Source: an uncultured Planctomycetota bacterium (lineage in GTDB: Bacteria; Planctomycetota; J058). Taken from it: a stretch of DNA of 51,289 bases. A program made the position numbers and the translations under genes. Each line of letters opens with the position of its first letter. Position 1 is the first letter of the stretch. The stretch lies in assembly GCA_964569055.1 (NCBI GenBank), contig CAZMSZ010000005.1:1-51289 (forward strand). Direction: 5' to 3'. Of this stretch, positions 1 through 51,289 are shown piece after piece. The notes under the pieces were generated by a model. The model searched no databases and was not told where the DNA came from. It saw nothing but the letters and a program-made list of their open reading frames with translations.

Positions 1-2199
1 GGAACCCCCGCTGCCACGCCCGCGACCGGACCGGGCGGCGGCGGCGGCGGCGGCGGTCACGTCGGCGCCGGCACCGGCGCAGCCGGCGGTGCGGGCGGCT
101 TTGGCGGCGGCGGCGGCGGCGGCGGAGCTGGCGGCGGCGGGGCTGGCGGCTTCGGCGGCGGCGGCGGCGGCGGCAACGGCGTCGGCGGTCTGTTCGGCGG
201 CGACGGGAACGACGTCAACGGCGGGGTCGGCGGCGGCGGCGCGGGCCTCGGCGGCGGGGTGTTCCTGAACGGCGGCACGCTCGAGGCGACGAACTGCACG
301 TTCATGAGCTGCACGGCTGTCCGGGGCTCGGCCCCGACGATCCAGGGCGTCCCCGGGAACCGGGGTCAGGGCCGGGGCGGCGCGATCTTCCAGCGCAACG
401 GGTCGCTCACGCTCATGCACTGCACGATCGCGTCGAACACGGCCTCGACGGCGGCTGGCGGCGTGGGCGTGGTGGCGGACGGCGCCACCGCGACGGTCTC
501 GATCCGCAACACGATCATCGCCAGCACCAGCGGCACGGCGCTCGTGGGCACGACGAACGACGGCGGGACGATCAGCGACTCGGGCGGCGGGAACGTGATC
601 ACCAGCCAGGCGGGCTTCTCGCCCGTGCCGACGGTCTCGACCGACGACCCGCTGCTGGACCTCGCTGCGCCCGACGGCCCGACGGCGACGTTGTCTCCTC
701 AGTTCGGGAGCCCCGCGATCAACGCCGCCGACGCGACGGTCCAGGCGAACGCCCCGCCCGCCGGGCCGGGTGGGGTCGACCAGCGCGGTCGGCCCCGCCG
801 CAGCGGCTTCTCGGACGTGGGCGCGTTCGAGGCGCAGGTCGACCTGATCGTGGCCGAGTCGGGCGGCGGGCAGTCGGTCCTGGTCAGCACGCCCTTCGCG
901 GACCCGATCGTGCTGCGGGCGGACGACGCCAACGGAAACGCCCTCGCCGGGGCGGCGCTCACGATCGCGCCGCCGGCCACCGGCGCCAGCGCGACCTTCT
1001 CCTCGACGACCCCCACCACCGGCGCGGGCGGGACGGCCCAGGTCACCGCCACGGCGAACGCTACGGCCGGGGGCCCGTACACGGTGGACGTCACGTCCGG
1101 GGCGGGCGCGGGCGTGTTCCAGCTCACGAACACGGCCCCACCGCCGGCCGCGATCGTGCTCGTGAGCGGCGGTAGCCAGAGCGCCGAGGTCGGGACGGCG
1201 TTCGCGCAGCCGATCGTGCTGCGGGTCGACGACGCGGGGGGGAACCCCCTCGAGGACGTCACGCTCACGATCACGCCGCCCGCGAGCGGCACGAGCGCCA
1301 CCTTCCCGGCCACCGTCCAGACGGACGTGGACGGCCTGGCGTCCCTCACGCCCACCGCGAACGCGGTGGTGGGCGGCCCCTACACCGTGAACGTGAGCGC
1401 CGGCGGCGGGACCGTCACGGGCTCGTTCGAGCTCACGAACACGGCCCCGCCGCCAGCCGCGATCGTGCTCGTGAGCGGCGGAGGCCAGAGCGCCGCGGTG
1501 GGGGAGGCGTTCGCGCAGCCGATCGTGCTGCGGGTCGACGACGCGGGGGGGAACCCCCTCGAGGACGTCACGATCACGATCACGCCGCCCGCGAGCGGCG
1601 CGAGCGCCACCTTCCCGGCCACCGTCCAGACGGACGTGGACGGCCTGGCCTCGCTCACGCCGACGGCGAACACGGCAGCGGGCGGCCCCTACACCGTGAA
1701 CGTGAGCGCCAGCGGCGGGAGTGTCACCGGCGCGTTCGAGCTCACGAACACGGCAGGTGCGCCGGCGTCGGTCGTGGTCGTGAGCGGCAACAACCAGAGC
1801 ATACGCGGGGGGGTCGGGCAGTTCGACGATCCGATCGTGATCGCGGTGCTCGACGCCCACGGGAACCGGCTCCCCAACGTCACGGTCACGCTCTCGAGCT
1901 CGAGCGGATGGGTGGACGTCTCCCCGTCGACCACGAGCACGAACGCGAACGGAGAGTGCTCGTTCCTCGTCGAGGCGCCCCAGCAACCGCCCGCGAACAC
2001 CGTCGTCGAGCTGACCGCTTCCGCCGCGGGCGTCTCGGGCGGCGAGCGCGTCACCCTCACCGTCACGCGGTCTGCGAGGTTCTCGACCAACGGCGGCTGC
2101 GCGATCGCCCCTGGGTCGGCTCCGCCGACCCGCCTCGTGCCGGTCGCGCTGCTCCTCGCGCTCCTGCTCGCCCTCGGCCGCGCGCGGCGAACGGCGTAG
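1..2199 (+). CDS. 5'-partial surface protein: Gly-rich region, choice-of-anchor-Q-like domain, about 4 bacterial Ig-like (Big_1/invasin-type) repeats, C-terminal GGC-TM-basic sorting signal
   Basis: Frame 1 is open from base 1 (GTPAATPATGPGGGG...). Contains DPLL..GPTATLSPQFGSPAINA..DQRGRPR..DVGAFE, repeated SGGxQSAxVGxAFAQPIVLRVDDAGGNP units, and ends GGCAIAPG..VALLLALLLALGRARRTA. Confidence 0.85.
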   Translation, partial: GTPAATPATGPGGGGGGGGHVGAGTGAAGGAGGFGGGGGGGGAGGGGAGGFGGGGGGGNGVGGLFGGDGNDVNGGVGGGGAGLGGGVFLNGGTLEATNCTFMSCTAVRGSAPTIQGVPGNRGQGRGGAIFQRNGSLTLMHCTIASNTASTAAGGVGVVADGATATVSIRNTIIASTSGTALVGTTNDGGTISDSGGGNVITSQAGFSPVPTVSTDDPLLDLAAPDGPTATLSPQFGSPAINAADATVQANAPPAGPGGVDQRGRPRRSGFSDVGAFEAQVDLIVAESGGGQSVLVSTPFADPIVLRADDANGNALAGAALTIAPPATGASATFSSTTPTTGAGGTAQVTATANATAGGPYTVDVTSGAGAGVFQLTNTAPPPAAIVLVSGGSQSAEVGTAFAQPIVLRVDDAGGNPLEDVTLTITPPASGTSATFPATVQTDVDGLASLTPTANAVVGGPYTVNVSAGGGTVTGSFELTNTAPPPAAIVLVSGGGQSAAVGEAFAQPIVLRVDDAGGNPLEDVTITITPPASGASATFPATVQTDVDGLASLTPTANTAAGGPYTVNVSASGGSVTGAFELTNTAGAPASVVVVSGNNQSIRGGVGQFDDPIVIAVLDAHGNRLPNVTVTLSSSSGWVDVSPSTTSTNANGECSFLVEAPQQPPANTVVELTASAAGVSGGERVTLTVTRSARFSTNGGCAIAPGSAPPTRLVPVALLLALLLALGRARRTA
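1123..1754 (+). repeat. Near-identical 309-bp (103-aa) tandem duplication of an Ig-like domain
   Basis: ctcacgaacacggc recurs at 1123, 1432 and 1741; units 1123-1431 and 1432-1740 are nearly identical at DNA level. Confidence 0.9.
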
Positions 2200-2211
2200 C
2201 CCGGACGACCG

Positions 2212-2237
2212 CCCGGGGCGGCGCGAGCCGCCCCGGG
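2212..2237 (+). terminator. GC-rich hairpin after the surface protein gene
   Basis: cccggggcggc-gcga-gccgccccggg: perfect 11-bp stem with GNRA loop, 12 nt after the stop; no U-tract. Confidence 0.5.
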
Positions 2238-2357
2238 TCGAGTCGCGAGCCGCCGAGGCGGCTGGGTGCCAACGGAGTTGCCGCTCGGGCCACCAATTCC
2301 GGGTGAGGCAGCGGCTCGCGCGGGCGTAAACGAATCACGACGCGGGCTTGCGGCCGT

Positions 2358-2373
2358 GGGCCCGCGCCTTGCA
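2358..2373 (+). promoter_or_regulatory. Putative sigma-54 (-24/-12) promoter
   Basis: gGGCCCGcgccTTGCA: GG(2359-60)-N10-GC(2371-72), about 27 nt before the 2400 start. Confidence 0.4.
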
Positions 2374-2399
2374 GAAGGCGCGCACCACTCCACCCCCGG

Positions 2400-4532
2400 A
2401 TGGTGCCCATGCTGCTCCTCTCCCGCCGCGGCGCTCGCGCCGCGCTCGCCCTGACCCTGGCCGCGCTGATCGGGTGCGGCGGCTCCTCCCCCTCCTCCGC
2501 CGCGCGGAGCGCCTCCACCGGCGCGCCCGTGACCTCGGGCGCGAGCGGAAGCCCCGGCGCGCCGGGCTCGCTCGGGGCGAACGGCGCGCCCAGCTCGCTC
2601 ACCCCGGCGCGGCTCGAGGACGTCGTCACCACGCGCCTGGTGATCCAGGGGAGCGGGTTCACGTCCCCCGCCCACGTCGAGCTGGCCTCGGGGCTGGTGG
2701 TGATCGGGCTCGAGGCGCACGACGTCACCCCGACCGAGCTCGCGGTCTACGTCCCGCCGCTGTTCGCGGGGACGTTCCAGGTCCGGGTGGGGCGAGGCGG
2801 GATCGCCGACTACGTCCCGGGCGCCCTCGAGCTGGCCGGCGCGCCGACGCTCGACTTCGAGGTCCGGCAGGTCGCCCCCGCGAACCCCGGGCTCAATCAC
2901 CAGCTCCTCTACCCGCGCGCCGAGCACCAGGCGGTGGCGTTGCCGGGCGGCTCGGTCCTGATCGTCGGCGGCTGCGACCCGCAGGGCCGCGCGCTCGCGC
3001 CGGTCGAGCGCTACGAGCCGGCGACGGGCGTCACGACCGTGCTGAGGCCGCTGTGGGAGCCGCGCGTCGAGCACCAGGCGCTGCTGCTCGACTCGGGCGA
3101 AGTGCTCGTGGCCGGCGGGAGGTACGCCCCGGCCAACGCCTCGGCCCGCCCGAACATCCCGCTGTACTGCGAGGTGATCGACGTCGCGACCGGGGCGGCG
3201 CGATCGATCTTCCCGCGGATCGGCTACGCCGGCTTCGCGATCGCGCCGCTCGCGGGCGATCAGGCGCTCGTGGTGGGCGGCTCGTTCCTCCGCCCCGAGG
3301 AGGCCGCGTTCGTGATCGACGCCTCCGCCGGCACCGTCACCCCCGTGCCGCCGCCCGCGACCGAGCGGATCGACGCGGCCGCGGTCCGGCTCGCCTCGGG
3401 CGAGGTGCTGCTGATCGGCGGCGCCGACCGCGCCACGGGCCAGCCGCTCGACACCGTCGAGCGCTTCGACCCGATCTCCCGGACCTGGTCGACGCTCCCG
3501 GCGCGGCTCACCACGCCGCGGGTCGGCGCGCAGGCGCTGGCGGCCACCGGCCTGGTGACCGAGGCCGTGGTGGTGGGCGGGCAAGCCGCCGGCGCGCCGA
3601 TCGAGGCCTTCGGGGCCGGCGCGTTCCAGCCGATCGCCGCGACCGCGCCCGCCACGGCCGACTTCGCGGCCGCCGCGATCGACGTCGGGATCGCCGTGCT
3701 CGAGCCGGCCCTCGGGACGGCTCAGCTGCTGCTCCGCGACGGCCTCGGCCAGGAGGTGCTCCTGACGCCCGACCGCCCGCGCGACCCGCAGAGCGGGACG
3801 GCCCTGGTCGACCTCGGCCAGGGCCGCCTGGCGCTGATCGGCGGCCGCGCCAGCGGGCAGCCCGTCAGCGAGATCGAGGTGATCGACGCCTCGACGGCCC
3901 TCCCCACCAGCCCCGCGCCGCCCGTGACGTGGCCCTCCACCCCGAGCGCCACGCCCACCGCGACCCCGCCGCACGCGGTCGTGCACGGCGTCTCGGTCCC
4001 GATCGACGACACGGTCGCGTTCGTGCTCGACATCTCGGGCTCCATGGCCTGGGGCACGCGCTCGTTCGTGGACGCCACCACCGGTCAGACCCGCACGGGC
4101 GACTGGCTGGAGGCCGCGGTCCACGAGCTGATCCGCGCGATCGACGGCCTCGACCCCAGTGTGCGGTTCAACGTCCACCTGTTCGACTGCGCCGTGCGGA
4201 GCTGGCAGGTCGACGCCGCCTACGCCGACGCCGCGGCGAAGCAGAGCGCGGCGGCCTTCCTCCTCGCCGCCCAGCCGGTGGGCGCGACCGGGACCGGCGT
4301 GGCCGTCGCCGAGGCGCTCGCCGACCCGCGGGTGGGCTCGGTGGTCCTGATCACCGACGGCGCCCCCAACTGCGGCGCGCCGGACATGGCGGGCCACCTG
4401 AGCCTGATCCACCAGGCCAACGCCCAGGGCGCCGCGGTGTTCCCGTTCGGGATCCAGTCCACGGGCGCCTTCGAGCAGTTCCTGGTCGACCTCGCCGCGC
4501 AGACCGGCGGGCGCTACACGTTCGTGCCCTGA
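2400..4532 (+). CDS. Lipoprotein with IPT/TIG-like domain, kelch (galactose-oxidase-like) repeats and C-terminal vWA domain
   Basis: Lipobox LAALIG-C; repeats PRAEHQAVALPGGSVLIVGG, PRVEHQALLLDSGEVLVAGG, LASGEVLLIGG..VERFDP; MIDAS FVLDISGSM...GATGT...LITDGAPN. Start 2400 or 2409. Confidence 0.85.
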   Translation: MVPMLLLSRRGARAALALTLAALIGCGGSSPSSAARSASTGAPVTSGASGSPGAPGSLGANGAPSSLTPARLEDVVTTRLVIQGSGFTSPAHVELASGLVVIGLEAHDVTPTELAVYVPPLFAGTFQVRVGRGGIADYVPGALELAGAPTLDFEVRQVAPANPGLNHQLLYPRAEHQAVALPGGSVLIVGGCDPQGRALAPVERYEPATGVTTVLRPLWEPRVEHQALLLDSGEVLVAGGRYAPANASARPNIPLYCEVIDVATGAARSIFPRIGYAGFAIAPLAGDQALVVGGSFLRPEEAAFVIDASAGTVTPVPPPATERIDAAAVRLASGEVLLIGGADRATGQPLDTVERFDPISRTWSTLPARLTTPRVGAQALAATGLVTEAVVVGGQAAGAPIEAFGAGAFQPIAATAPATADFAAAAIDVGIAVLEPALGTAQLLLRDGLGQEVLLTPDRPRDPQSGTALVDLGQGRLALIGGRASGQPVSEIEVIDASTALPTSPAPPVTWPSTPSATPTATPPHAVVHGVSVPIDDTVAFVLDISGSMAWGTRSFVDATTGQTRTGDWLEAAVHELIRAIDGLDPSVRFNVHLFDCAVRSWQVDAAYADAAAKQSAAAFLLAAQPVGATGTGVAVAEALADPRVGSVVLITDGAPNCGAPDMAGHLSLIHQANAQGAAVFPFGIQSTGAFEQFLVDLAAQTGGRYTFVP

Positions 4533-4537
4533 GCGTC

Positions 4538-4574
4538 CCCGGATCTCGCACGACGGAGTCGTGCGGGATCCGGG
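4538..4574. repeat. REP-like palindrome / bidirectional terminator between convergent genes
   Basis: cccggatctcgcacgac-gga-gtcgtgcgggatccggg: 17-bp stem with one G-U pair; similar to the element at 19938-19976. Confidence 0.65.
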
Positions 4575-4653
4575 CTTGCCGGGCCCGCTTGGCGGACGCG
4601 AGCGGCACGTCGGCGTACGCGCGTCTACTCCAAGAGGCTTCGCTCGTGCGCCG

Positions 4654-6480
4654 CTAGATCGCGGCGAACATGGCCGAGCGGTCGGGCGAGGTGGCCTGGG
4701 CGGCGCGCCAGGCGTTCTCGCACAGGACCTGGCTGACGAAGAACCGCGCCGTCTCGACCTTGGCGGCGTAGAAGGCGCGCTCCTCGTCGCCGCCCGCCCA
4801 GCCGGCCCGCTCGGCGCGGTCGGCCGGGGCGCCGGCCTCGGCCAGCCAAGCCTCGGCGATCAGGGCCTGCTGCAGGAGCAGGTAGCCGCCGACCATGTTG
4901 CCGCACAGGGTGAGGAAGGGCGTGGCGCCCAGGGCGGCGCCCACGAAGTCCTTGCTGCCGAGCGCGCCGGCGAGCTGGGTCGCCACGGCGCCGACCTCCT
5001 TGGCGCGGCGGCCGAGCTCGACCAGCTCGGCGTCGAACGCTCCGCCGTGGCTGCCCCCGCTCTGCTCGAGGAAGGCCCCGATCTCGCCGAGCAGCTCCTT
5101 GAGCGCCTCGCCGCGGTCGCCGGCCACCTTGCGGAACAGGAGGTCGATCGCCTGGATCCCGTTGGTCCCCTCGTAGACGCAGGCGATCCGCGCGTCGCGC
5201 ACCAGCTGCTCCACCCCGTACTCGGTGCAGTAGCCGTAGCCGCCGAACACCTGCATGGCGGTCGAGCTGGCCTGGAACCCGACCTCGCTGCCCCAGGCCT
5301 TGCAGATCGGGGTCAGCAGCGCCACCCGCCGGGCGAGGCGCGCCCGCTCCTCGCCCTCGGCGGCGGCCTCCTGGTCGAGGAGCGCGCCGGTCCAGTAGAG
5401 GAGCGCGCGCGCCGCCTCGCTCTGGGCCTTCACGGTCAGCAGCATGCGCCGCACGTCGGGGTGCTCGATGATCGCGACCTTGTCCTGGGTGAGCGACTTG
5501 CCCTTGGCGATCGAGGAGCCCTGGATCCGCTCCTTGGCGTAGCGGAGCGCCAGGCCGTAGGCGGTCGCGGCCAGGGCCTGGCCCTGCTGCCCGACCACGA
5601 CCCGCTCCTCGTTCATGATGTCGAACATGATCGAGATCCCCTGGCGGGGCTCGCCGATCAGGTAGCCCTCGCACCCCCCGTTCTCGCCGAACTTCATGGT
5701 GGTGGTGACCGAGCCGTGGATCCCCATCTTCTCCTCGATCCCGGCGCAGAACACGTCGTTGGGGATCGTGGGGTTGCCCTCGGCGTCGAGCCGCAGCTTG
5801 GGCACGATGAAGATCGAGAGCCCCTTCACGCCCGCCGGGTCGCCCTCGATCCGCGCCAGGACGATGTGCACCACGTTGTCGACCATGTCGTGGTCGCCCG
5901 AGGTGATGAACACCTTCTCGCCCTGGATCCGGTAGCGGTCGCCCTCGATCAGGGTGGCGGTGGTGCGCGAGGCGCCGACGTCCGAGCCCGCGCCGCTCTC
6001 GGTGAGGCACATGGTGCCCTGCCACGTGGCCGAGATCAGCGGCTTGGCCCAGGTCTCCTGCTGCTCGGGGCTGGCGCGCCGCACCAGCATGTTGGCGCAG
6101 GCCCGGGTCAGGCCGGTGTAGTTGTGGAACGCGCAGCACGAGCCGATGATCAGCTCGTCCATGGCGGTCACCAGGCTCTGCGGCAGCCCCTGCCCCCCGA
6201 GCTCCTCGGGGTGCGGCATGCTCCCCCAGCCGTCCTCGCGCCACTGATCGAGCGCGCGCCGGTAGCCGGGCGGGGTGGTCACCGAGCCGTCCTCGTGGCG
6301 CACGCAGCCGACGCGATCGCCCTCGGCGTTGATCGGGGCGAGGAACTCGCTCACGAAGTTGAAGCCCGCCTCGAGGAACTGCTCGAAGGTGTCGCGGTCG
6401 AGCGCGAGGTGCTCCTGCACCCGGAGGTGCTCGAACAGCGTGAAGCGAATGTCGCGCATCTGGAGGGGCGAGTCGGCCAT
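4654..6480 (-). CDS. Acyl-CoA dehydrogenase (long, about 600-aa subfamily)
   Basis: GTMCLTESGAGSDVG, GEKVFITSGDHD, IEEKMGIHGSVT, QVFGGYGYCTEYGVEQLVRDARIACVYEGTNGIQAIDL; SD aggag upstream. Confidence 0.95.
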   Translation of the reverse strand: MADSPLQMRDIRFTLFEHLRVQEHLALDRDTFEQFLEAGFNFVSEFLAPINAEGDRVGCVRHEDGSVTTPPGYRRALDQWREDGWGSMPHPEELGGQGLPQSLVTAMDELIIGSCCAFHNYTGLTRACANMLVRRASPEQQETWAKPLISATWQGTMCLTESGAGSDVGASRTTATLIEGDRYRIQGEKVFITSGDHDMVDNVVHIVLARIEGDPAGVKGLSIFIVPKLRLDAEGNPTIPNDVFCAGIEEKMGIHGSVTTTMKFGENGGCEGYLIGEPRQGISIMFDIMNEERVVVGQQGQALAATAYGLALRYAKERIQGSSIAKGKSLTQDKVAIIEHPDVRRMLLTVKAQSEAARALLYWTGALLDQEAAAEGEERARLARRVALLTPICKAWGSEVGFQASSTAMQVFGGYGYCTEYGVEQLVRDARIACVYEGTNGIQAIDLLFRKVAGDRGEALKELLGEIGAFLEQSGGSHGGAFDAELVELGRRAKEVGAVATQLAGALGSKDFVGAALGATPFLTLCGNMVGGYLLLQQALIAEAWLAEAGAPADRAERAGWAGGDEERAFYAAKVETARFFVSQVLCENAWRAAQATSPDRSAMFAAI

Positions 6481-6578
6481 GGGGGCGCTCCTTCGGGGCT
6501 CGTCCGAGCGTGAGGGGCCGAGGTTAACCCGGGGGTGGCCGGGGCGGGAGCGCGGGAGCCCCGCTAAGATCGGGCTCC

Positions 6579-7319
6579 ATGGTCCTGTTCGTCCTCGAGC
6601 TGCTCGACCTCCTCGCCCTCGGCTGGTTGTTCCACCACCAGCGCGAGGAGGACCGCCGCCGGACCTACCGCAAGGAGGAGGTCCGGCGCGTCCTCGGCCG
6701 CCTGGCCGACTCGCTCGGCGGGGTCCACCTCAAGCCCTGGTTCCGCAAGCCGCGCGTGTTCGGCCACCACGAGGGGCGCGAGGTCGAGCTGATCTGGCTG
6801 GGCGCTGGCAAGGTCGAGGTGCGCTGCCGCGCGCGCCCCGAGCGCGCGCTCTCGGTCCGCCGCTGGCTGGGCTTGCTCGGCCGACCCGCGCGGGTCACCA
6901 CGCCCGGCGAATCCGACGAGCTGCGCGCCTGGGCCCTGCAGCTGACCGAGCGGTTCTGGGTGCAGCGGCTCGACGTCGCGGGCGGCGCGCTGGTCGCGCG
7001 GGCCGTCGTCGGCCTCGACGTGCTGCGCCTGCGCGCCCTGGCGGTCTCCATGGTCGAGCTCGCCTGGAGCGAGCCCGCCGCCTCGGCGGACGCCCCACCC
7101 GTGCGGGTCGCCTCGCGCGCCGACGCCGCCCCGAGCGCCACGGCCGAGCCGGCCCTGCGCTGCCCCTACTGCCACGACGAGCTCGGCCCCGCGGCCCCCG
7201 TCGTCCACTGCGCCGCCTGCGACGCCCCGCACCACCCGACCTGCTTCGAGGAGGGCGAGGGCTGCTCGATCGCGGGCTGCCAGGAGCGCAAGGCCCGCGG
7301 CCGCCGCGCGCGGGCGTGA
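6579..7319 (+). CDS. Membrane-anchored protein with C-terminal prokaryotic RING-like zinc finger (Prok-RING_1-like)
   Basis: N-terminal hydrophobic helix; CPYC-x12-CAAC-x3-HHxxC-x6-C-x4-C. Confidence 0.75.
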   Translation: MVLFVLELLDLLALGWLFHHQREEDRRRTYRKEEVRRVLGRLADSLGGVHLKPWFRKPRVFGHHEGREVELIWLGAGKVEVRCRARPERALSVRRWLGLLGRPARVTTPGESDELRAWALQLTERFWVQRLDVAGGALVARAVVGLDVLRLRALAVSMVELAWSEPAASADAPPVRVASRADAAPSATAEPALRCPYCHDELGPAAPVVHCAACDAPHHPTCFEEGEGCSIAGCQERKARGRRARA

Positions 7320-7332
7320 AGGACGCGGCGGG

Positions 7333-7968
7333 TCAGGCGGCGGGAGGCGCGACGAGCACGGCGGCGCCGCCGCGCTTGCTCTCGATCACGAATGGCCCCG
7401 CTCCGCGCGCCCCGTGCACGAACACGCGTTGCGGACTGCGCATCGTGAGCCACGCGCCAAAGAATCGGTTGAGCGCGAACCGCTCGGGCCGCCAGTCGAC
7501 CTCGCTCCCGCGCACCGGGAGCAGGTGAACCCAGTAGCGCCCGTGGCCCGCGAAGCGCTCTTCGTGGACGATCGCATCCATGGGCAGCGCTCGCCCCGCA
7601 CCGAGCAGCGCGACGAGACGCGGCCAGCGGCGCACCACGCGCACGGACCAACGGCCGATCACGAGCGTACAAGCGAGCCCTCCGAACAAGAACGGCGCCG
7701 CGAACACCAGCATCAGCGGGCTCTTGTCGTCTTCACCGAAGAGGGCCCCGAAGGCGACCAGGAGACCCACCGCGCAGAACGCCAGCCCGGGGAGGAGCAG
7801 CAGCACCCCCAACAGCGTGTCCACCGCCAACTGCGCGTAGACGAGCAGGCGCACCCCGCCGCCGAGCCGCCGCGCGACCTCGCCGGCGGCGTTCGGAGCC
7901 GCGCCGGCCGCGTCCGCGGGTTCGGGTTTCGCCGTGCCCGAGGGCGCCCTGCGACGGCGCCTTCGCAC
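7333..7968 (-). CDS. Hypothetical two-TM membrane protein
   Basis: Two hydrophobic segments; GTG start 1 nt after the stop of the sigma-54 activator (coupled). Confidence 0.6.
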
Positions 7969-7969
7969 G

Positions 7970-10267
<2,298 letters not shown>

Positions 10268-10349
10268 CTTCGTCGCTCCCGCCCGGAGGCCCGAGACCCT
10301 TGAGAGTATAGGAATTGCGCCGCGCTCGCACGACCCCGCCCCGGGCTGG

Positions 10350-10378
10350 TTGCAGGAGCGGCCCGACCCTGCCACGCT
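10350..10378 (+). promoter_or_regulatory. Possible sigma-70-type promoter of the Pup-like operon
   Basis: TTGCAG-N17-CACGCT, same architecture as 33764-33792. Confidence 0.3.
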
Positions 10379-10413
10379 AATCCTAGAGTCCGACGAATTT
10401 GGGTGAGGTCCCC

Positions 10414-10725
10414 ATGAGCGCCTCGAGCTTCGAGGTCCTGCTGCAGTCGTTCCCGAGCATGGCCGGCGCCCTGCAGGGACTGGCCGACCCGTCGAGCGCG
10501 GCGATCCCCGCCGGCGCGGGCCTGCTCCTGGTGCTCGCCGCCGCGGCGGCCCTGCGCGGCCGGGCCGCGCCCGTCTCCCCCGCCGCCGCCACCCCGCTGC
10601 CCTCGGCCGCGCTCGGCGACGCGGCCCCGGCCGCGAGCCCCGCCATGGAGCTGGCCGTGGGGGCGACGGAGGGCGCGGGCGCCGCCGCGCTGCTCGGGCT
10701 CACCACCGCGGGCGGCGGCGAGTAG
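10414..10725 (+). CDS. Pup-like small modifier protein with hydrophobic segment and C-terminal GGE
   Basis: 103 aa, third codon positions almost all G/C, SD gagg upstream, ends AAALLGLTTAGGGE, lies directly upstream of a PafA-type ligase. Confidence 0.7.
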   Translation: MSASSFEVLLQSFPSMAGALQGLADPSSAAIPAGAGLLLVLAAAAALRGRAAPVSPAAATPLPSAALGDAAPAASPAMELAVGATEGAGAAALLGLTTAGGGE

Positions 10726-10767
10726 CGGATCGCGACCGCCACGCCCGGCGAGCCCGTCCCCGCGCGC

Positions 10768-12795
10768 CTGCGACTGCTCGGCGTCGAGACCGAGTACGCG
10801 CTCGGCTTCGAGCCCGCCGCCGGCGAGGCCGGCCCCTCGCCCTCGCAGCGCCGTTTGTTCGGCGGCTACCTCACCGCGCTCCGCCGCCGGCTCCGCTCGG
10901 CCGAGGCGCTGTACTACAAGGAGGGCGACTTCCTCGAGGACGGCTCGCTGCTCCACTTCGAGCTCTCGCAGCTCGCCGACCCCGACGCGGGCCTGCTCGA
11001 GTGGGCCACCCCCGAGTGCCGCGGCCCGGTCGAGGCCGCCTGCGTGCTGCGGGCGCAGGAGGAGCTGCTGCGCGCGGCGAGCGACGACGTGGCGCGCGAG
11101 CTGGCGGCGGCGGGCCACGAGGGGCGCGCGTTCCTGCTCAAGAACAACCGCGACCGCGCCGGGAACGCCTACGGCTGCCACGAGTCGTACGACGCCCGCG
11201 AGCGCCCGGCCGGTCCGCGCCGGCTCCTGTTCGCGTGGATCCTGCACCCGCTCGTCGTCTCCCTGTGCGTGACCACGGCGGTGGCCGCGCTGAGCGTGCC
11301 CGTTGTCGTGCTGGCGGCCGGAGCCGTGCTCTACGCCGCCCTCGCGGTCTTGGGCGAGCTCCCGCTGCTCGGCGCGCTCCCGCGCGCGCTCGGCCGCGCG
11401 CTGGTCGGCGTGGCCAGCTACCTGGGCGAGCCGGGCCCCGGGCCGGGGCAGGGCGCCGCCGCGCGCGCGTTCCTCCTCCTGCTGCGCGGCCTGGCGGCGC
11501 TGTTCAGCCTCACCGCGCGCGAGGTGATCCTGGCCGGGCACGTCCCGGCGCTGGTCCCGTTCCTGGTCACCCGCCCGCTCCTGTGCGGGGCGGGCCACCT
11601 CACGCCGGACGGTCGCTACGAGCTGTCCCCGCGCGCGGCGATCACCGACCGGGTGGCGGCTGCGTTCATCTACGGGCGCACCCGCCCGCTGATCGAGCTC
11701 AAGGAGTTCTTCTTCCAGCAGCTCCTGCGCTGGGGCGCCGCGCGCAAGCGGCTGCAGCTCGTGTGCGGCGACGCCAACCGCGCCGAGCCGGCGGCGCTGC
11801 TCAAGCTCGGCACGACCTGCGCCGTGCTCGAGGCGATCGAGGCCGGCGCGCTCGACGAGCTCGCCGCCCGGCTCGAGCTGCTCGGCGGCCCGCTCGCCGC
11901 GTTCCGCGCCGCCTGCGCCGACCCGAGCGCGCGCGCGCCGGTCGCGCGCGACCGCGCCACCGGCGCGCTGCTCTCGGCGCACGACGTGCAGCGCCGCTAC
12001 CTCGAGGCGGTGTGGGCGCACGCCCGCGCCCGCCCCGACTGGCCGAGCGAGCTCACGGGCGCGCTCCGCCGCTGGGACGACGCCCTGCGCCGCCTGCGCG
12101 AGGAGCCGGCGACCCTCGCGCGCGACCTCGACTGGGCGATCAAGCTCGACCTGCTCCAGGCCACGCTCCAAGACGCGCTCCCGAACCGCCCCCTCGACGC
12201 CGCCTGGCGCGCGCTCCAGGCCTGGGGCCCGATCAACGCCCTCCTCGAGCGCCACGCCCCCAGCGCCCCGTTCCCGCCCGGCGAGCCCGCCCCCGCTGTC
12301 GCCGCCCGCCTCCGCGCCGCCCTCGGCCGAGGCCGCTACGCCCAGGCCGCCCGCGCCGCCCGCGCCGCGAACCTCGACTGGGCCGAGCTCCCCGCGGTGC
12401 GCGCCGCCTGGCTCCGGATGGCCGCCGCCGACCTCGGCTACCACGAGCTCTCCGCGCGAGGCGGCGCCTTCGAGGCCCTCGAAGCCGAGGGCCGGATCGC
12501 GCGCGCCCTCGACCCCGCCGCCGTGGCCCGCGCCCGCCAGCAGGCGCCCCACACCACCCGCGCCCGCCTACGCGGCCTCGCCGTCGCCCGCCGCGGCGCC
12601 CTCGGCGAACGCCGCGGCGGCGTGAAGGTCGGCTGGACCCGCGTGGAGCTCGGCGGCGCCGAGGAGCGCGCGACGTTCGCCCTCGACGACCCCGACCGCC
12701 ACGAGCACCCCGAGCTCGAGGCGGCGCTGGCGGCGGAGATCGAGGAGGTGGCGACTGTCGTGAGCGAGGACGAGCAGCGCGAGGACGCGGGTTGA
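10768..12795 (+). CDS. pafA: Pup-ligase (PafA-type, carboxylate-amine ligase fold) with transmembrane insert; start uncertain (CTG 10768, ATC 10729 or readthrough)
   Basis: RLLGVETEY, LLEWATPEC, KNNRDRAGNAYGCHESY, LVPFLVTRPLLCGAG, YELSPRA, TRPLI, RLQLVCGDAN, DLDWAIK, DLGYHEL, TTRARLRG; hydrophobic insert at about 11224-11530. Confidence 0.88.
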   Translation: MRLLGVETEYALGFEPAAGEAGPSPSQRRLFGGYLTALRRRLRSAEALYYKEGDFLEDGSLLHFELSQLADPDAGLLEWATPECRGPVEAACVLRAQEELLRAASDDVARELAAAGHEGRAFLLKNNRDRAGNAYGCHESYDARERPAGPRRLLFAWILHPLVVSLCVTTAVAALSVPVVVLAAGAVLYAALAVLGELPLLGALPRALGRALVGVASYLGEPGPGPGQGAAARAFLLLLRGLAALFSLTAREVILAGHVPALVPFLVTRPLLCGAGHLTPDGRYELSPRAAITDRVAAAFIYGRTRPLIELKEFFFQQLLRWGAARKRLQLVCGDANRAEPAALLKLGTTCAVLEAIEAGALDELAARLELLGGPLAAFRAACADPSARAPVARDRATGALLSAHDVQRRYLEAVWAHARARPDWPSELTGALRRWDDALRRLREEPATLARDLDWAIKLDLLQATLQDALPNRPLDAAWRALQAWGPINALLERHAPSAPFPPGEPAPAVAARLRAALGRGRYAQAARAARAANLDWAELPAVRAAWLRMAAADLGYHELSARGGAFEALEAEGRIARALDPAAVARARQQAPHTTRARLRGLAVARRGALGERRGGVKVGWTRVELGGAEERATFALDDPDRHEHPELEAALAAEIEEVATVVSEDEQREDAG

Positions 12796-12801
12796 AAGGA
12801 C

Positions 12802-12964
12802 CGGTGTCGGACACCGCGGCAGAGCTGTCGCGGGCAAGGCGGGCTCCCTGGCGTGAAAATCGACCGCCAACTGCGCCGAGAGCGCCAAGGAAGAGCTGTC
12901 GCTGCTGCGACGACCTCCTCGACCGCCACGTGCATGAAGGAGCTGTCGTCGAGCGACAGCTCCT
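12802..12964. repeat. Palindrome and repeat cluster in a convergent intergenic region
   Basis: cggtgtc-g-gacaccg (12802-16); (a/g)gagctgtcg at 12821, 12892 and 12939; hairpin aggagctgtcg-tcgag-cgacagctcct (12938-64). Confidence 0.6.
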
Positions 12965-13019
12965 CCTCGACACATCGCTCGCCCGAAGAGCCGCGGCCGA
13001 CGGTCCCGCTCTCTGCGAC

Positions 13020-13073
13020 TCCGAATCCGAATCCGAATCCGAATCCGAATCCGAGTCCGAATCCGAATCCGAG
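13020..13073. repeat. Hexamer tandem repeat (TCCGAR)9
   Basis: tccgaa x5, tccgag, tccgaa x2, tccgag. Confidence 0.95.
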
Positions 13074-13082
13074 TCGCCTCTC

Positions 13083-13985
13083 TCACCGCATCAGCGCGTC
13101 GATCGCCTCCAGCGTCGCGCGGGCGCCGCCCGGGAGCGAGATCCCGTTGGGGATCGAGGCGGGGATCCACGGCTCGCGGGGGTTGATCCGGATCAGGGTG
13201 TTCTCGCCGCGGCTGGCGATGCTCTCGCAGGTGGAGCGCACGGTGGGGATCGCCGTGCCGGCGCCCAGTTCGACCACCGCGATCCGGCGGCCCTCGAGGC
13301 CGCGGGTCCAGGCCCAGAAGCGGCTGGCCTGCTGGGACTGGCGGGCCTCGTTCCAGCCCCAGTCGCCGAACATCAGGATGTTCGGACGGCCGAGGCCGCC
13401 GCAGGCGGGGCAGCTCGGGAGGGGCTCGGCGGCGCGCATGGTGGTCTCGTCCACCTCGATCGGCTCGGGCGACGCGGGGTAGATCGGGTGGCCGCAGTCG
13501 GCGAGGCACTGGTCGTGGTCGATCGCGCCGTGGCACTCGTCGATCCGCTCGGGGTCGAAGCCGGCCCGGTGGAACTGGCCGTCCACGTTGGAGGTGAACA
13601 CGAAGGAGCCGCCCGCTCGGGCCTCGCCCCAGCGGCGCAGGATCGTGAACCCCTCGTGCGGGGTGGTCGCGCGGTACAGGTTGCGGCGGTGGCCGTAGAA
13701 GCCCCAGGCGAAGGCCGGGTCGTCGCGGAACCACTTCGGGTTCGCCATGGCGGCGAAGCCGACCCCGAGGTGGGCGTAGGGCGGATACGCCTTCCAGAAG
13801 CCCTGGTCGCCGCGGAAGTCGGGGAGGCCCGAGTCGACCCCCATGCCCGCGCCGGCGCCGACGAGCAGCGCGTCGGCGCTCGCGATCGCCTCGGCGGCGC
13901 GCGCGAGCGCCTCGGGGTCGAGCGGCCTGCGCCCGCTCGCTCGCGCCTCGAGCAGCCCCTCGTCCTCCGTGCGCTCCTCGCCCAT
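13083..13985 (-). CDS. Sir2-family NAD-dependent protein deacylase
   Basis: GAGAGMGVDSGLPDFRG, FTSNVDGQF, ECHGAI, zinc CxxxC...CPAC, RPNILMFGD, ELGAGTAIPTVR, IRINP. Confidence 0.95.
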   Translation of the reverse strand: MGEERTEDEGLLEARASGRRPLDPEALARAAEAIASADALLVGAGAGMGVDSGLPDFRGDQGFWKAYPPYAHLGVGFAAMANPKWFRDDPAFAWGFYGHRRNLYRATTPHEGFTILRRWGEARAGGSFVFTSNVDGQFHRAGFDPERIDECHGAIDHDQCLADCGHPIYPASPEPIEVDETTMRAAEPLPSCPACGGLGRPNILMFGDWGWNEARQSQQASRFWAWTRGLEGRRIAVVELGAGTAIPTVRSTCESIASRGENTLIRINPREPWIPASIPNGISLPGGARATLEAIDALMR

Positions 13986-14074
13986 GACGGCCCCCCTCCA
14001 CGTCCCCGCCGCCGCGGCCTGCAGGAAAGCCGCCGGGCGGGTCGCCTTCCATCGCGCCTGGTAGCATGCCGCCG

Positions 14075-14671
14075 ATGCGGATCACCAAGGTGTACACCAA
14101 GACCGGGGACGGCGGCGACACCGCCCTCGGCGGGGGACAGCGCCTCCCCAAGGACCACCTGCGGATCGAGGCGTTCGGCACGGTGGACGAGCTCAACAGC
14201 GCGGTCGGGGTCGCCCGCAGCCACGTGCGCGACCCCGAGCTCCTCGAGCACCTCGAGGCGATCCAGCACCACCTGTTCGACCTCGGCGGCGACCTGTGCC
14301 TGCTCGAGGCCGACAAGGAGCGGTTCGGCATGCCGCCCTTCCCGGCCGAGCGGGTGGCCTGGCTCGAGGGTCTGCTCGACGCCGCCGCCGAGGAGCTGCC
14401 GCCGCTGCGCGAGTTCGTGCTCCCGGCGGGCGAGCCGGGCGCGGCGCAGCTCCACCTCGCCCGCTGCGTGGCGCGGCGCGCCGAGCGGGTGTGCGTGGCG
14501 CTCGCGCGCGAGGACGCGATCTCGGCCCAGGTGATCCCCTACCTCAACCGGCTCTCCGACGCGCTGTTCGTGTTCGCGCGCCTCGAGAACCACCGCGCCG
14601 GGCGCGGCGACGTGCTGTGGCGCAAGGCCTATCACCGGGGTGAGCAGCGCGAGCAGGGAGGCGAGGGGTGA
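14075..14671 (+). CDS. pduO: ATP:cob(I)alamin adenosyltransferase, PduO type
   Basis: KVYTKTGDGGDT, RIEAFGTVDELNS, FVLPAG, LHLARCVARRAER, YLNRLSDALFVFAR. Start 14066 or 14075. Confidence 0.95.
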   Translation: MRITKVYTKTGDGGDTALGGGQRLPKDHLRIEAFGTVDELNSAVGVARSHVRDPELLEHLEAIQHHLFDLGGDLCLLEADKERFGMPPFPAERVAWLEGLLDAAAEELPPLREFVLPAGEPGAAQLHLARCVARRAERVCVALAREDAISAQVIPYLNRLSDALFVFARLENHRAGRGDVLWRKAYHRGEQREQGGEG

Positions 14672-15528
14672 GCGCGGACGGCGCGCGGGCCGAGACGGGC
14701 GTCCTGTTGCGCGGGCCGTGGCGCGCCGAGCTCGAGCCGGTGGTGCGCGCCCGCTGGGCCGAGGCGCGCTTCGAGCCGCTCACCGACGGGCTGATGCGGA
14801 TCGACCTCTCGACCACCACCAGCCCGGCCGGCGCGCGCCTCGGCTTCGAGGACGCGCAGCTCCTCGCGCTGCTCAGCGCCACCTCGCCGGGCGCCCTGGT
14901 GTTCGGCTACTACTGCGACGCCGCCGCGCAGCGCGAGGGCGTGCGCCTGTTCTCGGGCGGGATCCCGCGTGAGGAGCGGCAGGTCGCCTGGGCCGAGGCC
15001 CAGCCGCCCGACCCGATCGCCTGGCCGATCGGCGTGCTCTCGCTCACGCTCGGCCTGGCGGTCGAGCAGATCACGTCGGTGGTGCGCCCGCCGCGCCCGC
15101 CGCTGGCGGTGGCGGTCGAGGGCCTGCTCGCGGGGGAGCGCCCGAGCGAGCCGACCTTGGTGCACCAGGCGCTCGACCTGCTCGGACAGCTCCCCTACGA
15201 CGAGGCCACCGACGCGCTGGTCCGCCACCTCGCCGCCGAGGACTGGGTGGAGCGGTTCCACGCGGCGCGCGCCTACGCGCGCCTGCCGCGCCGCCACGGA
15301 CAGGAGGGGCGGCCGCGCCTCGAGGCGCTGATGGACGACGCCGACGAGAGCGTGCGCGAGGCCCTGCTGCACGGGATCAGCGAGCTCCTGCCCGAGGTCG
15401 CCTTCGCCGACCGCGACCTGCAGGCGCAGATCGACGCCGCGATCGCGCGCGGGCTGGAGGACGAGGACGAGGACGTGCGCGAGGCCGCCGGCGAGGCGCG
15501 CGCGAAGCGGCGCGAGCTGCTGGGCTGA
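14668..15528 (+). CDS. HEAT-repeat-containing protein
   Basis: GTGA overlap with pduO; C-terminal repeats LAAEDWVERFHAA, LMDDADESVREA, LEDEDEDVREAA. Confidence 0.75.
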   Translation: MSADGARAETGVLLRGPWRAELEPVVRARWAEARFEPLTDGLMRIDLSTTTSPAGARLGFEDAQLLALLSATSPGALVFGYYCDAAAQREGVRLFSGGIPREERQVAWAEAQPPDPIAWPIGVLSLTLGLAVEQITSVVRPPRPPLAVAVEGLLAGERPSEPTLVHQALDLLGQLPYDEATDALVRHLAAEDWVERFHAARAYARLPRRHGQEGRPRLEALMDDADESVREALLHGISELLPEVAFADRDLQAQIDAAIARGLEDEDEDVREAAGEARAKRRELLG

Positions 15529-15551
15529 GCCGGGGCCGAGGAGGGAGCGAC

Positions 15552-16256
15552 GTGTTCACCGGGATCGTGGAGGCGACGGCCAAGGTGGAGGCCGTGGTCC
15601 CGCACGGCGGCGCCTACCGGCTGCGGGTCGACCTCGGCGCGCTGGCCGAGGGGGTCAAGATCGGCGACAGCGTGGCGGTCGACGGCACCTGCCTGACCGT
15701 CACCACCCTGCACGGGACGCGGGCGGAGTTCGACGTGATCCGCGAGACCCTCGAGCGCACCGCGTTCGCGGCGCTGCGGGTGGGCGACCGGGTCAACGTC
15801 GAGCGCTCCATGCGCGCCGACGGCCGCTTCCACGGGCACTTCGTCTCGGGCCACGTCGACGGCACGGGCCGGATCGTGGTCAAGCGCCACGAGCCCGGGC
15901 AGGTGTGGGTGACCGTCGAGGCCCCGGCGCGCCTCACCGCGTTCATGATCGAGAAGGGCTCGGTCACGCTGCAGGGCGTGAGCCTGACCCTGACCGAGGT
16001 CACCGACGACACGTTCTCGGTGGCGCTGATCCCCCACACGCTCGAGGTGACCTCGCTCGGCGCCAAGGACGTGGGGAGCCTGCTCAACGTCGAGGTCGAC
16101 GTGATGGGCAAGTGGATCCGCCGCCTGCTCACCGCCTACCTCCCCGAGGGGGAGGGCGGGGGCGAAGGGGGCGAGGGGCCCAAGATCATTCACCCCGGCG
16201 CGGCGCTGGGCCTCAGCCTCGAGGACCTGCGGCGGAGCGGCTTCGGGCCGAAGTAG
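15552..16256 (+). CDS. ribE: Riboflavin synthase (alpha chain)
   Basis: MFTGIVE N-terminus, GDSVAVDGTCLTV, VNVERS, GHFVSGHVDG, KGSVTLQGVSLT, LIPHTL, NVEVD; SD ggagggag. Confidence 0.97.
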   Translation: MFTGIVEATAKVEAVVPHGGAYRLRVDLGALAEGVKIGDSVAVDGTCLTVTTLHGTRAEFDVIRETLERTAFAALRVGDRVNVERSMRADGRFHGHFVSGHVDGTGRIVVKRHEPGQVWVTVEAPARLTAFMIEKGSVTLQGVSLTLTEVTDDTFSVALIPHTLEVTSLGAKDVGSLLNVEVDVMGKWIRRLLTAYLPEGEGGGEGGEGPKIIHPGAALGLSLEDLRRSGFGPK

Positions 16257-16931
16257 CTACGCGTCGCTGCGGGGGGCGCGCTGGCTGGTGCGGAGCCGAC
16301 GCGAGCGGCCGCTGGTGGCCGCCTTGCTCCGGACGGAGGGCGAGGGCTTCACCCGCCCCGACGTGGAGGGCGCCGCGCGGCCCGAGGTCGCGGCCTTGGC
16401 GCGGGTCGACTTGGCCCGCTCGACCCGGGTCGACTTGGCGCGCTCCGCGCGGGCCGACGTCCCGGACGCGGGGACGGCCGCGAGCTGGCGCGAGATCTGG
16501 CTGGCGCGCCCCGACACGCGGGCCAGCCGGCCCGAGGTGCTGCGCGGGCGCGGCTCGAGCAGCTTGGCGAGCGCCTCGAGCTTGTCGGACGGGGTGCTGG
16601 CGAGGTCGAACCGCAGCCCGACCTCGAGCTGGTCGGGGTCGTCGCTCAGCCGCTCGACCCGCACCACCTCGGCGTTGACGAAGATGTCGTTGTAGGCCGG
16701 CGGGAGGCGCAGCGTGCACACGATGCTGTCGTCCTCGAACAGCACGGGGTCGAGCTTCTGGATCAAGAACCGGCGGCGGGGGCTCGGGACGCGCAGCCGC
16801 ATGCCGCTGCGGCTCCAGTCCACGATCCGCGCCCGGTCGTGCGGCTTGCGTCCCCGACCGATCACGGCCTGGATCTCGGCGTTCCCGCCGAAGACCCGGT
16901 GCCGCATGTGGTCTCGCCGCTCGTGCTCCAT
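16257..16931 (-). CDS. PilZ-domain c-di-GMP receptor with basic Ser/Thr-rich tail
   Basis: ERRDHMR (RxxxR), DWSRSGM (DxSxxG), AEVVRV...VGLRF. Confidence 0.8.
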   Translation of the reverse strand: MEHERRDHMRHRVFGGNAEIQAVIGRGRKPHDRARIVDWSRSGMRLRVPSPRRRFLIQKLDPVLFEDDSIVCTLRLPPAYNDIFVNAEVVRVERLSDDPDQLEVGLRFDLASTPSDKLEALAKLLEPRPRSTSGRLARVSGRASQISRQLAAVPASGTSARAERAKSTRVERAKSTRAKAATSGRAAPSTSGRVKPSPSVRSKAATSGRSRRLRTSQRAPRSDA

Positions 16932-17122
16932 GGGTAACGCCTCCCGGTGCGCTGCGGAGTCATCGCAATCTGAGAACCGCTGTGCGCTGGAGACGCACGA
17001 CCCATGAAATGAAATGGGTTAATCGCCCAAGCTCGACCCCGCCGGCGCCGGGGGGAGACGCTTCCGTGACCGAATCCGGGAAATTGGCGTGCCCATCGTT
17101 CACGCCCCCGGAGGGGGAAGCG

Positions 17123-17536
17123 CTACTTGGCGCCGGGCAGGCTGACCGCGGGCGCCGCGCGCTCGAGGAACGCCTTGAGGGCGTTCCGCTCGCTCCGCAG
17201 CTCACCCGCCAGCGAGCGGACGTCGTCGTCGTCGGTGTCGCGGTAGATCTCGGAGAGCTCGAACACGTCGCGCTCGATCACGCGATACAGGCGCGGGTGC
17301 ACGTCGGCGATCCCGTCCACCAGCGGCCACTCGTAGGGGGCGTGCTCGGGGATCTTCCAGCCGCGCTCGCGGGCGAGCGCCAGCGCCTCCTCGGCGATCG
17401 CGCGCTCGGCCGCCACGTTGTCGCCGACCAGCTCGGCCGAGACGAGCCCGCGATCGAGCAAGACCTGGCAGATCGACGCCTCGGTCGCCAGCTCGTGGAT
17501 CCGCGCCAGGTGACGGTAGGCCAGGGGTCGCCGCAC
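17123..17536 (-). CDS. Hypothetical helical protein
   Basis: Normal amino-acid composition, SD gaggag, follows mnmA on the same strand. Confidence 0.7.
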   Translation of the reverse strand: MRRPLAYRHLARIHELATEASICQVLLDRGLVSAELVGDNVAAERAIAEEALALARERGWKIPEHAPYEWPLVDGIADVHPRLYRVIERDVFELSEIYRDTDDDDVRSLAGELRSERNALKAFLERAAPAVSLPGAK

Positions 17537-17564
17537 GCTGCTCCTCCTCGGGAAGCGGCCGATT

Positions 17565-18683
17565 CTATGCCGGGCGCGCCAGGGGGCAAGCTGCGCGGAT
17601 CCACCCGCTGAGCAGCACCGCCGCGTCCGCCTCGTCGTAGACCACCACCGCCTGCCCGGGGACCACGGCCTCGACCGGCGCGTCGAACGCCACCGCGAAG
17701 CTGCGCGGACCCCTCGCCTCGACCCGGCAAGGGTGGCTCTCGCCGTGAGCCCGCAGCTGCGCCCGCCCGCGCAGCGCCTCCCCCGGGGCGAGCGGCGCCG
17801 CGCCGAGCCAGGTCGCCTCGTCCGCCTCCAGCCCGCCGCTGCCCACCGCGGCCCGCGGCCCCACCACCACCAGCCGCCGCGCCGGCTCGGTGCGGGTCAC
17901 GTAGAGCGGCTCCTTGGCCGCCACGCCGATCCCCTTGCGCTGCCCGACTGTGAACCCGGCCGCGCCGGCGTGCCGCCCCAGGGTGCGCCCGTCCACGTGC
18001 TCGATCGCGCCGGGCTCGAGCGCCGGGGTGCCGGCGGGCAGGCGCGCCCGCAGCAGCTCGCGGTAGTCGCCGGCCACGAAGCAGATCTCCTGCGAGTCGC
18101 GCTTGTCGGCCACCCGCGCCAGCCCGCGCGCGGCGGCCTCGCGGCGGACCTCCGCCTTGGTCGAGTCGCCCAGCGGCAGCTCGATCGCCGCGAGCTGCTC
18201 CTGCTCGAGCACCCCGAGCACGTAGGACTGGTCCTTGGCGGGGTCGCGCGGGCGGGCCACGCTCCAGCGCGGGCCCACCCGCACCACGCGCGCGTAGTGG
18301 CCCGAGGCGACCCGCGCCGCGCCGACCTTGCGGGCGAACGCCAGCACGTGGCCGAACTTGAGCCAGTGGTTGCACAGCACGCAGGGGTTGGGCGTGCGCC
18401 CGGCCGCGTAGTCGGCCACGAACCGGTCGATCAGCGGCGCGAACGCCTCGGCCATGTTGAGCGCGTAGAACGGGATCCCGAGCAGGTCCGCCACGCGCCG
18501 CGCGTCCATGGCGTCCTCCACGCTGCAGCAGCCCTGCTTCTCGCCGCTCGCGTGGGCCGAGACCCCCGAGCGCATGAACACCCCGATCACGTCGTACCCG
18601 GCCTCGACCAGCCGGGCCGCGGCCACGCTCGAGTCCACGCCGCCCGACAGGCAGGCGACCACACGCTCAGCGGAGGTGCTCAC
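17565..18683 (-). CDS. mnmA: tRNA-specific 2-thiouridylase MnmA
   Basis: SGGVDSSVAA, GCCS, GRTPNPCVLCN, SGHYAR, KDQSY, KRDSQEICFV, FTVGQRKGIG, PGQAVVVY. Confidence 0.98.
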   Translation of the reverse strand: MSTSAERVVACLSGGVDSSVAAARLVEAGYDVIGVFMRSGVSAHASGEKQGCCSVEDAMDARRVADLLGIPFYALNMAEAFAPLIDRFVADYAAGRTPNPCVLCNHWLKFGHVLAFARKVGAARVASGHYARVVRVGPRWSVARPRDPAKDQSYVLGVLEQEQLAAIELPLGDSTKAEVRREAAARGLARVADKRDSQEICFVAGDYRELLRARLPAGTPALEPGAIEHVDGRTLGRHAGAAGFTVGQRKGIGVAAKEPLYVTRTEPARRLVVVGPRAAVGSGGLEADEATWLGAAPLAPGEALRGRAQLRAHGESHPCRVEARGPRSFAVAFDAPVEAVVPGQAVVVYDEADAAVLLSGWIRAACPLARPA

Positions 18684-18731
18684 GCCTCGATTCTATGGCG
18701 CGCGGGGCCCGGGGCTGTCGCGAGGGCGCGC

Positions 18732-19187
18732 TCAGCGCTCGATCGGCGCCAGCTCGGCCACGTCGTCCAGGCGCAGCGTGACGCGCGCGCCGCTCGCCAG
18801 GCGCAGCTCGAGCGTCCGCTGGCTCAGCCCCAACAGCTCACCTTCGAGCTCGCGCCCGGCGACCAGCCGGACCCTGTGGCGGGGCGCCGGGGCGCCCGAG
18901 GGCCGCGAGACGCCGCGCGCCTCGTTCGGCTCGAGGACGACCCGCCCGTCCGGGCGGCGGATCACGGCGTAGCCCCGCCCCTCGCGCACGAGCTCGCCCG
19001 GCACGACCCGCCCGTCCGCGAGCGTGATCGAGGCGGGCTCGCGCTCGCGCCGCGGGACCGGCGGAGCGGGTGGACGAGGCCGAGCAGCCGGGTCCCGCGC
19101 GAGCAGGAGCAGCGAGAGCCCGCCGGCGAGCGCCGGGACGAGCGCCAGCGGCGCCGCTCGCCGCGAGATTCGGCGCCAGCGCGACAT
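18732..19187 (-). CDS. Hypothetical exported protein with two small beta-barrel (Sm-like) repeats
   Basis: Basic/hydrophobic N-terminus; ITLADGRVVPGELV and VRLVAGRELEGELL repeats. Confidence 0.55.
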   Translation of the reverse strand: MSRWRRISRRAAPLALVPALAGGLSLLLLARDPAARPRPPAPPVPRREREPASITLADGRVVPGELVREGRGYAVIRRPDGRVVLEPNEARGVSRPSGAPAPRHRVRLVAGRELEGELLGLSQRTLELRLASGARVTLRLDDVAELAPIER

Positions 19188-19253
19188 GCCCCGAGTGTGC
19201 CGACCGGCCGCCCCGCGCACAACGCGCCTGCGCAGGTCCGTTGCCGGGCTCCG

Positions 19254-19868
19254 TCAGCCGCGCGCCCGGCGGATCGCCGCGCGGTACTCGCGCACGGCGC
19301 GGGTCATGGGGCGCACGTCGACGAAGCGCAGCAGCAGCCCGAGGTCGATCCCCGCGAGCACCTCGCTGGCGGCGATCGCCTGGTAGACCTCGCCGCGCAG
19401 GGCGTGGAGCGTGATCGCGCCGTCGCGCCAGAACCAGACCTCGCGCACGCCGAGCTTGCGGTAGATCTCCAGCTTGTCGAGCCCGCCCGAGGTCACGATC
19501 ACCTCGATCGCGAGGTCGGGCCGCTCGGGGTCCTCGACGTCTCCCACGACGTAGCACTCGTCGGGCTCGGCGCCTCGCTCGGCCGCCTTGCTCTCGAGGG
19601 TCCACGACCCGTAGGGGGTGATGTCGCGCTCGGTCTCGAAGCACCAGGCCTCGACGAGGCAGCCGAGCATGGACTTGACGTAGTCGTGCCAGCGGGACGG
19701 GCTCATGAGCTGCAGGTCCCCCTCGAGATAGGCCAGGCGGGGCGTCGATCGCTCTCCCCGCAGCTCGAGCATGCGCTGGTAGTCGGCCCAGGTGGCACCG
19801 CTCAGGACGACGTAGGCGTCGACCTGCGCGCTCGGCGCGTCCTGGGCCGCGAGGACGTCTGGGGCCAT
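19254..19868 (-). CDS. Uma2-family (PD-(D/E)XK-like) putative endonuclease
   Basis: TWADY, RLAYLEGDLQLMSP..H, GAEPDECY, PDLAIEV, DKLEIYRKLGVREVW. Confidence 0.92.
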   Translation of the reverse strand: MAPDVLAAQDAPSAQVDAYVVLSGATWADYQRMLELRGERSTPRLAYLEGDLQLMSPSRWHDYVKSMLGCLVEAWCFETERDITPYGSWTLESKAAERGAEPDECYVVGDVEDPERPDLAIEVIVTSGGLDKLEIYRKLGVREVWFWRDGAITLHALRGEVYQAIAASEVLAGIDLGLLLRFVDVRPMTRAVREYRAAIRRARG

Positions 19869-19878
19869 GTCCTCCAAT

Positions 19879-19976
19879 GTAGCCCGGATATTGCGCGACT
19901 TCATCGCTCCATCACCGAGCTGACAGCGGCGAGGCGGCCGGCCTCGCACGACTTCGTCGTGCAAAATCCGGGCTAC
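19879..19976. repeat. Inverted pair of GTAG-type REP-like elements
   Basis: GTAGCCCGGATATTGCGCGAC at 19879 (+) and GTAGCCCGGATTTTGCACGACGAAGTCGTGCG from 19976 (-). Confidence 0.65.
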
Positions 19977-19985
19977 CGTAGGCGC

Positions 19986-21050
19986 TCAGCCCAGGAGCCG
20001 CCGCGCGCGCCGCCGCGCCACCCCCGCGCTGACGCGCGCCAGCTCGCGGGCCGCGCGGGCGGGCGAGTCGCACAGCAGCGTCAGGAACGTCAGCCGCCCG
20101 GCGGTGCGGAACGGGTCTCCCAGCGGACGACGGGTCGTGGCCACCAGCAGCCGCCGGGCGATCGCCTGGCGGGCGCCGCGCGCGTCCAGCCCGGGCAGCG
20201 CGGGGACGGGCGCGCCCAGCCGCCGGCGGACCTGCTCGAGCGCGCACGCGAGCGCCGCGCCGGTCCCGGCCGCGCGGGCCCGCGCGGCCAGCGTCGCGCC
20301 GTCGAGGCCCGGGTGGCGCGCGGCGAGCAGCGCGATGTCGACCAGCCAGGTGAGGCGCAAGAAGAGGTGGCTGGCCGCGTGCAGCGCGAGCAGGTGCAGC
20401 TCGTCCTCCGCGGCGAAGCGCAGGGCCGGCGCCCCGCCGCGCGTCACGGTGGGGGTCGCGCGGGCCAGGAGCGGCGCCGCCTCGAGCTCGGCCGCGAACC
20501 CGCTCAGCGGCCGGTGGTGCAGCTCGAGCAGCGGCGAGCGGGGACGGTCGAGCTGCACGTCGTGGTGCTCGCGCCGGTAGCGCGCCTCGTCGGTGCGGGC
20601 GCGGAGCCCGTAGCCGATCCCCTCCAGCGCGGCCACGGCGCGAGGGAGCTCGGTCGGCGCGACCAGGACGTCGAGGTCGCCGCTCGGGCGCAGCGCATGG
20701 GCCGGGTAGAGACGCTCGGCCAGGAACGGGCCCTTGTAGGGCGCCGCCCGGACCCCCGCCCTCGCCAGCGCCCCGAGCACCTCGTCGAGCGCCTCGGCCA
20801 GGCGCCGCGCGCGGAGCTCGCCGCCGGCCAGGGCGCGGGTCGCCTCGCGCGCCAGCGGCGGCGGGAGCGGGACGCGCGCCTCGAGCAGGGCGTGGAGCAG
20901 GAGCCGGCCCACCCCGGTGGCGCGCGCCGCGGCGAGCGGCGGCCCCCAGTCGCGCACGGCGGCCGCGCGCCGCGCCACGGCCTCGGGGCCCGCCAGCCAG
21001 GCGCCCACGAGCGCCTCGACCTGCGCAGCGGCGCTCGCGACGCCCCTCAC
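19986..21050 (-). CDS. Nucleotidyltransferase of the NTP_transf_5 type
   Basis: YKGPFLAERLYP..LRPSGDLDVLV, LELHHR, LHLLALHA..H..RLTWLVDI; GTGA overlap with the upstream gene. Confidence 0.85.
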   Translation of the reverse strand: MRGVASAAAQVEALVGAWLAGPEAVARRAAAVRDWGPPLAAARATGVGRLLLHALLEARVPLPPPLAREATRALAGGELRARRLAEALDEVLGALARAGVRAAPYKGPFLAERLYPAHALRPSGDLDVLVAPTELPRAVAALEGIGYGLRARTDEARYRREHHDVQLDRPRSPLLELHHRPLSGFAAELEAAPLLARATPTVTRGGAPALRFAAEDELHLLALHAASHLFLRLTWLVDIALLAARHPGLDGATLAARARAAGTGAALACALEQVRRRLGAPVPALPGLDARGARQAIARRLLVATTRRPLGDPFRTAGRLTFLTLLCDSPARAARELARVSAGVARRRARRLLG

Positions 21051-21922
21051 GCCGCGCAGGCCTGCTCGAGCAGCGGCAGCACCGGCTCCCCGAGCGCCCA
21101 GCGCAGCTCGACGCAGGGGACAGCCCGCACCACGCGCTCGAGCTCGGCGAGCACGCGCTCCAGCCCGGGGCGGTCCCACAGCGGGGGGAAGGCGTGGAAG
21201 CACAGCCGGCGGAACGCCTCGCCGGCGCGCAGCGGACGCAGGCCGAAGGGCGGGGCGTGCGGCCCGAGGAACGCCAGCCCCGCGAGCGGGGCCGCGCCGG
21301 GGCGCGCGCGCGCCGCCGTCCCGCGCCAGGGCGTGCCCCACACCGCAGGCCGCCCGTGGGGATCCGGCGCCAGGGCGGGCCGCTCGTCGGAGAGCGCCAG
21401 CTCGGGCGGGAGGGCCGCGGCCAACGTCGACTTGCCCCGCCCCGAGCTCCCCGGGAGGAGGAGGCCCCGCCCGCCGAGGTCGAGCCCGCAGGCGTGCACG
21501 AGCGCGCCGCCGCGCAGGCGCGCCAGCCGCGTCTGGAAGGCGAGCTCCAGCAGCGGCCGCGCCGCGTCGAGCGCGGCGCCGCCGGCGGGCAGCCGCTCGT
21601 GGAGCAGGAGGCAGCGGCTCCAGTCGCGCGCCACCTCGGCCTCCAGGCGCACGGCGCCCTCGCCGCGGCCGGGCGCCCAGCGCAGCGCGAGCGCGCCCGG
21701 GTCGTCCTCGTGTTCGCGCAGCTCCCAGGTCGTCCCGGCCGCGAACCGGCGCGCCCCGGCGCGCGGCCAGGGGCGCTCGTCGCCGGCGGCGGCCGAGACC
21801 ACGACCAGGTCGGCCGCCTCCTCCTCGGGCGCGGCGAACCGCGCGAGGGGCGGGTCGGGCTCGCCGTCGGCGCGCAGCTCGATCCCCAGCCCCGCGATCC
21901 GCAGCCGCAGCGGCCCGCTCAC
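21047..21922 (-). CDS. HPr-kinase-related P-loop protein (ScmC/PadeK-like)
   Basis: LVHACG....GLLLPGSSGRGKSTLA...LSDERPAL...WGTPW; GTG 21922 overlaps the Wzc stop. Confidence 0.82.
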   Translation of the reverse strand: MSGPLRLRIAGLGIELRADGEPDPPLARFAAPEEEAADLVVVSAAAGDERPWPRAGARRFAAGTTWELREHEDDPGALALRWAPGRGEGAVRLEAEVARDWSRCLLLHERLPAGGAALDAARPLLELAFQTRLARLRGGALVHACGLDLGGRGLLLPGSSGRGKSTLAAALPPELALSDERPALAPDPHGRPAVWGTPWRGTAARARPGAAPLAGLAFLGPHAPPFGLRPLRAGEAFRRLCFHAFPPLWDRPGLERVLAELERVVRAVPCVELRWALGEPVLPLLEQACAA

Positions 21923-23880
21923 CTGCGGCGCGCGTAGTACTGGTAGTAGGAGCGCCGGGTCGTGAGGCCGCGCACGTCGTTCGCCACCACCCCGAGCACG
22001 TTGGCCTTGGAGGTGCGCAGCGTGCGCAGCGTGCGGACCAGCGCGCGCTGCGGCGTGGTGGCCAGCGCGTACAGCAGCACCACCGCGTCGGCGCGCCGGG
22101 CCACGAACGAGGCGTCCGCCACGGCCGTGAGCGCGGGCGAGTCGCAGATCACGACCGAGAACACCTCGCGCATCTCCCCCAGGACCTCGGCCAGGCGCAC
22201 GGTGGCGAGGAGCGCGCTCGAGTCGTCGACCGGCTTGCCGGCGGGCAGGACGTGCAGCCCGTCGATGTCGGGGATCTGGATCGCCCGCCGCCAGCTCGCC
22301 TGCTCGCGCACGACCTCGGTCACCCCCGGCGCGCGCCCGACCCCGAGCATCTCGTGGACCCGCGGGCGGCGCAGGTCGAGGTCGACCAGGAGCGTCGGCA
22401 CGCCCATCTCGGCGTAGACGCGGGCGAGGTTGACCGCCACCAGCGACTTGCCCTCGCCGGGCTCGGCGCCCGCGACCAGGATCATGCGGCGCGCGGGGTA
22501 GTCGAGCGCCGCCTCGATGTTGGTGCGCAACAGGCGCAGCTCGTCGGACGCGGCGCTGCCCGGCGAGATCAGCCCGGCCGGGTCGGTCTGGGTCGGGTCG
22601 AGCTTGGGGAGCACCGCCAGCGCCGGGAGCCCCGAGGCGAGCTCGAGGTCGTCGACCGTGTGAGCGGTGACGACCACCGACTCGAGCACGATCGGGCTCG
22701 CGAGCGCCAGCCCGAGCGCGGTGAGGAGCGCGAGCTTCCAGGCGCCCGACAGCGGCGCCTCGGCGCTCACCGTCGGCTCCTGCAGCGTCTCCAGGTCGCT
22801 CGAGGTGTCCTGGATCGAGAGCTCGATCTGGCTCAGCCGCCGCCGCAGCCCCTCGTAGGTCTCCTGCACCAGGCGCAGCTCGCGCTGCACCTGCTCGGGG
22901 TCGGACCCGGCGCGCAGCTGGCCGGCGAAGCGCTCGCTGACCTGCGCGCGGAGCCGCTCGACCTCCGCGTCGAGCTCCTCGGCCCGCCGCGCGTCGTCCA
23001 GCGCGTCCTGCCGCAGGCCGGCCCACTGGGCGTCGGCCCCGGCCAGCCAGCGCGCGAGGTCGTCGGGGGCCTGGGCGGCCGCGATCGACGTCAGCGCGGC
23101 GATCGCCGCCTCCGCCGCCCCGACCTTGGGGTGGTCGGGGGTGTACTTCGCCAGCAGCACGTCCCGCGTGTGCCGGCGGCGCCGCCCCTCGACCTCGAGC
23201 TGCTCGCCCGCCTCGGTCACGCGCTCGAGGGCGCGCTCGCGCACGCGCTCCAGCGGGCGCGCCGCCTCGTACGCCTCGAGCACCTGCTGCAGCTGGGTCA
23301 GCTCGCGCTGCTGCAGCGCGATCTGCTCCTCGACGTACTTCTGCAGCTCGGTGTCCTTGCCGCGCTTGGAGCGCACGTCCTGCGCGTTGTACTCGACGAG
23401 CAGCGCCTCGGCGTACGCCGCCACGCTCTCGCGGTCGGGGCCGCGGACCTCGACCACGATGATGTCGGTGTTGGACCGGTTGCTGACCTCCACCCCGAAC
23501 GGGAACGGCACCCCGCGCAGCTCCTCGGCCGAGCGCGCGGAGTACTCCGGCAGGCGTCGCAGCGCGCCGCGGCGGACGACGTCGCTGCCGAGGATCTCGA
23601 GCTGCGTCTCGATCGTGCTCCGCATGCGCAGCGAGGGCAGGTCGCGCCCCACGAGCTGGCTCAGGCCCGCGAGCACGCCGGTGCCCGCCCGGTAGCGCAC
23701 CTCGAACCGACCGACGTAGGTGGTCTGCGCGGTGCTCGCCCACAGGCCGAGCGCGAGGTAGACCAACAGCCCGCCCGCGGCGCCGATCAGCAGCGCGAAG
23801 CGCGCGTAGCGCCGCCAGATCAGGAACCAGCCGGCGGCGAGGTCCGCCTCGCCGCGCGCGGGTCCGGCGTCACGGGCCAC
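21919..23880 (-). CDS. wzc: Wzc-type polysaccharide co-polymerase / BY tyrosine kinase
   Basis: Two TM segments flanking a coiled-coil region with YTPDHPKV; LRTNI, GAEPGEGKS, LLVDLDLRRP, VICDSP, C-terminal Tyr cluster SYYQYY. Confidence 0.9.
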   Translation of the reverse strand: MARDAGPARGEADLAAGWFLIWRRYARFALLIGAAGGLLVYLALGLWASTAQTTYVGRFEVRYRAGTGVLAGLSQLVGRDLPSLRMRSTIETQLEILGSDVVRRGALRRLPEYSARSAEELRGVPFPFGVEVSNRSNTDIIVVEVRGPDRESVAAYAEALLVEYNAQDVRSKRGKDTELQKYVEEQIALQQRELTQLQQVLEAYEAARPLERVRERALERVTEAGEQLEVEGRRRRHTRDVLLAKYTPDHPKVGAAEAAIAALTSIAAAQAPDDLARWLAGADAQWAGLRQDALDDARRAEELDAEVERLRAQVSERFAGQLRAGSDPEQVQRELRLVQETYEGLRRRLSQIELSIQDTSSDLETLQEPTVSAEAPLSGAWKLALLTALGLALASPIVLESVVVTAHTVDDLELASGLPALAVLPKLDPTQTDPAGLISPGSAASDELRLLRTNIEAALDYPARRMILVAGAEPGEGKSLVAVNLARVYAEMGVPTLLVDLDLRRPRVHEMLGVGRAPGVTEVVREQASWRRAIQIPDIDGLHVLPAGKPVDDSSALLATVRLAEVLGEMREVFSVVICDSPALTAVADASFVARRADAVVLLYALATTPQRALVRTLRTLRTSKANVLGVVANDVRGLTTRRSYYQYYARRR

Positions 23881-25180
23881 GCGGCACCTCCCGAGACTCG
23901 GTCGCCGTGGCGAGGTCCACCAGCCAGCGACCGTCCGGCTGGCGCAGGCAGCGCGCGCTGCAGCCGAACACCCGCCCGACCACGTCGCTCGTCCCCTTGG
24001 GCTGCGCGAGCGCCGTCACCACCGCGTTCCCGTAGGCCACGTCGCCGTCCACCTTGACCTCGACGTCGGTCACCAGCAGGCGGAGGTGCATCGCCTCGCG
24101 CACCTTGTCGCGCTCGAGCAGCACCGCGCGGTCGCCGAGCTCGCGCGAGACCTCGCTCGCGATCCCCGCCTCGACGGCCATGGGGCTCCACAGGACCGCG
24201 CGGAACGACGGCGTGCAGTAGGCGAGGGCGGCCTCGACGTTCCCCTGGTCGAGGAGGGCCAGCCCCGCGCGCAGCAGGTCGGTCACCACCTCCGCATCGC
24301 CGCGCCGATCGGCGGGCGCCGGCGCGGCGGTGACCTCCACCGCCTCGAGCCGGGGAGGCGCATCGGCGTCCGGTGAGGTCGGATCGGCGCCCTCGGAGTC
24401 GACCGCGGGTCGCTCGGTGACCTGCGGGGCCGACGGGCTCAACCGACCGACCCGCTCGTCGACCTCCATCATCTCGCCGAGCAGCCGCGCGCGCTCCTCG
24501 GCGCTCAAGGGCCGCAGGCGCCCCTCGCCTCCCGACTCCACGCCGGTCCCGGCGGTGGCGGTCACTCGACGAGCGGGGTCGCTCGTGTCGATCACGTCGA
24601 CCACGCCCGAGAGGACCGTCACGCTGGTCTGGTCGTCGTCGGCCGAGACGCTCAGCACCGTGCCGCGCACGCGGGCGCGCGAGTGCGGCGTGACGACCTC
24701 GAACCGCGACCCCGGCGGCAGCCGATCGAGGGAGGCGAGCACGCGGCCGCGGCGCAGCTCGAGCTCGATCGCCCGCGCCGCCCCGCGCCGCTCGAGCAGG
24801 CGCCACACGGCCTCCGACCCGGGCATGAACCGGACGCCCGTCCCCCAGGTGAGGAGCACGTCGCAGGTCGAGTCCGCCGCGACGCGGAGGCGGTCGCCTT
24901 CGCGGAACGCATCGGACCAGCGGAGCGGTCGCCAGTCGGGCGCGCCGAGCGGCCGATACTCGACCGCGCCGCGGAAGTCGGCCACCAGCGGGCGGAGCTC
25001 GCGCCGCGGGCGCGCGGCGTCCGCCGGCGGCTCCTCCACCCGGCCGAGCAAGCCCACCGACCAGGTCAGGCCGAGCAGCACCAGCAGGCACACCACGGCG
25101 AGGAGCAGGCCCAGCTCGAGCCGGCGCACGAACCGGCGGGCGCCGGGCGGGAGCGTCGCGGGCGGCGAGGAGGCTGGCAC
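23870..25180 (-). CDS. Membrane-anchored FecR-like domain protein with C-terminal NTF2/SnoaL-like domain
   Basis: N-terminal TM; GDRLRV, LRRGRV, FEVVTPHSRARVRGT, TSVTVLSGVVDV; C-terminal DVEVKVDGDVAY...DGRWLV. Confidence 0.75.
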   Translation of the reverse strand: MPASSPPATLPPGARRFVRRLELGLLLAVVCLLVLLGLTWSVGLLGRVEEPPADAARPRRELRPLVADFRGAVEYRPLGAPDWRPLRWSDAFREGDRLRVAADSTCDVLLTWGTGVRFMPGSEAVWRLLERRGAARAIELELRRGRVLASLDRLPPGSRFEVVTPHSRARVRGTVLSVSADDDQTSVTVLSGVVDVIDTSDPARRVTATAGTGVESGGEGRLRPLSAEERARLLGEMMEVDERVGRLSPSAPQVTERPAVDSEGADPTSPDADAPPRLEAVEVTAAPAPADRRGDAEVVTDLLRAGLALLDQGNVEAALAYCTPSFRAVLWSPMAVEAGIASEVSRELGDRAVLLERDKVREAMHLRLLVTDVEVKVDGDVAYGNAVVTALAQPKGTSDVVGRVFGCSARCLRQPDGRWLVDLATATESREVPRGP

Positions 25181-25183
25181 GCG

Positions 25184-26607
25184 CTACCTCCTGACGCCGG
25201 CGCTGATGATCTGGCCCGCGACGTTACCCGGCCCGCTGAGCGGGCCCAGGATCCGTCCGAGCACGTCGAGGACGTCGGAGAGCGCCGTCTCCGGCACGTA
25301 CACCACGTCGCCGTCGTGCAGCTCGACGTCGAGGTAGGCCTGCCCCTCGAACAACAGCGCCTCGAGGTCGACGCCCGTGACCTCGGGGGCGTGCGGCCAG
25401 CGACGCACGAGCTTGGCCTCGTCGAGCACCGCGCCGAACTGCTTGGGCTGCGCCTGCGCGACGGCGGCCGCCAGGCTCACCCGGCCGGAGTGGCGCTGCA
25501 GGCCGGGGTTCTCGACCATGCCGAACACGAACACCCGGACCGGCTTCCCCGCCGGGACGTGGATCGTGTCCCCCGCCCGCAGCGGCTCGGGCTCCAGCCG
25601 GTCGCTCGCGGAGAAGCCGAGCTCGCCGAACACCGCCGGGTTGAGGTCGAGCACCTCGGTCCGCGCGCCCCAGCCGCGGGTGATCGTCACGCGCCCGAGG
25701 TCGGCCTTCTCCGTCAGCCCGCCGGCCCGGGCGAGCGCGTCCATGACGGGCAGCCCGCCGACGGGCGGCAGCGTGAGCGGGCCGGGCCGCGCGACCTCGC
25801 CGTACACCGCCGCCTGATCGGGGAGGTGCACCACCACGAGGTCGTCGGGCTGAAGCGTGATGTTCCAGCGCGGGTCGCGCGGGATCAACAGGTGACGGGC
25901 CCACACCATGAGCGAGCGCCCGCTGCGCACCACGGTCAGGCGGCCGCTGAGGTGCGCCGGGTCGCTGCCGTAGCCGGCCTCGCCGAGCGCGTCGAGGAGC
26001 GTGCGCTGGCCGGTGAGCTGGAGCCGGCCCGGCTTGTTCACGGGGCCGATCACGACCACCTCGTCGACCGGGGTCGGCCGCGCCTGCTCGAGCGCGAGCT
26101 GCGGGGAGGCGTTGCGGATCAGCGCCCCGAAGCGCGCCACCAGCTCGGCGCGGACCTCCTCGAGCGTGCGCCCCTCGACCTCGACCGCCCCCACGAGGTC
26201 GAGCGTGATCGTGCCGTCGGGCGCGACGGTCAGCTTGCGGTCGTGCGCGGGCTCCTCGGGCAGGCGGAGCTGCAGCACGTCGCCGGGGCCCAGCGTGTAG
26301 CGCGTGGCGGCGTCCTCCTCGTCGGGCGGGAGGGGTGGCGGGACCGACGGCCCGCCCAGGGAGGCCGGCGCCCCGCGCGCGCCGAACCAGAACTCGACGT
26401 CGGCCCGGGAGAGCCTCGTCTCGTCGCCTGGCTCGGGGGCGGGCTTCGCCGGGCGGGGCTGCGGCGGGGGCGGCGGGTCCGGCCGGTCGGGCGCCCGCTC
26501 GGGCGCTCGTTCCGGCGCCCGCTCCGGCGCCCCGTCCGGCGTCGGCTCCGCCGCGCAGGCCGCGAGCAAGCCGCCCGCCAGGAACACCCAGCGCGTGCTC
26601 GACCGCC

Positions 26608-26611
<4 letters not shown>
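25184..26611 (-). CDS. wza: Wza-type polysaccharide export lipoprotein (Poly_export plus SLBB repeats)
   Basis: Lipobox LLAA-C; YTLGPGDVL, VAPDGTITLDLVGAVEVEGRTLEEV, repeated V.GxVxxPG...DALAxAGG, LHDGDVVYVP. Confidence 0.9.
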
Positions 26612-30528
<3,917 letters not shown>

Positions 30529-30529
30529 G

Positions 30530-31150
30530 CTAGCCTTCCACGGCAGGGCGTGGCGCGCGCACCGTCGCATCGGCGAGGGCGACGAGCGTGCCCCCCGAGC
30601 TCGGCGGGTGGGCGGCGCCGTTGGGTCCCTGGGTCGACGTGTCGCCGGGCAGGAGCGTGGCCGCGCTCTCGAGCTGCTCGCGCGTCGTGGTGCCGCCGAT
30701 CAAGGTCGGCGCCGCCCCGGGGCCGCGCGGGGCGATCAGCGTCCCGCCGTCCGTCGCGTCGACCCCCGCCATCAGCGTGCGATCGTCGGGCCCGGCCGGG
30801 AGCACCTCGCGAGCCTGCGTGGGCGAGCCCCCTTCCACGAGCCGCTCGAGCACCCCCGCCAGACGATCGACCAGCGCCTCGAGCTCGGCCGCGCTCCCCG
30901 GCTCGGGCTGGCGCGGCACGGGGGCTGGGCGGGGCGGAGCGAGGCGGTCCGCCTCGGCCCGCACGGCGTCGAACACCAGCTCGAGCGCCTGCTCGACCTC
31001 GGCCTCGGTGAGGTGCCCCTCGGCGACGAGCCACTCCGCCAGCTGCGGGCGCTCCCGCACGCCCGGCGGCGGCTCGGGGGGCGACAGCGCGAGCCCGTGG
31101 CGCTCGGCCACGAGCTCGAGGAGCAACCGTTCCGTCCGCGTGAGGCTCAT
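30530..31150 (-). CDS. Hypothetical protein homologous to the N-terminal domain of the adjacent kinase, with Thr-motif tail
   Basis: LTRTE...LVAEGHLTEAEVEQALELVFDAVRAEADR matches the kinase N-terminus; start 31150 or 31174. Confidence 0.7.
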   Translation of the reverse strand: MSLTRTERLLLELVAERHGLALSPPEPPPGVRERPQLAEWLVAEGHLTEAEVEQALELVFDAVRAEADRLAPPRPAPVPRQPEPGSAAELEALVDRLAGVLERLVEGGSPTQAREVLPAGPDDRTLMAGVDATDGGTLIAPRGPGAAPTLIGGTTTREQLESAATLLPGDTSTQGPNGAAHPPSSGGTLVALADATVRAPRPAVEG

Positions 31151-31236
31151 CCCCCCCCGAAACTCCAGCGCCATGGTAATCGCGCATCCCGCCCGGTTCC
31201 AGGAAGCTCCACGACGGAGCGGCTAGCATGGGAGCC

Positions 31237-32487
31237 ATGGAGCTGACCCCCGAGGGGCTGGTCGCCGATCTGCCGACCGTCTCGTTCGGCGAGTTCTCCG
31301 CGGCGCTGCACCGCGACGCGGCGAGCGCCCGCGTGCCGATCGGGGCCATGCTCGAGCTCACCTACCGCTGCAACTTCGACTGCGTCCACTGCTACGTGGT
31401 GGAGCATCGCCCGCAGGGCGAGCTGAGCGCCGCCGAGCTGCGGCGCGTCCTGGAGGAGCTGCGCGCCGCCGGGACGCTGTTCCTCACGATCACCGGCGGC
31501 GAGCCGCTCACGCGTCCCGACTTCGCCGAGGTGTGGCGCGCCGCCGCCGAGCAGGGCTTCCTGCTCACGCTGTTCACCAACGGGGGCCTGATCGACGAGG
31601 CGACGCTGGCCCTGTTCGCCGAGCACCCCCCCCACAAGGTCGAGGTCACGCTGTACGGCGCGTCGGAGGCGACCTACCGCGCGGTGACGCGGCGCGGCGC
31701 CATGCGGGCCCGGGTGCTCGCCAACGTCGACCGCCTGCGCGCGCTCGGCGTGGCGGTCTACCTCAAGGCGGTCGGCCTGCGCGAGAACGCCGGCGAGATC
31801 GCGGCGCTGCGGGCCGAGGCCGAGGCCCGCGGTGTGGGCGGCTTCTTTCGGTTCGACAACGAGATCACCGTGCGCACCGACTGCAGGCGCGGGCCGGCGG
31901 ACCACCGCCCGAGCGTGGCCGCCGCGCTGGCGCAGGACCGCGAGGACCCGCGCCGGATCGCCGAGCTGCGCCGCCTGTACCTGAAGACGCGCGGGCGCCG
32001 CGACCTGCGTGACCGCCGCCTGTTCCGCTGCGGCGCGGGGCGCACCTCGCTCGTGATCGACCCGCGCGGGCGCCTGCAGACGTGCGCGCTCCATCGCGAC
32101 GAGCCGTTCGACCTGCGCCGCGGGACCGTCGCCGAGGGGTGGCGGCACCTGCAGCAGGTCGCGGCGCGCGAGATCACGCGCCCCACGCGCTGCCGCAGCT
32201 GCGACAAGGTCGCGCTGTGCGGGGCCTGCCCCGGCAACAACGCGCTGGAGAGCGGCGGGGACCGCGAGGCTCCGCCCGACTTCCTGTGCGAGCTGACCTA
32301 CGCGCGGGTCGAGGCGTTCCTCGCCGACCTCCGCCCCCGCGCCGTCGCTCCGCTCGGTCGGCGCCTGCCGCTCCACCTGGCGCGGACGTGCCCGCGCCCG
32401 TGGCTCGCGGTCCGCGAGCCGCTCGGTGAGCTGATCTGGCCGGAGCCCCGCGGGCGCCCGCCGCGGCGGCGGCTCCCCACGGTGTGA
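31237..32487 (+). CDS. Radical SAM/SPASM-domain protein (peptide maturase type)
   Basis: ELTYRCNFDCVHCY, TGGEPL, FTNG; SPASM CGAG...IDPRGRLQTC and CRSC-x5-CGAC...FLC. Start 31228 or 31237. Confidence 0.93.
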   Translation: MELTPEGLVADLPTVSFGEFSAALHRDAASARVPIGAMLELTYRCNFDCVHCYVVEHRPQGELSAAELRRVLEELRAAGTLFLTITGGEPLTRPDFAEVWRAAAEQGFLLTLFTNGGLIDEATLALFAEHPPHKVEVTLYGASEATYRAVTRRGAMRARVLANVDRLRALGVAVYLKAVGLRENAGEIAALRAEAEARGVGGFFRFDNEITVRTDCRRGPADHRPSVAAALAQDREDPRRIAELRRLYLKTRGRRDLRDRRLFRCGAGRTSLVIDPRGRLQTCALHRDEPFDLRRGTVAEGWRHLQQVAAREITRPTRCRSCDKVALCGACPGNNALESGGDREAPPDFLCELTYARVEAFLADLRPRAVAPLGRRLPLHLARTCPRPWLAVREPLGELIWPEPRGRPPRRRLPTV

Positions 32488-32623
32488 GGCGACGTCGGTC
32501 GAGGCACGACGCACGCGGCCACCTCCCTCGCGGTGGACGCGGGCCGGGCGGCGCTGTTCAGCCTCCGCGCCGCGCCGGCGCGTCGGAGCGAGGCGCGGAT
32601 CGGAGCGTTCGGCGGCGGCCGCG

Positions 32624-32788
32624 CTACGAGGTGTCGGCGGTCTGGCACGGGTCGGCGCCAGACTCGCACGGGTTCTCCGTCGGGCCGCCCGTGGCGGCGC
32701 TCTTGCACCCGGTGGAGAGGTTGTCGCCGGGCAGCCGCCGCTGCACCTGCACCAGCTGAGGGGGGACGTAGGGACGGCGCTCGCTCAC
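32624..32788 (-). CDS. Putative RiPP precursor, 54 aa, with YxxPxL leader and three Cys
   Basis: MSERRPYVPPQLVQVQRRLPGDNLSTGCKSAATGGPTENPCESGADPCQTADTS; GTG after purine-rich gagagag; lies between the rSAM and PqqD genes. Confidence 0.8.
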   Translation of the reverse strand: MSERRPYVPPQLVQVQRRLPGDNLSTGCKSAATGGPTENPCESGADPCQTADTS

Positions 32789-32947
32789 GTCTCTCTCGAT
32801 ACTCGCGTCAGCCCCGCGCGTCAAGGAGGAGCCCTGCGCCTCGAACGAAGCCGAACGGCGCCGGGCCAGGGCGAGCAGGCCGTCACGCAACACGACAGCC
32901 TCCCGAGCGCGGAGCGCCGCCCGGGCCCGTGTTATGGTCTCGCCGCC

Positions 32948-33433
32948 ATGCTCGAGCCGATCCTCCCCTACGCCGTCCAGGCCGGTCAGCTCTCGCTCGA
33001 GGCGTTCGCCGAGCGGTTCCCCGATCCGGTGCTGGTGTTCGAGCCGTTCGCCGAGGGCGAGGCGGGCACGTTCGAGACCGTCGGCGGGAGCGGCGGGCCC
33101 GGCGGCGGCACGCGGCAGGTGGGCGTGCTGCGCAAGCGGCCGGAGGCGAACGCGTTCGCCATGATGATCACGATCGGCCGCGCCCGGAACAACGACATTC
33201 AGCTGCTGGCGCAAGGCGTCTCGAAGTTCCACGCCTACGTGACCTACAAGGAGGGCGTCCCCACGCTCGTCGACGCAGGCTCGACGCTCGGCACGTACGA
33301 GGGAGGGCGGCGGCTGCCGCCCCGCGGCGAGCCGGTCGCGCTGCGCGACGGCGCGGAGCTGCGCTTCGGCACGGTCGTCGCGACCTTCCTCAGGCCGCCC
33401 GCGCTGCACGCCTACCTCAACGCGCTCGGCTGA
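32948..33433 (+). CDS. FHA-domain protein
   Basis: ITIGRARNNDI...VSKFHA...LVDAGSTLGT...LRDGAELRFG. Confidence 0.9.
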   Translation: MLEPILPYAVQAGQLSLEAFAERFPDPVLVFEPFAEGEAGTFETVGGSGGPGGGTRQVGVLRKRPEANAFAMMITIGRARNNDIQLLAQGVSKFHAYVTYKEGVPTLVDAGSTLGTYEGGRRLPPRGEPVALRDGAELRFGTVVATFLRPPALHAYLNALG

Positions 33434-33725
33434 GGCAGCCCGCCCGCTCGAGCTGATCGAGGAAGCGGTCGAGGTCGCCCGCGGCGCGCGCCTCGTCGAC
33501 CGCGAAGCTCGCGAGCAGCGCGGCGAGGAGCTCGCGGCGCGTGCGCGGGCGCGCCAGCTCCTCCCACAGGAAGCTCGCCACCGGGCCGTCGAGCAAGAAC
33601 AGCATCACGCCCGGCGGAGCGCCGCCGACCCGCGGCACGAGCAGGTCGCGCGCGCCCGCGGCCCGGCGGACGTAGCGGTCGTCGCGTCGGAAGGTGGCGT
33701 CGTCGAGCTCGAGCGGGGGGGTCAT
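33417..33725 (-). CDS. Stand-alone PqqD-family protein (RiPP recognition element)
   Basis: YVRRAAGARDLLVP...FLLDGPVASFLWEEL...LLASFAVDEARAAGDLDRFLDQLERAGCL. Confidence 0.88.
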   Translation of the reverse strand: MTPPLELDDATFRRDDRYVRRAAGARDLLVPRVGGAPPGVMLFLLDGPVASFLWEELARPRTRRELLAALLASFAVDEARAAGDLDRFLDQLERAGCLSRAR

Positions 33726-33763
33726 GGCCCTGGAGCGTAGCGCGCCCGCCCGCGGAGGTCACC

Positions 33764-33792
33764 TTGACTCGGCCCGGCCGACCCGCCACCAT
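33764..33792 (+). promoter_or_regulatory. Putative sigma-70-type promoter of the transporter operon
   Basis: TTGACT-N17-CACCAT, about 30 nt upstream of CTG 33822. Confidence 0.5.
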
Positions 33793-33821
33793 TCCTCTCG
33801 CCTGGGGCGGGGGGGAGCTGC

Positions 33822-34343
33822 CTGAAGAAGATCCTCTACATCCTGGCGAAGCTCCAGGAGCGCGACCTCGACTGGCTCGTCGCCAACGGCGCGCGCGAGC
33901 GGGTCCCGCCGCGCAAGGTGCTCATCACCGAGGGGCAGCCGCTCGAGGCCCTGTACGTGGTGCTCGAGGGCAGGCTGCGGGTGCGCGTCGGCGACACCGA
34001 GCTCGCCGAGCTCGGCCCCGGCGAGGTGGTGGGCGAGCTGTCGCTGCTCGACGCGCGGCCGCCCGCGGCCACGGTCGAGACCGGGGCCGAGGAGGCGCTC
34101 GTCCTCTCGGTACCCCGCTCGTTCCTGCAGCGCCGCCTCCTGACCGACGAGGGCTTCGCGGCGCGCTTCTATCACGCGGTCGGGTTGTTCCTCGCCGAGC
34201 GCCTCCGCGCCACCGTGCTCCGCCTCGGCTACGGCGACGGCGAGCGGGCGACGCTCGACGAGCTCGACGAGGAGCAGCTCGACCAGGCCACGCTCGCCGG
34301 CAGCCGCTTCGACTGGCTGCTGCAGCGGCTCCGCGGGCGCTGA
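33822..34343 (+). CDS. Stand-alone cyclic-nucleotide-binding protein (probable CTG start)
   Basis: (M)KKILYILAKLQERDLDWL...LITEG..LYVVLEG..LGPGEVVGELSLLDARPPAATV; GGAG upstream; in-frame TGA at 33765 and no ATG/GTG/TTG until 33918. Confidence 0.85.
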   Translation: MKKILYILAKLQERDLDWLVANGARERVPPRKVLITEGQPLEALYVVLEGRLRVRVGDTELAELGPGEVVGELSLLDARPPAATVETGAEEALVLSVPRSFLQRRLLTDEGFAARFYHAVGLFLAERLRATVLRLGYGDGERATLDELDEEQLDQATLAGSRFDWLLQRLRGR

Positions 34344-34351
34344 GGACGCGC

Positions 34352-35827
34352 TTGGCGAAGCACGAGCCCACCCAGGACGGCCCCTCCGCGGCGGAGCGCT
34401 CGCGCCCGAGCCGGATCTTCCGGCGCGCGTCGCTCGAGCGGCTCAACTCGCCCGAGCGCCTCGACGAGCTGATGGGCGTGATCGGGCCGCAGTCGTGGAT
34501 CGCGCTGGGCGGCCTGGCGCTGGTGGTGGCGGCCGGGCTGGCCTGGGCCGTGCTCGGGCGGGTGCCGGTCACGATCGAGGCGCGGGGGGTGCTCGTGCAC
34601 CCGCGGCGGGTGGTGGACGTGCAGGCGCCGCGCGACGGGACGCTGGGCGGCCTGCGCCTGACGCCGGGCGCGACCGTGGCCGAGGGGGACGTGCTCGCCA
34701 CGCTCGACCGGCCGCTGCTGCGCCACCAGCTCCAGCTCCGGCGCGAGGAGCTCGAGCTGCGGCGCGAGCGGCTGCGGGTCAGCGCGCCGCTGCACGCGCG
34801 GCGCGTGGAGCTCGAGCGCGCCGCGCTCGAGCGCGAGCGCGCCGCGCTGCGCCGGCGGATCGAGGAGTCGCGCGCTCAGGCCGACCGGATCCTCGACGCC
34901 AACGAGGAGACGCGCGAGGAGCGCCGCCGCGGGATCGAGCGGCAGCTCGAGCTGTTCCGCGGGCTCAACGAGCGGCTGCAGGCGCGCGTGAAGGACTACA
35001 CGGCGCTCGAGGAGCGCGGCGTGATCAACAAGCACGTCGTGCTGCAGGTCGAGCAGGCGCTCCTCAACGGGCTGCTCACCGTGCAGGAGCTCGAGGCCCG
35101 CCTGCAGGCGCTCACCGTCGAGGCGATCGGGGACCAGGCCGAGGACCTGCGCCGGCGCCACGCGATCATCGAGCTCGAGACGCAGCTGCAGGCGCTCGAC
35201 GCGCGCGAAGGGCGACTCACCGAGGAGACCAGCCGGTTCGCCTTCGAGGAGGAGGAGCCGGTCCGCGCGCTGGAGCGCGAGGTGGCGCGCCTCGAGGAGC
35301 AGCTGGGGCAGGAGAGCCTGGTGCGCAGCCCCCACGCCGGGCGGGTGATCGAGGTGCTCGCCGCGGCGGGGCAGGTCGTCAGCCCCGGCGACCGCCTGGC
35401 CGTGCTCGAGGTGCAGGACGTCGAGCGGCCGCTCGTGAGCCTGAGCTGCTTCGCGCTCAAGGACGGCAAGCGGGCGCGCGAGGGGCTGACCCTGCAGGTC
35501 TCGCCCGAGAACGTGGAGCGCGAGCGCTACGGGGCGGCGCTGGGGCGCGTGACGCGCGTCGCGGCCTTCCCGAGCACGCTCGAGGAGGTGAGCCGGCTGG
35601 TGGGCAACGAGGAGCTCGCCCGGGCGCTGGTCCCCGCCGGCGGCTGCATCGTGGTCTACGGCGAGCTGACGCCCGACCCCGCCGCGCCCAGCGGCTTCGC
35701 CTGGTCCTCCTCGCGCGGGCCCGACCTGCGCCTCACCCCGGGGACGCCGACCCGCACGCGCCTGGTGGTCGAGGAGCGCTCCCCGCTGAGCTTCGTGCTC
35801 CCCGGGCTGGACGCGACGCGCCGATGA
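34352..35827 (+). CDS. NHLM/NHLP bacteriocin system secretion protein (HlyD-like membrane fusion protein)
   Basis: IFRRASLERLNSPERLDELM, TM, GRVPVTIEARGVL, coiled coil, RSPHAGRV, SGFAWSSSRGP; TTG start after gagga. Confidence 0.92.
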   Translation: MAKHEPTQDGPSAAERSRPSRIFRRASLERLNSPERLDELMGVIGPQSWIALGGLALVVAAGLAWAVLGRVPVTIEARGVLVHPRRVVDVQAPRDGTLGGLRLTPGATVAEGDVLATLDRPLLRHQLQLRREELELRRERLRVSAPLHARRVELERAALERERAALRRRIEESRAQADRILDANEETREERRRGIERQLELFRGLNERLQARVKDYTALEERGVINKHVVLQVEQALLNGLLTVQELEARLQALTVEAIGDQAEDLRRRHAIIELETQLQALDAREGRLTEETSRFAFEEEEPVRALEREVARLEEQLGQESLVRSPHAGRVIEVLAAAGQVVSPGDRLAVLEVQDVERPLVSLSCFALKDGKRAREGLTLQVSPENVERERYGAALGRVTRVAAFPSTLEEVSRLVGNEELARALVPAGGCIVVYGELTPDPAAPSGFAWSSSRGPDLRLTPGTPTRTRLVVEERSPLSFVLPGLDATRR

Positions 35828-38049
35828 GCGCGGCCAGCCCGCGGCGGGTCCGCACCCCGGTCCGCCTGCAGATGGAGGCGGTCGAGTGCGGCGCCGCCTG
35901 CCTGGGGATCGTGCTCGCGCACCACGGCCGCTGGGTGCCGCTCCCCGTGCTGCGCCGGGAGTGCGGCGTGTCGCGCGACGGCAGCAAGGCGAGCAACGTG
36001 CTCAAGGCGGCCCGCCAGTTCGGGCTCGAGGCGCGCGGGTTCAAGAAGGGCCTCGAGGAGCTGCGGACCCTCCCGCTGCCGGCCGTCCTGTTCTGGAACT
36101 TCAATCACTTCGTCGTGCTGGAGGGCTTCGGCAAGGACCGCGCCTACCTCAACGACCCGGCGAGCGGGCACCGGACCGTCACGCTCGGCGAGCTCGACGA
36201 GTGCTTCACCGGGGTCGTGCTGACCTTCGTGCCCGGGCCGGAGTTCACCCCGGGCGGGCGGCCGCCCAGCGTGGTGGCCGCCCTGCGGCGCAGCCTGGGC
36301 GGGTCGCGCCGCGCGCTCGCGTTCTGCGTGCTGGCCGGGCTCCTGCTCGTCACCCCGGGGCTGGCGCTCCCCGTGCTCACGCAGGCGTTCGTGGACCACG
36401 TGCTCGTGCAGGGGCGGACCGACTGGCTCGCGCCGCTGCTCGGGATCATGGCGGGCGCGGTGGCGCTGCAGGCGCTCTTGCAGCTCCTGCAGGTGCACCA
36501 CCTGCGCGGGCTGCGCCTGGAGCTCGCGATCCGCGCCTCGGCCGGGTTCCTCCAGCACGTGCTGCGCCTGCCGGCCAGCTACTTCGCGCAGCGCTACAGC
36601 GGCGAGCTCGCGGGCCGCCTGGCGCTCAACGACCGGGTGGCGCGCGTGCTCTCCACCCAGCTCGCGCAGGTCGGGATCGACGGCGTGATGCTGGTGTTCT
36701 ACGCCGGCCTCATGCTGTGGTACGACCCCGTCCTGGCGGGCGTGGGCGTGGCCGCCGCGCTGATCAACGTGCTGACCCTCGACCTCGTGGCGCGCAGCCG
36801 GACCACCGCGAACATGCGCCTGCTGCAGGAGCGCGGCAAGCTCGGCGGGGTGGCGGTCGCCGGGCTGCAGGGCATGGAGACCCTCAAGGCGGGGGCCGAG
36901 GAGGCGGGCTTCTTCGCGCGCTGGGCGGGGCACCACGCCAAGCTGGTCAACGCCCAGCAGGAGCTGGCCCTCGCCGATCAGGCCCTGGGGACGGTGCCGG
37001 CCCTGCTCTCGAGCTTCACCGCCGCGCTGGTCCTGTGCCTGGGCGGCGTGCGGGTCATGGACGGCGCGCTCACGATCGGCATGCTCGTGGCGTTCCAGCT
37101 CGTGCTGGCGCGGTTCCAGCGCCCCGTCACGACCCTGCTCGAGCTGGGCAGCACGGTGCAGGTGCTGCGCGGGGACCTCGAGCGGCTCGACGACGTGCTC
37201 GAGCACCCGCTCGACCCGCTCCCCGAGGCGCAGGCCGCCGCGGCCGACGCGGCGGGCGACGGGACGGTCCGGCTGGAGGGCTACCTCGAGCTCGAGGACG
37301 TGACCTTCGGCTACAGCCCGGTCTCGCCGCCGCTGATCGAGGGCCTCTCGCTGCGGGTGACGCCGGGCCAGCGCGTGGCGCTCGTGGGCGGGAGCGGCTC
37401 GGGCAAGTCCACGGTCGCCAAGCTGGTGTGCGGGCTGTATCGCCCCTGGTCGGGGACGATCCGGCTGGACGGCCGGCCGCTCGAGGAGGTCCCGCGGCAG
37501 GTGTTCGCCAACTCGGTCGCGATGGTCGAGCAGGACCTGTTCTTCTTCGGCGGGACGGTGCGCGACAACGTGACCCTGTGGGACGCGGCGATCGAGGACG
37601 AGGGGCTGGAGCGTGCCTGCCGCGACGCGCACATCCACGACGTGATCCTGACCCTGCCGGGCGGCTACGGCGCCGAGCTGCTGGAGGGGGCCGCCAACCT
37701 CAGCGGCGGGCAGCGCCAGCGGCTCGAGATCGCGCGCGCGCTGGTGGAGGACCCGGCGATCTTGATCCTGGACGAGGCCACCTCGGCCCTCGACGCGGAG
37801 ACGGAGCGGCGAATCGACCGCAGCCTGCGCCTGCGCGGCTGCACCTGCCTGGTGATCGCGCATCGCCTCAGCACGATCCGCGACTGCGACGAGATCGTCG
37901 TGCTCGACGAGGGGAAGGTGGTGCAGCGCGGCACGTTCGAGGCGCTGGTCGCGCAGGGCGGGCCGTTCGCCGAGCTCGTGCGGCAAGGCGAGGGGGAGCT
38001 CGCGCTGGGCGCGGCGGGGCGCGCCGAACAGGACGCCGGCCATGCCTGA
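35824..38049 (+). CDS. NHLM-type ABC transporter with C39 peptidase domain (PCAT)
   Basis: RTPVRLQMEAVECGAACL, CGVSRDGSKA, FWNFNHFVV, LNDPA; GGSGSGKST, NLSGGQRQR, ILDEATSALD; ATGA overlap. Confidence 0.96.
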   Translation: MSAASPRRVRTPVRLQMEAVECGAACLGIVLAHHGRWVPLPVLRRECGVSRDGSKASNVLKAARQFGLEARGFKKGLEELRTLPLPAVLFWNFNHFVVLEGFGKDRAYLNDPASGHRTVTLGELDECFTGVVLTFVPGPEFTPGGRPPSVVAALRRSLGGSRRALAFCVLAGLLLVTPGLALPVLTQAFVDHVLVQGRTDWLAPLLGIMAGAVALQALLQLLQVHHLRGLRLELAIRASAGFLQHVLRLPASYFAQRYSGELAGRLALNDRVARVLSTQLAQVGIDGVMLVFYAGLMLWYDPVLAGVGVAAALINVLTLDLVARSRTTANMRLLQERGKLGGVAVAGLQGMETLKAGAEEAGFFARWAGHHAKLVNAQQELALADQALGTVPALLSSFTAALVLCLGGVRVMDGALTIGMLVAFQLVLARFQRPVTTLLELGSTVQVLRGDLERLDDVLEHPLDPLPEAQAAAADAAGDGTVRLEGYLELEDVTFGYSPVSPPLIEGLSLRVTPGQRVALVGGSGSGKSTVAKLVCGLYRPWSGTIRLDGRPLEEVPRQVFANSVAMVEQDLFFFGGTVRDNVTLWDAAIEDEGLERACRDAHIHDVILTLPGGYGAELLEGAANLSGGQRQRLEIARALVEDPAILILDEATSALDAETERRIDRSLRLRGCTCLVIAHRLSTIRDCDEIVVLDEGKVVQRGTFEALVAQGGPFAELVRQGEGELALGAAGRAEQDAGHA

Positions 38050-40663
38050 GTCGCGCCGGCTGGCGGGCAACGAGCCGCTGCCGCTCGCGCCGCAGGGCGC
38101 GTGCTGGCGGGTCGAGGCGGGCTGCCTGGCGCTGTTCTCGGTGGCGCAGCGCGACGGCCACCCCTGGGGCGCGCGCAGCTACCTGTTCACCGTCGAGGCC
38201 GGCGCCGCGGTGTTCGGGCTCCCGAGCGACGTCGACGACGCCGAGCGCTCGGTCCTGGCCGTCCCGCTCGAGGCGGCCGAGGTGGTGGAGACCACGCTGC
38301 TCGACCTGCCGCGCGAGGAGGGGCGGGCGCTGTTCGAGGCCTGGGCGCGGCGCTGGGCCACCTGCCTCGACGTGGCCCCGCCGGTCGCGGCGTCCGGGCG
38401 GGGCTGGCTCTCGGCCACGCCGGCCTTCCACCGCTGGGTGCTCGCGGCGCTGGAGCGACGGGCGGAGCGGGAGCACGCCGCCGAGGTCCGGCAGGTCACC
38501 ACGCGCAGCCGGCGCACCACCGAGTCGGCGCGGATCGCGGTGGCCGCGCTCAGCGCGGTCCTGCAGCGCTCCGGCGCCGGCGCGCCCGCCGTGGGGGACG
38601 CCCTGTACCGCGCGGCGTTCGCGGTCAGCGCCCACCTCGGGACCGAGCTGCGGCCGCTGCCGCAGTCCGTCGACCCGGCCCGGATCCGCGACCCGCTCGA
38701 GTCGCTCGCCCGCGCCTCGCGGCTGCGCGTACGGCGGGTCCTCCTGCGCGAGGCGTGGTGGCGGCGCGACTGCGGCCCGCTGCTCGCCTACCGCGGGCCC
38801 GACGAGCTGCCGGTCGCGCTGCTGCCGCGGCCCGGCGGCGGCTACGAGCTGTTCGACCCCACGGCGGAGGAGCGCCGCCCGCTCGACGAGGAGCTCGCCG
38901 TCGAGCTCGACCCGGTGGCGCGGAGCTTCTACCGCCCGTTCCCGGAGGGGCCGCTCGGCGCCCGCGACGTGCTCCGCTTCGCCCTCAGCGGCCGCGCCCG
39001 GGACATCGCCGGCCTGCTGGCGAGCGCGCTCGCGGTCACGCTGCTCGCCATGACCCTCCCGATCGCCACCGGGGTGGTGATCGACGTGGCGATCCCCACG
39101 GCGGACCGCGCCCTGCTGGCGCAGGTGCTGGGGGGCCTGCTCGCGGCCGCCCTCGGCGCGGGCATGTTCCGCCTCTCCTCGGGGCTCCTGCTGGCGCGCG
39201 CCGAGGCCCGCGCCGACGCCGACACCCAGGCGGCGGTGTGGGACCGCCTGCTCCGGCTGCGGCCCGACTTCTTCCGCGGCTTCACGGTCGGCGACCTCCA
39301 GGCGCGGCTCGGCGCGATCGGGCAGATCCGCAGCCTGCTCAGCGGCACCACGCTCCGCACGGCGCTGGCCTCGGCGCTGGCCTCGCTCAACCTCGTGCTG
39401 CTGGTGGCGATCAGCCCGCCGCTGGCGCTGATCGCGGTCGCGGCCGCGCTGGTCAGCGGCGCCGCCACGGCGCTCGCCTGCGTGGCCCTCGTGCGCGCCG
39501 AGCGCCGGGCGCAGCGGCTGCAGGGCGAGCTGTTCGGCGCCGTGGTGCAGATCGTGCAGGGGATCACCAAGCTGCGCGTGCGCGCGGCCGAGGAGCGGGC
39601 GTTCCTGTTCTGGGCCAAGCGCTACAGCGAGCAGCAGGAGCTGGTGCTCGAGACGCAGCGGCTGCGGGACGCGCTGGCGGTGCTGAACACCGCGCTGTGG
39701 GCGGCGAGCCTGATGGTCCTGTTCGCGGCCGCGACCGAGCTGCTCGAGCGGCCCGGCGGCGGCCTGTCGACCGGCGAGTTCCTGGCGTTCAGCGCCGCCT
39801 ACGGCGCGTTCCTGGGCGGCGTCACGCATCTCGCCGGGGTCCTGCCCGACCTCGCGGTGGTGCCGGTGCTCGAGGAGCGCGCCCGGCCGATCCTCACGGC
39901 CGAGCCGGAGGTCTCGCTCCTCAAGGCCGACCCCGGCCGGCTGCGCGGCCGGCTGGAGCTGCAGCGGGTCGTGTTCCGCTACCGGCACGACGGCCCGCTG
40001 GTGCTGCACGACGTGAGCCTCGCGGTCGAGCCCGGCGAGATGGTGGCGCTGGTCGGCCCCTCGGGGAGCGGCAAGTCGACGCTGCTGCGCCTCCTGCTCG
40101 GGTTCGAGCTGCCCGAGTCGGGGGCGGTGCTCGTGGACGGTCAGGACCTGCGCGGGCTCGACATGCAGGCCGTGCGCCAGCAGCTCGGGGTCGTGCTCCA
40201 GGCCGGCCGGATCGGCGCCGGCTCGATCTTCGAGACCGTGGCCGGCGGGGCGCGCGTGACCCTGAGCGAGGTCGAGGAGGCGCTCCGCATGGCCGGCCTG
40301 GCGGAGGACGTGCGGCGCATGCCCATGGGCGTCCACACCGTGATCAGCGAGGGCGGCATGAACCTCTCGGGCGGCCAGCGCCAGCGGCTGCTGATCGCGC
40401 GCGCCCTGGTGCGTCGCCCGGCCGTGCTGCTGTTCGACGAGGCGACGAGCGCGCTCGACAACCGGACTCAGGCGATCGTGACCGAGAGCCTCGAGCGCCT
40501 CGCCGTCACGCGCGTTGTGATCGCGCACCGCCTGAGCACGATCCGCAGCGCCGACCGGGTCGTGGTGATCGATCAGGGGCGCGTCGTCGAGGAGGGCGAG
40601 TTCGACGCCCTGATGGCCCGCGGCGGCCTGTTCGCGCGGTTGATGCGCCGGCAGATGGCCTGA
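38042..40663 (+). CDS. NHLM-type ABC transporter ATP-binding/permease subunit without peptidase
   Basis: RRVLLREAWWRRDCGPLL, FYRPFP, QAAVWDRLLRL, GPSGSGKST, LSGGQRQR, FDEATSALDNRTQ. Confidence 0.96.
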   Translation: MPESRRLAGNEPLPLAPQGACWRVEAGCLALFSVAQRDGHPWGARSYLFTVEAGAAVFGLPSDVDDAERSVLAVPLEAAEVVETTLLDLPREEGRALFEAWARRWATCLDVAPPVAASGRGWLSATPAFHRWVLAALERRAEREHAAEVRQVTTRSRRTTESARIAVAALSAVLQRSGAGAPAVGDALYRAAFAVSAHLGTELRPLPQSVDPARIRDPLESLARASRLRVRRVLLREAWWRRDCGPLLAYRGPDELPVALLPRPGGGYELFDPTAEERRPLDEELAVELDPVARSFYRPFPEGPLGARDVLRFALSGRARDIAGLLASALAVTLLAMTLPIATGVVIDVAIPTADRALLAQVLGGLLAAALGAGMFRLSSGLLLARAEARADADTQAAVWDRLLRLRPDFFRGFTVGDLQARLGAIGQIRSLLSGTTLRTALASALASLNLVLLVAISPPLALIAVAAALVSGAATALACVALVRAERRAQRLQGELFGAVVQIVQGITKLRVRAAEERAFLFWAKRYSEQQELVLETQRLRDALAVLNTALWAASLMVLFAAATELLERPGGGLSTGEFLAFSAAYGAFLGGVTHLAGVLPDLAVVPVLEERARPILTAEPEVSLLKADPGRLRGRLELQRVVFRYRHDGPLVLHDVSLAVEPGEMVALVGPSGSGKSTLLRLLLGFELPESGAVLVDGQDLRGLDMQAVRQQLGVVLQAGRIGAGSIFETVAGGARVTLSEVEEALRMAGLAEDVRRMPMGVHTVISEGGMNLSGGQRQRLLIARALVRRPAVLLFDEATSALDNRTQAIVTESLERLAVTRVVIAHRLSTIRSADRVVVIDQGRVVEEGEFDALMARGGLFARLMRRQMA

Positions 40664-40789
40664 GGGCGTCCAGGTCCACGTGACGCCGTTGTCGTAGCTA
40701 GAGTTGGAGCCGGCTGCGAATCCGCCCTGGCAGCGCGGCGTCGGCCACGCCATGGTTGACGAGGACCACGAGAGCCCGAGGGAGGGAGC

Positions 40790-40999
40790 ATGAAGGACGA
40801 GCAGCAGGGCGAGCTGAGCGAGCAGGACCTCGAAGCGGTCGCGGGCGGCGGCGGCCCGCCGTGCCTCTCGATCACGCCCGGCGCGGGTCAGCCGCCCGAC
40901 CGCGAGTTCTGCGACGGCAGCGACGACGGCCACCCCGGGCCGAACATCACGATCAACCGCGCCGACGGGACGACCTTCGACCCGCACGACCGGAGCTGA
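40790..40999 (+). CDS. Double-glycine-leader precursor peptide, 69 aa
   Basis: MKDEQQGELSEQDLEAVAGG leader plus 49-aa core with 2 Cys; strong SD gagggagggag; directly downstream of the C39 transporter. Confidence 0.88.
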   Translation: MKDEQQGELSEQDLEAVAGGGGPPCLSITPGAGQPPDREFCDGSDDGHPGPNITINRADGTTFDPHDRS

Positions 41000-41021
41000 C
41001 GAGGGTCCGACCGCACGACGA

Positions 41022-41061
41022 CGGGCCAGGAGCGCGCCTCCTGGCCCGCGTTCGTTGGTTT
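41022..41061 (+). terminator. Probable intrinsic terminator after the precursor gene
   Basis: cgggccaggag-cgcgc-ctcctggcccg (11-bp stem) followed by cgttcgttggttt. Confidence 0.6.
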
Positions 41062-41176
41062 ACGAGCGCTCCCGCGGACCCCGGTTGATGTGCGGGCCCC
41101 TCGCGGCTCAAATCGAGCCCGGCCTTACATTCGAACCCAACGACCAACATGAGGAAGAAAGCACGAGGGGGACCCA

Positions 41177-41737
41177 ATGCCGCTGAAGATCGCTCCAACC
41201 CAGGCCAAGCCCGGAGAACCGTTCACCATCGTCGACACGCCCGACGGGCGCCTCGTCGACGGGAGCGTGGCCGTGTTCCGGCTGGCGACGGGCGCCATGA
41301 TCGAGGCCTCGCTCCGCACGCACAACCCGCACAAGACGGCGCAGGGCCGCCTGCCGCTCTCCATTCCGGGCGGCGAGTACTCGGTGGCCGTGCGCCTGCC
41401 CAGCGGTGAGGAGCTCGCGCTCGGTTCGTTCACCGTGCTCGCCGAGGCGCCGACCGAGGCGACCATCTCGCCCGCCCAGGGGCCGGTCGGCACGAGCTTC
41501 ACGATCAGCGATCCGGAGGCTCGGATCGAGAGCGGCGACCGGGCGATCTTCTATCAGGAAGGGACCGATCCGGAGTTCGGCGTCCAGGCCGACGAGATCG
41601 CGGTCAGCGCCGACGGCATGACGCTCAGCGCGCGCGTGCCGAGCGCCCCGAGCGCGCAGTACTTCATCGCCGTGCGGCCCTCGGCCACGCTGCCCTCGCG
41701 GTTCGGCGACCTGCCGTTCTTCGTGACCGCGAGCTGA
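41177..41737 (+). CDS. Hypothetical protein of two tandem IPT/TIG-like beta-sandwich domains
   Basis: IAPTQAKPGEPFTIVD / ISPAQGPVGTSFTISD internal repeat; SD gagggg; no signal peptide seen. Confidence 0.7.
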   Translation: MPLKIAPTQAKPGEPFTIVDTPDGRLVDGSVAVFRLATGAMIEASLRTHNPHKTAQGRLPLSIPGGEYSVAVRLPSGEELALGSFTVLAEAPTEATISPAQGPVGTSFTISDPEARIESGDRAIFYQEGTDPEFGVQADEIAVSADGMTLSARVPSAPSAQYFIAVRPSATLPSRFGDLPFFVTAS

Positions 41738-41854
41738 TCCGAGGCGCCGCGCCGGGCTCCCCACGCCGTCCTGGCGGGGGAGCCCCGGCGATCGGGTTGC
41801 GGTCGGGCCGGAGCCCTGCCATGGTGCAGGTGCCCGTGGACGAGGGGCGGGGAC

Positions 41855-44800
41855 GTGGGCAGGCGAGCACCGGTCGCGCGCAGGCGTGGCACCCGCAGCC
41901 GCATCGTGGCCGGGGCGCTCGTCCTGTTGCTAGCGGGAGCGTCGGTCGCCTGGGGCTTGGTCGTCGTCACTCGCGAGCCCGTGGCCTACTTCACGGCCCA
42001 GCTGAACAACGCCAGCGCGCCCGACGACCTCGACGGCGTCACCCTGACCAGCGGCACGAACTTGGCGGGGCTGGTCGACGACGACACCTCGACCGTGGCC
42101 GATTCCCTCAGCTCGAACCAGGGCAAGCTGTTCGTGTTCGAGGTCGCGATCGGCGTCCCCAAGACGGTCGTCACCCGCTTGACCCCGATCGTCACGGCGA
42201 GCTCGTCGAACGCGGGCGGCCTGTTCATCGAGAAGGGGCAGACCTGGGAGAGCGTCGCCGCCTTCAGCGGGACGACCGCCGAGGAGCTCCGCGGCGACAT
42301 CACGCTCGACCTCGAGCAGTACATCGGCGGGGCCGGCGACGAGACGGTCCGGCTGGGCCTGTTCCAGCCCGACCCGGGCCCGTCCCAAACGCTCGAGGTG
42401 ATGGAGGTCGACCTCGAGGTCGAGTACGACGACCCCCCGGTCATCGTGGACACCACCGCCACCCCGGCCTCGATCGACGCGATCGGCGGCAACACGACGA
42501 CGCTGCGGGTCGACTGGAGCGACAGCGACACCGCGTCGTCGGGCTTCACGGTGGAGCTGTGGGTGCGCGGCCCCGACGACACGACCGAGCTCCAGCTCCC
42601 GGGGACGCCCACCATCACCGACGAGGGCGGCGGGAACTTCAACGCCACGCTGAGCTGGGACCCGCCCGACGCGACCACGCCCGTCGGGCTCTACGACCTG
42701 CGCGCCATCGTCCGGGACGGGCTCAGTCAGATCAGCGACACCTACGCGGGCAACGCGGACGAGCTGCAGATCACGGCCTCGGTCGACCGCCCCCCCGTGA
42801 TCGCCGCGGGCGCGGTACAGGCCAGCCCGCCCTTCATGCGGTCGGGCGGCCCCGGCGGCGCGCTCGAGGTCGAGTTCCTCGATCCGGACCTCCCCGCCCC
42901 GGGGACGTTCCGGGTGACGCTCGCCGTGCGGGAGCCGGACGACACCACCGAGGTCACGCTGATCACCTCGGGCGCCAACGGGTCCACCGGGACCAACGGC
43001 GCGGGCACCCTGACGGTGAGCGCGCTGGACGGGTTCGGCCGCTATCGGGCCTCGCTCCCCTGGACCCCCCTCGGAGGGCAAGCCACAGGTCGCTACGACC
43101 TGCGCGCCGCGGTGAGCGATCAGAGCGGGGCCGGCGGGACGGGGATCGACCCGTACGCCGCGAACCTCGACGAGCTCACGCTCGTCACGGGGACCGTCTA
43201 CTACGTCAACGACGGCGCGACCACCAACGACACGGTGTGCACCGCGGCGGGGAACGACGCCAGCGACGGCCTCAGCCCCGCCACCCCCAAGGCGACCGTG
43301 GCGGACGTGCTCGCGGCCTACGGACCGCTCGGCCCCGGGGACTGGGTGTTCATCGAGGCCGGCGCCTACGACTTCGACCAGCCGATCTCACTCAGCGCGG
43401 CGGACAGCGGCGCCCCTGGCGACCCCGTGGTGATCCAGGGCGCCCGAGTCGGCGCCACGCTGCTGACGTCGATCTCCGACGGCCCGAACCCCAACGAGCG
43501 CCTGGTGCACGTGAACGGCGCCAGCGACGTGGAGATCCGCGACCTCCAGCTCACGTCCGCCGCGACCGCCGGCGGTGCGGGCTACGGCGTCGAGATCACC
43601 GGCGGGACCGACGTGCACGTCGTCGGGTGCGAGGTGAGCTCGAGCGCCGACACGGGCATCCTGATCACGGTCACCAACCCCGCGGTCGCGCGCCACCGGG
43701 TCGTGGATTGCACCGTGACCGGCAACGCGCGCTTCGGAATCCACGTCGAGCGCCAGCAGCAGTGCGCGATCGAAGGCTGCGACGTGCGGGACAACACCCT
43801 GGGCGGCATCAAGATCGCCGACCGCGCGCTCGGCCCGACGGTGCGCCGCTGCCGGGTCGCGAACAACGGGGTGTTCCAGATCGCCGTCCAGGGCGTCGAC
43901 AACGCGGGCGGCTCCGGTTCGGAGTCCAGCACCCAGGCCAACCCCGCGCTCGTGGAGGACTGCGTCGTGTTCGGGGCCTCCACCACCGGGATCTGGATGG
44001 CGGGCCCCGGCAGCCACGCCGTCGTCCGCGGCAACCTGGTCTACGGCCCCGCCCGCTGCATCCGCTTCGGCGGGGATCCAGAAGGCGGGGCCCAACCGTC
44101 CGAGTTCGGCGTGATCGTCAACAACACGGCGCACACCACTCAGCCAGGCGCCAACTTCGCGGCGGTCGCGATGGTGAACGGGAGCAGCGACTTCCTGATT
44201 ACGAACAACGTCCTCTCCGTCGCGGGAGCCGGCACGGCCGCCATCTGGCTGAGCTCCGCCAATGAGCCCGGCACGTCGAACTGGAACACCTTCCACGTGG
44301 ACGGGGCCAGCGGCGCGCTGGCCGCCCGCAACGGCGCCGCCACGCTCCCAACGCTCGCCCTCTGGCAGGGCACGCTCAACTCGCCCGACCCGGACAGCCT
44401 CGAGGCCGATCCCCTGTTCGTGGACGACACCCACGTCGACCTGTTCCAGCGCGACTACCACCTGCAGAGCGAGGCCGGGCGCTGGAACGGGACCACGTTC
44501 GTGACCGACGCCCAGACCTCGCCCTGCATCGACGCGGGCGATCCGGCCGTCGACTTCGGCGCCGAGACCCAGCCCCACGGCTCGCGCATCAACCAGGGCG
44601 CGTACGGCGGGACGGCGCAGGCGTCGCGCTCACGGCGCATCTACGTGACCGCGACCGCCCCGAGCCTCGACGACCTCAACAGGCTCCCGCTGCCCGTCGG
44701 CAGCGACCTCGACCTGACCTTCAGCGAGGACGTCGAGGCCACCACGGTCGACCCGGGCACGCTGGTGCTGCGCGGGTTCATGGGGACGGCGACCGCCACC

Positions 44801-47800
44801 CGAAGCGGCGGCGGCGGCGCGACCCTGTCCCTCGACCCGACCAGCCCCCATCCCGGCGAGGTGGTGGAGGTCTCCGTGACGTCCGGCCTCCAGGGCGAGA
44901 CGACGGGGTGGACCGCCCAGCCGCTGGTGCTCCGCTTCCGCGCCGCCGCCGGGAGCGGGCCAGGCGTGTTCGACCAGAGCTCGCTGTCCCTCGGGGTGAG
45001 CGACCACACCAGCGAGGTCGCGGTCGGCGACGTGACCGGCGACGGGAACCTCGACATGGTGCGGGTGGTTTCGAGCACGACCCCCGGCGAGCGACACCAG
45101 GTCTGGCCGGGCGACGGGTTGGGTGGGTTCGGCATCCCGATTCCCTTCGGCGCCGATCCCCCGGGGACCGCCCGCGGGGTGGCGCTCGGGGACGTCGACG
45201 GCGACGGGTTCCTGGACATCGTGGTAGGCATGTCCGGCGCGGCGAACCAGCTGTTCCTCAACACCGGGAGCGGCCCCCCCGCCGTGCCCGACGCCTTGAT
45301 CGGGAGCACCAACGTCATCTTCGGCGTCGCCCTCGGCGACCTCGACGGGGACGGCGACCTCGATCTCGTCGAGGCGAACAGCACCTCCGTGGCGTCCACC
45401 GTGTATCGCAACAGCGGCGGCGGCACCTTCGAAACCCAGCCCTTGTGCTCCTTCGGCAGCGGCGACGCCGACTTCGCCGTCCGGCTGGCCGACTTCGACA
45501 GAGACGGAGACCTAGACGCCTGGTTCGCGGGCTTCTCCTTCGGCCCGAGGGTCCACCTCAACGCGGGCGCGGGTCACTTCGATGACGTCCGCGTGGTCGT
45601 GACGACCGGGGCCGGCGCCGCCCAGGGCATCGACGTGGGCGACGTGGACGGCGACGGCTGGGTCGACCTGGTGGTGGCCCGGGGCAGCGGGAGCGACGGG
45701 CTGTTCCTCAACGATCGGGCGGGCGGCTTCTCCCCCGGCATCGCGATCCCCGACTCCTCCAACACAAGCAACGGCTGCGCGCTAGGGGACGTCGACGGCG
45801 ACGGCGACCTCGATGTGGTGTTCGCCACCGATACCCAGGCCCGCTTCCACCGCTGGTCGGGCGGCGCCTTCGAGGCGACCGCGCACCTGTTCGGCGCCTC
45901 GAACGTGGGCCTGAGCGTCGCGCTGGGGGACCTCGACGGCGACGGCGACCTCGACTGCGTCGAGGGGACCGACGCCGGCCTGGCGGACGCCGTCCACTGG
46001 AACGAGAACGGCGACGCCTACGTGGTCGAGCCCGAAGCGAGCGCGCCGAGCGGGGTCACGGTCCCCCAGACCGGTGTGCGCCTGGCCACCTTCCGCATCT
46101 ACACGCTCGGCAGCCTGGCCGGCACGCTGAACCAGATCCGGTTCAACGAGACGGGGGGGGTCGGGGCCAGCGCCGACGTGCTCTACTCCAACGTCAAGCT
46201 GCTGCGCGACGACGACGCCGGTTACCCGGGGGGCGCCGTCCAGCTCGGCAGCACGACCGCCTTCACCTCGGGGTCGGTGACGTTCTCGGGGCTGTCCGAG
46301 TCGATCGGCCCCGCCCCCATCGTTTACCTGCACGTCGTGGCCGACGTGGCCGTCGGCGCGGCGGGGCTCACGACGCGGCTCGAGGTGAGCTCCCCCGGCG
46401 ACCTCATCGTCATCCCCAGCGCCTCCGACGCCAGCCTCTACCCCGTCCAGGTCGCGAGCGAGCAGTTCGGCGTCGCGGTCATCCACGTGACCACGACCAA
46501 CCCTGACCAGGAGTCGCACGACGCCTCGCCAGCGGGCACCGTCGCCCTGACCTTCAACGAGCCGGTGGCCGCCGCGACGGTCACCGTCGACAACGTGCAC
46601 CTGCGCGGGAGCCAGCAGGCGCACGACATTCAGAACGCGAACCTGAGCGCGACCAGCGCCACCGTGACGATCGATCCGCCCGCCGACTTCTTCCCCGGGG
46701 AGCCGGTGGAGGTGACCGTCGACTCGGGGGTGCAGGGCGACCCCAGCGGTCGCCCCGCGCGCCCGTTCGTGATGCGCTTCCGCGCGGCCGCCGGCCTGGG
46801 CCCGGCCACCTTCCCGGACTGGAGCTTCCCCCACGGCAGCCTCACGGCGTGGACGGGGGGGGTCGCGACTGGAGACGTGACCGGCGACGGCTTCCTCGAC
46901 ATCGTGGCCGCCGTCCGGCACACCACCTCGGGCCGGCGGCACGTGGTCCACCCCGGCGACGGGCAAGGCGGCTTCGGCGAGCCCCTCCCGTTCGGTCCGG
47001 ATCCCCCGGGCGACGAGGCGCGCGGGGTCGCGCTCGGCGACCTCGACGGCGATGGCGACCTCGACGTCGTGATCGGGCGTTGGGCCGGGGCCACGCACGT
47101 CTACCGCAACCAGGGTTCGGGGCTGTTCGCCGGCAGCCCGGACGTCTCCCTCGGGTCGGCCAACACCGCGGCGATCGCGCTGGGCGACCTCGACGGCGAC
47201 GGTGACCTCGAGATCGTCGAGGTGAACGCCGGTGAATCCTCCAGGGTCTACCGGAACGACGGGTTGTTCGGGGGGTTCAACCCAGCGAGCGCGTTCGGAG
47301 GGACGTCCCAGCTCAGCGCCGTCGCCCTCGCGGACTTCGACCGCGACGGCGACCTCGACGTGTGGGCCGTCGCGATCACCGGCGGTCTAGGAGTCTTCCT
47401 CAACGACGGCGCTGGCGGATTCCCAACCGACGCGAACGTCTCCGTGGCGACGCCCTCAGCGTTCGGGCTGGACGTCGGCGACGTGAACGGGGACGGCTGG
47501 GTCGACGTCGTGACCGCTCATACCTTCGGCGCGTCCGACCTCCTCCACACGAACGACCAGGCGGGCGGCTTCGCGGCGGCCGTGACCCTCACGGGCTCCA
47601 CCGAGGACGTGAGCGGCGCGGCGGCGCTCGGGGACCTCGATGGCGACAGTGACCTCGACCTCGTGATCGCCACGAACGGGGACCAGGTGGCGAACCGGTT
47701 CTACCTGTGGAACGGCAGCGCCTTCAGCGGCCCGTCCTCCATGGGCGAGGGGGTCGGGTCCGATCGCCTCGCGCTGGGCGACCTCGACGGCGACGACGAC

Positions 47801-50800
47801 CTCGACGCCGTCTCGGGGAACTTCGGCGTCCAGAGCCTGACCGTCCACTGGAACGGCGCGGCGCCGACCACCGCGGTCACGCTCGCTGACCTACGCGCCA
47901 CCCCCCACGACGGCGAGGTGCTCGTCGCCTGGACCACCGCCAGCGAGCTCGACACGCTGGGGTTCGACGTCTACCGCAGCGAGCGCCCCGACCGCGACTT
48001 CGCGCGGGTCAGCCCGGCGCTGGTGGTCGCCAGCGGCGACCCCACCGGCGCCAGCTACTACCTGCTCGACCAGACCGTCACCAACGGCAGGACCTACTAC
48101 TACCTGCTCGAGGAGGTCGACCTCGCCGGCCGGGGCACGCTGCGCGGGCCCGCCTCCGCCACCCCGGCCGGAGGGCTCGGCGCGGCCACGCTCCCGCCGG
48201 GGGCCAGCGGGCTCGTCCACACCGGCGCGCCGGGTGACCCCACCGGCCAGGCCGCCGGGCCCGACGGCGCGGCCGAGCCCGACGCCCTGCACGAGGGGCT
48301 CGGCGTCACGATCTCCAGCGTGGCCGAGCGGACCTACACGATCGACATCGCGGTCCCCCGCTTCTCGCGCGAGGCGGTGGTCGCGGCGGAGGGCGGCACC
48401 TTCGACCTGGCGCGGATCGAGGGCTATGCCGACTCGACCGAGCTCGACCGGCCGGTGGTCCCGACGCGGATCCTGCTGCTCGAGGTCCCCCCGACCTCGT
48501 CGGCCGCCCTCGCCGACCTCGTGCTCGAGGGCGAGACCCACGCCGGCTACACGCTCCCCGCCAACCTCGCGGGCGGAGCGCTCGGGCCGATCCCGGCCGC
48601 GCACGACGGCGCCACGCCCTGGCCGCCGAGCGCCCTCGAGGTGGTGGGCCTCGCCAAGCTCGGCGAGCGGACCCTCCTCAGCCTGCGCGTGAACCCGGTC
48701 CGATACCGCGCCGACCTCGGCCTCCTCGACTACCACTCGCGGATCCGCGCCGACCTGACCCTCGGCCCGGCGCCGCCCGGCCCTCCGGCCGCCACCCTGG
48801 AGGAGTGGACGCAGTCCCAGCTCGCGACGGCCACGGGCGTGCTGAAGATCGAGGTGAGCGAGGACGCCGTCTACCGGCTGACGGGCGCGGAGCTCGCGGC
48901 GGCGGGGTTCGACCTCGGCGGCGACCCCGCTCGCCTGACGCTCTACCACCACGGCCGCGCCGTCCCGCTCCGGGTGCTCGACGGCGGCGACGGCGCCCTC
49001 GACCCGACCGACGCGATCGAGCTGTACGGCCAGGCCAACCGCACCACCTACGTCGACTCGCGCCAGCCGCGCTACAGCGCGCGCAGCGCCTACTGGCTGG
49101 GCTGGGGCAGCGCCCCCGGCCCGCGCGTCCCCGAGCGCGACGCGACCCCGCCGCTCGGGCTCGCGCCGGCGCAGCGCACGACCGCGGTCGCCCGCCACGA
49201 GCAGCAGCTCCTGCTGCGCCGCTTCCCGCTCCACCCCGCCGGTCAGGACCACTGGTTCACGCGCACGGTCTCGGTCGGCGGGGCGGCCGACCTCGCGCTC
49301 GAGCTCGAGGCGGCCGCGCTCCCGCTGGAGGGGGTCCGGCTGCGCTACCGCCTGTGCGGAGCGAAGGAGCTCGCCGGCCGCACCGTCGAGGTGCGCCTCA
49401 ACGGCGCGACCGTCGACACGGTCGCCTTCGACCGGCTCACCGCCGTGACCCGCGAGGTCGAGGTCACGGGCGCGGCGGCGGGGAGCAACACCGTCACGAT
49501 CGCGCTGAGCGGGCCGGCCGGCGACCAGGTCCTGATCGACTGGGTGGAGCTCTCCTACCCGCGGCGCCTGCAGGCGGTGAGCGACCGCGCCGCGCTGCGG
49601 CTCACCAGCGAGGCGGCCGGCCCGCTGCGCGCGGGCAACTTCGCGACGGGCGACCTCGAGGTGTGGGACGTCTCGGAGCCGAACGCGCCCCGCTGGCTCA
49701 CGGGCGCGCGGGTCGAGGACACCGGCGCGGTCGAGCAGCCGGACGGCGCGCTGGTCTCCGGCGCCAGCCACACCCTCACGTTCGACCCGACCGCCGACGC
49801 GCTGGTCGCGGCCGGCCCCCGCGACCTGTTGATCGTGACCGGCGCCGCCAAGCGGACGCCCGACGCCGTGACGCTCCACGCGCCGACGCAGGCCCTGCGC
49901 CAGGGCTCCCACGGCGCGGACTACATCGTGATCACCGACCGCAGCCTGGCCGAGCCGGCGGCGCGGCTGGCGGCCTGGCGGGCTGGGCGGGGGCTACGGA
50001 GCGCGGTGGTGTACGTCGACGAGATCATGGACGAGTTCGCCTTCGGCGAGCTCGACCCCGAGGCGATCCGCGCCTTCCTCCGCCACGCCTACGAGTCGTG
50101 GGCGCTCCCCCGACCGAAGTACGTGTGCTTGCTCGGCGACGGCCACTACGACTTCCTCGACGCGGCGGGCAGCGGCGCGCCCAACCTCGTGCCGCCCTAC
50201 ATGGTCGACACCGAGTTCTCGTGGGCCGCCTGCGACAACCGCTACGCGGCGGTCGCGGGCGACGACGTGCTCCCCGACCTGCGGCTGGGTCGGATCCCGG
50301 TCGTCGACGCGGCGCAGGCCGACGCCTTCCTCGACAAGCTCGAGGCGTACGAGAGCGCGCCCTTCGACCCGAGCTGGGGCGAGCACGCGCTGCTGGTGGC
50401 CGACGACGCGGACATCGCCGACTTCCGCGCCATGGGCGAGGCGCTCGCGGCGCGCCTCCCGGCCGGGCACGCCGTCACGCGCGCCTACTTCCCCGAGGAC
50501 GGGCCGGCGGCCGCCGTGCGCCAGCGGATCGTGGACACGGTCAACGCCCCGGGCGCGCTCCTGCTCGCCTACGCGGGGCACGGCTCGACCACCAAGTGGG
50601 CGGACGAGGACCTGTTCAACAGCCACCGGATCACCACGTTCCCCGCCCACGAGAGCGACGTCGACCTCTTGACCAACGTGGGGCGGCCCACGATCGGGCT
50701 GGTGCTCAACTGCCTCTCGGGCGACTTCAGCGGCTCGAACCCCGAGCTGAACGCAATGGGCGAGGCCTGGGTGCGTCACGCCGGCGGCGGCGCGGTCGCG

Positions 50801-51256
50801 TTCTGGGCCTCGACCGGGTTCACGCGCCCGGCGCCTCAGGCCCTCATGGCCGAGCACCTGTTCGACGCGCTGTTCGCCGACGACCTGCTGGTGCTCGGCG
50901 ACGCGATCGACACGGCCAAGCTGCGGCTGGCGGCCGAGTCCACCAGGGCGGAGGACGTGATCGACACGTGGGCCCTGCTCGGAGACCCCGCCGTGTCGAT
51001 CCCCGCGCCGGTCCCCCAGCTCGCGGCGCCCAACCCGCTCCCGCCCCCACCCGTGGAGGAGCCCGAGGAGGTCCCACCGGCGGACGCCACGCTGGAGCAC
51101 ACCGAGCGGCGTAGGCGCAAGCTCGAGGTCTACGGGGTCGACCTGAGCGGAGGGTGCGCGCTCGCCGCCAGCGCAGGGCTCCCGCCCGCGGCCGTGGGGC
51201 TCCTGGCCCTGCTGGCGGGCCTCGGCGCGCTGCGTCATGGGCGGCGACGTCGCTGA
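41855..51256 (+). CDS. Giant (3133 aa) cell-surface protein: beta-helix, two Ig-like plus FG-GAP modules, C25 propeptide-like region, gingipain-like C25 peptidase, GGC-TM-basic sorting signal
   Basis: Signal peptide; YYVND..GND.SDGLSPATPKAT; many LGDLDGDGDLD; ADYIVIT, LLGDGHYD, DNRYA, LGRIPV, catalytic-type YAGHG and LNCLSG, WALLGDP; ends GGCALAA..LLALLAGLGALRHGRRRR. Confidence 0.92.
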   Translation: MGRRAPVARRRGTRSRIVAGALVLLLAGASVAWGLVVVTREPVAYFTAQLNNASAPDDLDGVTLTSGTNLAGLVDDDTSTVADSLSSNQGKLFVFEVAIGVPKTVVTRLTPIVTASSSNAGGLFIEKGQTWESVAAFSGTTAEELRGDITLDLEQYIGGAGDETVRLGLFQPDPGPSQTLEVMEVDLEVEYDDPPVIVDTTATPASIDAIGGNTTTLRVDWSDSDTASSGFTVELWVRGPDDTTELQLPGTPTITDEGGGNFNATLSWDPPDATTPVGLYDLRAIVRDGLSQISDTYAGNADELQITASVDRPPVIAAGAVQASPPFMRSGGPGGALEVEFLDPDLPAPGTFRVTLAVREPDDTTEVTLITSGANGSTGTNGAGTLTVSALDGFGRYRASLPWTPLGGQATGRYDLRAAVSDQSGAGGTGIDPYAANLDELTLVTGTVYYVNDGATTNDTVCTAAGNDASDGLSPATPKATVADVLAAYGPLGPGDWVFIEAGAYDFDQPISLSAADSGAPGDPVVIQGARVGATLLTSISDGPNPNERLVHVNGASDVEIRDLQLTSAATAGGAGYGVEITGGTDVHVVGCEVSSSADTGILITVTNPAVARHRVVDCTVTGNARFGIHVERQQQCAIEGCDVRDNTLGGIKIADRALGPTVRRCRVANNGVFQIAVQGVDNAGGSGSESSTQANPALVEDCVVFGASTTGIWMAGPGSHAVVRGNLVYGPARCIRFGGDPEGGAQPSEFGVIVNNTAHTTQPGANFAAVAMVNGSSDFLITNNVLSVAGAGTAAIWLSSANEPGTSNWNTFHVDGASGALAARNGAATLPTLALWQGTLNSPDPDSLEADPLFVDDTHVDLFQRDYHLQSEAGRWNGTTFVTDAQTSPCIDAGDPAVDFGAETQPHGSRINQGAYGGTAQASRSRRIYVTATAPSLDDLNRLPLPVGSDLDLTFSEDVEATTVDPGTLVLRGFMGTATATRSGGGGATLSLDPTSPHPGEVVEVSVTSGLQGETTGWTAQPLVLRFRAAAGSGPGVFDQSSLSLGVSDHTSEVAVGDVTGDGNLDMVRVVSSTTPGERHQVWPGDGLGGFGIPIPFGADPPGTARGVALGDVDGDGFLDIVVGMSGAANQLFLNTGSGPPAVPDALIGSTNVIFGVALGDLDGDGDLDLVEANSTSVASTVYRNSGGGTFETQPLCSFGSGDADFAVRLADFDRDGDLDAWFAGFSFGPRVHLNAGAGHFDDVRVVVTTGAGAAQGIDVGDVDGDGWVDLVVARGSGSDGLFLNDRAGGFSPGIAIPDSSNTSNGCALGDVDGDGDLDVVFATDTQARFHRWSGGAFEATAHLFGASNVGLSVALGDLDGDGDLDCVEGTDAGLADAVHWNENGDAYVVEPEASAPSGVTVPQTGVRLATFRIYTLGSLAGTLNQIRFNETGGVGASADVLYSNVKLLRDDDAGYPGGAVQLGSTTAFTSGSVTFSGLSESIGPAPIVYLHVVADVAVGAAGLTTRLEVSSPGDLIVIPSASDASLYPVQVASEQFGVAVIHVTTTNPDQESHDASPAGTVALTFNEPVAAATVTVDNVHLRGSQQAHDIQNANLSATSATVTIDPPADFFPGEPVEVTVDSGVQGDPSGRPARPFVMRFRAAAGLGPATFPDWSFPHGSLTAWTGGVATGDVTGDGFLDIVAAVRHTTSGRRHVVHPGDGQGGFGEPLPFGPDPPGDEARGVALGDLDGDGDLDVVIGRWAGATHVYRNQGSGLFAGSPDVSLGSANTAAIALGDLDGDGDLEIVEVNAGESSRVYRNDGLFGGFNPASAFGGTSQLSAVALADFDRDGDLDVWAVAITGGLGVFLNDGAGGFPTDANVSVATPSAFGLDVGDVNGDGWVDVVTAHTFGASDLLHTNDQAGGFAAAVTLTGSTEDVSGAAALGDLDGDSDLDLVIATNGDQVANRFYLWNGSAFSGPSSMGEGVGSDRLALGDLDGDDDLDAVSGNFGVQSLTVHWNGAAPTTAVTLADLRATPHDGEVLVAWTTASELDTLGFDVYRSERPDRDFARVSPALVVASGDPTGASYYLLDQTVTNGRTYYYLLEEVDLAGRGTLRGPASATPAGGLGAATLPPGASGLVHTGAPGDPTGQAAGPDGAAEPDALHEGLGVTISSVAERTYTIDIAVPRFSREAVVAAEGGTFDLARIEGYADSTELDRPVVPTRILLLEVPPTSSAALADLVLEGETHAGYTLPANLAGGALGPIPAAHDGATPWPPSALEVVGLAKLGERTLLSLRVNPVRYRADLGLLDYHSRIRADLTLGPAPPGPPAATLEEWTQSQLATATGVLKIEVSEDAVYRLTGAELAAAGFDLGGDPARLTLYHHGRAVPLRVLDGGDGALDPTDAIELYGQANRTTYVDSRQPRYSARSAYWLGWGSAPGPRVPERDATPPLGLAPAQRTTAVARHEQQLLLRRFPLHPAGQDHWFTRTVSVGGAADLALELEAAALPLEGVRLRYRLCGAKELAGRTVEVRLNGATVDTVAFDRLTAVTREVEVTGAAAGSNTVTIALSGPAGDQVLIDWVELSYPRRLQAVSDRAALRLTSEAAGPLRAGNFATGDLEVWDVSEPNAPRWLTGARVEDTGAVEQPDGALVSGASHTLTFDPTADALVAAGPRDLLIVTGAAKRTPDAVTLHAPTQALRQGSHGADYIVITDRSLAEPAARLAAWRAGRGLRSAVVYVDEIMDEFAFGELDPEAIRAFLRHAYESWALPRPKYVCLLGDGHYDFLDAAGSGAPNLVPPYMVDTEFSWAACDNRYAAVAGDDVLPDLRLGRIPVVDAAQADAFLDKLEAYESAPFDPSWGEHALLVADDADIADFRAMGEALAARLPAGHAVTRAYFPEDGPAAAVRQRIVDTVNAPGALLLAYAGHGSTTKWADEDLFNSHRITTFPAHESDVDLLTNVGRPTIGLVLNCLSGDFSGSNPELNAMGEAWVRHAGGGAVAFWASTGFTRPAPQALMAEHLFDALFADDLLVLGDAIDTAKLRLAAESTRAEDVIDTWALLGDPAVSIPAPVPQLAAPNPLPPPPVEEPEEVPPADATLEHTERRRRKLEVYGVDLSGGCALAASAGLPPAAVGLLALLAGLGALRHGRRRR
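44639..47856 (+). repeat. Internal duplication of an Ig-like plus FG-GAP propeller module
   Basis: About 44639-46005 (IYVTATAP..LTFSEDV..RFRAAAGSGP..VHWN) and about 46481-47856 (IHVTTTNP..LTFNEPV..RFRAAAGLGP..VHWN). Confidence 0.8.
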
Positions 51257-51289
51257 GGCCGTGCCCGTACAGAGCGCCGCGCCGGGCCT

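Follow-up and report, generated by a model that had tools for sequence, protein, structure and literature searches.

To our knowledge, bacteria have no protein-to-protein tagging system of this type other than pupylation, and what is known about it comes almost wholly from the actinobacterial proteasome route. The UBact loci of Gram-negative phyla include a proteasome, Mpa and Dop/PafA homologues; no relevant paper on UBact was found in the literature searched. From computational analysis, Iyer, Burroughs and Aravind (2008, PMC2588565) described a further kind of system, a Pup ligase with four transmembrane (TM) helices and an adjacent protein ending in G[EQ], with no proteasome, in Rhodopirellula and Plesiocystis. 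Experimental work on Pup ligase systems with a membrane insert was not found in the literature searched. In a later paper (PMC7947786), ligases of Planctomycetes serve as outgroup to PafA and Dop.

Here we analyze a stretch of 51,289 nt, the contig CAZMSZ010000005.1 of assembly GCA_964569055.1 from a soil planctomycete, referred to as the window. It contains, at positions 10414-12795, a two-gene cassette that is a lineage variant of the Pup-ligase systems with TM insert already predicted computationally in 2008. A preliminary description of this DNA had mentioned an earlier computational note on TM-containing PafA homologs, and this note could be traced to Iyer et al. (2008, PMC2588565).

A small ORF ending in GGGE precedes the ligase gene

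The two genes of the cassette, which we call modifier and ligase, lie on the same strand.

10414 to 10725, + strand: modifier ORF of 103 aa, ending in GGGE followed by TAG, with counterparts ending in GGGE at the same place in 13 of 16 own-lineage loci
10489 to 10560, + strand: TM-like hydrophobic stretch, aa 26-49 of the modifier, with an acidic N-terminal flank and RGR directly after it
10591 to 10722, + strand: C-terminal portion of the modifier (aa 60-103); in the predicted complex it occupies the ligase groove, and its GGE tail is at the active site
10723 to 10725, + strand: TAG stop between the modifier and the in-frame ligase, with no difference reported in the contigs of 4 runs covering the site
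10771 to 12795, + strand: ligase gene, drawn from a putative CTG start in line with the GTG/ATG at which relatives start; the frame opens at 10726

The modifier starts with an ATG, 5 nt downstream of a GGTGAGG-like stretch, and GGAGG-like stretches stand ahead of several modifier starts. Its C-terminus reads ...AAALLGLTTAGGGE, and the protein contains the hydrophobic sequence AGAGLLLVLAAAAALRGR. The small ORF of 103 aa with a GGE end and a hydrophobic segment, as initially proposed, was recovered at 10414-10725, with the longer ending GGGE and a Kyte-Doolittle maximum of 2.18 in a 19-residue window (aa 26-49) or 2.23 in a 17-residue window.

The modifier stop codon directly abuts the ligase frame, which is open for 689 codons (10726-12795, stop to stop, + strand), and the order of modifier upstream of ligase is conserved among related loci. 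The ligase N-terminus could be located in 47 related loci, and 42 of them have an ORF ending in GGE within 450 nt upstream of the ligase; in the window's own lineage, the fraction was 13 of 16. As a background, GGE was found at 48 of 9,996 ORF ends in the same loci, and the 48 include those upstream ORFs. The preliminary description had suggested a pair of modifier and ligase, had noted the terminal Glu, and had proposed checking the upstream ORFs of homologs for a GG[EQ] end. The counts bear out a conserved cassette, and all 42 modifiers found end in Glu, none in Gln. In L027, L088 and L089, all of the own lineage, a TPR-like gene takes the upstream place of the GGE ORF. The only strictly kept modifier feature in the window's lineage is the C-terminal ...GGGE.

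Loci in which the ligase N-terminus or motif was not found are outside the count (L029, L030, L058, L063, L065-L068, L074, L076), as are L077 (spurious motif match) and L061 (an actinomycete without insert). The upstream ORF could not be assessed in L012, L014, L016, L093 and L094. L021-L028 duplicate L005-L011 and L013, so each record was counted once. The same-genus pairs WIN/G001, G004/G007 and G005/G008 are non-independent kin.

In the window, modifier and ligase share a reading frame, and the TAG at 10723-10725 is the sole separator. A modifier-ligase fusion produced by read-through was considered and rejected: in a same-genus relative the two genes are in different frames, so that a fused protein is not conserved, and fusion would bury the terminal Glu.

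The preliminary description had also placed the end of the modifier in register with the tail of Pup. This could not be shown for the window's modifier. The Pfam Pup model (PF05639) matched neither the window's modifier (E up to 1), nor 10 other modifiers (E up to 10), nor any part of the genome in a six-frame search. An NCBIfam scan of the window's modifier gave no match, and comparison of a modifier profile with PDB sequences gave only a chance-level match (E 1.8) and no Pup chain. In profile alignment, own-lineage modifiers aligned to the wide-family modifiers over 8 C-terminal columns with 8.8% probability. The wide-family profile aligned to three actinobacterial Pups (hhalign) over 38 columns reaching the C-terminus, with 64.8% probability and E 6.1e-5. 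As judged from the sequence, the window's modifier resembles Pup in the tail only, and the best explanation is that it is a highly diverged Pup counterpart. The modifier family is overlooked entirely by standard annotation.

The ligase is a PafA/Dop-family member with two inserts

10780 to 10797, + strand: GVETEY, by motif and alignment the nucleotide/Mg strand at the N-terminus of the PafA/Dop fold; part of the predicted interface
11197 to 11529, + strand: membrane insert, aa ~157-267 of the ligase, immediately following GCHESY, from hydropathy and AF2
12172 to 12414, + strand: second helical insert (aa ~482-562), lineage-specific, absent from P0029, P0033 and P0035

A search with PF03136, suggested at the outset as a check, identified the ligase as a PafA/Dop-family member (238.4 bits versus a cut-off of 25, E 2e-70), with a match over profile positions 1-360 and a second stretch. 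The family has 2,157 members at E up to 0.001 among the cluster representatives searched. The ligase missed the cut-offs of the PafA equivalog TIGR03686 (193.3 versus 551.3 bits) and of the Dop equivalog TIGR03688 (129 versus 492.3 bits). The PafA motifs noted at first are all present, namely GVETEY, ATPEC, KNNRDRAGNAYGCHE and TTRARLRG, and so is the reported exchange of His for Gln (RLQLVCGDAN in the ligase, RLHL in most relatives). According to the alignment, the ligase does not retain the TRDEPH stretch of PafA/Dop. In 23 lineage members, among them the window's protein, 82 columns are invariant. Glu78 is invariant in the lineage; the residue aligned with it in PafA is the active-site Asp of the YLDVG strand, which we take to be catalytic. 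The change is conservative.

By sequence, the ligase matches the solved structures of Dop (E 2.3e-33) and PafA (E 2.6e-30). The AF2 model of the ligase has a pLDDT of 90.6, and its best Foldseek matches were Dop (4b0r, E 3e-24, TMt 0.81) and PafA-Pup (4bjr). The top 10 matches were all Dop or PafA (E 3e-24 to 1e-16, TMt 0.73-0.82); GCS-type folds appeared among weaker matches further down.

The hydrophobic insert, initially estimated at about 100 aa, was found to comprise about 110 aa, located between GCHESY and HVPALVPFLVTR (between residues 159 and 166 of Dop and residues 134 and 145 of PafA). With ligase residues numbered from 10729, hydrophobic windows cover residues 165-218 and 243-261, and AF2 predicts helices at 163-209, 216-233 and 243-266. 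The insert is kept in relatives down to 31-33% identity, and at least two hydrophobic windows are present at this position in 139 of 168 classifiable top relatives; 16 of 184 proteins, shorter than 430 aa or missing the motif, were left out of this count and of the tree. The second insert, of about 80 aa, is at a site spanned by Dop residues 375 to 385, and AF2 places helices between 489 and 571. In the complex model described below, some portions of this insert contact the modifier.

A phylogeny against PafA/Dop had likewise been proposed. In the tree, the rows without the insert (PafA/Dop) form one clade with support 100. The window's ligase falls outside, in a well-supported clade of 26 rows on a long stem.

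The modifier tail is predicted to bind at the active site

For the predicted complex of modifier and ligase the score was 0.82, and none of the 3 controls rose above 0.00. Of 80 solved complexes, 58 attained this mark, as did 2 of 110 mismatched pairs; these counts hold roughly only, because self-made alignments were used for complex prediction. Contact agreement between runs was at least 75%, and partner pLDDT was at least 61. Confident contacts are limited to modifier residues 60-103, the last 44, and on the ligase include residues 22-28 (22 and 24-28 being assigned to the GVETEY strand), 78 and 142-151, all active-site positions. Pup binds in a manner similar to the one predicted here, and the high score may mirror memory of the solved PafA-Pup and Dop-Pup complexes. 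The hydrophobic segment is outside the confident interface, and its position is therefore undefined in the model.

Genome content and neighboring genes

The initial remark that neither Dop nor a proteasome is encoded in the window extends to the whole assembly (92.66% complete). The genome has a single PF03136 gene. Mpa is absent from it (the best score with the Mpa model was 156.7 bits, versus a cut-off of 504.75), and the 20S beta model was above its cut-off in 0 of 21 genomes. The sole PF00227 match in the genome is a gene that appears HslV-like, next to one that appears HslU-like, both names being our own reading of the sequences.

7970 to 10375, - strand: divergent sigma-54 activator with TPR, GAF, AAA+ and HTH domains; similarity to relatives starts at about residue 34-44
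10305 to 10375, no strand assigned: conserved intergenic blocks AGTATAG (10305-10311), TTGCA (10350-10354) and TGCCAC (10370-10375), invariant in 7 own-lineage loci

Copies of the GAFTGA-type activator with 71-82% identity are at the same position in 9 own-lineage loci. Control of the cassette by this activator through a sigma-54 promoter was considered but not borne out. Searching for TGGCACG-N4-TTGCW and allowing up to 2 mismatches gave 3 sites in the window versus 4.65 expected, none of them near the locus, and the conserved blocks, as read here, are not correctly spaced for sigma-54. A scan of 10200-13100 for sigma-70 promoters and terminators gave nothing. All-against-all BLAST (at least 50 bits) of six-frame ORFs from 42 loci identified only antisense shadows of the ligase as conserved neighbors outside the own lineage. 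No recurrent downstream membrane protein was present among ORFs 3' of the ligase in 32 loci.

The ligase start codon

10855 to 10857, + strand: TTG used by gene callers (646-aa form); replaced by CTG both in the relative from the same genus and in a strain variant that co-occurs

Public gene calls of the ligase are shortened (646 and 633 aa) and leave out GVETEY, which deprives the protein of its catalytic strand. Upstream of this motif there is no ATG, GTG or TTG in the window or in the same-genus relative; the first such codon is the TTG at 10855, after the motif. The only in-frame near-cognate codons before GVETEY in the window are CTG 10771 and ATC 10732. One might argue that the ligase is no longer active in the genus, the start codon having been lost, with either no protein made or a truncated inactive form initiated at TTG 10855 or later. 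Apart from the missing start codons and the truncated gene calls, such a loss would fit the dN/dS ratio between the window's and the same-genus ligase (NG86; 0.505 overall and ~0.9 over the first 28-40 codons), which is unreliable either way owing to few codons, a variable loop and extreme GC3, and also the ease with which a GC content of 75% yields long open frames. We consider it most improbable, however. GVETEYALGF is identical in both genomes despite synonymous changes nearby, the window's protein retains all the columns invariant in the 23 lineage members, CTG 10771 is exactly at the GTG/ATG position of relatives, and a 9-nt indel in the strain variant preserves the frame. Moreover, because TTG 10855 is replaced in the strain variant and the same-genus relative by CTG, which still encodes Leu, it is most likely an internal Leu codon. 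Since a canonical start is missing in this genus and the ligase frame opens directly behind the modifier stop, in the window without a change of frame, ligase synthesis might need translation of the modifier, with re-initiation at a near-cognate codon, a possibility that we hold to be unlikely.

Proposed function of the cassette

We observe a conserved gene pair, a GGE end, a PafA/Dop fold, a predicted interface and missing proteasome genes. The two-gene cassette is probably a proteasome-independent, membrane-located tagging system of the pupylation type. Speaking against this are the lack of Pup similarity outside the modifier tail, the Glu in place of the PafA Asp, the missing TRDEPH stretch, the equivalog scores, the absent canonical start codon, the dN/dS ratio, the three loci with a TPR-like gene and the missing membrane-protein neighbor. 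With regard to catalysis, acceptor, topology and outcome, we infer the following. The helical insert just after the GCHE strand would keep the ligase at the cytoplasmic face of the membrane. By analogy with PafA, the last ~44 residues of the modifier would dock in the ligase groove, and the side-chain carboxylate of the terminal Glu would be phosphorylated by ATP. The acyl-phosphate would then be attacked by an amine, most likely that of a lysine in some protein located at the membrane or close to it, and an isopeptide bond would be made. No deamidase would be needed, because the tag ends in Glu. As the genome has neither Mpa nor a 20S proteasome, the tag cannot be a proteasome signal; its role would be to regulate targets, to localize them, or to mark them for another machine.

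The preliminary description had gone further and cast the modifier as a membrane anchor, which could apply to a part of the lineage at most. Hydrophobic segments are found in the window and in about half of the lineage; of 12 full-length modifiers in the own lineage, 5 have none, and in the wide family 23 of 24 modifiers are hydrophilic. Comparable segments, followed by Arg or Lys, are present in the modifiers of L021, L022, L025, L028 and L090, and six modifiers have Kyte-Doolittle values of 1.92-2.28 over 17 residues. With a GC content of 75% and a proteome rich in Ala, however, hydropathy by itself is no proof of a TM helix. As a hydrophobic anchor is not general among modifiers, membrane tethering would be at most a lineage-specific elaboration. 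Conjugates would be tethered to the membrane where the modifier has an N-terminal extension with a TM-like helix, and the acidic residues before the helix and the Arg after it would fit an N-out/C-in orientation. In its full form, with the tag as a single-span N-out/C-in membrane protein, its GGE tail ligated to lysines and the targets stapled to the membrane, we regard the anchor model as distinctly unlikely. If it were true, a ubiquitin-like tag would work as a membrane anchor and not as a degradation signal.

The hydrophobic stretch might also be no anchor, and instead reflect the Ala/Leu-rich low complexity typical of genomes with 75% GC, or form a helix packed against the ligase, leaving the tag soluble or peripheral. 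We judge this rather unlikely, with evidence on both sides. The segment is just 17-19 residues long and Ala-rich, it is outside the confident interface, and the modifiers without it in the own lineage and the wide family speak for such a reading. It recurs across several genera, though, with acidic residues before and Arg/Lys always right after, the L090 segment is Phe/Leu-rich and not Ala-rich, and the hydropathy of the six modifiers given above also speaks for an anchor. Similarly, the acceptor could be a non-protein amine at the membrane, such as an aminolipid head group, so that a small protein would be lipidated with an outcome like that of Atg8 lipidation. This would give the short soluble modifiers a membrane anchor, and it agrees with the position of the insert directly after the active-site strand, with the lack of a conserved partner or target gene alongside the cassette in the wide family, and with the GCS-type folds among the weaker structural matches. 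Superfamily enzymes also couple carboxylates to small amines, according to Iyer et al. (2008, PMC2588565). However, protein lysines are the substrates of the closest characterized relatives, and long modifiers with a TM-like helix would need no lipid anchor, which makes a lipid acceptor very improbable in our view.

Under the favored reading, tagging of the pupylation type at the membrane, the lineage is a compact two-gene case that predicts Glu-dependent and ATP-dependent conjugation at the membrane. The long and short forms of the modifier offer a natural comparison of anchored and soluble tags. The membrane-anchored, proteasome-free branch to which the cassette belongs is large, and was predicted in 2008.

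Comparison with known systems

The cassette shares with actinobacterial pupylation the fold and motifs of the enzyme, a small tag with GG-Glu as its end (L067, an actinobacterial Pup, likewise ends in GGE) and, as predicted here, the placement of the C-terminal part of the tag in the ligase groove. It differs in having one enzyme instead of two, which is outside the PafA+Dop clade and below the PafA and Dop equivalog cut-offs, in the membrane insert, and in the absence of Mpa and 20S proteasome. In addition, its modifier is not recognized by Pfam Pup, and Glu replaces the PafA Asp. With UBact it has in common a Pup-like tag outside Actinobacteria; unlike UBact, it has no 20S proteasome, no Mpa and a single PF03136 gene.

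The systems of Iyer et al. (2008) are closest. Even so, the window's ligase is in the separate clade of 26 rows and has the second helical insert of ~80 aa, and it keeps GCHESY, where a large clade has GAQENY. The window's modifier shares the tail only with the wide-family modifiers, and TM-like segments are frequent in its lineage. Neither the window's locus nor the related loci examined showed the membrane-protein gene whose linkage was reported in 2008. In both cases, however, proteasome linkage is missing (here from the window and the genome), a small ORF ending in G[EQ] is adjacent upstream, and a single PafA/Dop gene carries a multi-helix TM insert after the GCHE core strand.

The modifier and ligase genes

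The window is the start (51,289 bases) of contig C5 of a 7.76 Mb assembly (625 contigs, 92.66% complete) and has a GC content of about 75%. The closest named relatives of its ligase come from metagenome-assembled genomes of Planctomycetota. The modifier-ligase pair observed in the preliminary description was confirmed, and its two members share one reading frame with a single TAG between them:

10414-10725, + strand: modifier ORF of 103 codons, from ATG at 10414 to TAG at 10723-10725, C-terminus ...LLGLTTAGGGE
10726-12795, + strand: ligase frame of 689 codons, first codon directly 3' of the modifier TAG

The ligase matched PF03136 (E = 2e-70; 238.4 bits, cut-off 25) and contains all the PafA motifs that had been listed for it. 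It scored far below the NCBIfam equivalog cut-offs for both PafA (193.3 vs 551.3) and Dop (129 vs 492.3). Among solved structures, sequence comparison found Dop (E = 2.3e-33) and PafA (E = 2.6e-30). The AlphaFold2 model, built from a 17-sequence alignment, had a mean pLDDT of 90.6 and a pTM of 0.89, and its top ten Foldseek matches were Dop or PafA only (best 4b0r, E = 3e-24, TMt 0.81). Glu78 (residues are numbered from 10729) is invariant in the lineage and aligns with the Asp of the PafA YLDVG strand, which we take to be catalytic. The His of RLHxxGDAN is replaced by Gln in the window, the same-genus relative and two distant relatives, and is kept in most other aligned ligases. Two insertions interrupt the fold:

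Residues ~157-267: first insertion, between GCHESY and the LVPFLVTR helix
Residues ~482-562: second insertion, helical, in the window's lineage only

The site of the first insertion is bridged by residues 159->166 in Dop and 134->145 in PafA. The insertion is hydrophobic (Kyte-Doolittle windows 165-218 and 243-261), forms helices at 163-209, 216-233 and 243-266 in the model, and is kept in relatives as far as 31-33% identity. Since both flanks lie in the cytoplasmic ATP-dependent domain, the number of membrane spans should be even; the 47-residue helix may be a hairpin.

Family size and phylogeny

Searched with HMMER, 1.84 billion cluster representatives yielded 2,157 relatives at E <=0.001, of which 170 reached E <=1e-30. 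The ligase was also found in each of the ten remaining genomes (10/10) of the window's taxonomic family.

Insert class of 184 proteins, by hydrophobic windows within 170 residues after the GCHE-type motif
Class: Proteins
At least two hydrophobic windows: 139
One hydrophobic window: 10
Zero hydrophobic windows: 19
Unclassifiable (short or motif missing): 16

A FastTree tree was built from the 168 classifiable proteins. One clade (support 100) comprised 18 of the 19 insert-free rows plus 3 one-window rows, and the window's ligase fell in a separate clade of 26 rows (support 100, stem length 0.76); because the tree is unrooted and the method fast, we claim no order of events. The insert-bearing ligases fall outside PafA+Dop. 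This agrees with a 2020 study in which single-copy Planctomycetes homologues served as outgroup for PafA and Dop (PMC7947786).

The modifier ORF across loci

In 47 of 57 loci from species-representative genomes, the N-terminus of the ligase was identified. As had been anticipated for homologs of the pair, a G[EQ]-ending ORF was present <=450 nt upstream in 42 of the 47, always with GGE (42/42); for comparison, GGE ends occurred in 48 of the 9,996 stop-to-stop ORFs (length >=25 aa) of those loci, upstream ORFs counted in. The other five loci were L026 (contig edge), L027, L031, L061 (an actinomycete without insert) and L077 (a spurious match). At L031, the ORF upstream of an insert-bearing ligase (~5700-5940) ends ...WDIPGGAE, possibly a variant tail.

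In the window's own lineage, a GGGE-ending ORF was found in 13 of 16 usable loci, comprising 8/9 genome loci, where one was visible just as TRGGGE-stop at a contig edge, and 5/7 metagenome loci. Three loci have a TPR-like gene that ends at the ligase start, in place of the modifier:

L027, ~1070-1340: TPR-like gene
L088, ~920-1190: TPR-like gene
L089, ~2700-2970: TPR-like gene

Along their whole length, these three loci showed no ORF with a GGE end; this subgroup may have its modifier gene at another site or have replaced it.

The consensus of 24 aligned modifiers from the wide family, beyond the own lineage, was ...IR.DA......YL.ET.VP.GGE. Pfam Pup matched neither the window's modifier nor any of 10 wide-family modifiers tested. 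In hhalign, the wide-family profile matched three actinobacterial Pups over 38 columns to the C-terminus (64.8% probability, E = 6.1e-5). Own-lineage tails are of the (Q)RVL.L..PGGGE type, and their match to the wide-family profile was limited to the last 8 columns (8.8% probability), so that a common ancestry with Pup, for which sequence homology is not demonstrable, would rest on position and tail. Among the canonical Pups used as comparators, that of a Kineococcus (L067, 7317-7505) ends GGE and that of a congener (L068) GGQ; the former is a natural case of a terminal Glu in canonical systems.

Two forms of the modifier

Full-length own-lineage modifiers come in a long form (94-117 aa) and a short form (46-68 aa). 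In the long form, an N-terminal extension that contains an EVL-type motif precedes a hydrophobic stretch of 17-19 residues, after which comes Arg or Lys. Kyte-Doolittle values over 17 residues were 1.92-2.28 at six loci (the window, L021, L022, L025, L028 and L090); the L091 modifier has a shorter hydrophobic run. The short form (L023, L024, L086, L087 and L092) is hydrophilic, and wide-family modifiers had values <1 in 23 of 24 cases, the sole exception having a doubtful start. The modifier had been described as hydrophobic, which holds for the window; the feature is a lineage-specific elaboration that about half of the lineage shares. The segment is preceded by acidic and followed by basic residues, which by the positive-inside rule fits a single N-out/C-in span and would place the GGE tail in the cytoplasm.

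Predicted binding of modifier and ligase

Complex prediction from the ligase and modifier alignments gave a score of 0.82 (runs 0.80, 0.83 and 0.82), compared with 0.00 for the best of 3 controls. Of 80 solved complexes, 58 reached this mark, as did 2 of 110 mismatched pairs; these counts are rough because we supplied our own alignments. Contacts agreed between runs at >=75%, with a partner pLDDT of >=61. Confident contacts involved modifier residues 60-103 and ligase residues 22-28 (ETEY strand), 78, 135-151, 296-297, 313-319, 345, 397-403, 460-497 and 562-589; the contacts at 460-497 and 562-589 include the second insert in the predicted interface. The predicted complex supports, without proving, binding of the modifier by the ligase, and as PafA-Pup and Dop-Pup complexes have been solved, the pass may partly reflect memory of them.

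The ligase start

In relatives, the ligase starts with GTG or ATG, 4-6 codons before the G of GLETEY. At this position the window has CTG (10771) and the same-genus genome CTC, the latter with just an ATT, two codons ahead of the Gly. In neither the window nor the same-genus relative was an ATG, GTG or TTG found between the preceding stop and GVETEY; the regions concerned are 10726-10857 of the window, which reaches to the TTG downstream of the motif, and 5972-6030 of L021. As a consequence, public gene calls begin downstream (646 and 633 aa) and lose the catalytic strand. The annotated TTG at 10855 is CTG both in a strain variant and in the same-genus relative, and is therefore most likely a Leu codon inside the gene.

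The strain variant was seen in four soil sequencing runs of one study (X1-X4). Beside the change at 10855 and one at 10854, both silent, it carries 10757 T>C (Val to Ala) and, after 10749, a 9-nt insertion that leaves the frame intact. Further strain-level variants in these runs (10454-10855) include 10660 G>A in the modifier. Contigs of all four runs cover the TAG, with no difference reported there; the runs are possibly the source samples and are thus not independent of the window.

The missing start could also be read as decay of the ligase gene in the genus of the window. The ligase dN/dS is 0.5, a value hard to read at such GC content, and GVETEYALGF is identical in the window and the same-genus genome, with synonymous changes around it. 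Most likely, translation of the ligase would begin at a non-canonical codon, perhaps in coupling with termination on the modifier ORF.

Genomic neighbourhood

Two further genes flank the pair:

7970-10375, - strand: sigma-54 activator gene (TPR + GAF + AAA+ + HTH), divergent, upstream of the cassette
13083-13985, - strand: Sir2-family (lysine deacylase-type) gene, convergent, between the ligase and a cobalamin adenosyltransferase gene

At 9 own-lineage loci a copy of the activator lies at the same position; these copies are 71-82% identical and conserved better than the ligase itself. None was found at the three TPR-coupled loci or in the 13 wide-family loci searched. The intergenic region upstream of the modifier (10259-10413) contains the invariant blocks AGTATAG, TTGCA and TGCCAC; neither a sigma-54 nor a sigma-70 consensus was found in it. 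Downstream, 6 lineage loci share synteny of the cobalamin adenosyltransferase gene and a HEAT-repeat gene, and the Sir2-family insertion is confined to the window and L026. Outside the lineage, conservation is limited to the two-gene cassette.

Just 3' of the ligase lies a CGAATC hexanucleotide tandem repeat of 9.5 copies (13016-13072). A similar short-period repeat (RLRL, ESES and GVGI when translated) adjoins an HslV-like gene on another contig of the genome (L003, ~2100-2450), which suggests that this repeat type is scattered across the genome's intergenic regions.

The proteasome route and the likely mechanism

The absence of Dop and a proteasome, noted for the window, held across the assembly. 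The genome has a single PF03136 gene, a six-frame search with the Pfam Pup model gave zero matches, and the highest Mpa score was 156.7 bits (cut-off 504.75). The single PF00227 match is a 188-aa protein (start ...TTILSV) that adjoins an HslU-like ORF; from their sequences, we read the two as probable HslV and HslU. The bacterial 20S beta model was over its cut-off in none of 21 genomes (own and 20 relatives; best 30.3 vs 191.9 bits), nor in any of 14 control genomes, so that this search is without a positive control.

The proposed membrane-bound pupylation-like system is therefore supported in part: ligase family, insert, GGE pair and lack of a proteasome route stand, and homology of the modifier to Pup beyond the tail was not demonstrable. 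We consider it fairly probable, and likelier than any other mechanism, that the terminal Glu of the modifier would be ligated to lysines in an ATP-dependent reaction at the cytoplasmic membrane face, with no proteasome involved.

Comparison with described systems

Our literature search found no experimental characterisation of such systems. Four features of the lineage were not found described in the literature covered: a diverged modifier whose TM-like extension is optional, a second ligase insert that touches the modifier in the model, a conserved activator neighbour, and the missing canonical ligase start in the genus. The paper of Iyer, Burroughs and Aravind (2008; PMC2588565) describes Pup orthologues of Rhodopirellula and Plesiocystis with a G[EQ] end and an adjoining PafA homologue, linked to a membrane-protein gene and not to the proteasome, and proposes pupylation of membrane proteins as a form of regulation. 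In view of that description, the modifier-ligase pair of the window is of a kind already predicted in 2008.

Follow-up and report, generated by a model that had tools for sequence, protein, structure and literature searches.

A Pup ligase-type gene without a canonical start codon, in frame with its modifier gene across a single TAG, in a Planctomycetota genome

The window analysed here (51,289 nucleotides of contig CAZMSZ010000005.1, assembly GCA_964569055.1) belongs to a soil Planctomycetota MAG of 75.6% G+C (625 contigs, 92.7% complete) and encodes a Pup-type modifier followed, in the same reading frame and split from it by a single TAG, by a Pup ligase-type protein of the PafA/Dop family (Table 1). 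The ligase frame extends without interruption from 10726 to its stop codon, 12793–12795, yet it has no ATG, GTG or TTG between the TAG and TTG 10855. On our best reading these are two separate genes of a small operon, and the ligase probably starts at the near-cognate codon CTG 10768 or, alternatively, at CTG 10774–10776. A preliminary description of the locus had offered readthrough fusion and non-AUG initiation as explanations; the second gains support from the comparisons below and the first does not. The gene pair itself had been predicted in 2008 by Iyer, Burroughs and Aravind (PMC2588565, available part), and the locus provides no novel mechanism of recoding; it differs from that prediction in a ligase without a canonical start codon in the genus of the window.

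Table 1. Features of the modifier–ligase locus and of a second gene with a candidate CTG start; coordinates refer to the window.
Feature	Position	Strand	Basis
Sigma-54-dependent activator, divergent neighbour (TPR, GAF, AAA+, HTH)	7970..10375	-	Pfam Sigma54_activat, E 7e-66
Shine-Dalgarno-like GAGG, 5 nt 5' of modifier ATG	10405..10408	+	Sequence
Pup-type modifier gene, 103 aa, stop TAG	10414..10725	+	Reading-frame GC3 0.99; GGGE-stop ORF in related loci
TAG stop of modifier, in frame with ligase	10723..10725	+	Sequence; 4/4 runs
42-nt linker with near-cognate ATC 10729 and ACG 10741, most likely untranslated	10726..10767	+	Codon scores; linker-length differences
PafA/Dop-family (Pup ligase-type) gene, 675 aa plus stop	10768..12795	+	PF03136, AF2, Foldseek, GC3 0.98
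CTG, proposed ligase start	10768..10770	+	Homologous to GTG/ATG start in 10/14 other loci
GVETEY, part of first beta-strand	10780..10797	+	G5, E7 and E9 invariant in 39 aligned homologs
TTG, start of the gene caller; internal Leu codon	10855..10857	+	Database protein starts here; CTG in other haplotype and congener
Hydrophobic helical insertion, predicted membrane anchor, residues about 150–253	11215..11526	+	Hydropathy; model helices
Second gene with CTG at the start position of its homologs, 173 aa; G-rich Shine-Dalgarno-like run upstream	33822..34343	+	Homolog alignment; codon log-odds

Modifier, ligase and neighbouring genes

The modifier runs from ATG 10414 to the TAG, ends in LLGLTTAGGGE and has a hydrophobic segment at residues 29–47. 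In 12 distinct loci, the ligase is immediately preceded by a small ORF with a GGGE-stop end; no such ORF was found upstream of the ligase in loci L008 and L014, and the upstream ORF of L012 ends in DGE. Residues L94, G100–G102 and E103 are invariant across 11 aligned modifier sequences, none of which matched the Pfam Pup model at E values up to 10. Because the modifier already ends in Glu, deamidation would presumably be unnecessary. The C-terminal G-[EQ] by which small Pup proteins beside a ligase were recognised (PMC2588565, available part) is present.

The ligase passes the gathering score of Pfam PF03136 Pup_ligase (238.4 bits against a cut-off of 25, E 2e-70), and the match begins at profile position 1, on the Arg codon at 10771 (residue 16 when translated from 10726). 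With 193.3 bits against the 551.3 required for PafA (TIGR03686) and 129 against the 492.3 required for Dop (TIGR03688), it lies far under both NCBIfam equivalog cut-offs; it is a member of the wider PafA/Dop family and equivalog of neither. The AF2 model (pLDDT 94.2, pTM 0.92) has a glutamine-synthetase-like fold that superposes on Dop and PafA, with Foldseek matches to Dop (4b0r, E 2.7e-23, target-normalised TM 0.83) and to PafA–Pup (4bjr, E 2.2e-22, TM 0.78). Its first strand spans residues 3–16 and carries the G-x-E-x-E motif, for which we assume a metal/ATP-binding role. The first 89 residues alone, searched with phmmer against PDB sequences, returned no PafA/Dop protein, and the matches were at chance level (E about 0.9). 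In the hydrophobic insertion, long model helices (150–196, 203–220 and 230–253) coincide with hydropathy peaks at residues 177–195 and 230–248.

In the modelled complex, modifier residues 92–103 lie against ligase strand 9–16 and contact residues 9 and 11–16. The ipSAE was 0.81, against 0.02 for the best of three controls; of 80 solved complexes 58 attained this mark, as did 2 of 110 mismatched pairs. Contact overlap between runs is at least 79%, and the partner pLDDT is at least 73. This pass may reflect only likeness to the solved complexes 4bjr and 7oxy. The predicted activity would be ATP-dependent ligation of the C-terminal Glu of the modifier to a Lys. The initial identification of the pair as Pup-type modifier and ligase is supported by the Pfam ligase match, the invariant GGGE, the Foldseek matches and the complex model.

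The neighbours of the pair, over some 4 kb on the upstream side and 6 kb on the downstream side, include the sigma-54-dependent activator (81% identical and syntenic in a congener) and a Sir2-family gene; neither proteasome genes nor an Mpa gene were found in that range. There is a single ligase-family copy per genome. Neither a sigma-70-like promoter nor an intrinsic terminator turned up in a scan of 10200–13100.

Translation start of the ligase

After the TAG, the codons read CGG ATC ... CGC CTG(10768) CGA CTG(10774) CTC GGC. The preliminary description had pointed out both that the modifier and ligase share a frame split only by the TAG and that GVETEY precedes the first ATG/GTG/TTG of the ligase, and the sequence agrees on both counts. 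At 13 of 14 other distinct loci, an ATG or GTG lies 4–7 codons upstream of the Gly of G-x-E-T-E-Y, and at 10 of the 14 it lies exactly 4 codons before that Gly, the position held in the window by CTG 10768. The sole exception is the congener, which has only a rare ATT, 2 codons before the Gly. Among called homolog proteins, 36 of 40 start 1–7 residues before the Gly and 17 of 40 begin M-R-I-x-G. The CTG thus occupies the start position of its relatives, with no canonical start upstream of the essential residues, which supports the non-AUG start at CTG 10768 put forward earlier. The missing canonical start, where relatives have one, exceeds chance, whereas being in frame is by itself a 1-in-3 event. 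TTG 10855 is, from codon comparison, an internal Leu codon and not the start, because the congener and a second haplotype that co-occurs in the run contigs (10855 T>C) both have CTG there.

Under the CTG start, the ligase would have lost the usual GTG/ATG start of the family, and the near-cognate codon at the same place would be used instead and decoded as initiator, to give an N-terminus like M-R-L-L-G-V-E-T-E-Y. The modifier would be translated from its ATG, behind a good ribosome-binding site, to its TAG, and the in-frame position of this TAG would be a coincidence of the 42-nt spacer. An SD-like GGAG/GAGG is found 5–8 nt before the start in 10 of 11 modifier genes of related loci, and only 3 of 13 ligase orthologs with a canonical start have an SD-like motif, at 9–12 nt; no SD-like motif was identified upstream of CTG 10768 or CTG 10774, which counts against a CTG start. 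A near-cognate start combined with a ribosome-binding site that is weak across the family would hold the ligase at low levels compared with the modifier. By analogy with E. coli, in which CUG, AUU, AUC and AUA initiate at 1–2% of AUG (bioRxiv 10.1101/063800, available part), ligase output would be low. The start codons of the two congeners differ (CTG at -4 and -2 in the window, ATT at -2 in the congener), and the congener has CTC at the codon homologous to CTG 10768, so exactly the same start is impossible in both species.

If ribosomes that had stopped at the TAG restarted upstream of the CTG, either at ATC 10729, 4 nt past the stop, or at ACG 10741, the ligase would gain a Pro/Ala-rich N-terminal extension of 9–13 residues; we consider this unlikely. 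The linker of the window haplotype looks coding, as all 14 codons from the TAG to the CTG end in G or C (GC3 14/14, as first reported) with a codon log-odds of +6.9, and the best-scoring coding extension ends at ATC 10729 and not at the CTG. The second haplotype differs by a 9-nt insertion after 10749 (CCA GCT CCG), a multiple of three that keeps the frame. These features speak for an upstream restart and against the CTG, and 4 of 40 called homologs carry 12–33 extra N-terminal residues; AUC is also among the codons that initiate at 1–2% of AUG in E. coli (bioRxiv 10.1101/063800, available part). However, coding DNA strongly avoids the inserted codons (log-odds -6.35), which lower the linker of that haplotype to about -0.3; 8 of 9 ortholog linkers have scores between -1.6 and -38, and orthologs start 4–7 codons before the Gly. 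The congener linker, moreover, is 1 nt longer, with no ATC, ATT or CTG upstream of its ATT. A four-codon P-A-R-L match between window and congener upstream of the start was rejected as a sign of coding constraint: with linkers that differ by 1 nt, shared translation across it is impossible.

The CTG start also has to be weighed against loss of function, in which the start was lost in the common ancestor of both species and the ligase is a pseudogene with nil or negligible translation. The canonical start and the SD are absent in both species, the congener likewise lacking ATG, GTG and TTG starts, and dN/dS between window and congener is 0.51 for the ligase, above the 0.32 of the neighbouring activator. 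Nevertheless, at 32% protein divergence (68% identity) both ligase frames remain open over about 690 codons, with GC3 of 0.98 and all invariant residues of the family kept. The ligase model is confident (pLDDT 94), the modifier gene has also been retained with its GGGE end, and the haplotype difference at 10854–10855 is synonymous; a pseudogene is accordingly doubtful. In the congener, the ATT is the only near-cognate codon close to the motif, and none of the 9 Ile codons elsewhere in its ligase is ATT, while 4 of the 60 in its locus are. Scans of metagenome and genome contigs yielded 4 and 6 extra loci, among which there was no further member of the genus.

Possible amber readthrough of the modifier stop

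As in programmed readthrough or pyrrolysine decoding of UAG, the locus has an in-frame TAG between coding regions, followed by a run of G/C-ending codons. If readthrough of TAG 10723 were the only or main source of active ligase, the product would be a modifier–ligase fusion of about 790 residues. The phase is kept in both haplotypes, the linker of the window haplotype looks coding, and TAG ends the modifier at 9 of 12 loci, against 31% of ORFs genome-wide; in the complex model the modifier C-terminus lies beside the first strand of the ligase, so that a fusion in cis would be sterically possible.

Unlike in those systems, neither frame nor stop identity is conserved. Relative to the ligase, the modifier is in frame 0 at 3 of the 12 distinct loci, +1 at 8 and +2 at 1, with spacings of 46–262 nt, and of the three in-frame loci one has a GTG ligase start and one a second stop. 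The modifier ends in TGA at two loci and TAA at one. The TAG of the congener is not in phase with the ligase, whose own frame is blocked 26 codons upstream by a TGA. TAG is an ordinary stop in this genome, where it terminates 1112 of 3560 coding-like ORFs; in 578 of these it stands as TAGC, the context at the modifier and the commonest one for TAG. No CUA, UUA or UCA anticodon was found among 70 tRNAs, and the best match to PylS reached 29 bits against a cut-off of 178, both in the 92.7% complete genome; the RNA fold of the junction (10690–10810) was unremarkable (z -0.34). The ortholog alignment that had been suggested as a check went against the readthrough fusion, the suggested search for pyl genes or a suppressor tRNA returned none in the 92.7% complete genome, and the combination named in advance as evidence against it, ATG/GTG at the CTG position (10/14) with a modifier frame that varies, is what the orthologs display. 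We regard readthrough as the main source of ligase as very improbable.

The data oppose a conserved mechanism; in the species of the window, both haplotypes keep the frame and one linker is coding-like. A slightly leaky TAG in this species, yielding a trace of modifier–linker–ligase fusion beside separately initiated ligase, is likewise highly unlikely. If it occurred, the GGGE end of the fusion could reach the active-site strand in cis, which would make it a self-priming or self-marking membrane-bound Pup ligase.

That the start codon or the stop reflects faulty assembly or sequencing, an option raised in the preliminary description, is extremely unlikely: the genome is a fragmented MAG and the congener contig has a coverage of only about 3x per its title, but Logan contigs of 4/4 runs (depth about 6–9; all from one study, possibly including the source sample) span 10723–10776 with no difference listed at the TAG or either CTG, the second haplotype agrees at 10723–10725 and 10768–10776, and the start is also missing in the independently assembled congener.

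Comparison with known systems

The pair shares with the planctomycete and deltaproteobacterial system of PMC2588565, in which Pup was paired with a ligase bearing a transmembrane insertion, a small protein with C-terminal G-[EQ] adjoining a lone PafA/Dop homolog, the absence of linkage to proteasome genes, and a hydrophobic insertion after the core strands such as that source describes for planctomycete Pup ligases. It differs, as far as the available part of that source goes, in the missing canonical start of the ligase in the genus of the window, and in a modifier of 103 aa with its own hydrophobic segment, compared with Pup proteins of 50–90 residues. The literature searched contained only genomic predictions for a planctomycete Pup-like system, and searches for UBact returned nothing relevant.

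Compared with actinobacterial PafA/Dop and Pup (4b0t, 4bjr, 4b0r, 7oxy), the fold is alike (target-normalised TM 0.73–0.84, Foldseek E down to 2.7e-23), as are the N-terminal G-x-E-x-E strand and the modelled docking of the modifier C-terminus. Unlike its actinobacterial counterparts, however, the ligase occurs in one copy per genome, carries about 105 inserted residues as well as an extended C-terminus, and falls well short of the PafA and Dop equivalog scores, and the modifier has no Pfam Pup match. In PMC7947786 (available part), single-copy planctomycete homologs serve as the outgroup for PafA and Dop alike.

The proposed start is comparable to near-cognate starts of low expression, such as the GTC start of Streptomyces sigR (PMC5472188, available part), in that a near-cognate codon occupies the canonical start position of relatives and low output would be expected. 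It differs from them in having no SD before the codon, in the change of codon and position between congeners, and in that initiation here is predicted.

Expression and annotation

The distribution of SD-like motifs suggests a design common to the family, in which the ribosome-binding site is strong for the modifier and weak for the ligase, and the genus of the window appears to take weak ligase expression further through near-cognate start codons. The locus would thus offer a concrete test of whether the choice of start codon sets the ratio of enzyme to substrate in a ubiquitin-like system of bacteria. Automatic annotation starts the ligase at TTG 10855, and the start of the congener ligase was called even further in. 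Either called start removes the invariant first strand, against which the modelled modifier tail docks; as a result, the database sequences of this genus are cut short and would appear to be inactive.

Other candidate CTG starts in the genome

For the second gene with a candidate CTG start, all 7 homologs have ATG or GTG at the codon corresponding to 33822, and the extension by codon log-odds stops exactly there (score 41.8), in agreement with the probable CTG start proposed for this gene in the preliminary description. Because the codon matches both the ATG/GTG of homologs and the coding boundary, CTG initiation is plausible in the host organism. Use of CTG starts throughout the lineage was considered and rejected: upstream of the first canonical start, genome-wide, SD-like motifs were not enriched before CTG (198/1349) over CTC (352/2291), which indicates that CTG starts are rare here and no general habit. 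A codon log-odds screen gave scores above 20 for 24 of 3560 ORFs, and among the top 50 boundaries 7 fell on CTG and 5 on CTC.

Identity of the Modifier and Ligase

The structure model of the ligase (39 homologs; pLDDT 94.2, pTM 0.92) matches Dop in a Foldseek search (4b0r; E 2.7e-23, target-normalised TM 0.83) and also PafA–Pup (4bjr); the protein scores far under the NCBIfam equivalog cut-offs of both PafA and Dop. The ligase is encoded once in the genome; hydropathy and the model place long hydrophobic helices at residues of about 150–253, and G5, E7, and E9 are invariant in the first strand (residues 3–16). We take the glutamates of the GVETEY motif to be metal-binding. A small ORF ending in GGGE-stop lies upstream of the ligase in 12 distinct loci; in an alignment of 11 modifier sequences L94, G100–102, and E103 are invariant, and none of the 11 matches the Pfam Pup model. 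In the predicted complex, modifier residues 92–103 lie on ligase residues 9 and 11–16, among others, with an ipSAE of 0.81 (best of three controls 0.02), at least 79% of contacts in common between runs, and partner pLDDT of at least 73. Of 80 solved complexes, 58 attain this ipSAE mark, as do 2 of 110 mismatched pairs; passing it may here reflect only likeness, because PafA–Pup and Dop–Pup complexes have already been solved.

The gene pair is of a kind already predicted computationally, and non-canonical starts are an already known phenomenon. One study predicts for planctomycetes a Pup whose C-terminus is G-[EQ], together with a Pup ligase that carries a membrane insertion of four helices and is unlinked to proteasome genes (Iyer, Burroughs and Aravind, 2008; PMC2588565); in another, the planctomycete homologs, which occur in single copy, serve as the outgroup to PafA and Dop (PMC7947786). 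Over about 4 kb upstream of the pair and 6 kb downstream, the neighbouring genes include a divergent sigma-54 activator and a Sir2-family gene (close behind the ligase gene), and none is a proteasome or Mpa gene. About 3 kb from the pair, a 246-aa protein has a borderline match to Prok-RING_1 (prokaryotic RING finger), its score equalling the Pfam cut-off (29.1 bits).

Modifier forms of about 100 residues (the window and homologous loci L018, L019, L022, L026, and L007) contain a hydrophobic segment, with a Kyte-Doolittle value of 2.18 in the window; the 50–55-residue forms (L020, L021, L025, and L009) do not. A membrane-anchored Pup-type tag would be unusual. At locus L012 (genome G040), an ORF ending ASDGE-TAG just upstream of the ligase ATG, in the ligase frame and 14 codons before the Gly that opens the GVETEY motif, may be a divergent modifier.

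Locus Anatomy and Sequence Reliability

Features of the modifier–ligase locus and of other genes discussed
Feature	Coordinates	Strand	Remarks
Prok-RING_1-matching gene	6579–7316	+
Modifier ORF	ATG 10414 to TAG 10723–10725	+	103 residues, C-terminus TTAGGGE
Modifier hydrophobic segment	10498–10554	+	residues 29–47
Linker	10726–10767	+	42 nt
Ligase gene	10768–12795	+	proposed start CTG 10768; alternative CTG 10774–10776
GVETEY motif	10780–10797	+
Sir2-family gene	13086–13985	−
Candidate CTG-start gene	33822–34343	+

The window has a G+C content of 75.6%. The modifier ATG is preceded by GAGG at a 5-nt gap, and the modifier's frame stays open past the TAG as far as the stop at 12793–12795. Translation from 10726 matches Pfam Pup_ligase (E 2e-70), and the alignment begins with Arg codon 10771 at profile position 1. 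As the preliminary description stated, the TAG is in frame, no ATG, GTG, or TTG occurs in the ligase frame between it and TTG 10855, downstream of the GVETEY motif, and G or C occupies the third position of all 14 linker codons. This arrangement is real. Logan contigs from four runs of one study (the source sample possibly among them), aligned to 10300–11300, include junction-spanning pieces in every run (X1, 10300–11290; X2, 10300–10835; X3, 10661–11300; X4, 10300–11100), with no listed differences at the TAG, CTG 10768, or CTG 10774.

Three of the four runs contain a second haplotype, with a 9-nt insertion (CCAGCTCCG) after 10749 and T>C changes at 10757, 10854, and 10855. This haplotype, which co-occurs with that of the window in the runs, also carries 10836 C>G, and its 10757 T>C replaces Val by Ala when read in the ligase frame. 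The database protein for this ligase (P0001) begins at TTG 10855; this is an internal Leu codon, since it is CTG, with Leu retained, in the second haplotype and CTG also in the congener (a same-genus relative, ligase protein 68% identical).

Start of the Ligase Gene

The best-supported reading, which we regard as probable, is that the ligase is translated from a near-cognate start codon, CTG 10768 or CTG 10774. The 5′ ends of 14 other distinct loci were compared (L002–L010, L012, L014, and L024–L026; L018–L023 duplicate the contigs of six of them, L011 and L013 were left out, and the 5′ end is missing from L016, L017, and L027). ATG or GTG occurs 4–7 codons before the Gly in 13 of them, and exactly four codons before it in ten, as GTG/ATG-Arg-Ile-Val-Gly; this position falls on CTG 10768 within CTG CGA CTG CTC GGC, the codon for which non-AUG initiation had been suggested. 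CGA, the rare Arg codon immediately behind the CTG, likewise comes after the GTG start of L006 and L025. In 36 of 40 further called homolog proteins the N-terminus lies 1–7 residues before the Gly, 17 start with M-R-I-x-G, and the called N-termini of the other four are longer.

The congener is the sole other locus without a canonical start, and has CTC four codons and ATT two codons before the Gly. Elsewhere in its ligase none of the nine Ile codons is ATT, and over its locus 4 of 60 are (contig coverage about 3x); the presence of ATT at this site is suggestive. Open frames of about 690 codons are kept in both ligase genes; the ligase has a dN/dS of 0.51, compared with 0.32 in the neighbouring activator, and dS is probably underestimated in both comparisons because GC3 is near 0.98. 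No SD-like motif precedes CTG 10768, CTG 10774, or the congener's ATT.

The main rival is a near-cognate start further upstream, at ATC 10729 or ACG 10741. Under a codon log-odds model trained on the window's genome, the linker read in the ligase frame obtains +6.9, and the coding-like extension upstream of TTG 10855 peaks at ATC 10729 with 27.2 (only 24 of 3560 ORFs exceed 20). In the second haplotype, however, the three inserted codons (−6.35) and GTC>GCC (−0.85) bring the linker to about −0.3, and on this basis it is probably untranslated. Ortholog linkers score −1.6 to −38 in eight of nine cases; the exception is L007 (+30). This 250-nt spacer (1248–1497; genome G010) scores +30.3 in the ligase frame with GC3 71/83, unlike all other ortholog spacers; candidate explanations are an N-terminal extension, a repeat, or a further ORF.

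The preliminary description also proposed a modifier–ligase fusion made by readthrough of the in-frame TAG; this mechanism is not supported, and even for the window's species alone we consider it very improbable. It had named canonical ortholog starts at the CTG position and a varying modifier frame as counting against readthrough, and both are observed: the modifier shares the ligase frame in only 3 of 12 loci (the window, L024, and L026), and is shifted by one base in eight and two bases in one. Of the other in-frame loci, L024 has a GTG start and L026 a second stop right behind the first. Spacing from stop to Gly codon ranges from 46 to 262 nt, and the modifier stop is TAG in nine loci, TGA in two, and TAA in one. 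In the congener the linker is longer by 1 nt, the TAG falls outside the ligase frame, and that frame is itself closed 26 codons upstream by a TGA. TAG ends 1112 of 3560 coding-like ORFs in the window's genome (578 as TAGC). The proposed search for pyl genes or a suppressor tRNA in this 92.7% complete genome yielded neither: anticodons CUA, UUA, and UCA were not found among 70 ARAGORN tRNAs, and the top PylS match was 29 bits against a cut-off of 178. Outside the window (contig C230, 1127–1220), ARAGORN also reported a tRNA of 94 nt whose identity it left unassigned and whose anticodon has four bases (cgcg).

Expression Balance

An SD-like motif lies at 5–8 nt in 10 of 11 modifier genes across the family, but at 9–12 nt in only 3 of 13 canonical-start ligase genes; judging from these motifs, the family as a whole seems to pair an abundant modifier with a scarce ligase. 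Near-cognate initiation at the ligase would lower the enzyme further relative to the modifier in the window's genus; in Escherichia coli, initiation at CUG, AUU, AUC, and AUA is given as 1–2% of that at AUG in the available text of a preprint (bioRxiv 10.1101/063800). The main practical consequence is that annotated ligase proteins of this genus are truncated.

Possible CTG Initiation Elsewhere in the Genome

The probable CTG start noted earlier at 33822 gains support from homologs and codon usage: in all seven homologs, one of which is a paralog from this genome, the codon is ATG or GTG, the CTG has a G-rich SD-like run ahead of it, as most homologs have a G-rich run, and the codon log-odds boundary falls exactly on the CTG (score 41.8). 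The gene appears by eye to encode a cyclic-nucleotide-binding-type protein, and its first canonical start, GTG 33918, would cut off 32 codons. Across the genome, SD-like motifs stand before 616 of 1291 ATG, 587 of 1804 GTG, and 93 of 465 TTG first canonical codons, and 198 of 1349 CTG and 352 of 2291 CTC upstream in-frame codons; judged by CTG versus CTC, CTG starts are exceptions in this genome and not a habit. Seven of the best 50 log-odds boundaries fall on CTG, several with a GGAG/GAGG-like motif upstream by eye, and a short list of ORFs (for example on contigs C173, C179, and C111) have coding-like sequence well upstream of the first ATG, GTG, or TTG.

Follow-up and report, generated by a model that had tools for sequence, protein, structure and literature searches.

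A small planctomycete gene that probably encodes the precursor of a radical SAM-modified, Ser-ended peptide

A 54-codon frame in the stretch of planctomycete DNA presented above (51,289 nucleotides, the whole of which is referred to as the window) is a real gene for a small Cys-containing peptide, which is very probably modified by the radical SAM (rSAM) enzyme encoded next to it. We consider it probable that the gene encodes the RiPP precursor of a PqqD plus rSAM/SPASM pathway and that its last residue, Ser54, is tailored. The window carries the genes of an rSAM relative, so far undescribed, of the phosphorylated lasso and LPP peptides, and the precursor belongs to a widespread family of Ser-ended peptides whose chemistry is unstudied. 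The precursor gene and the neighbours that recur with it in an orthologous locus of a related genus (G003) are as follows.

32624..32788, minus strand: precursor peptide gene, 54 codons plus stop, GTG start (translation, GC3, G003 orthologue)
31228..32487, plus strand: rSAM/SPASM maturase, 419 aa, convergent with the precursor gene (PF04055, 1.7e-25)
33417..33725, minus strand: discrete PqqD-type RRE protein, 102 aa (PF05402, 4.5e-11; orthologue in G003)
32948..33433, plus strand: FHA-domain protein, divergent from the precursor gene (PF00498, 8.8e-16)
30530..31174, minus strand: 214-aa protein, divergent from the rSAM gene (48% identical to a G003 neighbour in residues 9-113)
26608..30570, minus strand: Ser/Thr protein kinase with TPR repeats, 1320 aa (PF00069, 2.3e-46, and TPR families; 49% homologue beside the G003 cassette)

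The sequence-only reading of this DNA had proposed a hidden 54-aa precursor within a spurious 261-aa ORF, and this description stands. The frame translates as quoted, from a GTG first codon to a stop codon at 32626..32624, and forms the tail end of the 261-aa ORF at 33409..32624 (minus strand). Between 32640 and 32759, GC content by phase is 0.68/0.95/0.60, the value of 0.95 belonging to the third codon position of the minus-strand precursor frame, and between 32940 and 33419 the high-GC phase (0.93-1.00) moves to the third position of the plus-strand ORF 32948..33433. From this phase switch and the FHA domain encoded by that ORF it follows that the 261-aa ORF reads, over its upstream 200 codons, the opposite strand of a real gene. 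The peptide matches the G003 locus by tblastn with 63% identity (E 7.5e-21), and the full precursors align with 64% identity, keeping the three Cys, PYVPP, TGCKS, GGP and the last Ser. Both begin with M-S-E, while their in-frame upstream sequences are unrelated. Nucleotide differences between the two, by codon position, number 16/9/23 over 53 codons, and dN/dS is 0.49. The antisense frame is interrupted across the gene in G003, leaving ORFs of no more than 32 aa. That the frame could be a chance opening in very GC-rich DNA and no gene is scarcely credible: the window is 75.6% GC with long ORFs in all six frames, and consensus scanning detected no RBS or promoter, but this reading is already contradicted by the protein-level conservation in G003, the family-wide pattern described below, the frame-specific GC3 and the dN/dS value.

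The expectation that standard gene callers would probably miss the gene did not hold, since an 89-aa call of it is present in a public collection of 5.8 billion proteins. This was the only called homologue of 29-95 aa found there; no call in that size range was found for the G003 copy. None of 13 family members matched an NCBIfam or Pfam model at E values up to 1, and the window's own genome yielded no paralogue, the next best tblastn match having an E value of 0.08. A scan of 32300-33100 for promoter and terminator consensus sequences returned no site, and aligning the sequences upstream of the two gene copies, in the window and in G003, was uninformative. The window stretch is present in four DNA runs of a single soil study, one of which may be its source, with no RNA run listed.

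The sequence-only reading also put this precursor-like gene next to genes for an rSAM/SPASM enzyme and a PqqD protein, which domain matches and conservation in G003 bear out. The G003 peptide is accompanied by orthologues of the rSAM enzyme (68% identity), the PqqD protein (55%) and the FHA protein (52%), as well as by an HprK-like gene, a homologue of the 214-aa protein and the Ser/Thr kinase. The 214-aa protein has no Pfam or NCBIfam match. The divergent pairing of FHA and precursor genes recurs in G003, and the FHA gene was not found in the other related loci. The precursor stands outside an operon with its enzymes, being convergent with the rSAM gene in the window and with the PqqD gene in G003; inverted repeats were looked for as the cause of the flipped arrangement of precursor and FHA genes, and only GC-rich pairs resembling chance matches were seen. 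Among genome and metagenome contigs, G003 was the only record with a full-length rSAM relative above 50% identity, and the best metagenome pieces reached 45-47% on partial contigs. Neither the rSAM orthologue nor the peptide was found in the same-genus genome G001 (84% complete). A peptide profile run over 401 genomes of the phylum gave clear matches only in G000 and G003, plus ten marginal ones (E 9e-4 to 9e-3); eight of these were translated, G106 proving to be a real distant relative and seven appearing chance-like, and G202 and G268 were left untranslated.

A small ORF beside maturase and RRE genes is found well beyond G003. The sequence-only reading had suggested a pattern search near rSAM homologues, and similar peptides do flank 26 of 46 loci with distant homologues of the enzyme (29-40% identity), made up of 11/13, 2/5 and 13/28 in three successive locus sets. 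The 13 precursors of the 28-locus set were picked by inspection of regex hits, the dropped remainder looking like out-of-frame Arg/Pro-rich reads. In the other 20 loci, no peptide of the kind was found by this search, which required the leader motif and covered flanks of only 1.5-4 kb. All 26 peptides carry the leader motif [YWF]xxPx[LIVMFA], a first Cys 18-21 residues later and 2-5 Cys, and they end in Ser (24), Thr (1) or Asn (1). The rSAM clade itself is large, with 937 clusters at 50% identity having an E value of 1e-30 or better, and a homologue occurs in 36 of the 401 sampled genomes of the phylum; searches of the available literature found no paper on this clade. In the flanks of 13 loci, we detected genes for HprK-like proteins (7), PF14907 proteins (5), S24/S26-like peptidases (5) and PqqD proteins (7).

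Alignment of 13 family members divides the peptide into two parts.

32753..32770, minus strand: leader motif Y7-V-P-P10-Q-L12 ([YWF]xxPx[LIVMFA]), presumed RRE-binding site (conservation in 13 aligned precursors)
32627..32707, minus strand: presumed core, Cys28 to Ser54 (C28 and S54 invariant in the 13 members; the boundary is a prediction)

M1, P10, C28 and S54 are invariant, the aromatic position of the motif is Y, F or W in all 13, and the sequence past C28 is hypervariable in length and content. A conserved leader motif with an invariant Pro followed by a variable core fits the generic RiPP pattern. The Y-x-x-P-x-L motif noticed from the sequence alone is kept across the alignment, together with the first Cys and the last Ser, and matches the [Y/W]xxPx[L/V/I/F/A] motif that discrete lasso-type RREs bind, as described in the available text of two reports (PMC13381572; PMC12710340). 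Other features singled out at the same time proved local: Thr at -2 of Cys28 is shared by only two of the 13 members, the repeated (N/D)PC survives as an xPC repeat only in the window and G003, and C-x3-D becomes C-x2-D in G003, several family cores having no Asp or Glu at all. Given that none of these is conserved across the family, the ranthionine chemistry built on them is a guess. The sequence-only reading had overlooked the near-invariant C-terminal Ser, the wider family, the HprK-like kinase and PF14907 genes 10 kb off and the double-glycine peptide taken up below.

The PqqD protein has lasso-type PqqD chaperones as its nearest NCBIfam models, all below cut-off. Structure prediction of its complex with the peptide lent weak support to their binding, with a score of 0.46, against 0.14 for the best of three controls, contact agreement of at least 89% between runs, partner pLDDT of at least 50 and own alignments used. 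This passes a mark that 58 of 80 solved complexes reached, as did 2 of 110 mismatched pairs, and it falls in the range of scores up to 0.60, where the mark was reached by only 7 of the 80 solved complexes and by both of the passing mismatches. Since lasso RRE-leader complexes have already been solved, the predicted pairing may reflect likeness only. We propose that the leader (about residues 1-27), with its P-Y-V-P-P-Q-L stretch, would be bound by the discrete PqqD-type protein in lasso/LPP fashion, and that this protein would present the peptide to the rSAM/SPASM enzyme, which has no room for a fused N-terminal RRE.

The maturase has a CX3CX2C motif at Cys48/52/55 and SPASM Cys at 268, 286, 322, 325, 331, 334 and 354, a seven-Cys set kept in 14 of 16 full-length homologues. 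Its alignments to AlbA, StsB, SkfB and TrsS start 50-75 residues into those proteins, and it therefore lacks their fused RRE. It falls short of the cut-off of every NCBIfam family; its top score, for MftC (TIGR03962, 110 bits against 265), comes from a match split into two stretches. The core contains three Cys (28, 41 and 48), no aromatic residue and a C-terminal Ser. The absence of aromatic residues excludes aromatic C-C cross-links for the window peptide, and thioether cross-links are, by the sequence evidence, the most likely chemistry of the predicted maturase reaction. The enzyme would most probably link Cys28, Cys41 and Cys48 to carbons of core residues.

It is unlikely, in our estimation, that the enzyme performs chemistry other than thioether formation, such as an MftC-like reaction at the C-terminus, oxidation of Cys28 or an ether or aliphatic C-C link, with the Cys left for disulfides or metal binding. 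MftC, which acts on the C-terminal residues of its peptide, is the best-scoring named family, and the nearest solved structure by sequence is PqqE (6c8v, 1.2e-12). The only invariant positions of the core are the first Cys and the last Ser, and acceptor residues are unconserved. Against this, the scores of MftC and the other named families fall far under their cut-offs, every family core contains 2-5 Cys, the usual signature of sacti- and ranthipeptide substrates, and the last Ser already has a candidate enzyme in the HprK-like kinase.

A further alternative concerns export rather than cross-linking. A set of NHLP-type C39 peptidase/ABC exporters matching TIGR03796 (1058 bits) and TIGR03797 (898 bits), with a C39 domain in the product of 35830..38049, begins 40 bp past the PqqD gene and includes a cNMP-binding partner (TIGR03896). 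The peptide might be a client of this set, cut after Gly27 or after Gly34-Gly35, a pair kept in G003. We find this quite improbable, given that the exporter set is directly followed by its own textbook double-glycine-leader peptide at 40790..40999, that no exporter homologue occurs on the 15-kb G003 contig, and that Cys28 is preceded by T-G instead of G-G and Gly35 is followed by Pro. The adjacent exporter more probably serves the peptide at 40790..40999.

Within the preferred thioether chemistry, a ranthipeptide of the PapB/freyrasin type, with Cys48 joined to Asp52 through C-x3-D and the other Cys treated likewise, is very unlikely. The window core does have C48-x3-D52 and C41-x4-D46, and the enzyme is an rSAM/SPASM protein with a match to the PapB model (NF047865). 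That match, however, scores 49.3 bits, far short of the cut-off of 340, and is confined to the rSAM core, and PapB-type enzymes have a fused RRE where a discrete PqqD protein is found here. The closest orthologue (G003) has C-x2-D and the cores of L043 and L044 lack Asp and Glu altogether, so that a Cys-Asp ranthionine of the PapB type is not indicated. There is next to no chance that the gene encodes a lasso peptide precursor: the YxxPxL leader, Thr at -2, the discrete PqqD protein and paeninodin-like kinase and nucleotidyltransferase genes would suit one, but no lasso cyclase or B2 protease was found among the window ORFs scanned with Pfam and NCBIfam, core positions 7-9 hold no Asp or Glu (the first acidic residue being at position 11 from Cys28), the Tyr-to-core spacing is four residues longer than in lasso leaders, and the conserved partner is an rSAM enzyme. 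On these grounds, the lasso, chance-ORF and PapB-type motif readings were rejected.

The preferred reading, a PqqD- and rSAM-dependent precursor with thioether cross-links, also includes a fate for Ser54 and a probable place of action at the cell surface, for which three further genes are relevant.

21047..21925, minus strand: HprK-like kinase homologue, candidate kinase for the C-terminal Ser (similarity to G003 and G106 genes; putative function)
19986..21041, minus strand: PF14907 nucleotidyltransferase, start codon uncertain (PF14907, 1e-43)
41738..51256, plus strand: 3172-aa protein with C-terminal Peptidase_C25, FG-GAP repeats and beta-helix (PF01364, 2.1e-75)

The HprK-like protein is 59% identical to the product of a G003 gene adjoining PqqD and 39% identical to that of a G106 gene; its match to TIGR04352 (HprK_rel_A) is weak (3.2e-7; 29.8 bits, cut-off 200), and it matches no Pfam model. 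Homologues of the PF14907 protein occur in the G106, G039, L044 and L048 cassettes. In the window, the two genes belong to a Wza/Wzc locus and are separated from the precursor by 10 kb containing Wzc, FecR, Wza and Ser/Thr kinase genes. Given this distance, their link to the peptide is weaker than in G003. Judging by gene content, the HprK-like kinase probably acts on Ser54, to which the nucleotidyltransferase may add a further group, on the model of phosphorylated lasso peptides and LPPs. An S24/S26-type leader peptidase was not found in the window's genome (92.7% complete), with a G039 protein as the query.

The proposed gene set would be scattered through the Wza/Wzc polysaccharide-export locus, ending at the giant C25-peptidase protein. 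A C25 domain is found in the flanks of 4 of 16 related loci, lying directly upstream of the PqqD and rSAM genes in L044 and L049; the 3172-aa protein is possibly linked to the cassette. Given that the pairing of C25 and polysaccharide locus recurs in relatives, the product probably acts at the cell surface. One elaboration, which we offer as speculation of low probability, is that the peptide is surface-bound rather than a diffusible antibiotic: once cross-linked, it would receive a phosphate on its last Ser, and perhaps a nucleotidyl or glycosyl group there, before passing to the Wza/Wzc system and the C25 protein (PorU/gingipain-like). It might then prime, anchor or cap an exopolysaccharide, or be transpeptidated onto the cell surface by the C25 domain, and in this lineage the FHA protein and the Ser/Thr kinase would gate production of the separately transcribed precursor. 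A surface role, if true, would be unusual for such peptides, and the recurring association with polysaccharide loci and giant C25 proteins hints at one. More generally, rSAM/SPASM enzymes with a peptide-binding partner are a main source of new peptide chemistry, and the window offers a defined triple of substrate, enzyme and chaperone for expression, a closely related second copy for comparison and an aromatic-free core that narrows the possible cross-links.

Each known system shares only some of these parts. Mycofactocin (MftA/MftB/MftC) has a small precursor modified at its C-terminal end. It resembles the window in a discrete PqqD-like partner and in supplying the best-scoring named rSAM family, but its precursor ends in Val-Tyr, whereas that of the window ends in Ser and carries Cys, and no other mft gene was seen in the window. 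The SynChlorMet (SCM; TIGR04249-04251) and HPr-rel-A (TIGR04352-04355) systems, both defined only as NCBIfam models, share an HprK-like protein (ScmC/HprK_rel_A), a PqqD-like chaperone and an rSAM/SPASM enzyme. Scores against the curated cut-offs were 54.7/400 for ScmE, 16.6/125 for ScmC, 29.8/200 for HprK_rel_A and 18.8/35 for PqqD_rel_X, and our literature search found no paper mentioning the SynChlorMet cassette by name. Phosphorylated lasso peptides of the paeninodin type combine a YxxP leader, a B1-like PqqD protein, an HprK-like kinase acting on the C-terminal Ser and a nucleotidyltransferase. All four have counterparts in the window, which differs in lacking a lasso cyclase and B2 protease, in having an rSAM/SPASM partner and in its non-acidic core positions 7-9.

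Sacti- and ranthipeptide systems (AlbA, SkfB, CteB, PapB) share with the window an rSAM/SPASM enzyme with two sets of auxiliary-cluster Cys, RRE recognition and a Cys core. Their enzymes, in contrast, carry a fused RRE, these systems have neither a conserved terminal Ser nor a kinase, and all NCBIfam scores of the window enzyme are far under cut-off; for sactipeptides, the available text of PMC12710340 gives HIxxI as the motif recognised, not YxxP. LPP clusters (lppA-K-B-S-D-N) come from Bacillota, a different phylum from that of the window. According to the available text of Popov et al. (Nat Commun 2026; PMC13381572), they also have a YxxPx[V/L] leader motif read by a discrete RRE, core genes for an HprK-like kinase and an uncharacterised NTP transferase, which are tailoring enzymes, and a location in polysaccharide loci. 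In that text, radical SAM, rSAM and SPASM do not occur, and LPP precursors are not described as Cys-rich. An SpI-type leader peptidase and an MsbA-like transporter are part of the LPP clusters but were not found with the window cassette, and past the motif the window leader does not follow the extended LPP leader consensus YxxPxVLxHQxIxFETxxS (PMC13381572, available text). The LPP-type set of HprK-like kinase, discrete RRE, NTP transferase and YxxPxV-type leader is nevertheless present in full in the window, with the kinase and transferase 10 kb off. The combination of a lasso/LPP-type module of leader, kinase and nucleotidyltransferase with an rSAM enzyme is relevant to the question of how RiPP pathways come to be built from common components.

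The 54-codon frame at 32788..32624 on the minus strand is a real precursor gene. It begins with GTG, translates to the peptide quoted in the sequence-only reading and makes up the 3'-terminal part of a 261-aa ORF. Given that the window has a GC content of 75.6%, open frames alone carry little meaning, and we therefore used position-specific GC. Between 32640 and 32759, GC was 0.95 at the third codon position of the minus-strand precursor frame and 0.68 and 0.60 in the other two phases; at 32940-33419, the high-GC phase (0.93-1.00) was instead the third position of a plus-strand ORF encoding an FHA-domain protein (PF00498, 8.8e-16). This phase switch and the FHA gene show that a short genuine gene closes an ORF that is otherwise antisense to another gene, in agreement with the earlier description of the 261-aa ORF as spurious. 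Gene callers had been expected to miss the precursor, yet an 89-aa call of the same gene from the same contig is already in a public protein collection.

Genes around the precursor; those upstream of the radical SAM (rSAM) gene are all on the minus strand and are listed in order moving away from it
32788..32624, minus: precursor
31228..32487, plus: rSAM/SPASM enzyme
32948..33433, plus: FHA protein (PF00498)
33725..33417, minus: PqqD
33768..40663, plus: NHLP-type export set of cNMP-binding protein, HlyD-like ORF, C39-ABC (TIGR03796, 1058 bits) and second ABC protein (TIGR03797)
40790..40999, plus: 69-aa peptide with textbook double-glycine leader
41153..41737, plus: 194-aa ORF
41738..51256, plus: 3172-aa protein with beta-helix, Ig-like, many FG-GAP repeats and a C-terminal Peptidase_C25 domain
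30530..31174, minus: 214-aa protein without Pfam/NCBIfam match, divergent from the rSAM gene; N-terminal half 48% identical in the related genome G003
upstream of rSAM, minus: 1320-aa Ser/Thr kinase with TPR repeats
upstream of rSAM, minus: Wza-like export protein
upstream of rSAM, minus: FecR protein
upstream of rSAM, minus: Wzc-like tyrosine autokinase
21925..21047, minus: HprK-like gene
21041..19986, minus: PF14907 nucleotidyltransferase

Far from the peptide genes, a Pup-ligase-family protein (10855-12795, plus strand; PF03136, 3.5e-69) adjoins Sir2-family and prokaryotic-RING-finger proteins.

The precursor is co-conserved with the rSAM/SPASM enzyme and PqqD. G003, from the same family and another genus, encodes an rSAM orthologue (68% identity) and, on the same contig, a matching peptide (63% identity, E 7.5e-21, tblastn). 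The full-length precursors are 64% identical and have in common the M-S-E start, RRPYVPP, PGD.L.TGCKS, GGP, two P-C pairs and the final Ser; because the in-frame sequences upstream of M-S-E are unrelated, the start codon is fixed. Between the two genes, dN/dS is 0.49, with 16/9/23 differences at codon positions 1/2/3, and the antisense frame is closed in G003. This genome retains the rSAM, FHA, precursor, PqqD, 214-aa protein and Ser/Thr kinase genes, and its PqqD gene directly adjoins an HprK-like gene and another PqqD. The divergent precursor-FHA pair is flipped as a unit (window 32624-33433, G003 locus L025 7745-8488) while the flanking rSAM and PqqD keep their orientations. The precursor faces the rSAM gene convergently in the window and PqqD in G003; no convincing inverted repeats flank the flipped pair. 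A TTGACG hexamer ends 30 nt 5' of the start codon in both genomes (window 32819-32824, L025 7952-7957, both minus strand). No clear Shine-Dalgarno sequence precedes the G003 precursor, and these features may point to a promoter for a leaderless or near-leaderless mRNA; a consensus scan found no promoter for the window precursor. The window thereby adds a rare sub-lineage, represented by 2 of the 401 genomes sampled, whose gene set is scattered; its precursor is transcribed separately and paired with an FHA gene, the pair being inverted between the two genomes.

Many lineages encode homologues of the rSAM enzyme that align along nearly the whole protein at 29-40% identity; with a threshold of E 1e-30, one was present in 36 of the 401 genomes sampled from the phylum, and 937 clusters (50% identity) of a 1.84-billion-protein library qualified. 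Searching locus flanks for short ORFs with [YWF]xxPx[LIVMFA] and a Cys, we detected a peptide adjoining the rSAM gene at 26 of 46 loci (11/13, 2/5 and 13/28 in three locus sets). The 13 peptides of the 28-locus set were chosen by inspection (basic stretch before the motif, start codon close by, location next to the rSAM gene); other matches, which looked like Arg/Pro-rich out-of-frame reads, were dropped. The family is marked by its leader motif, its first Cys and its last Ser: M1, P10, C28 and S54 are invariant in an alignment of 13 precursors, none of which matched a Pfam/NCBIfam model, and the 26 peptides end in Ser (24), Thr (1) or Asn (1). The aromatic residue lies 18-21 residues from the first Cys, and in 12 of 26 peptides Lys-Ser/Thr comes right after this Cys. 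The leader had been read correctly, except that only 2 of 13 aligned members have Thr at -2 relative to the first Cys; the family also shows no conservation of acidic residues after Cys, leaving the proposed C-x3-D ranthionine chemistry unsupported.

Kinase-like and nucleotidyltransferase genes travel with this family and are also present in the window. By tblastn, the flanks of 13 loci contained an HprK-like gene in 7, PqqD in 7, PF14907 in 5 and an S24/S26-like peptidase in 5. Among 16 related loci, 4 proved to encode a C25 domain (L044, L049, L027 and L043), directly upstream of PqqD/rSAM in the first two. Locus L041, from a distant relative, encodes a 666-aa membrane protein of the sulfatase/phosphoethanolamine-transferase superfamily between precursor and rSAM gene (6018-9550). 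A single precursor with a W-x-x-P leader motif is accompanied in L026 (7614-10060) by a tandem pair of rSAM paralogues (34.5% and 34.9% identity to the window enzyme, tblastn).

The rSAM protein carries Cys48/52/55 together with a SPASM set of seven Cys, the latter retained by 14 of 16 homologues, the exceptions being the L041 copy, without four of the seven, and the copy from genome G039, without two. It reached no NCBIfam equivalog cut-off (MftC, 110 bits, cut-off 265; ScmE, 54.7, 400; PapB, 49.3, 340; AlbA, 47.8, 850), and its nearest solved structure by sequence is PqqE (6c8v, 1.2e-12). Its alignments to fused-RRE enzymes begin 50-75 residues into those enzymes, which fits use of a discrete PqqD. 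The nearest models to PqqD are lasso-type chaperones, below cut-off. The predicted PqqD-peptide complex, at 0.46 against 0.14 for the best control, weakly supports the binding first suggested from the leader, and may reflect only likeness to the lasso RRE-leader complexes already solved.

PqqD would bind the YxxPxL motif and hand the peptide to the rSAM enzyme, which would then join Cys to carbon as thioethers, a chemistry towards which we lean slightly because every family core has 2-5 Cys and the window core lacks an aromatic residue. Ser54 would be phosphorylated and perhaps decorated further, and the leader would end at Gly27; a small residue (Gly, Ala, Ser or Thr) precedes the first Cys in 12 of 13 precursors. 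The export set probably serves another peptide: in the 69-aa ORF that comes directly after the set's second ABC gene, a leader …LSEQDLEAVAGG is followed by a Gly/Pro/Cys-containing core, and the ORF weakly matches models of bacteriocin leaders (E 0.004 and 0.01). Since no exporter homologue was found on the 15-kb G003 contig, we assign the exporter to this double-glycine peptide and not to the 54-aa one.

The family of rSAM enzymes and Ser-terminated peptides is uncharacterised in the literature that could be searched, which comprised the main texts of openly available papers. No paper was found there combining YxxP/PqqD/HprK-like and rSAM peptide features, joining HprK, radical SAM and lasso, or naming SynChlorMet; 'HPr kinase' was absent among the matches listed for radical SAM, precursor peptide and PqqD. 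In the accessible part of PMC12710340, YxxP is named only as a lasso-peptide motif.

Among known systems, SynChlorMet and HPr-rel-A (NCBIfam models) have a similar parts list, but the window proteins fall far short of their cut-offs. The maturases of sacti- and ranthipeptides belong to the same enzyme class; the leader, discrete RRE and terminal Ser are not shared. Phosphorylated lasso peptides have the leader, PqqD and kinase in common with the window; they require a cyclase, however, and no lasso cyclase was found among the window ORFs scanned. The nearest published system is the family of linear polyphosphorylated peptides (PMC13381572), which resembles the window in its leader motif, its discrete RRE, its HprK-like kinase and NTP transferase, and its location in polysaccharide loci. 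An rSAM enzyme is not part of that system and is mentioned 0 times in the text of PMC13381572.
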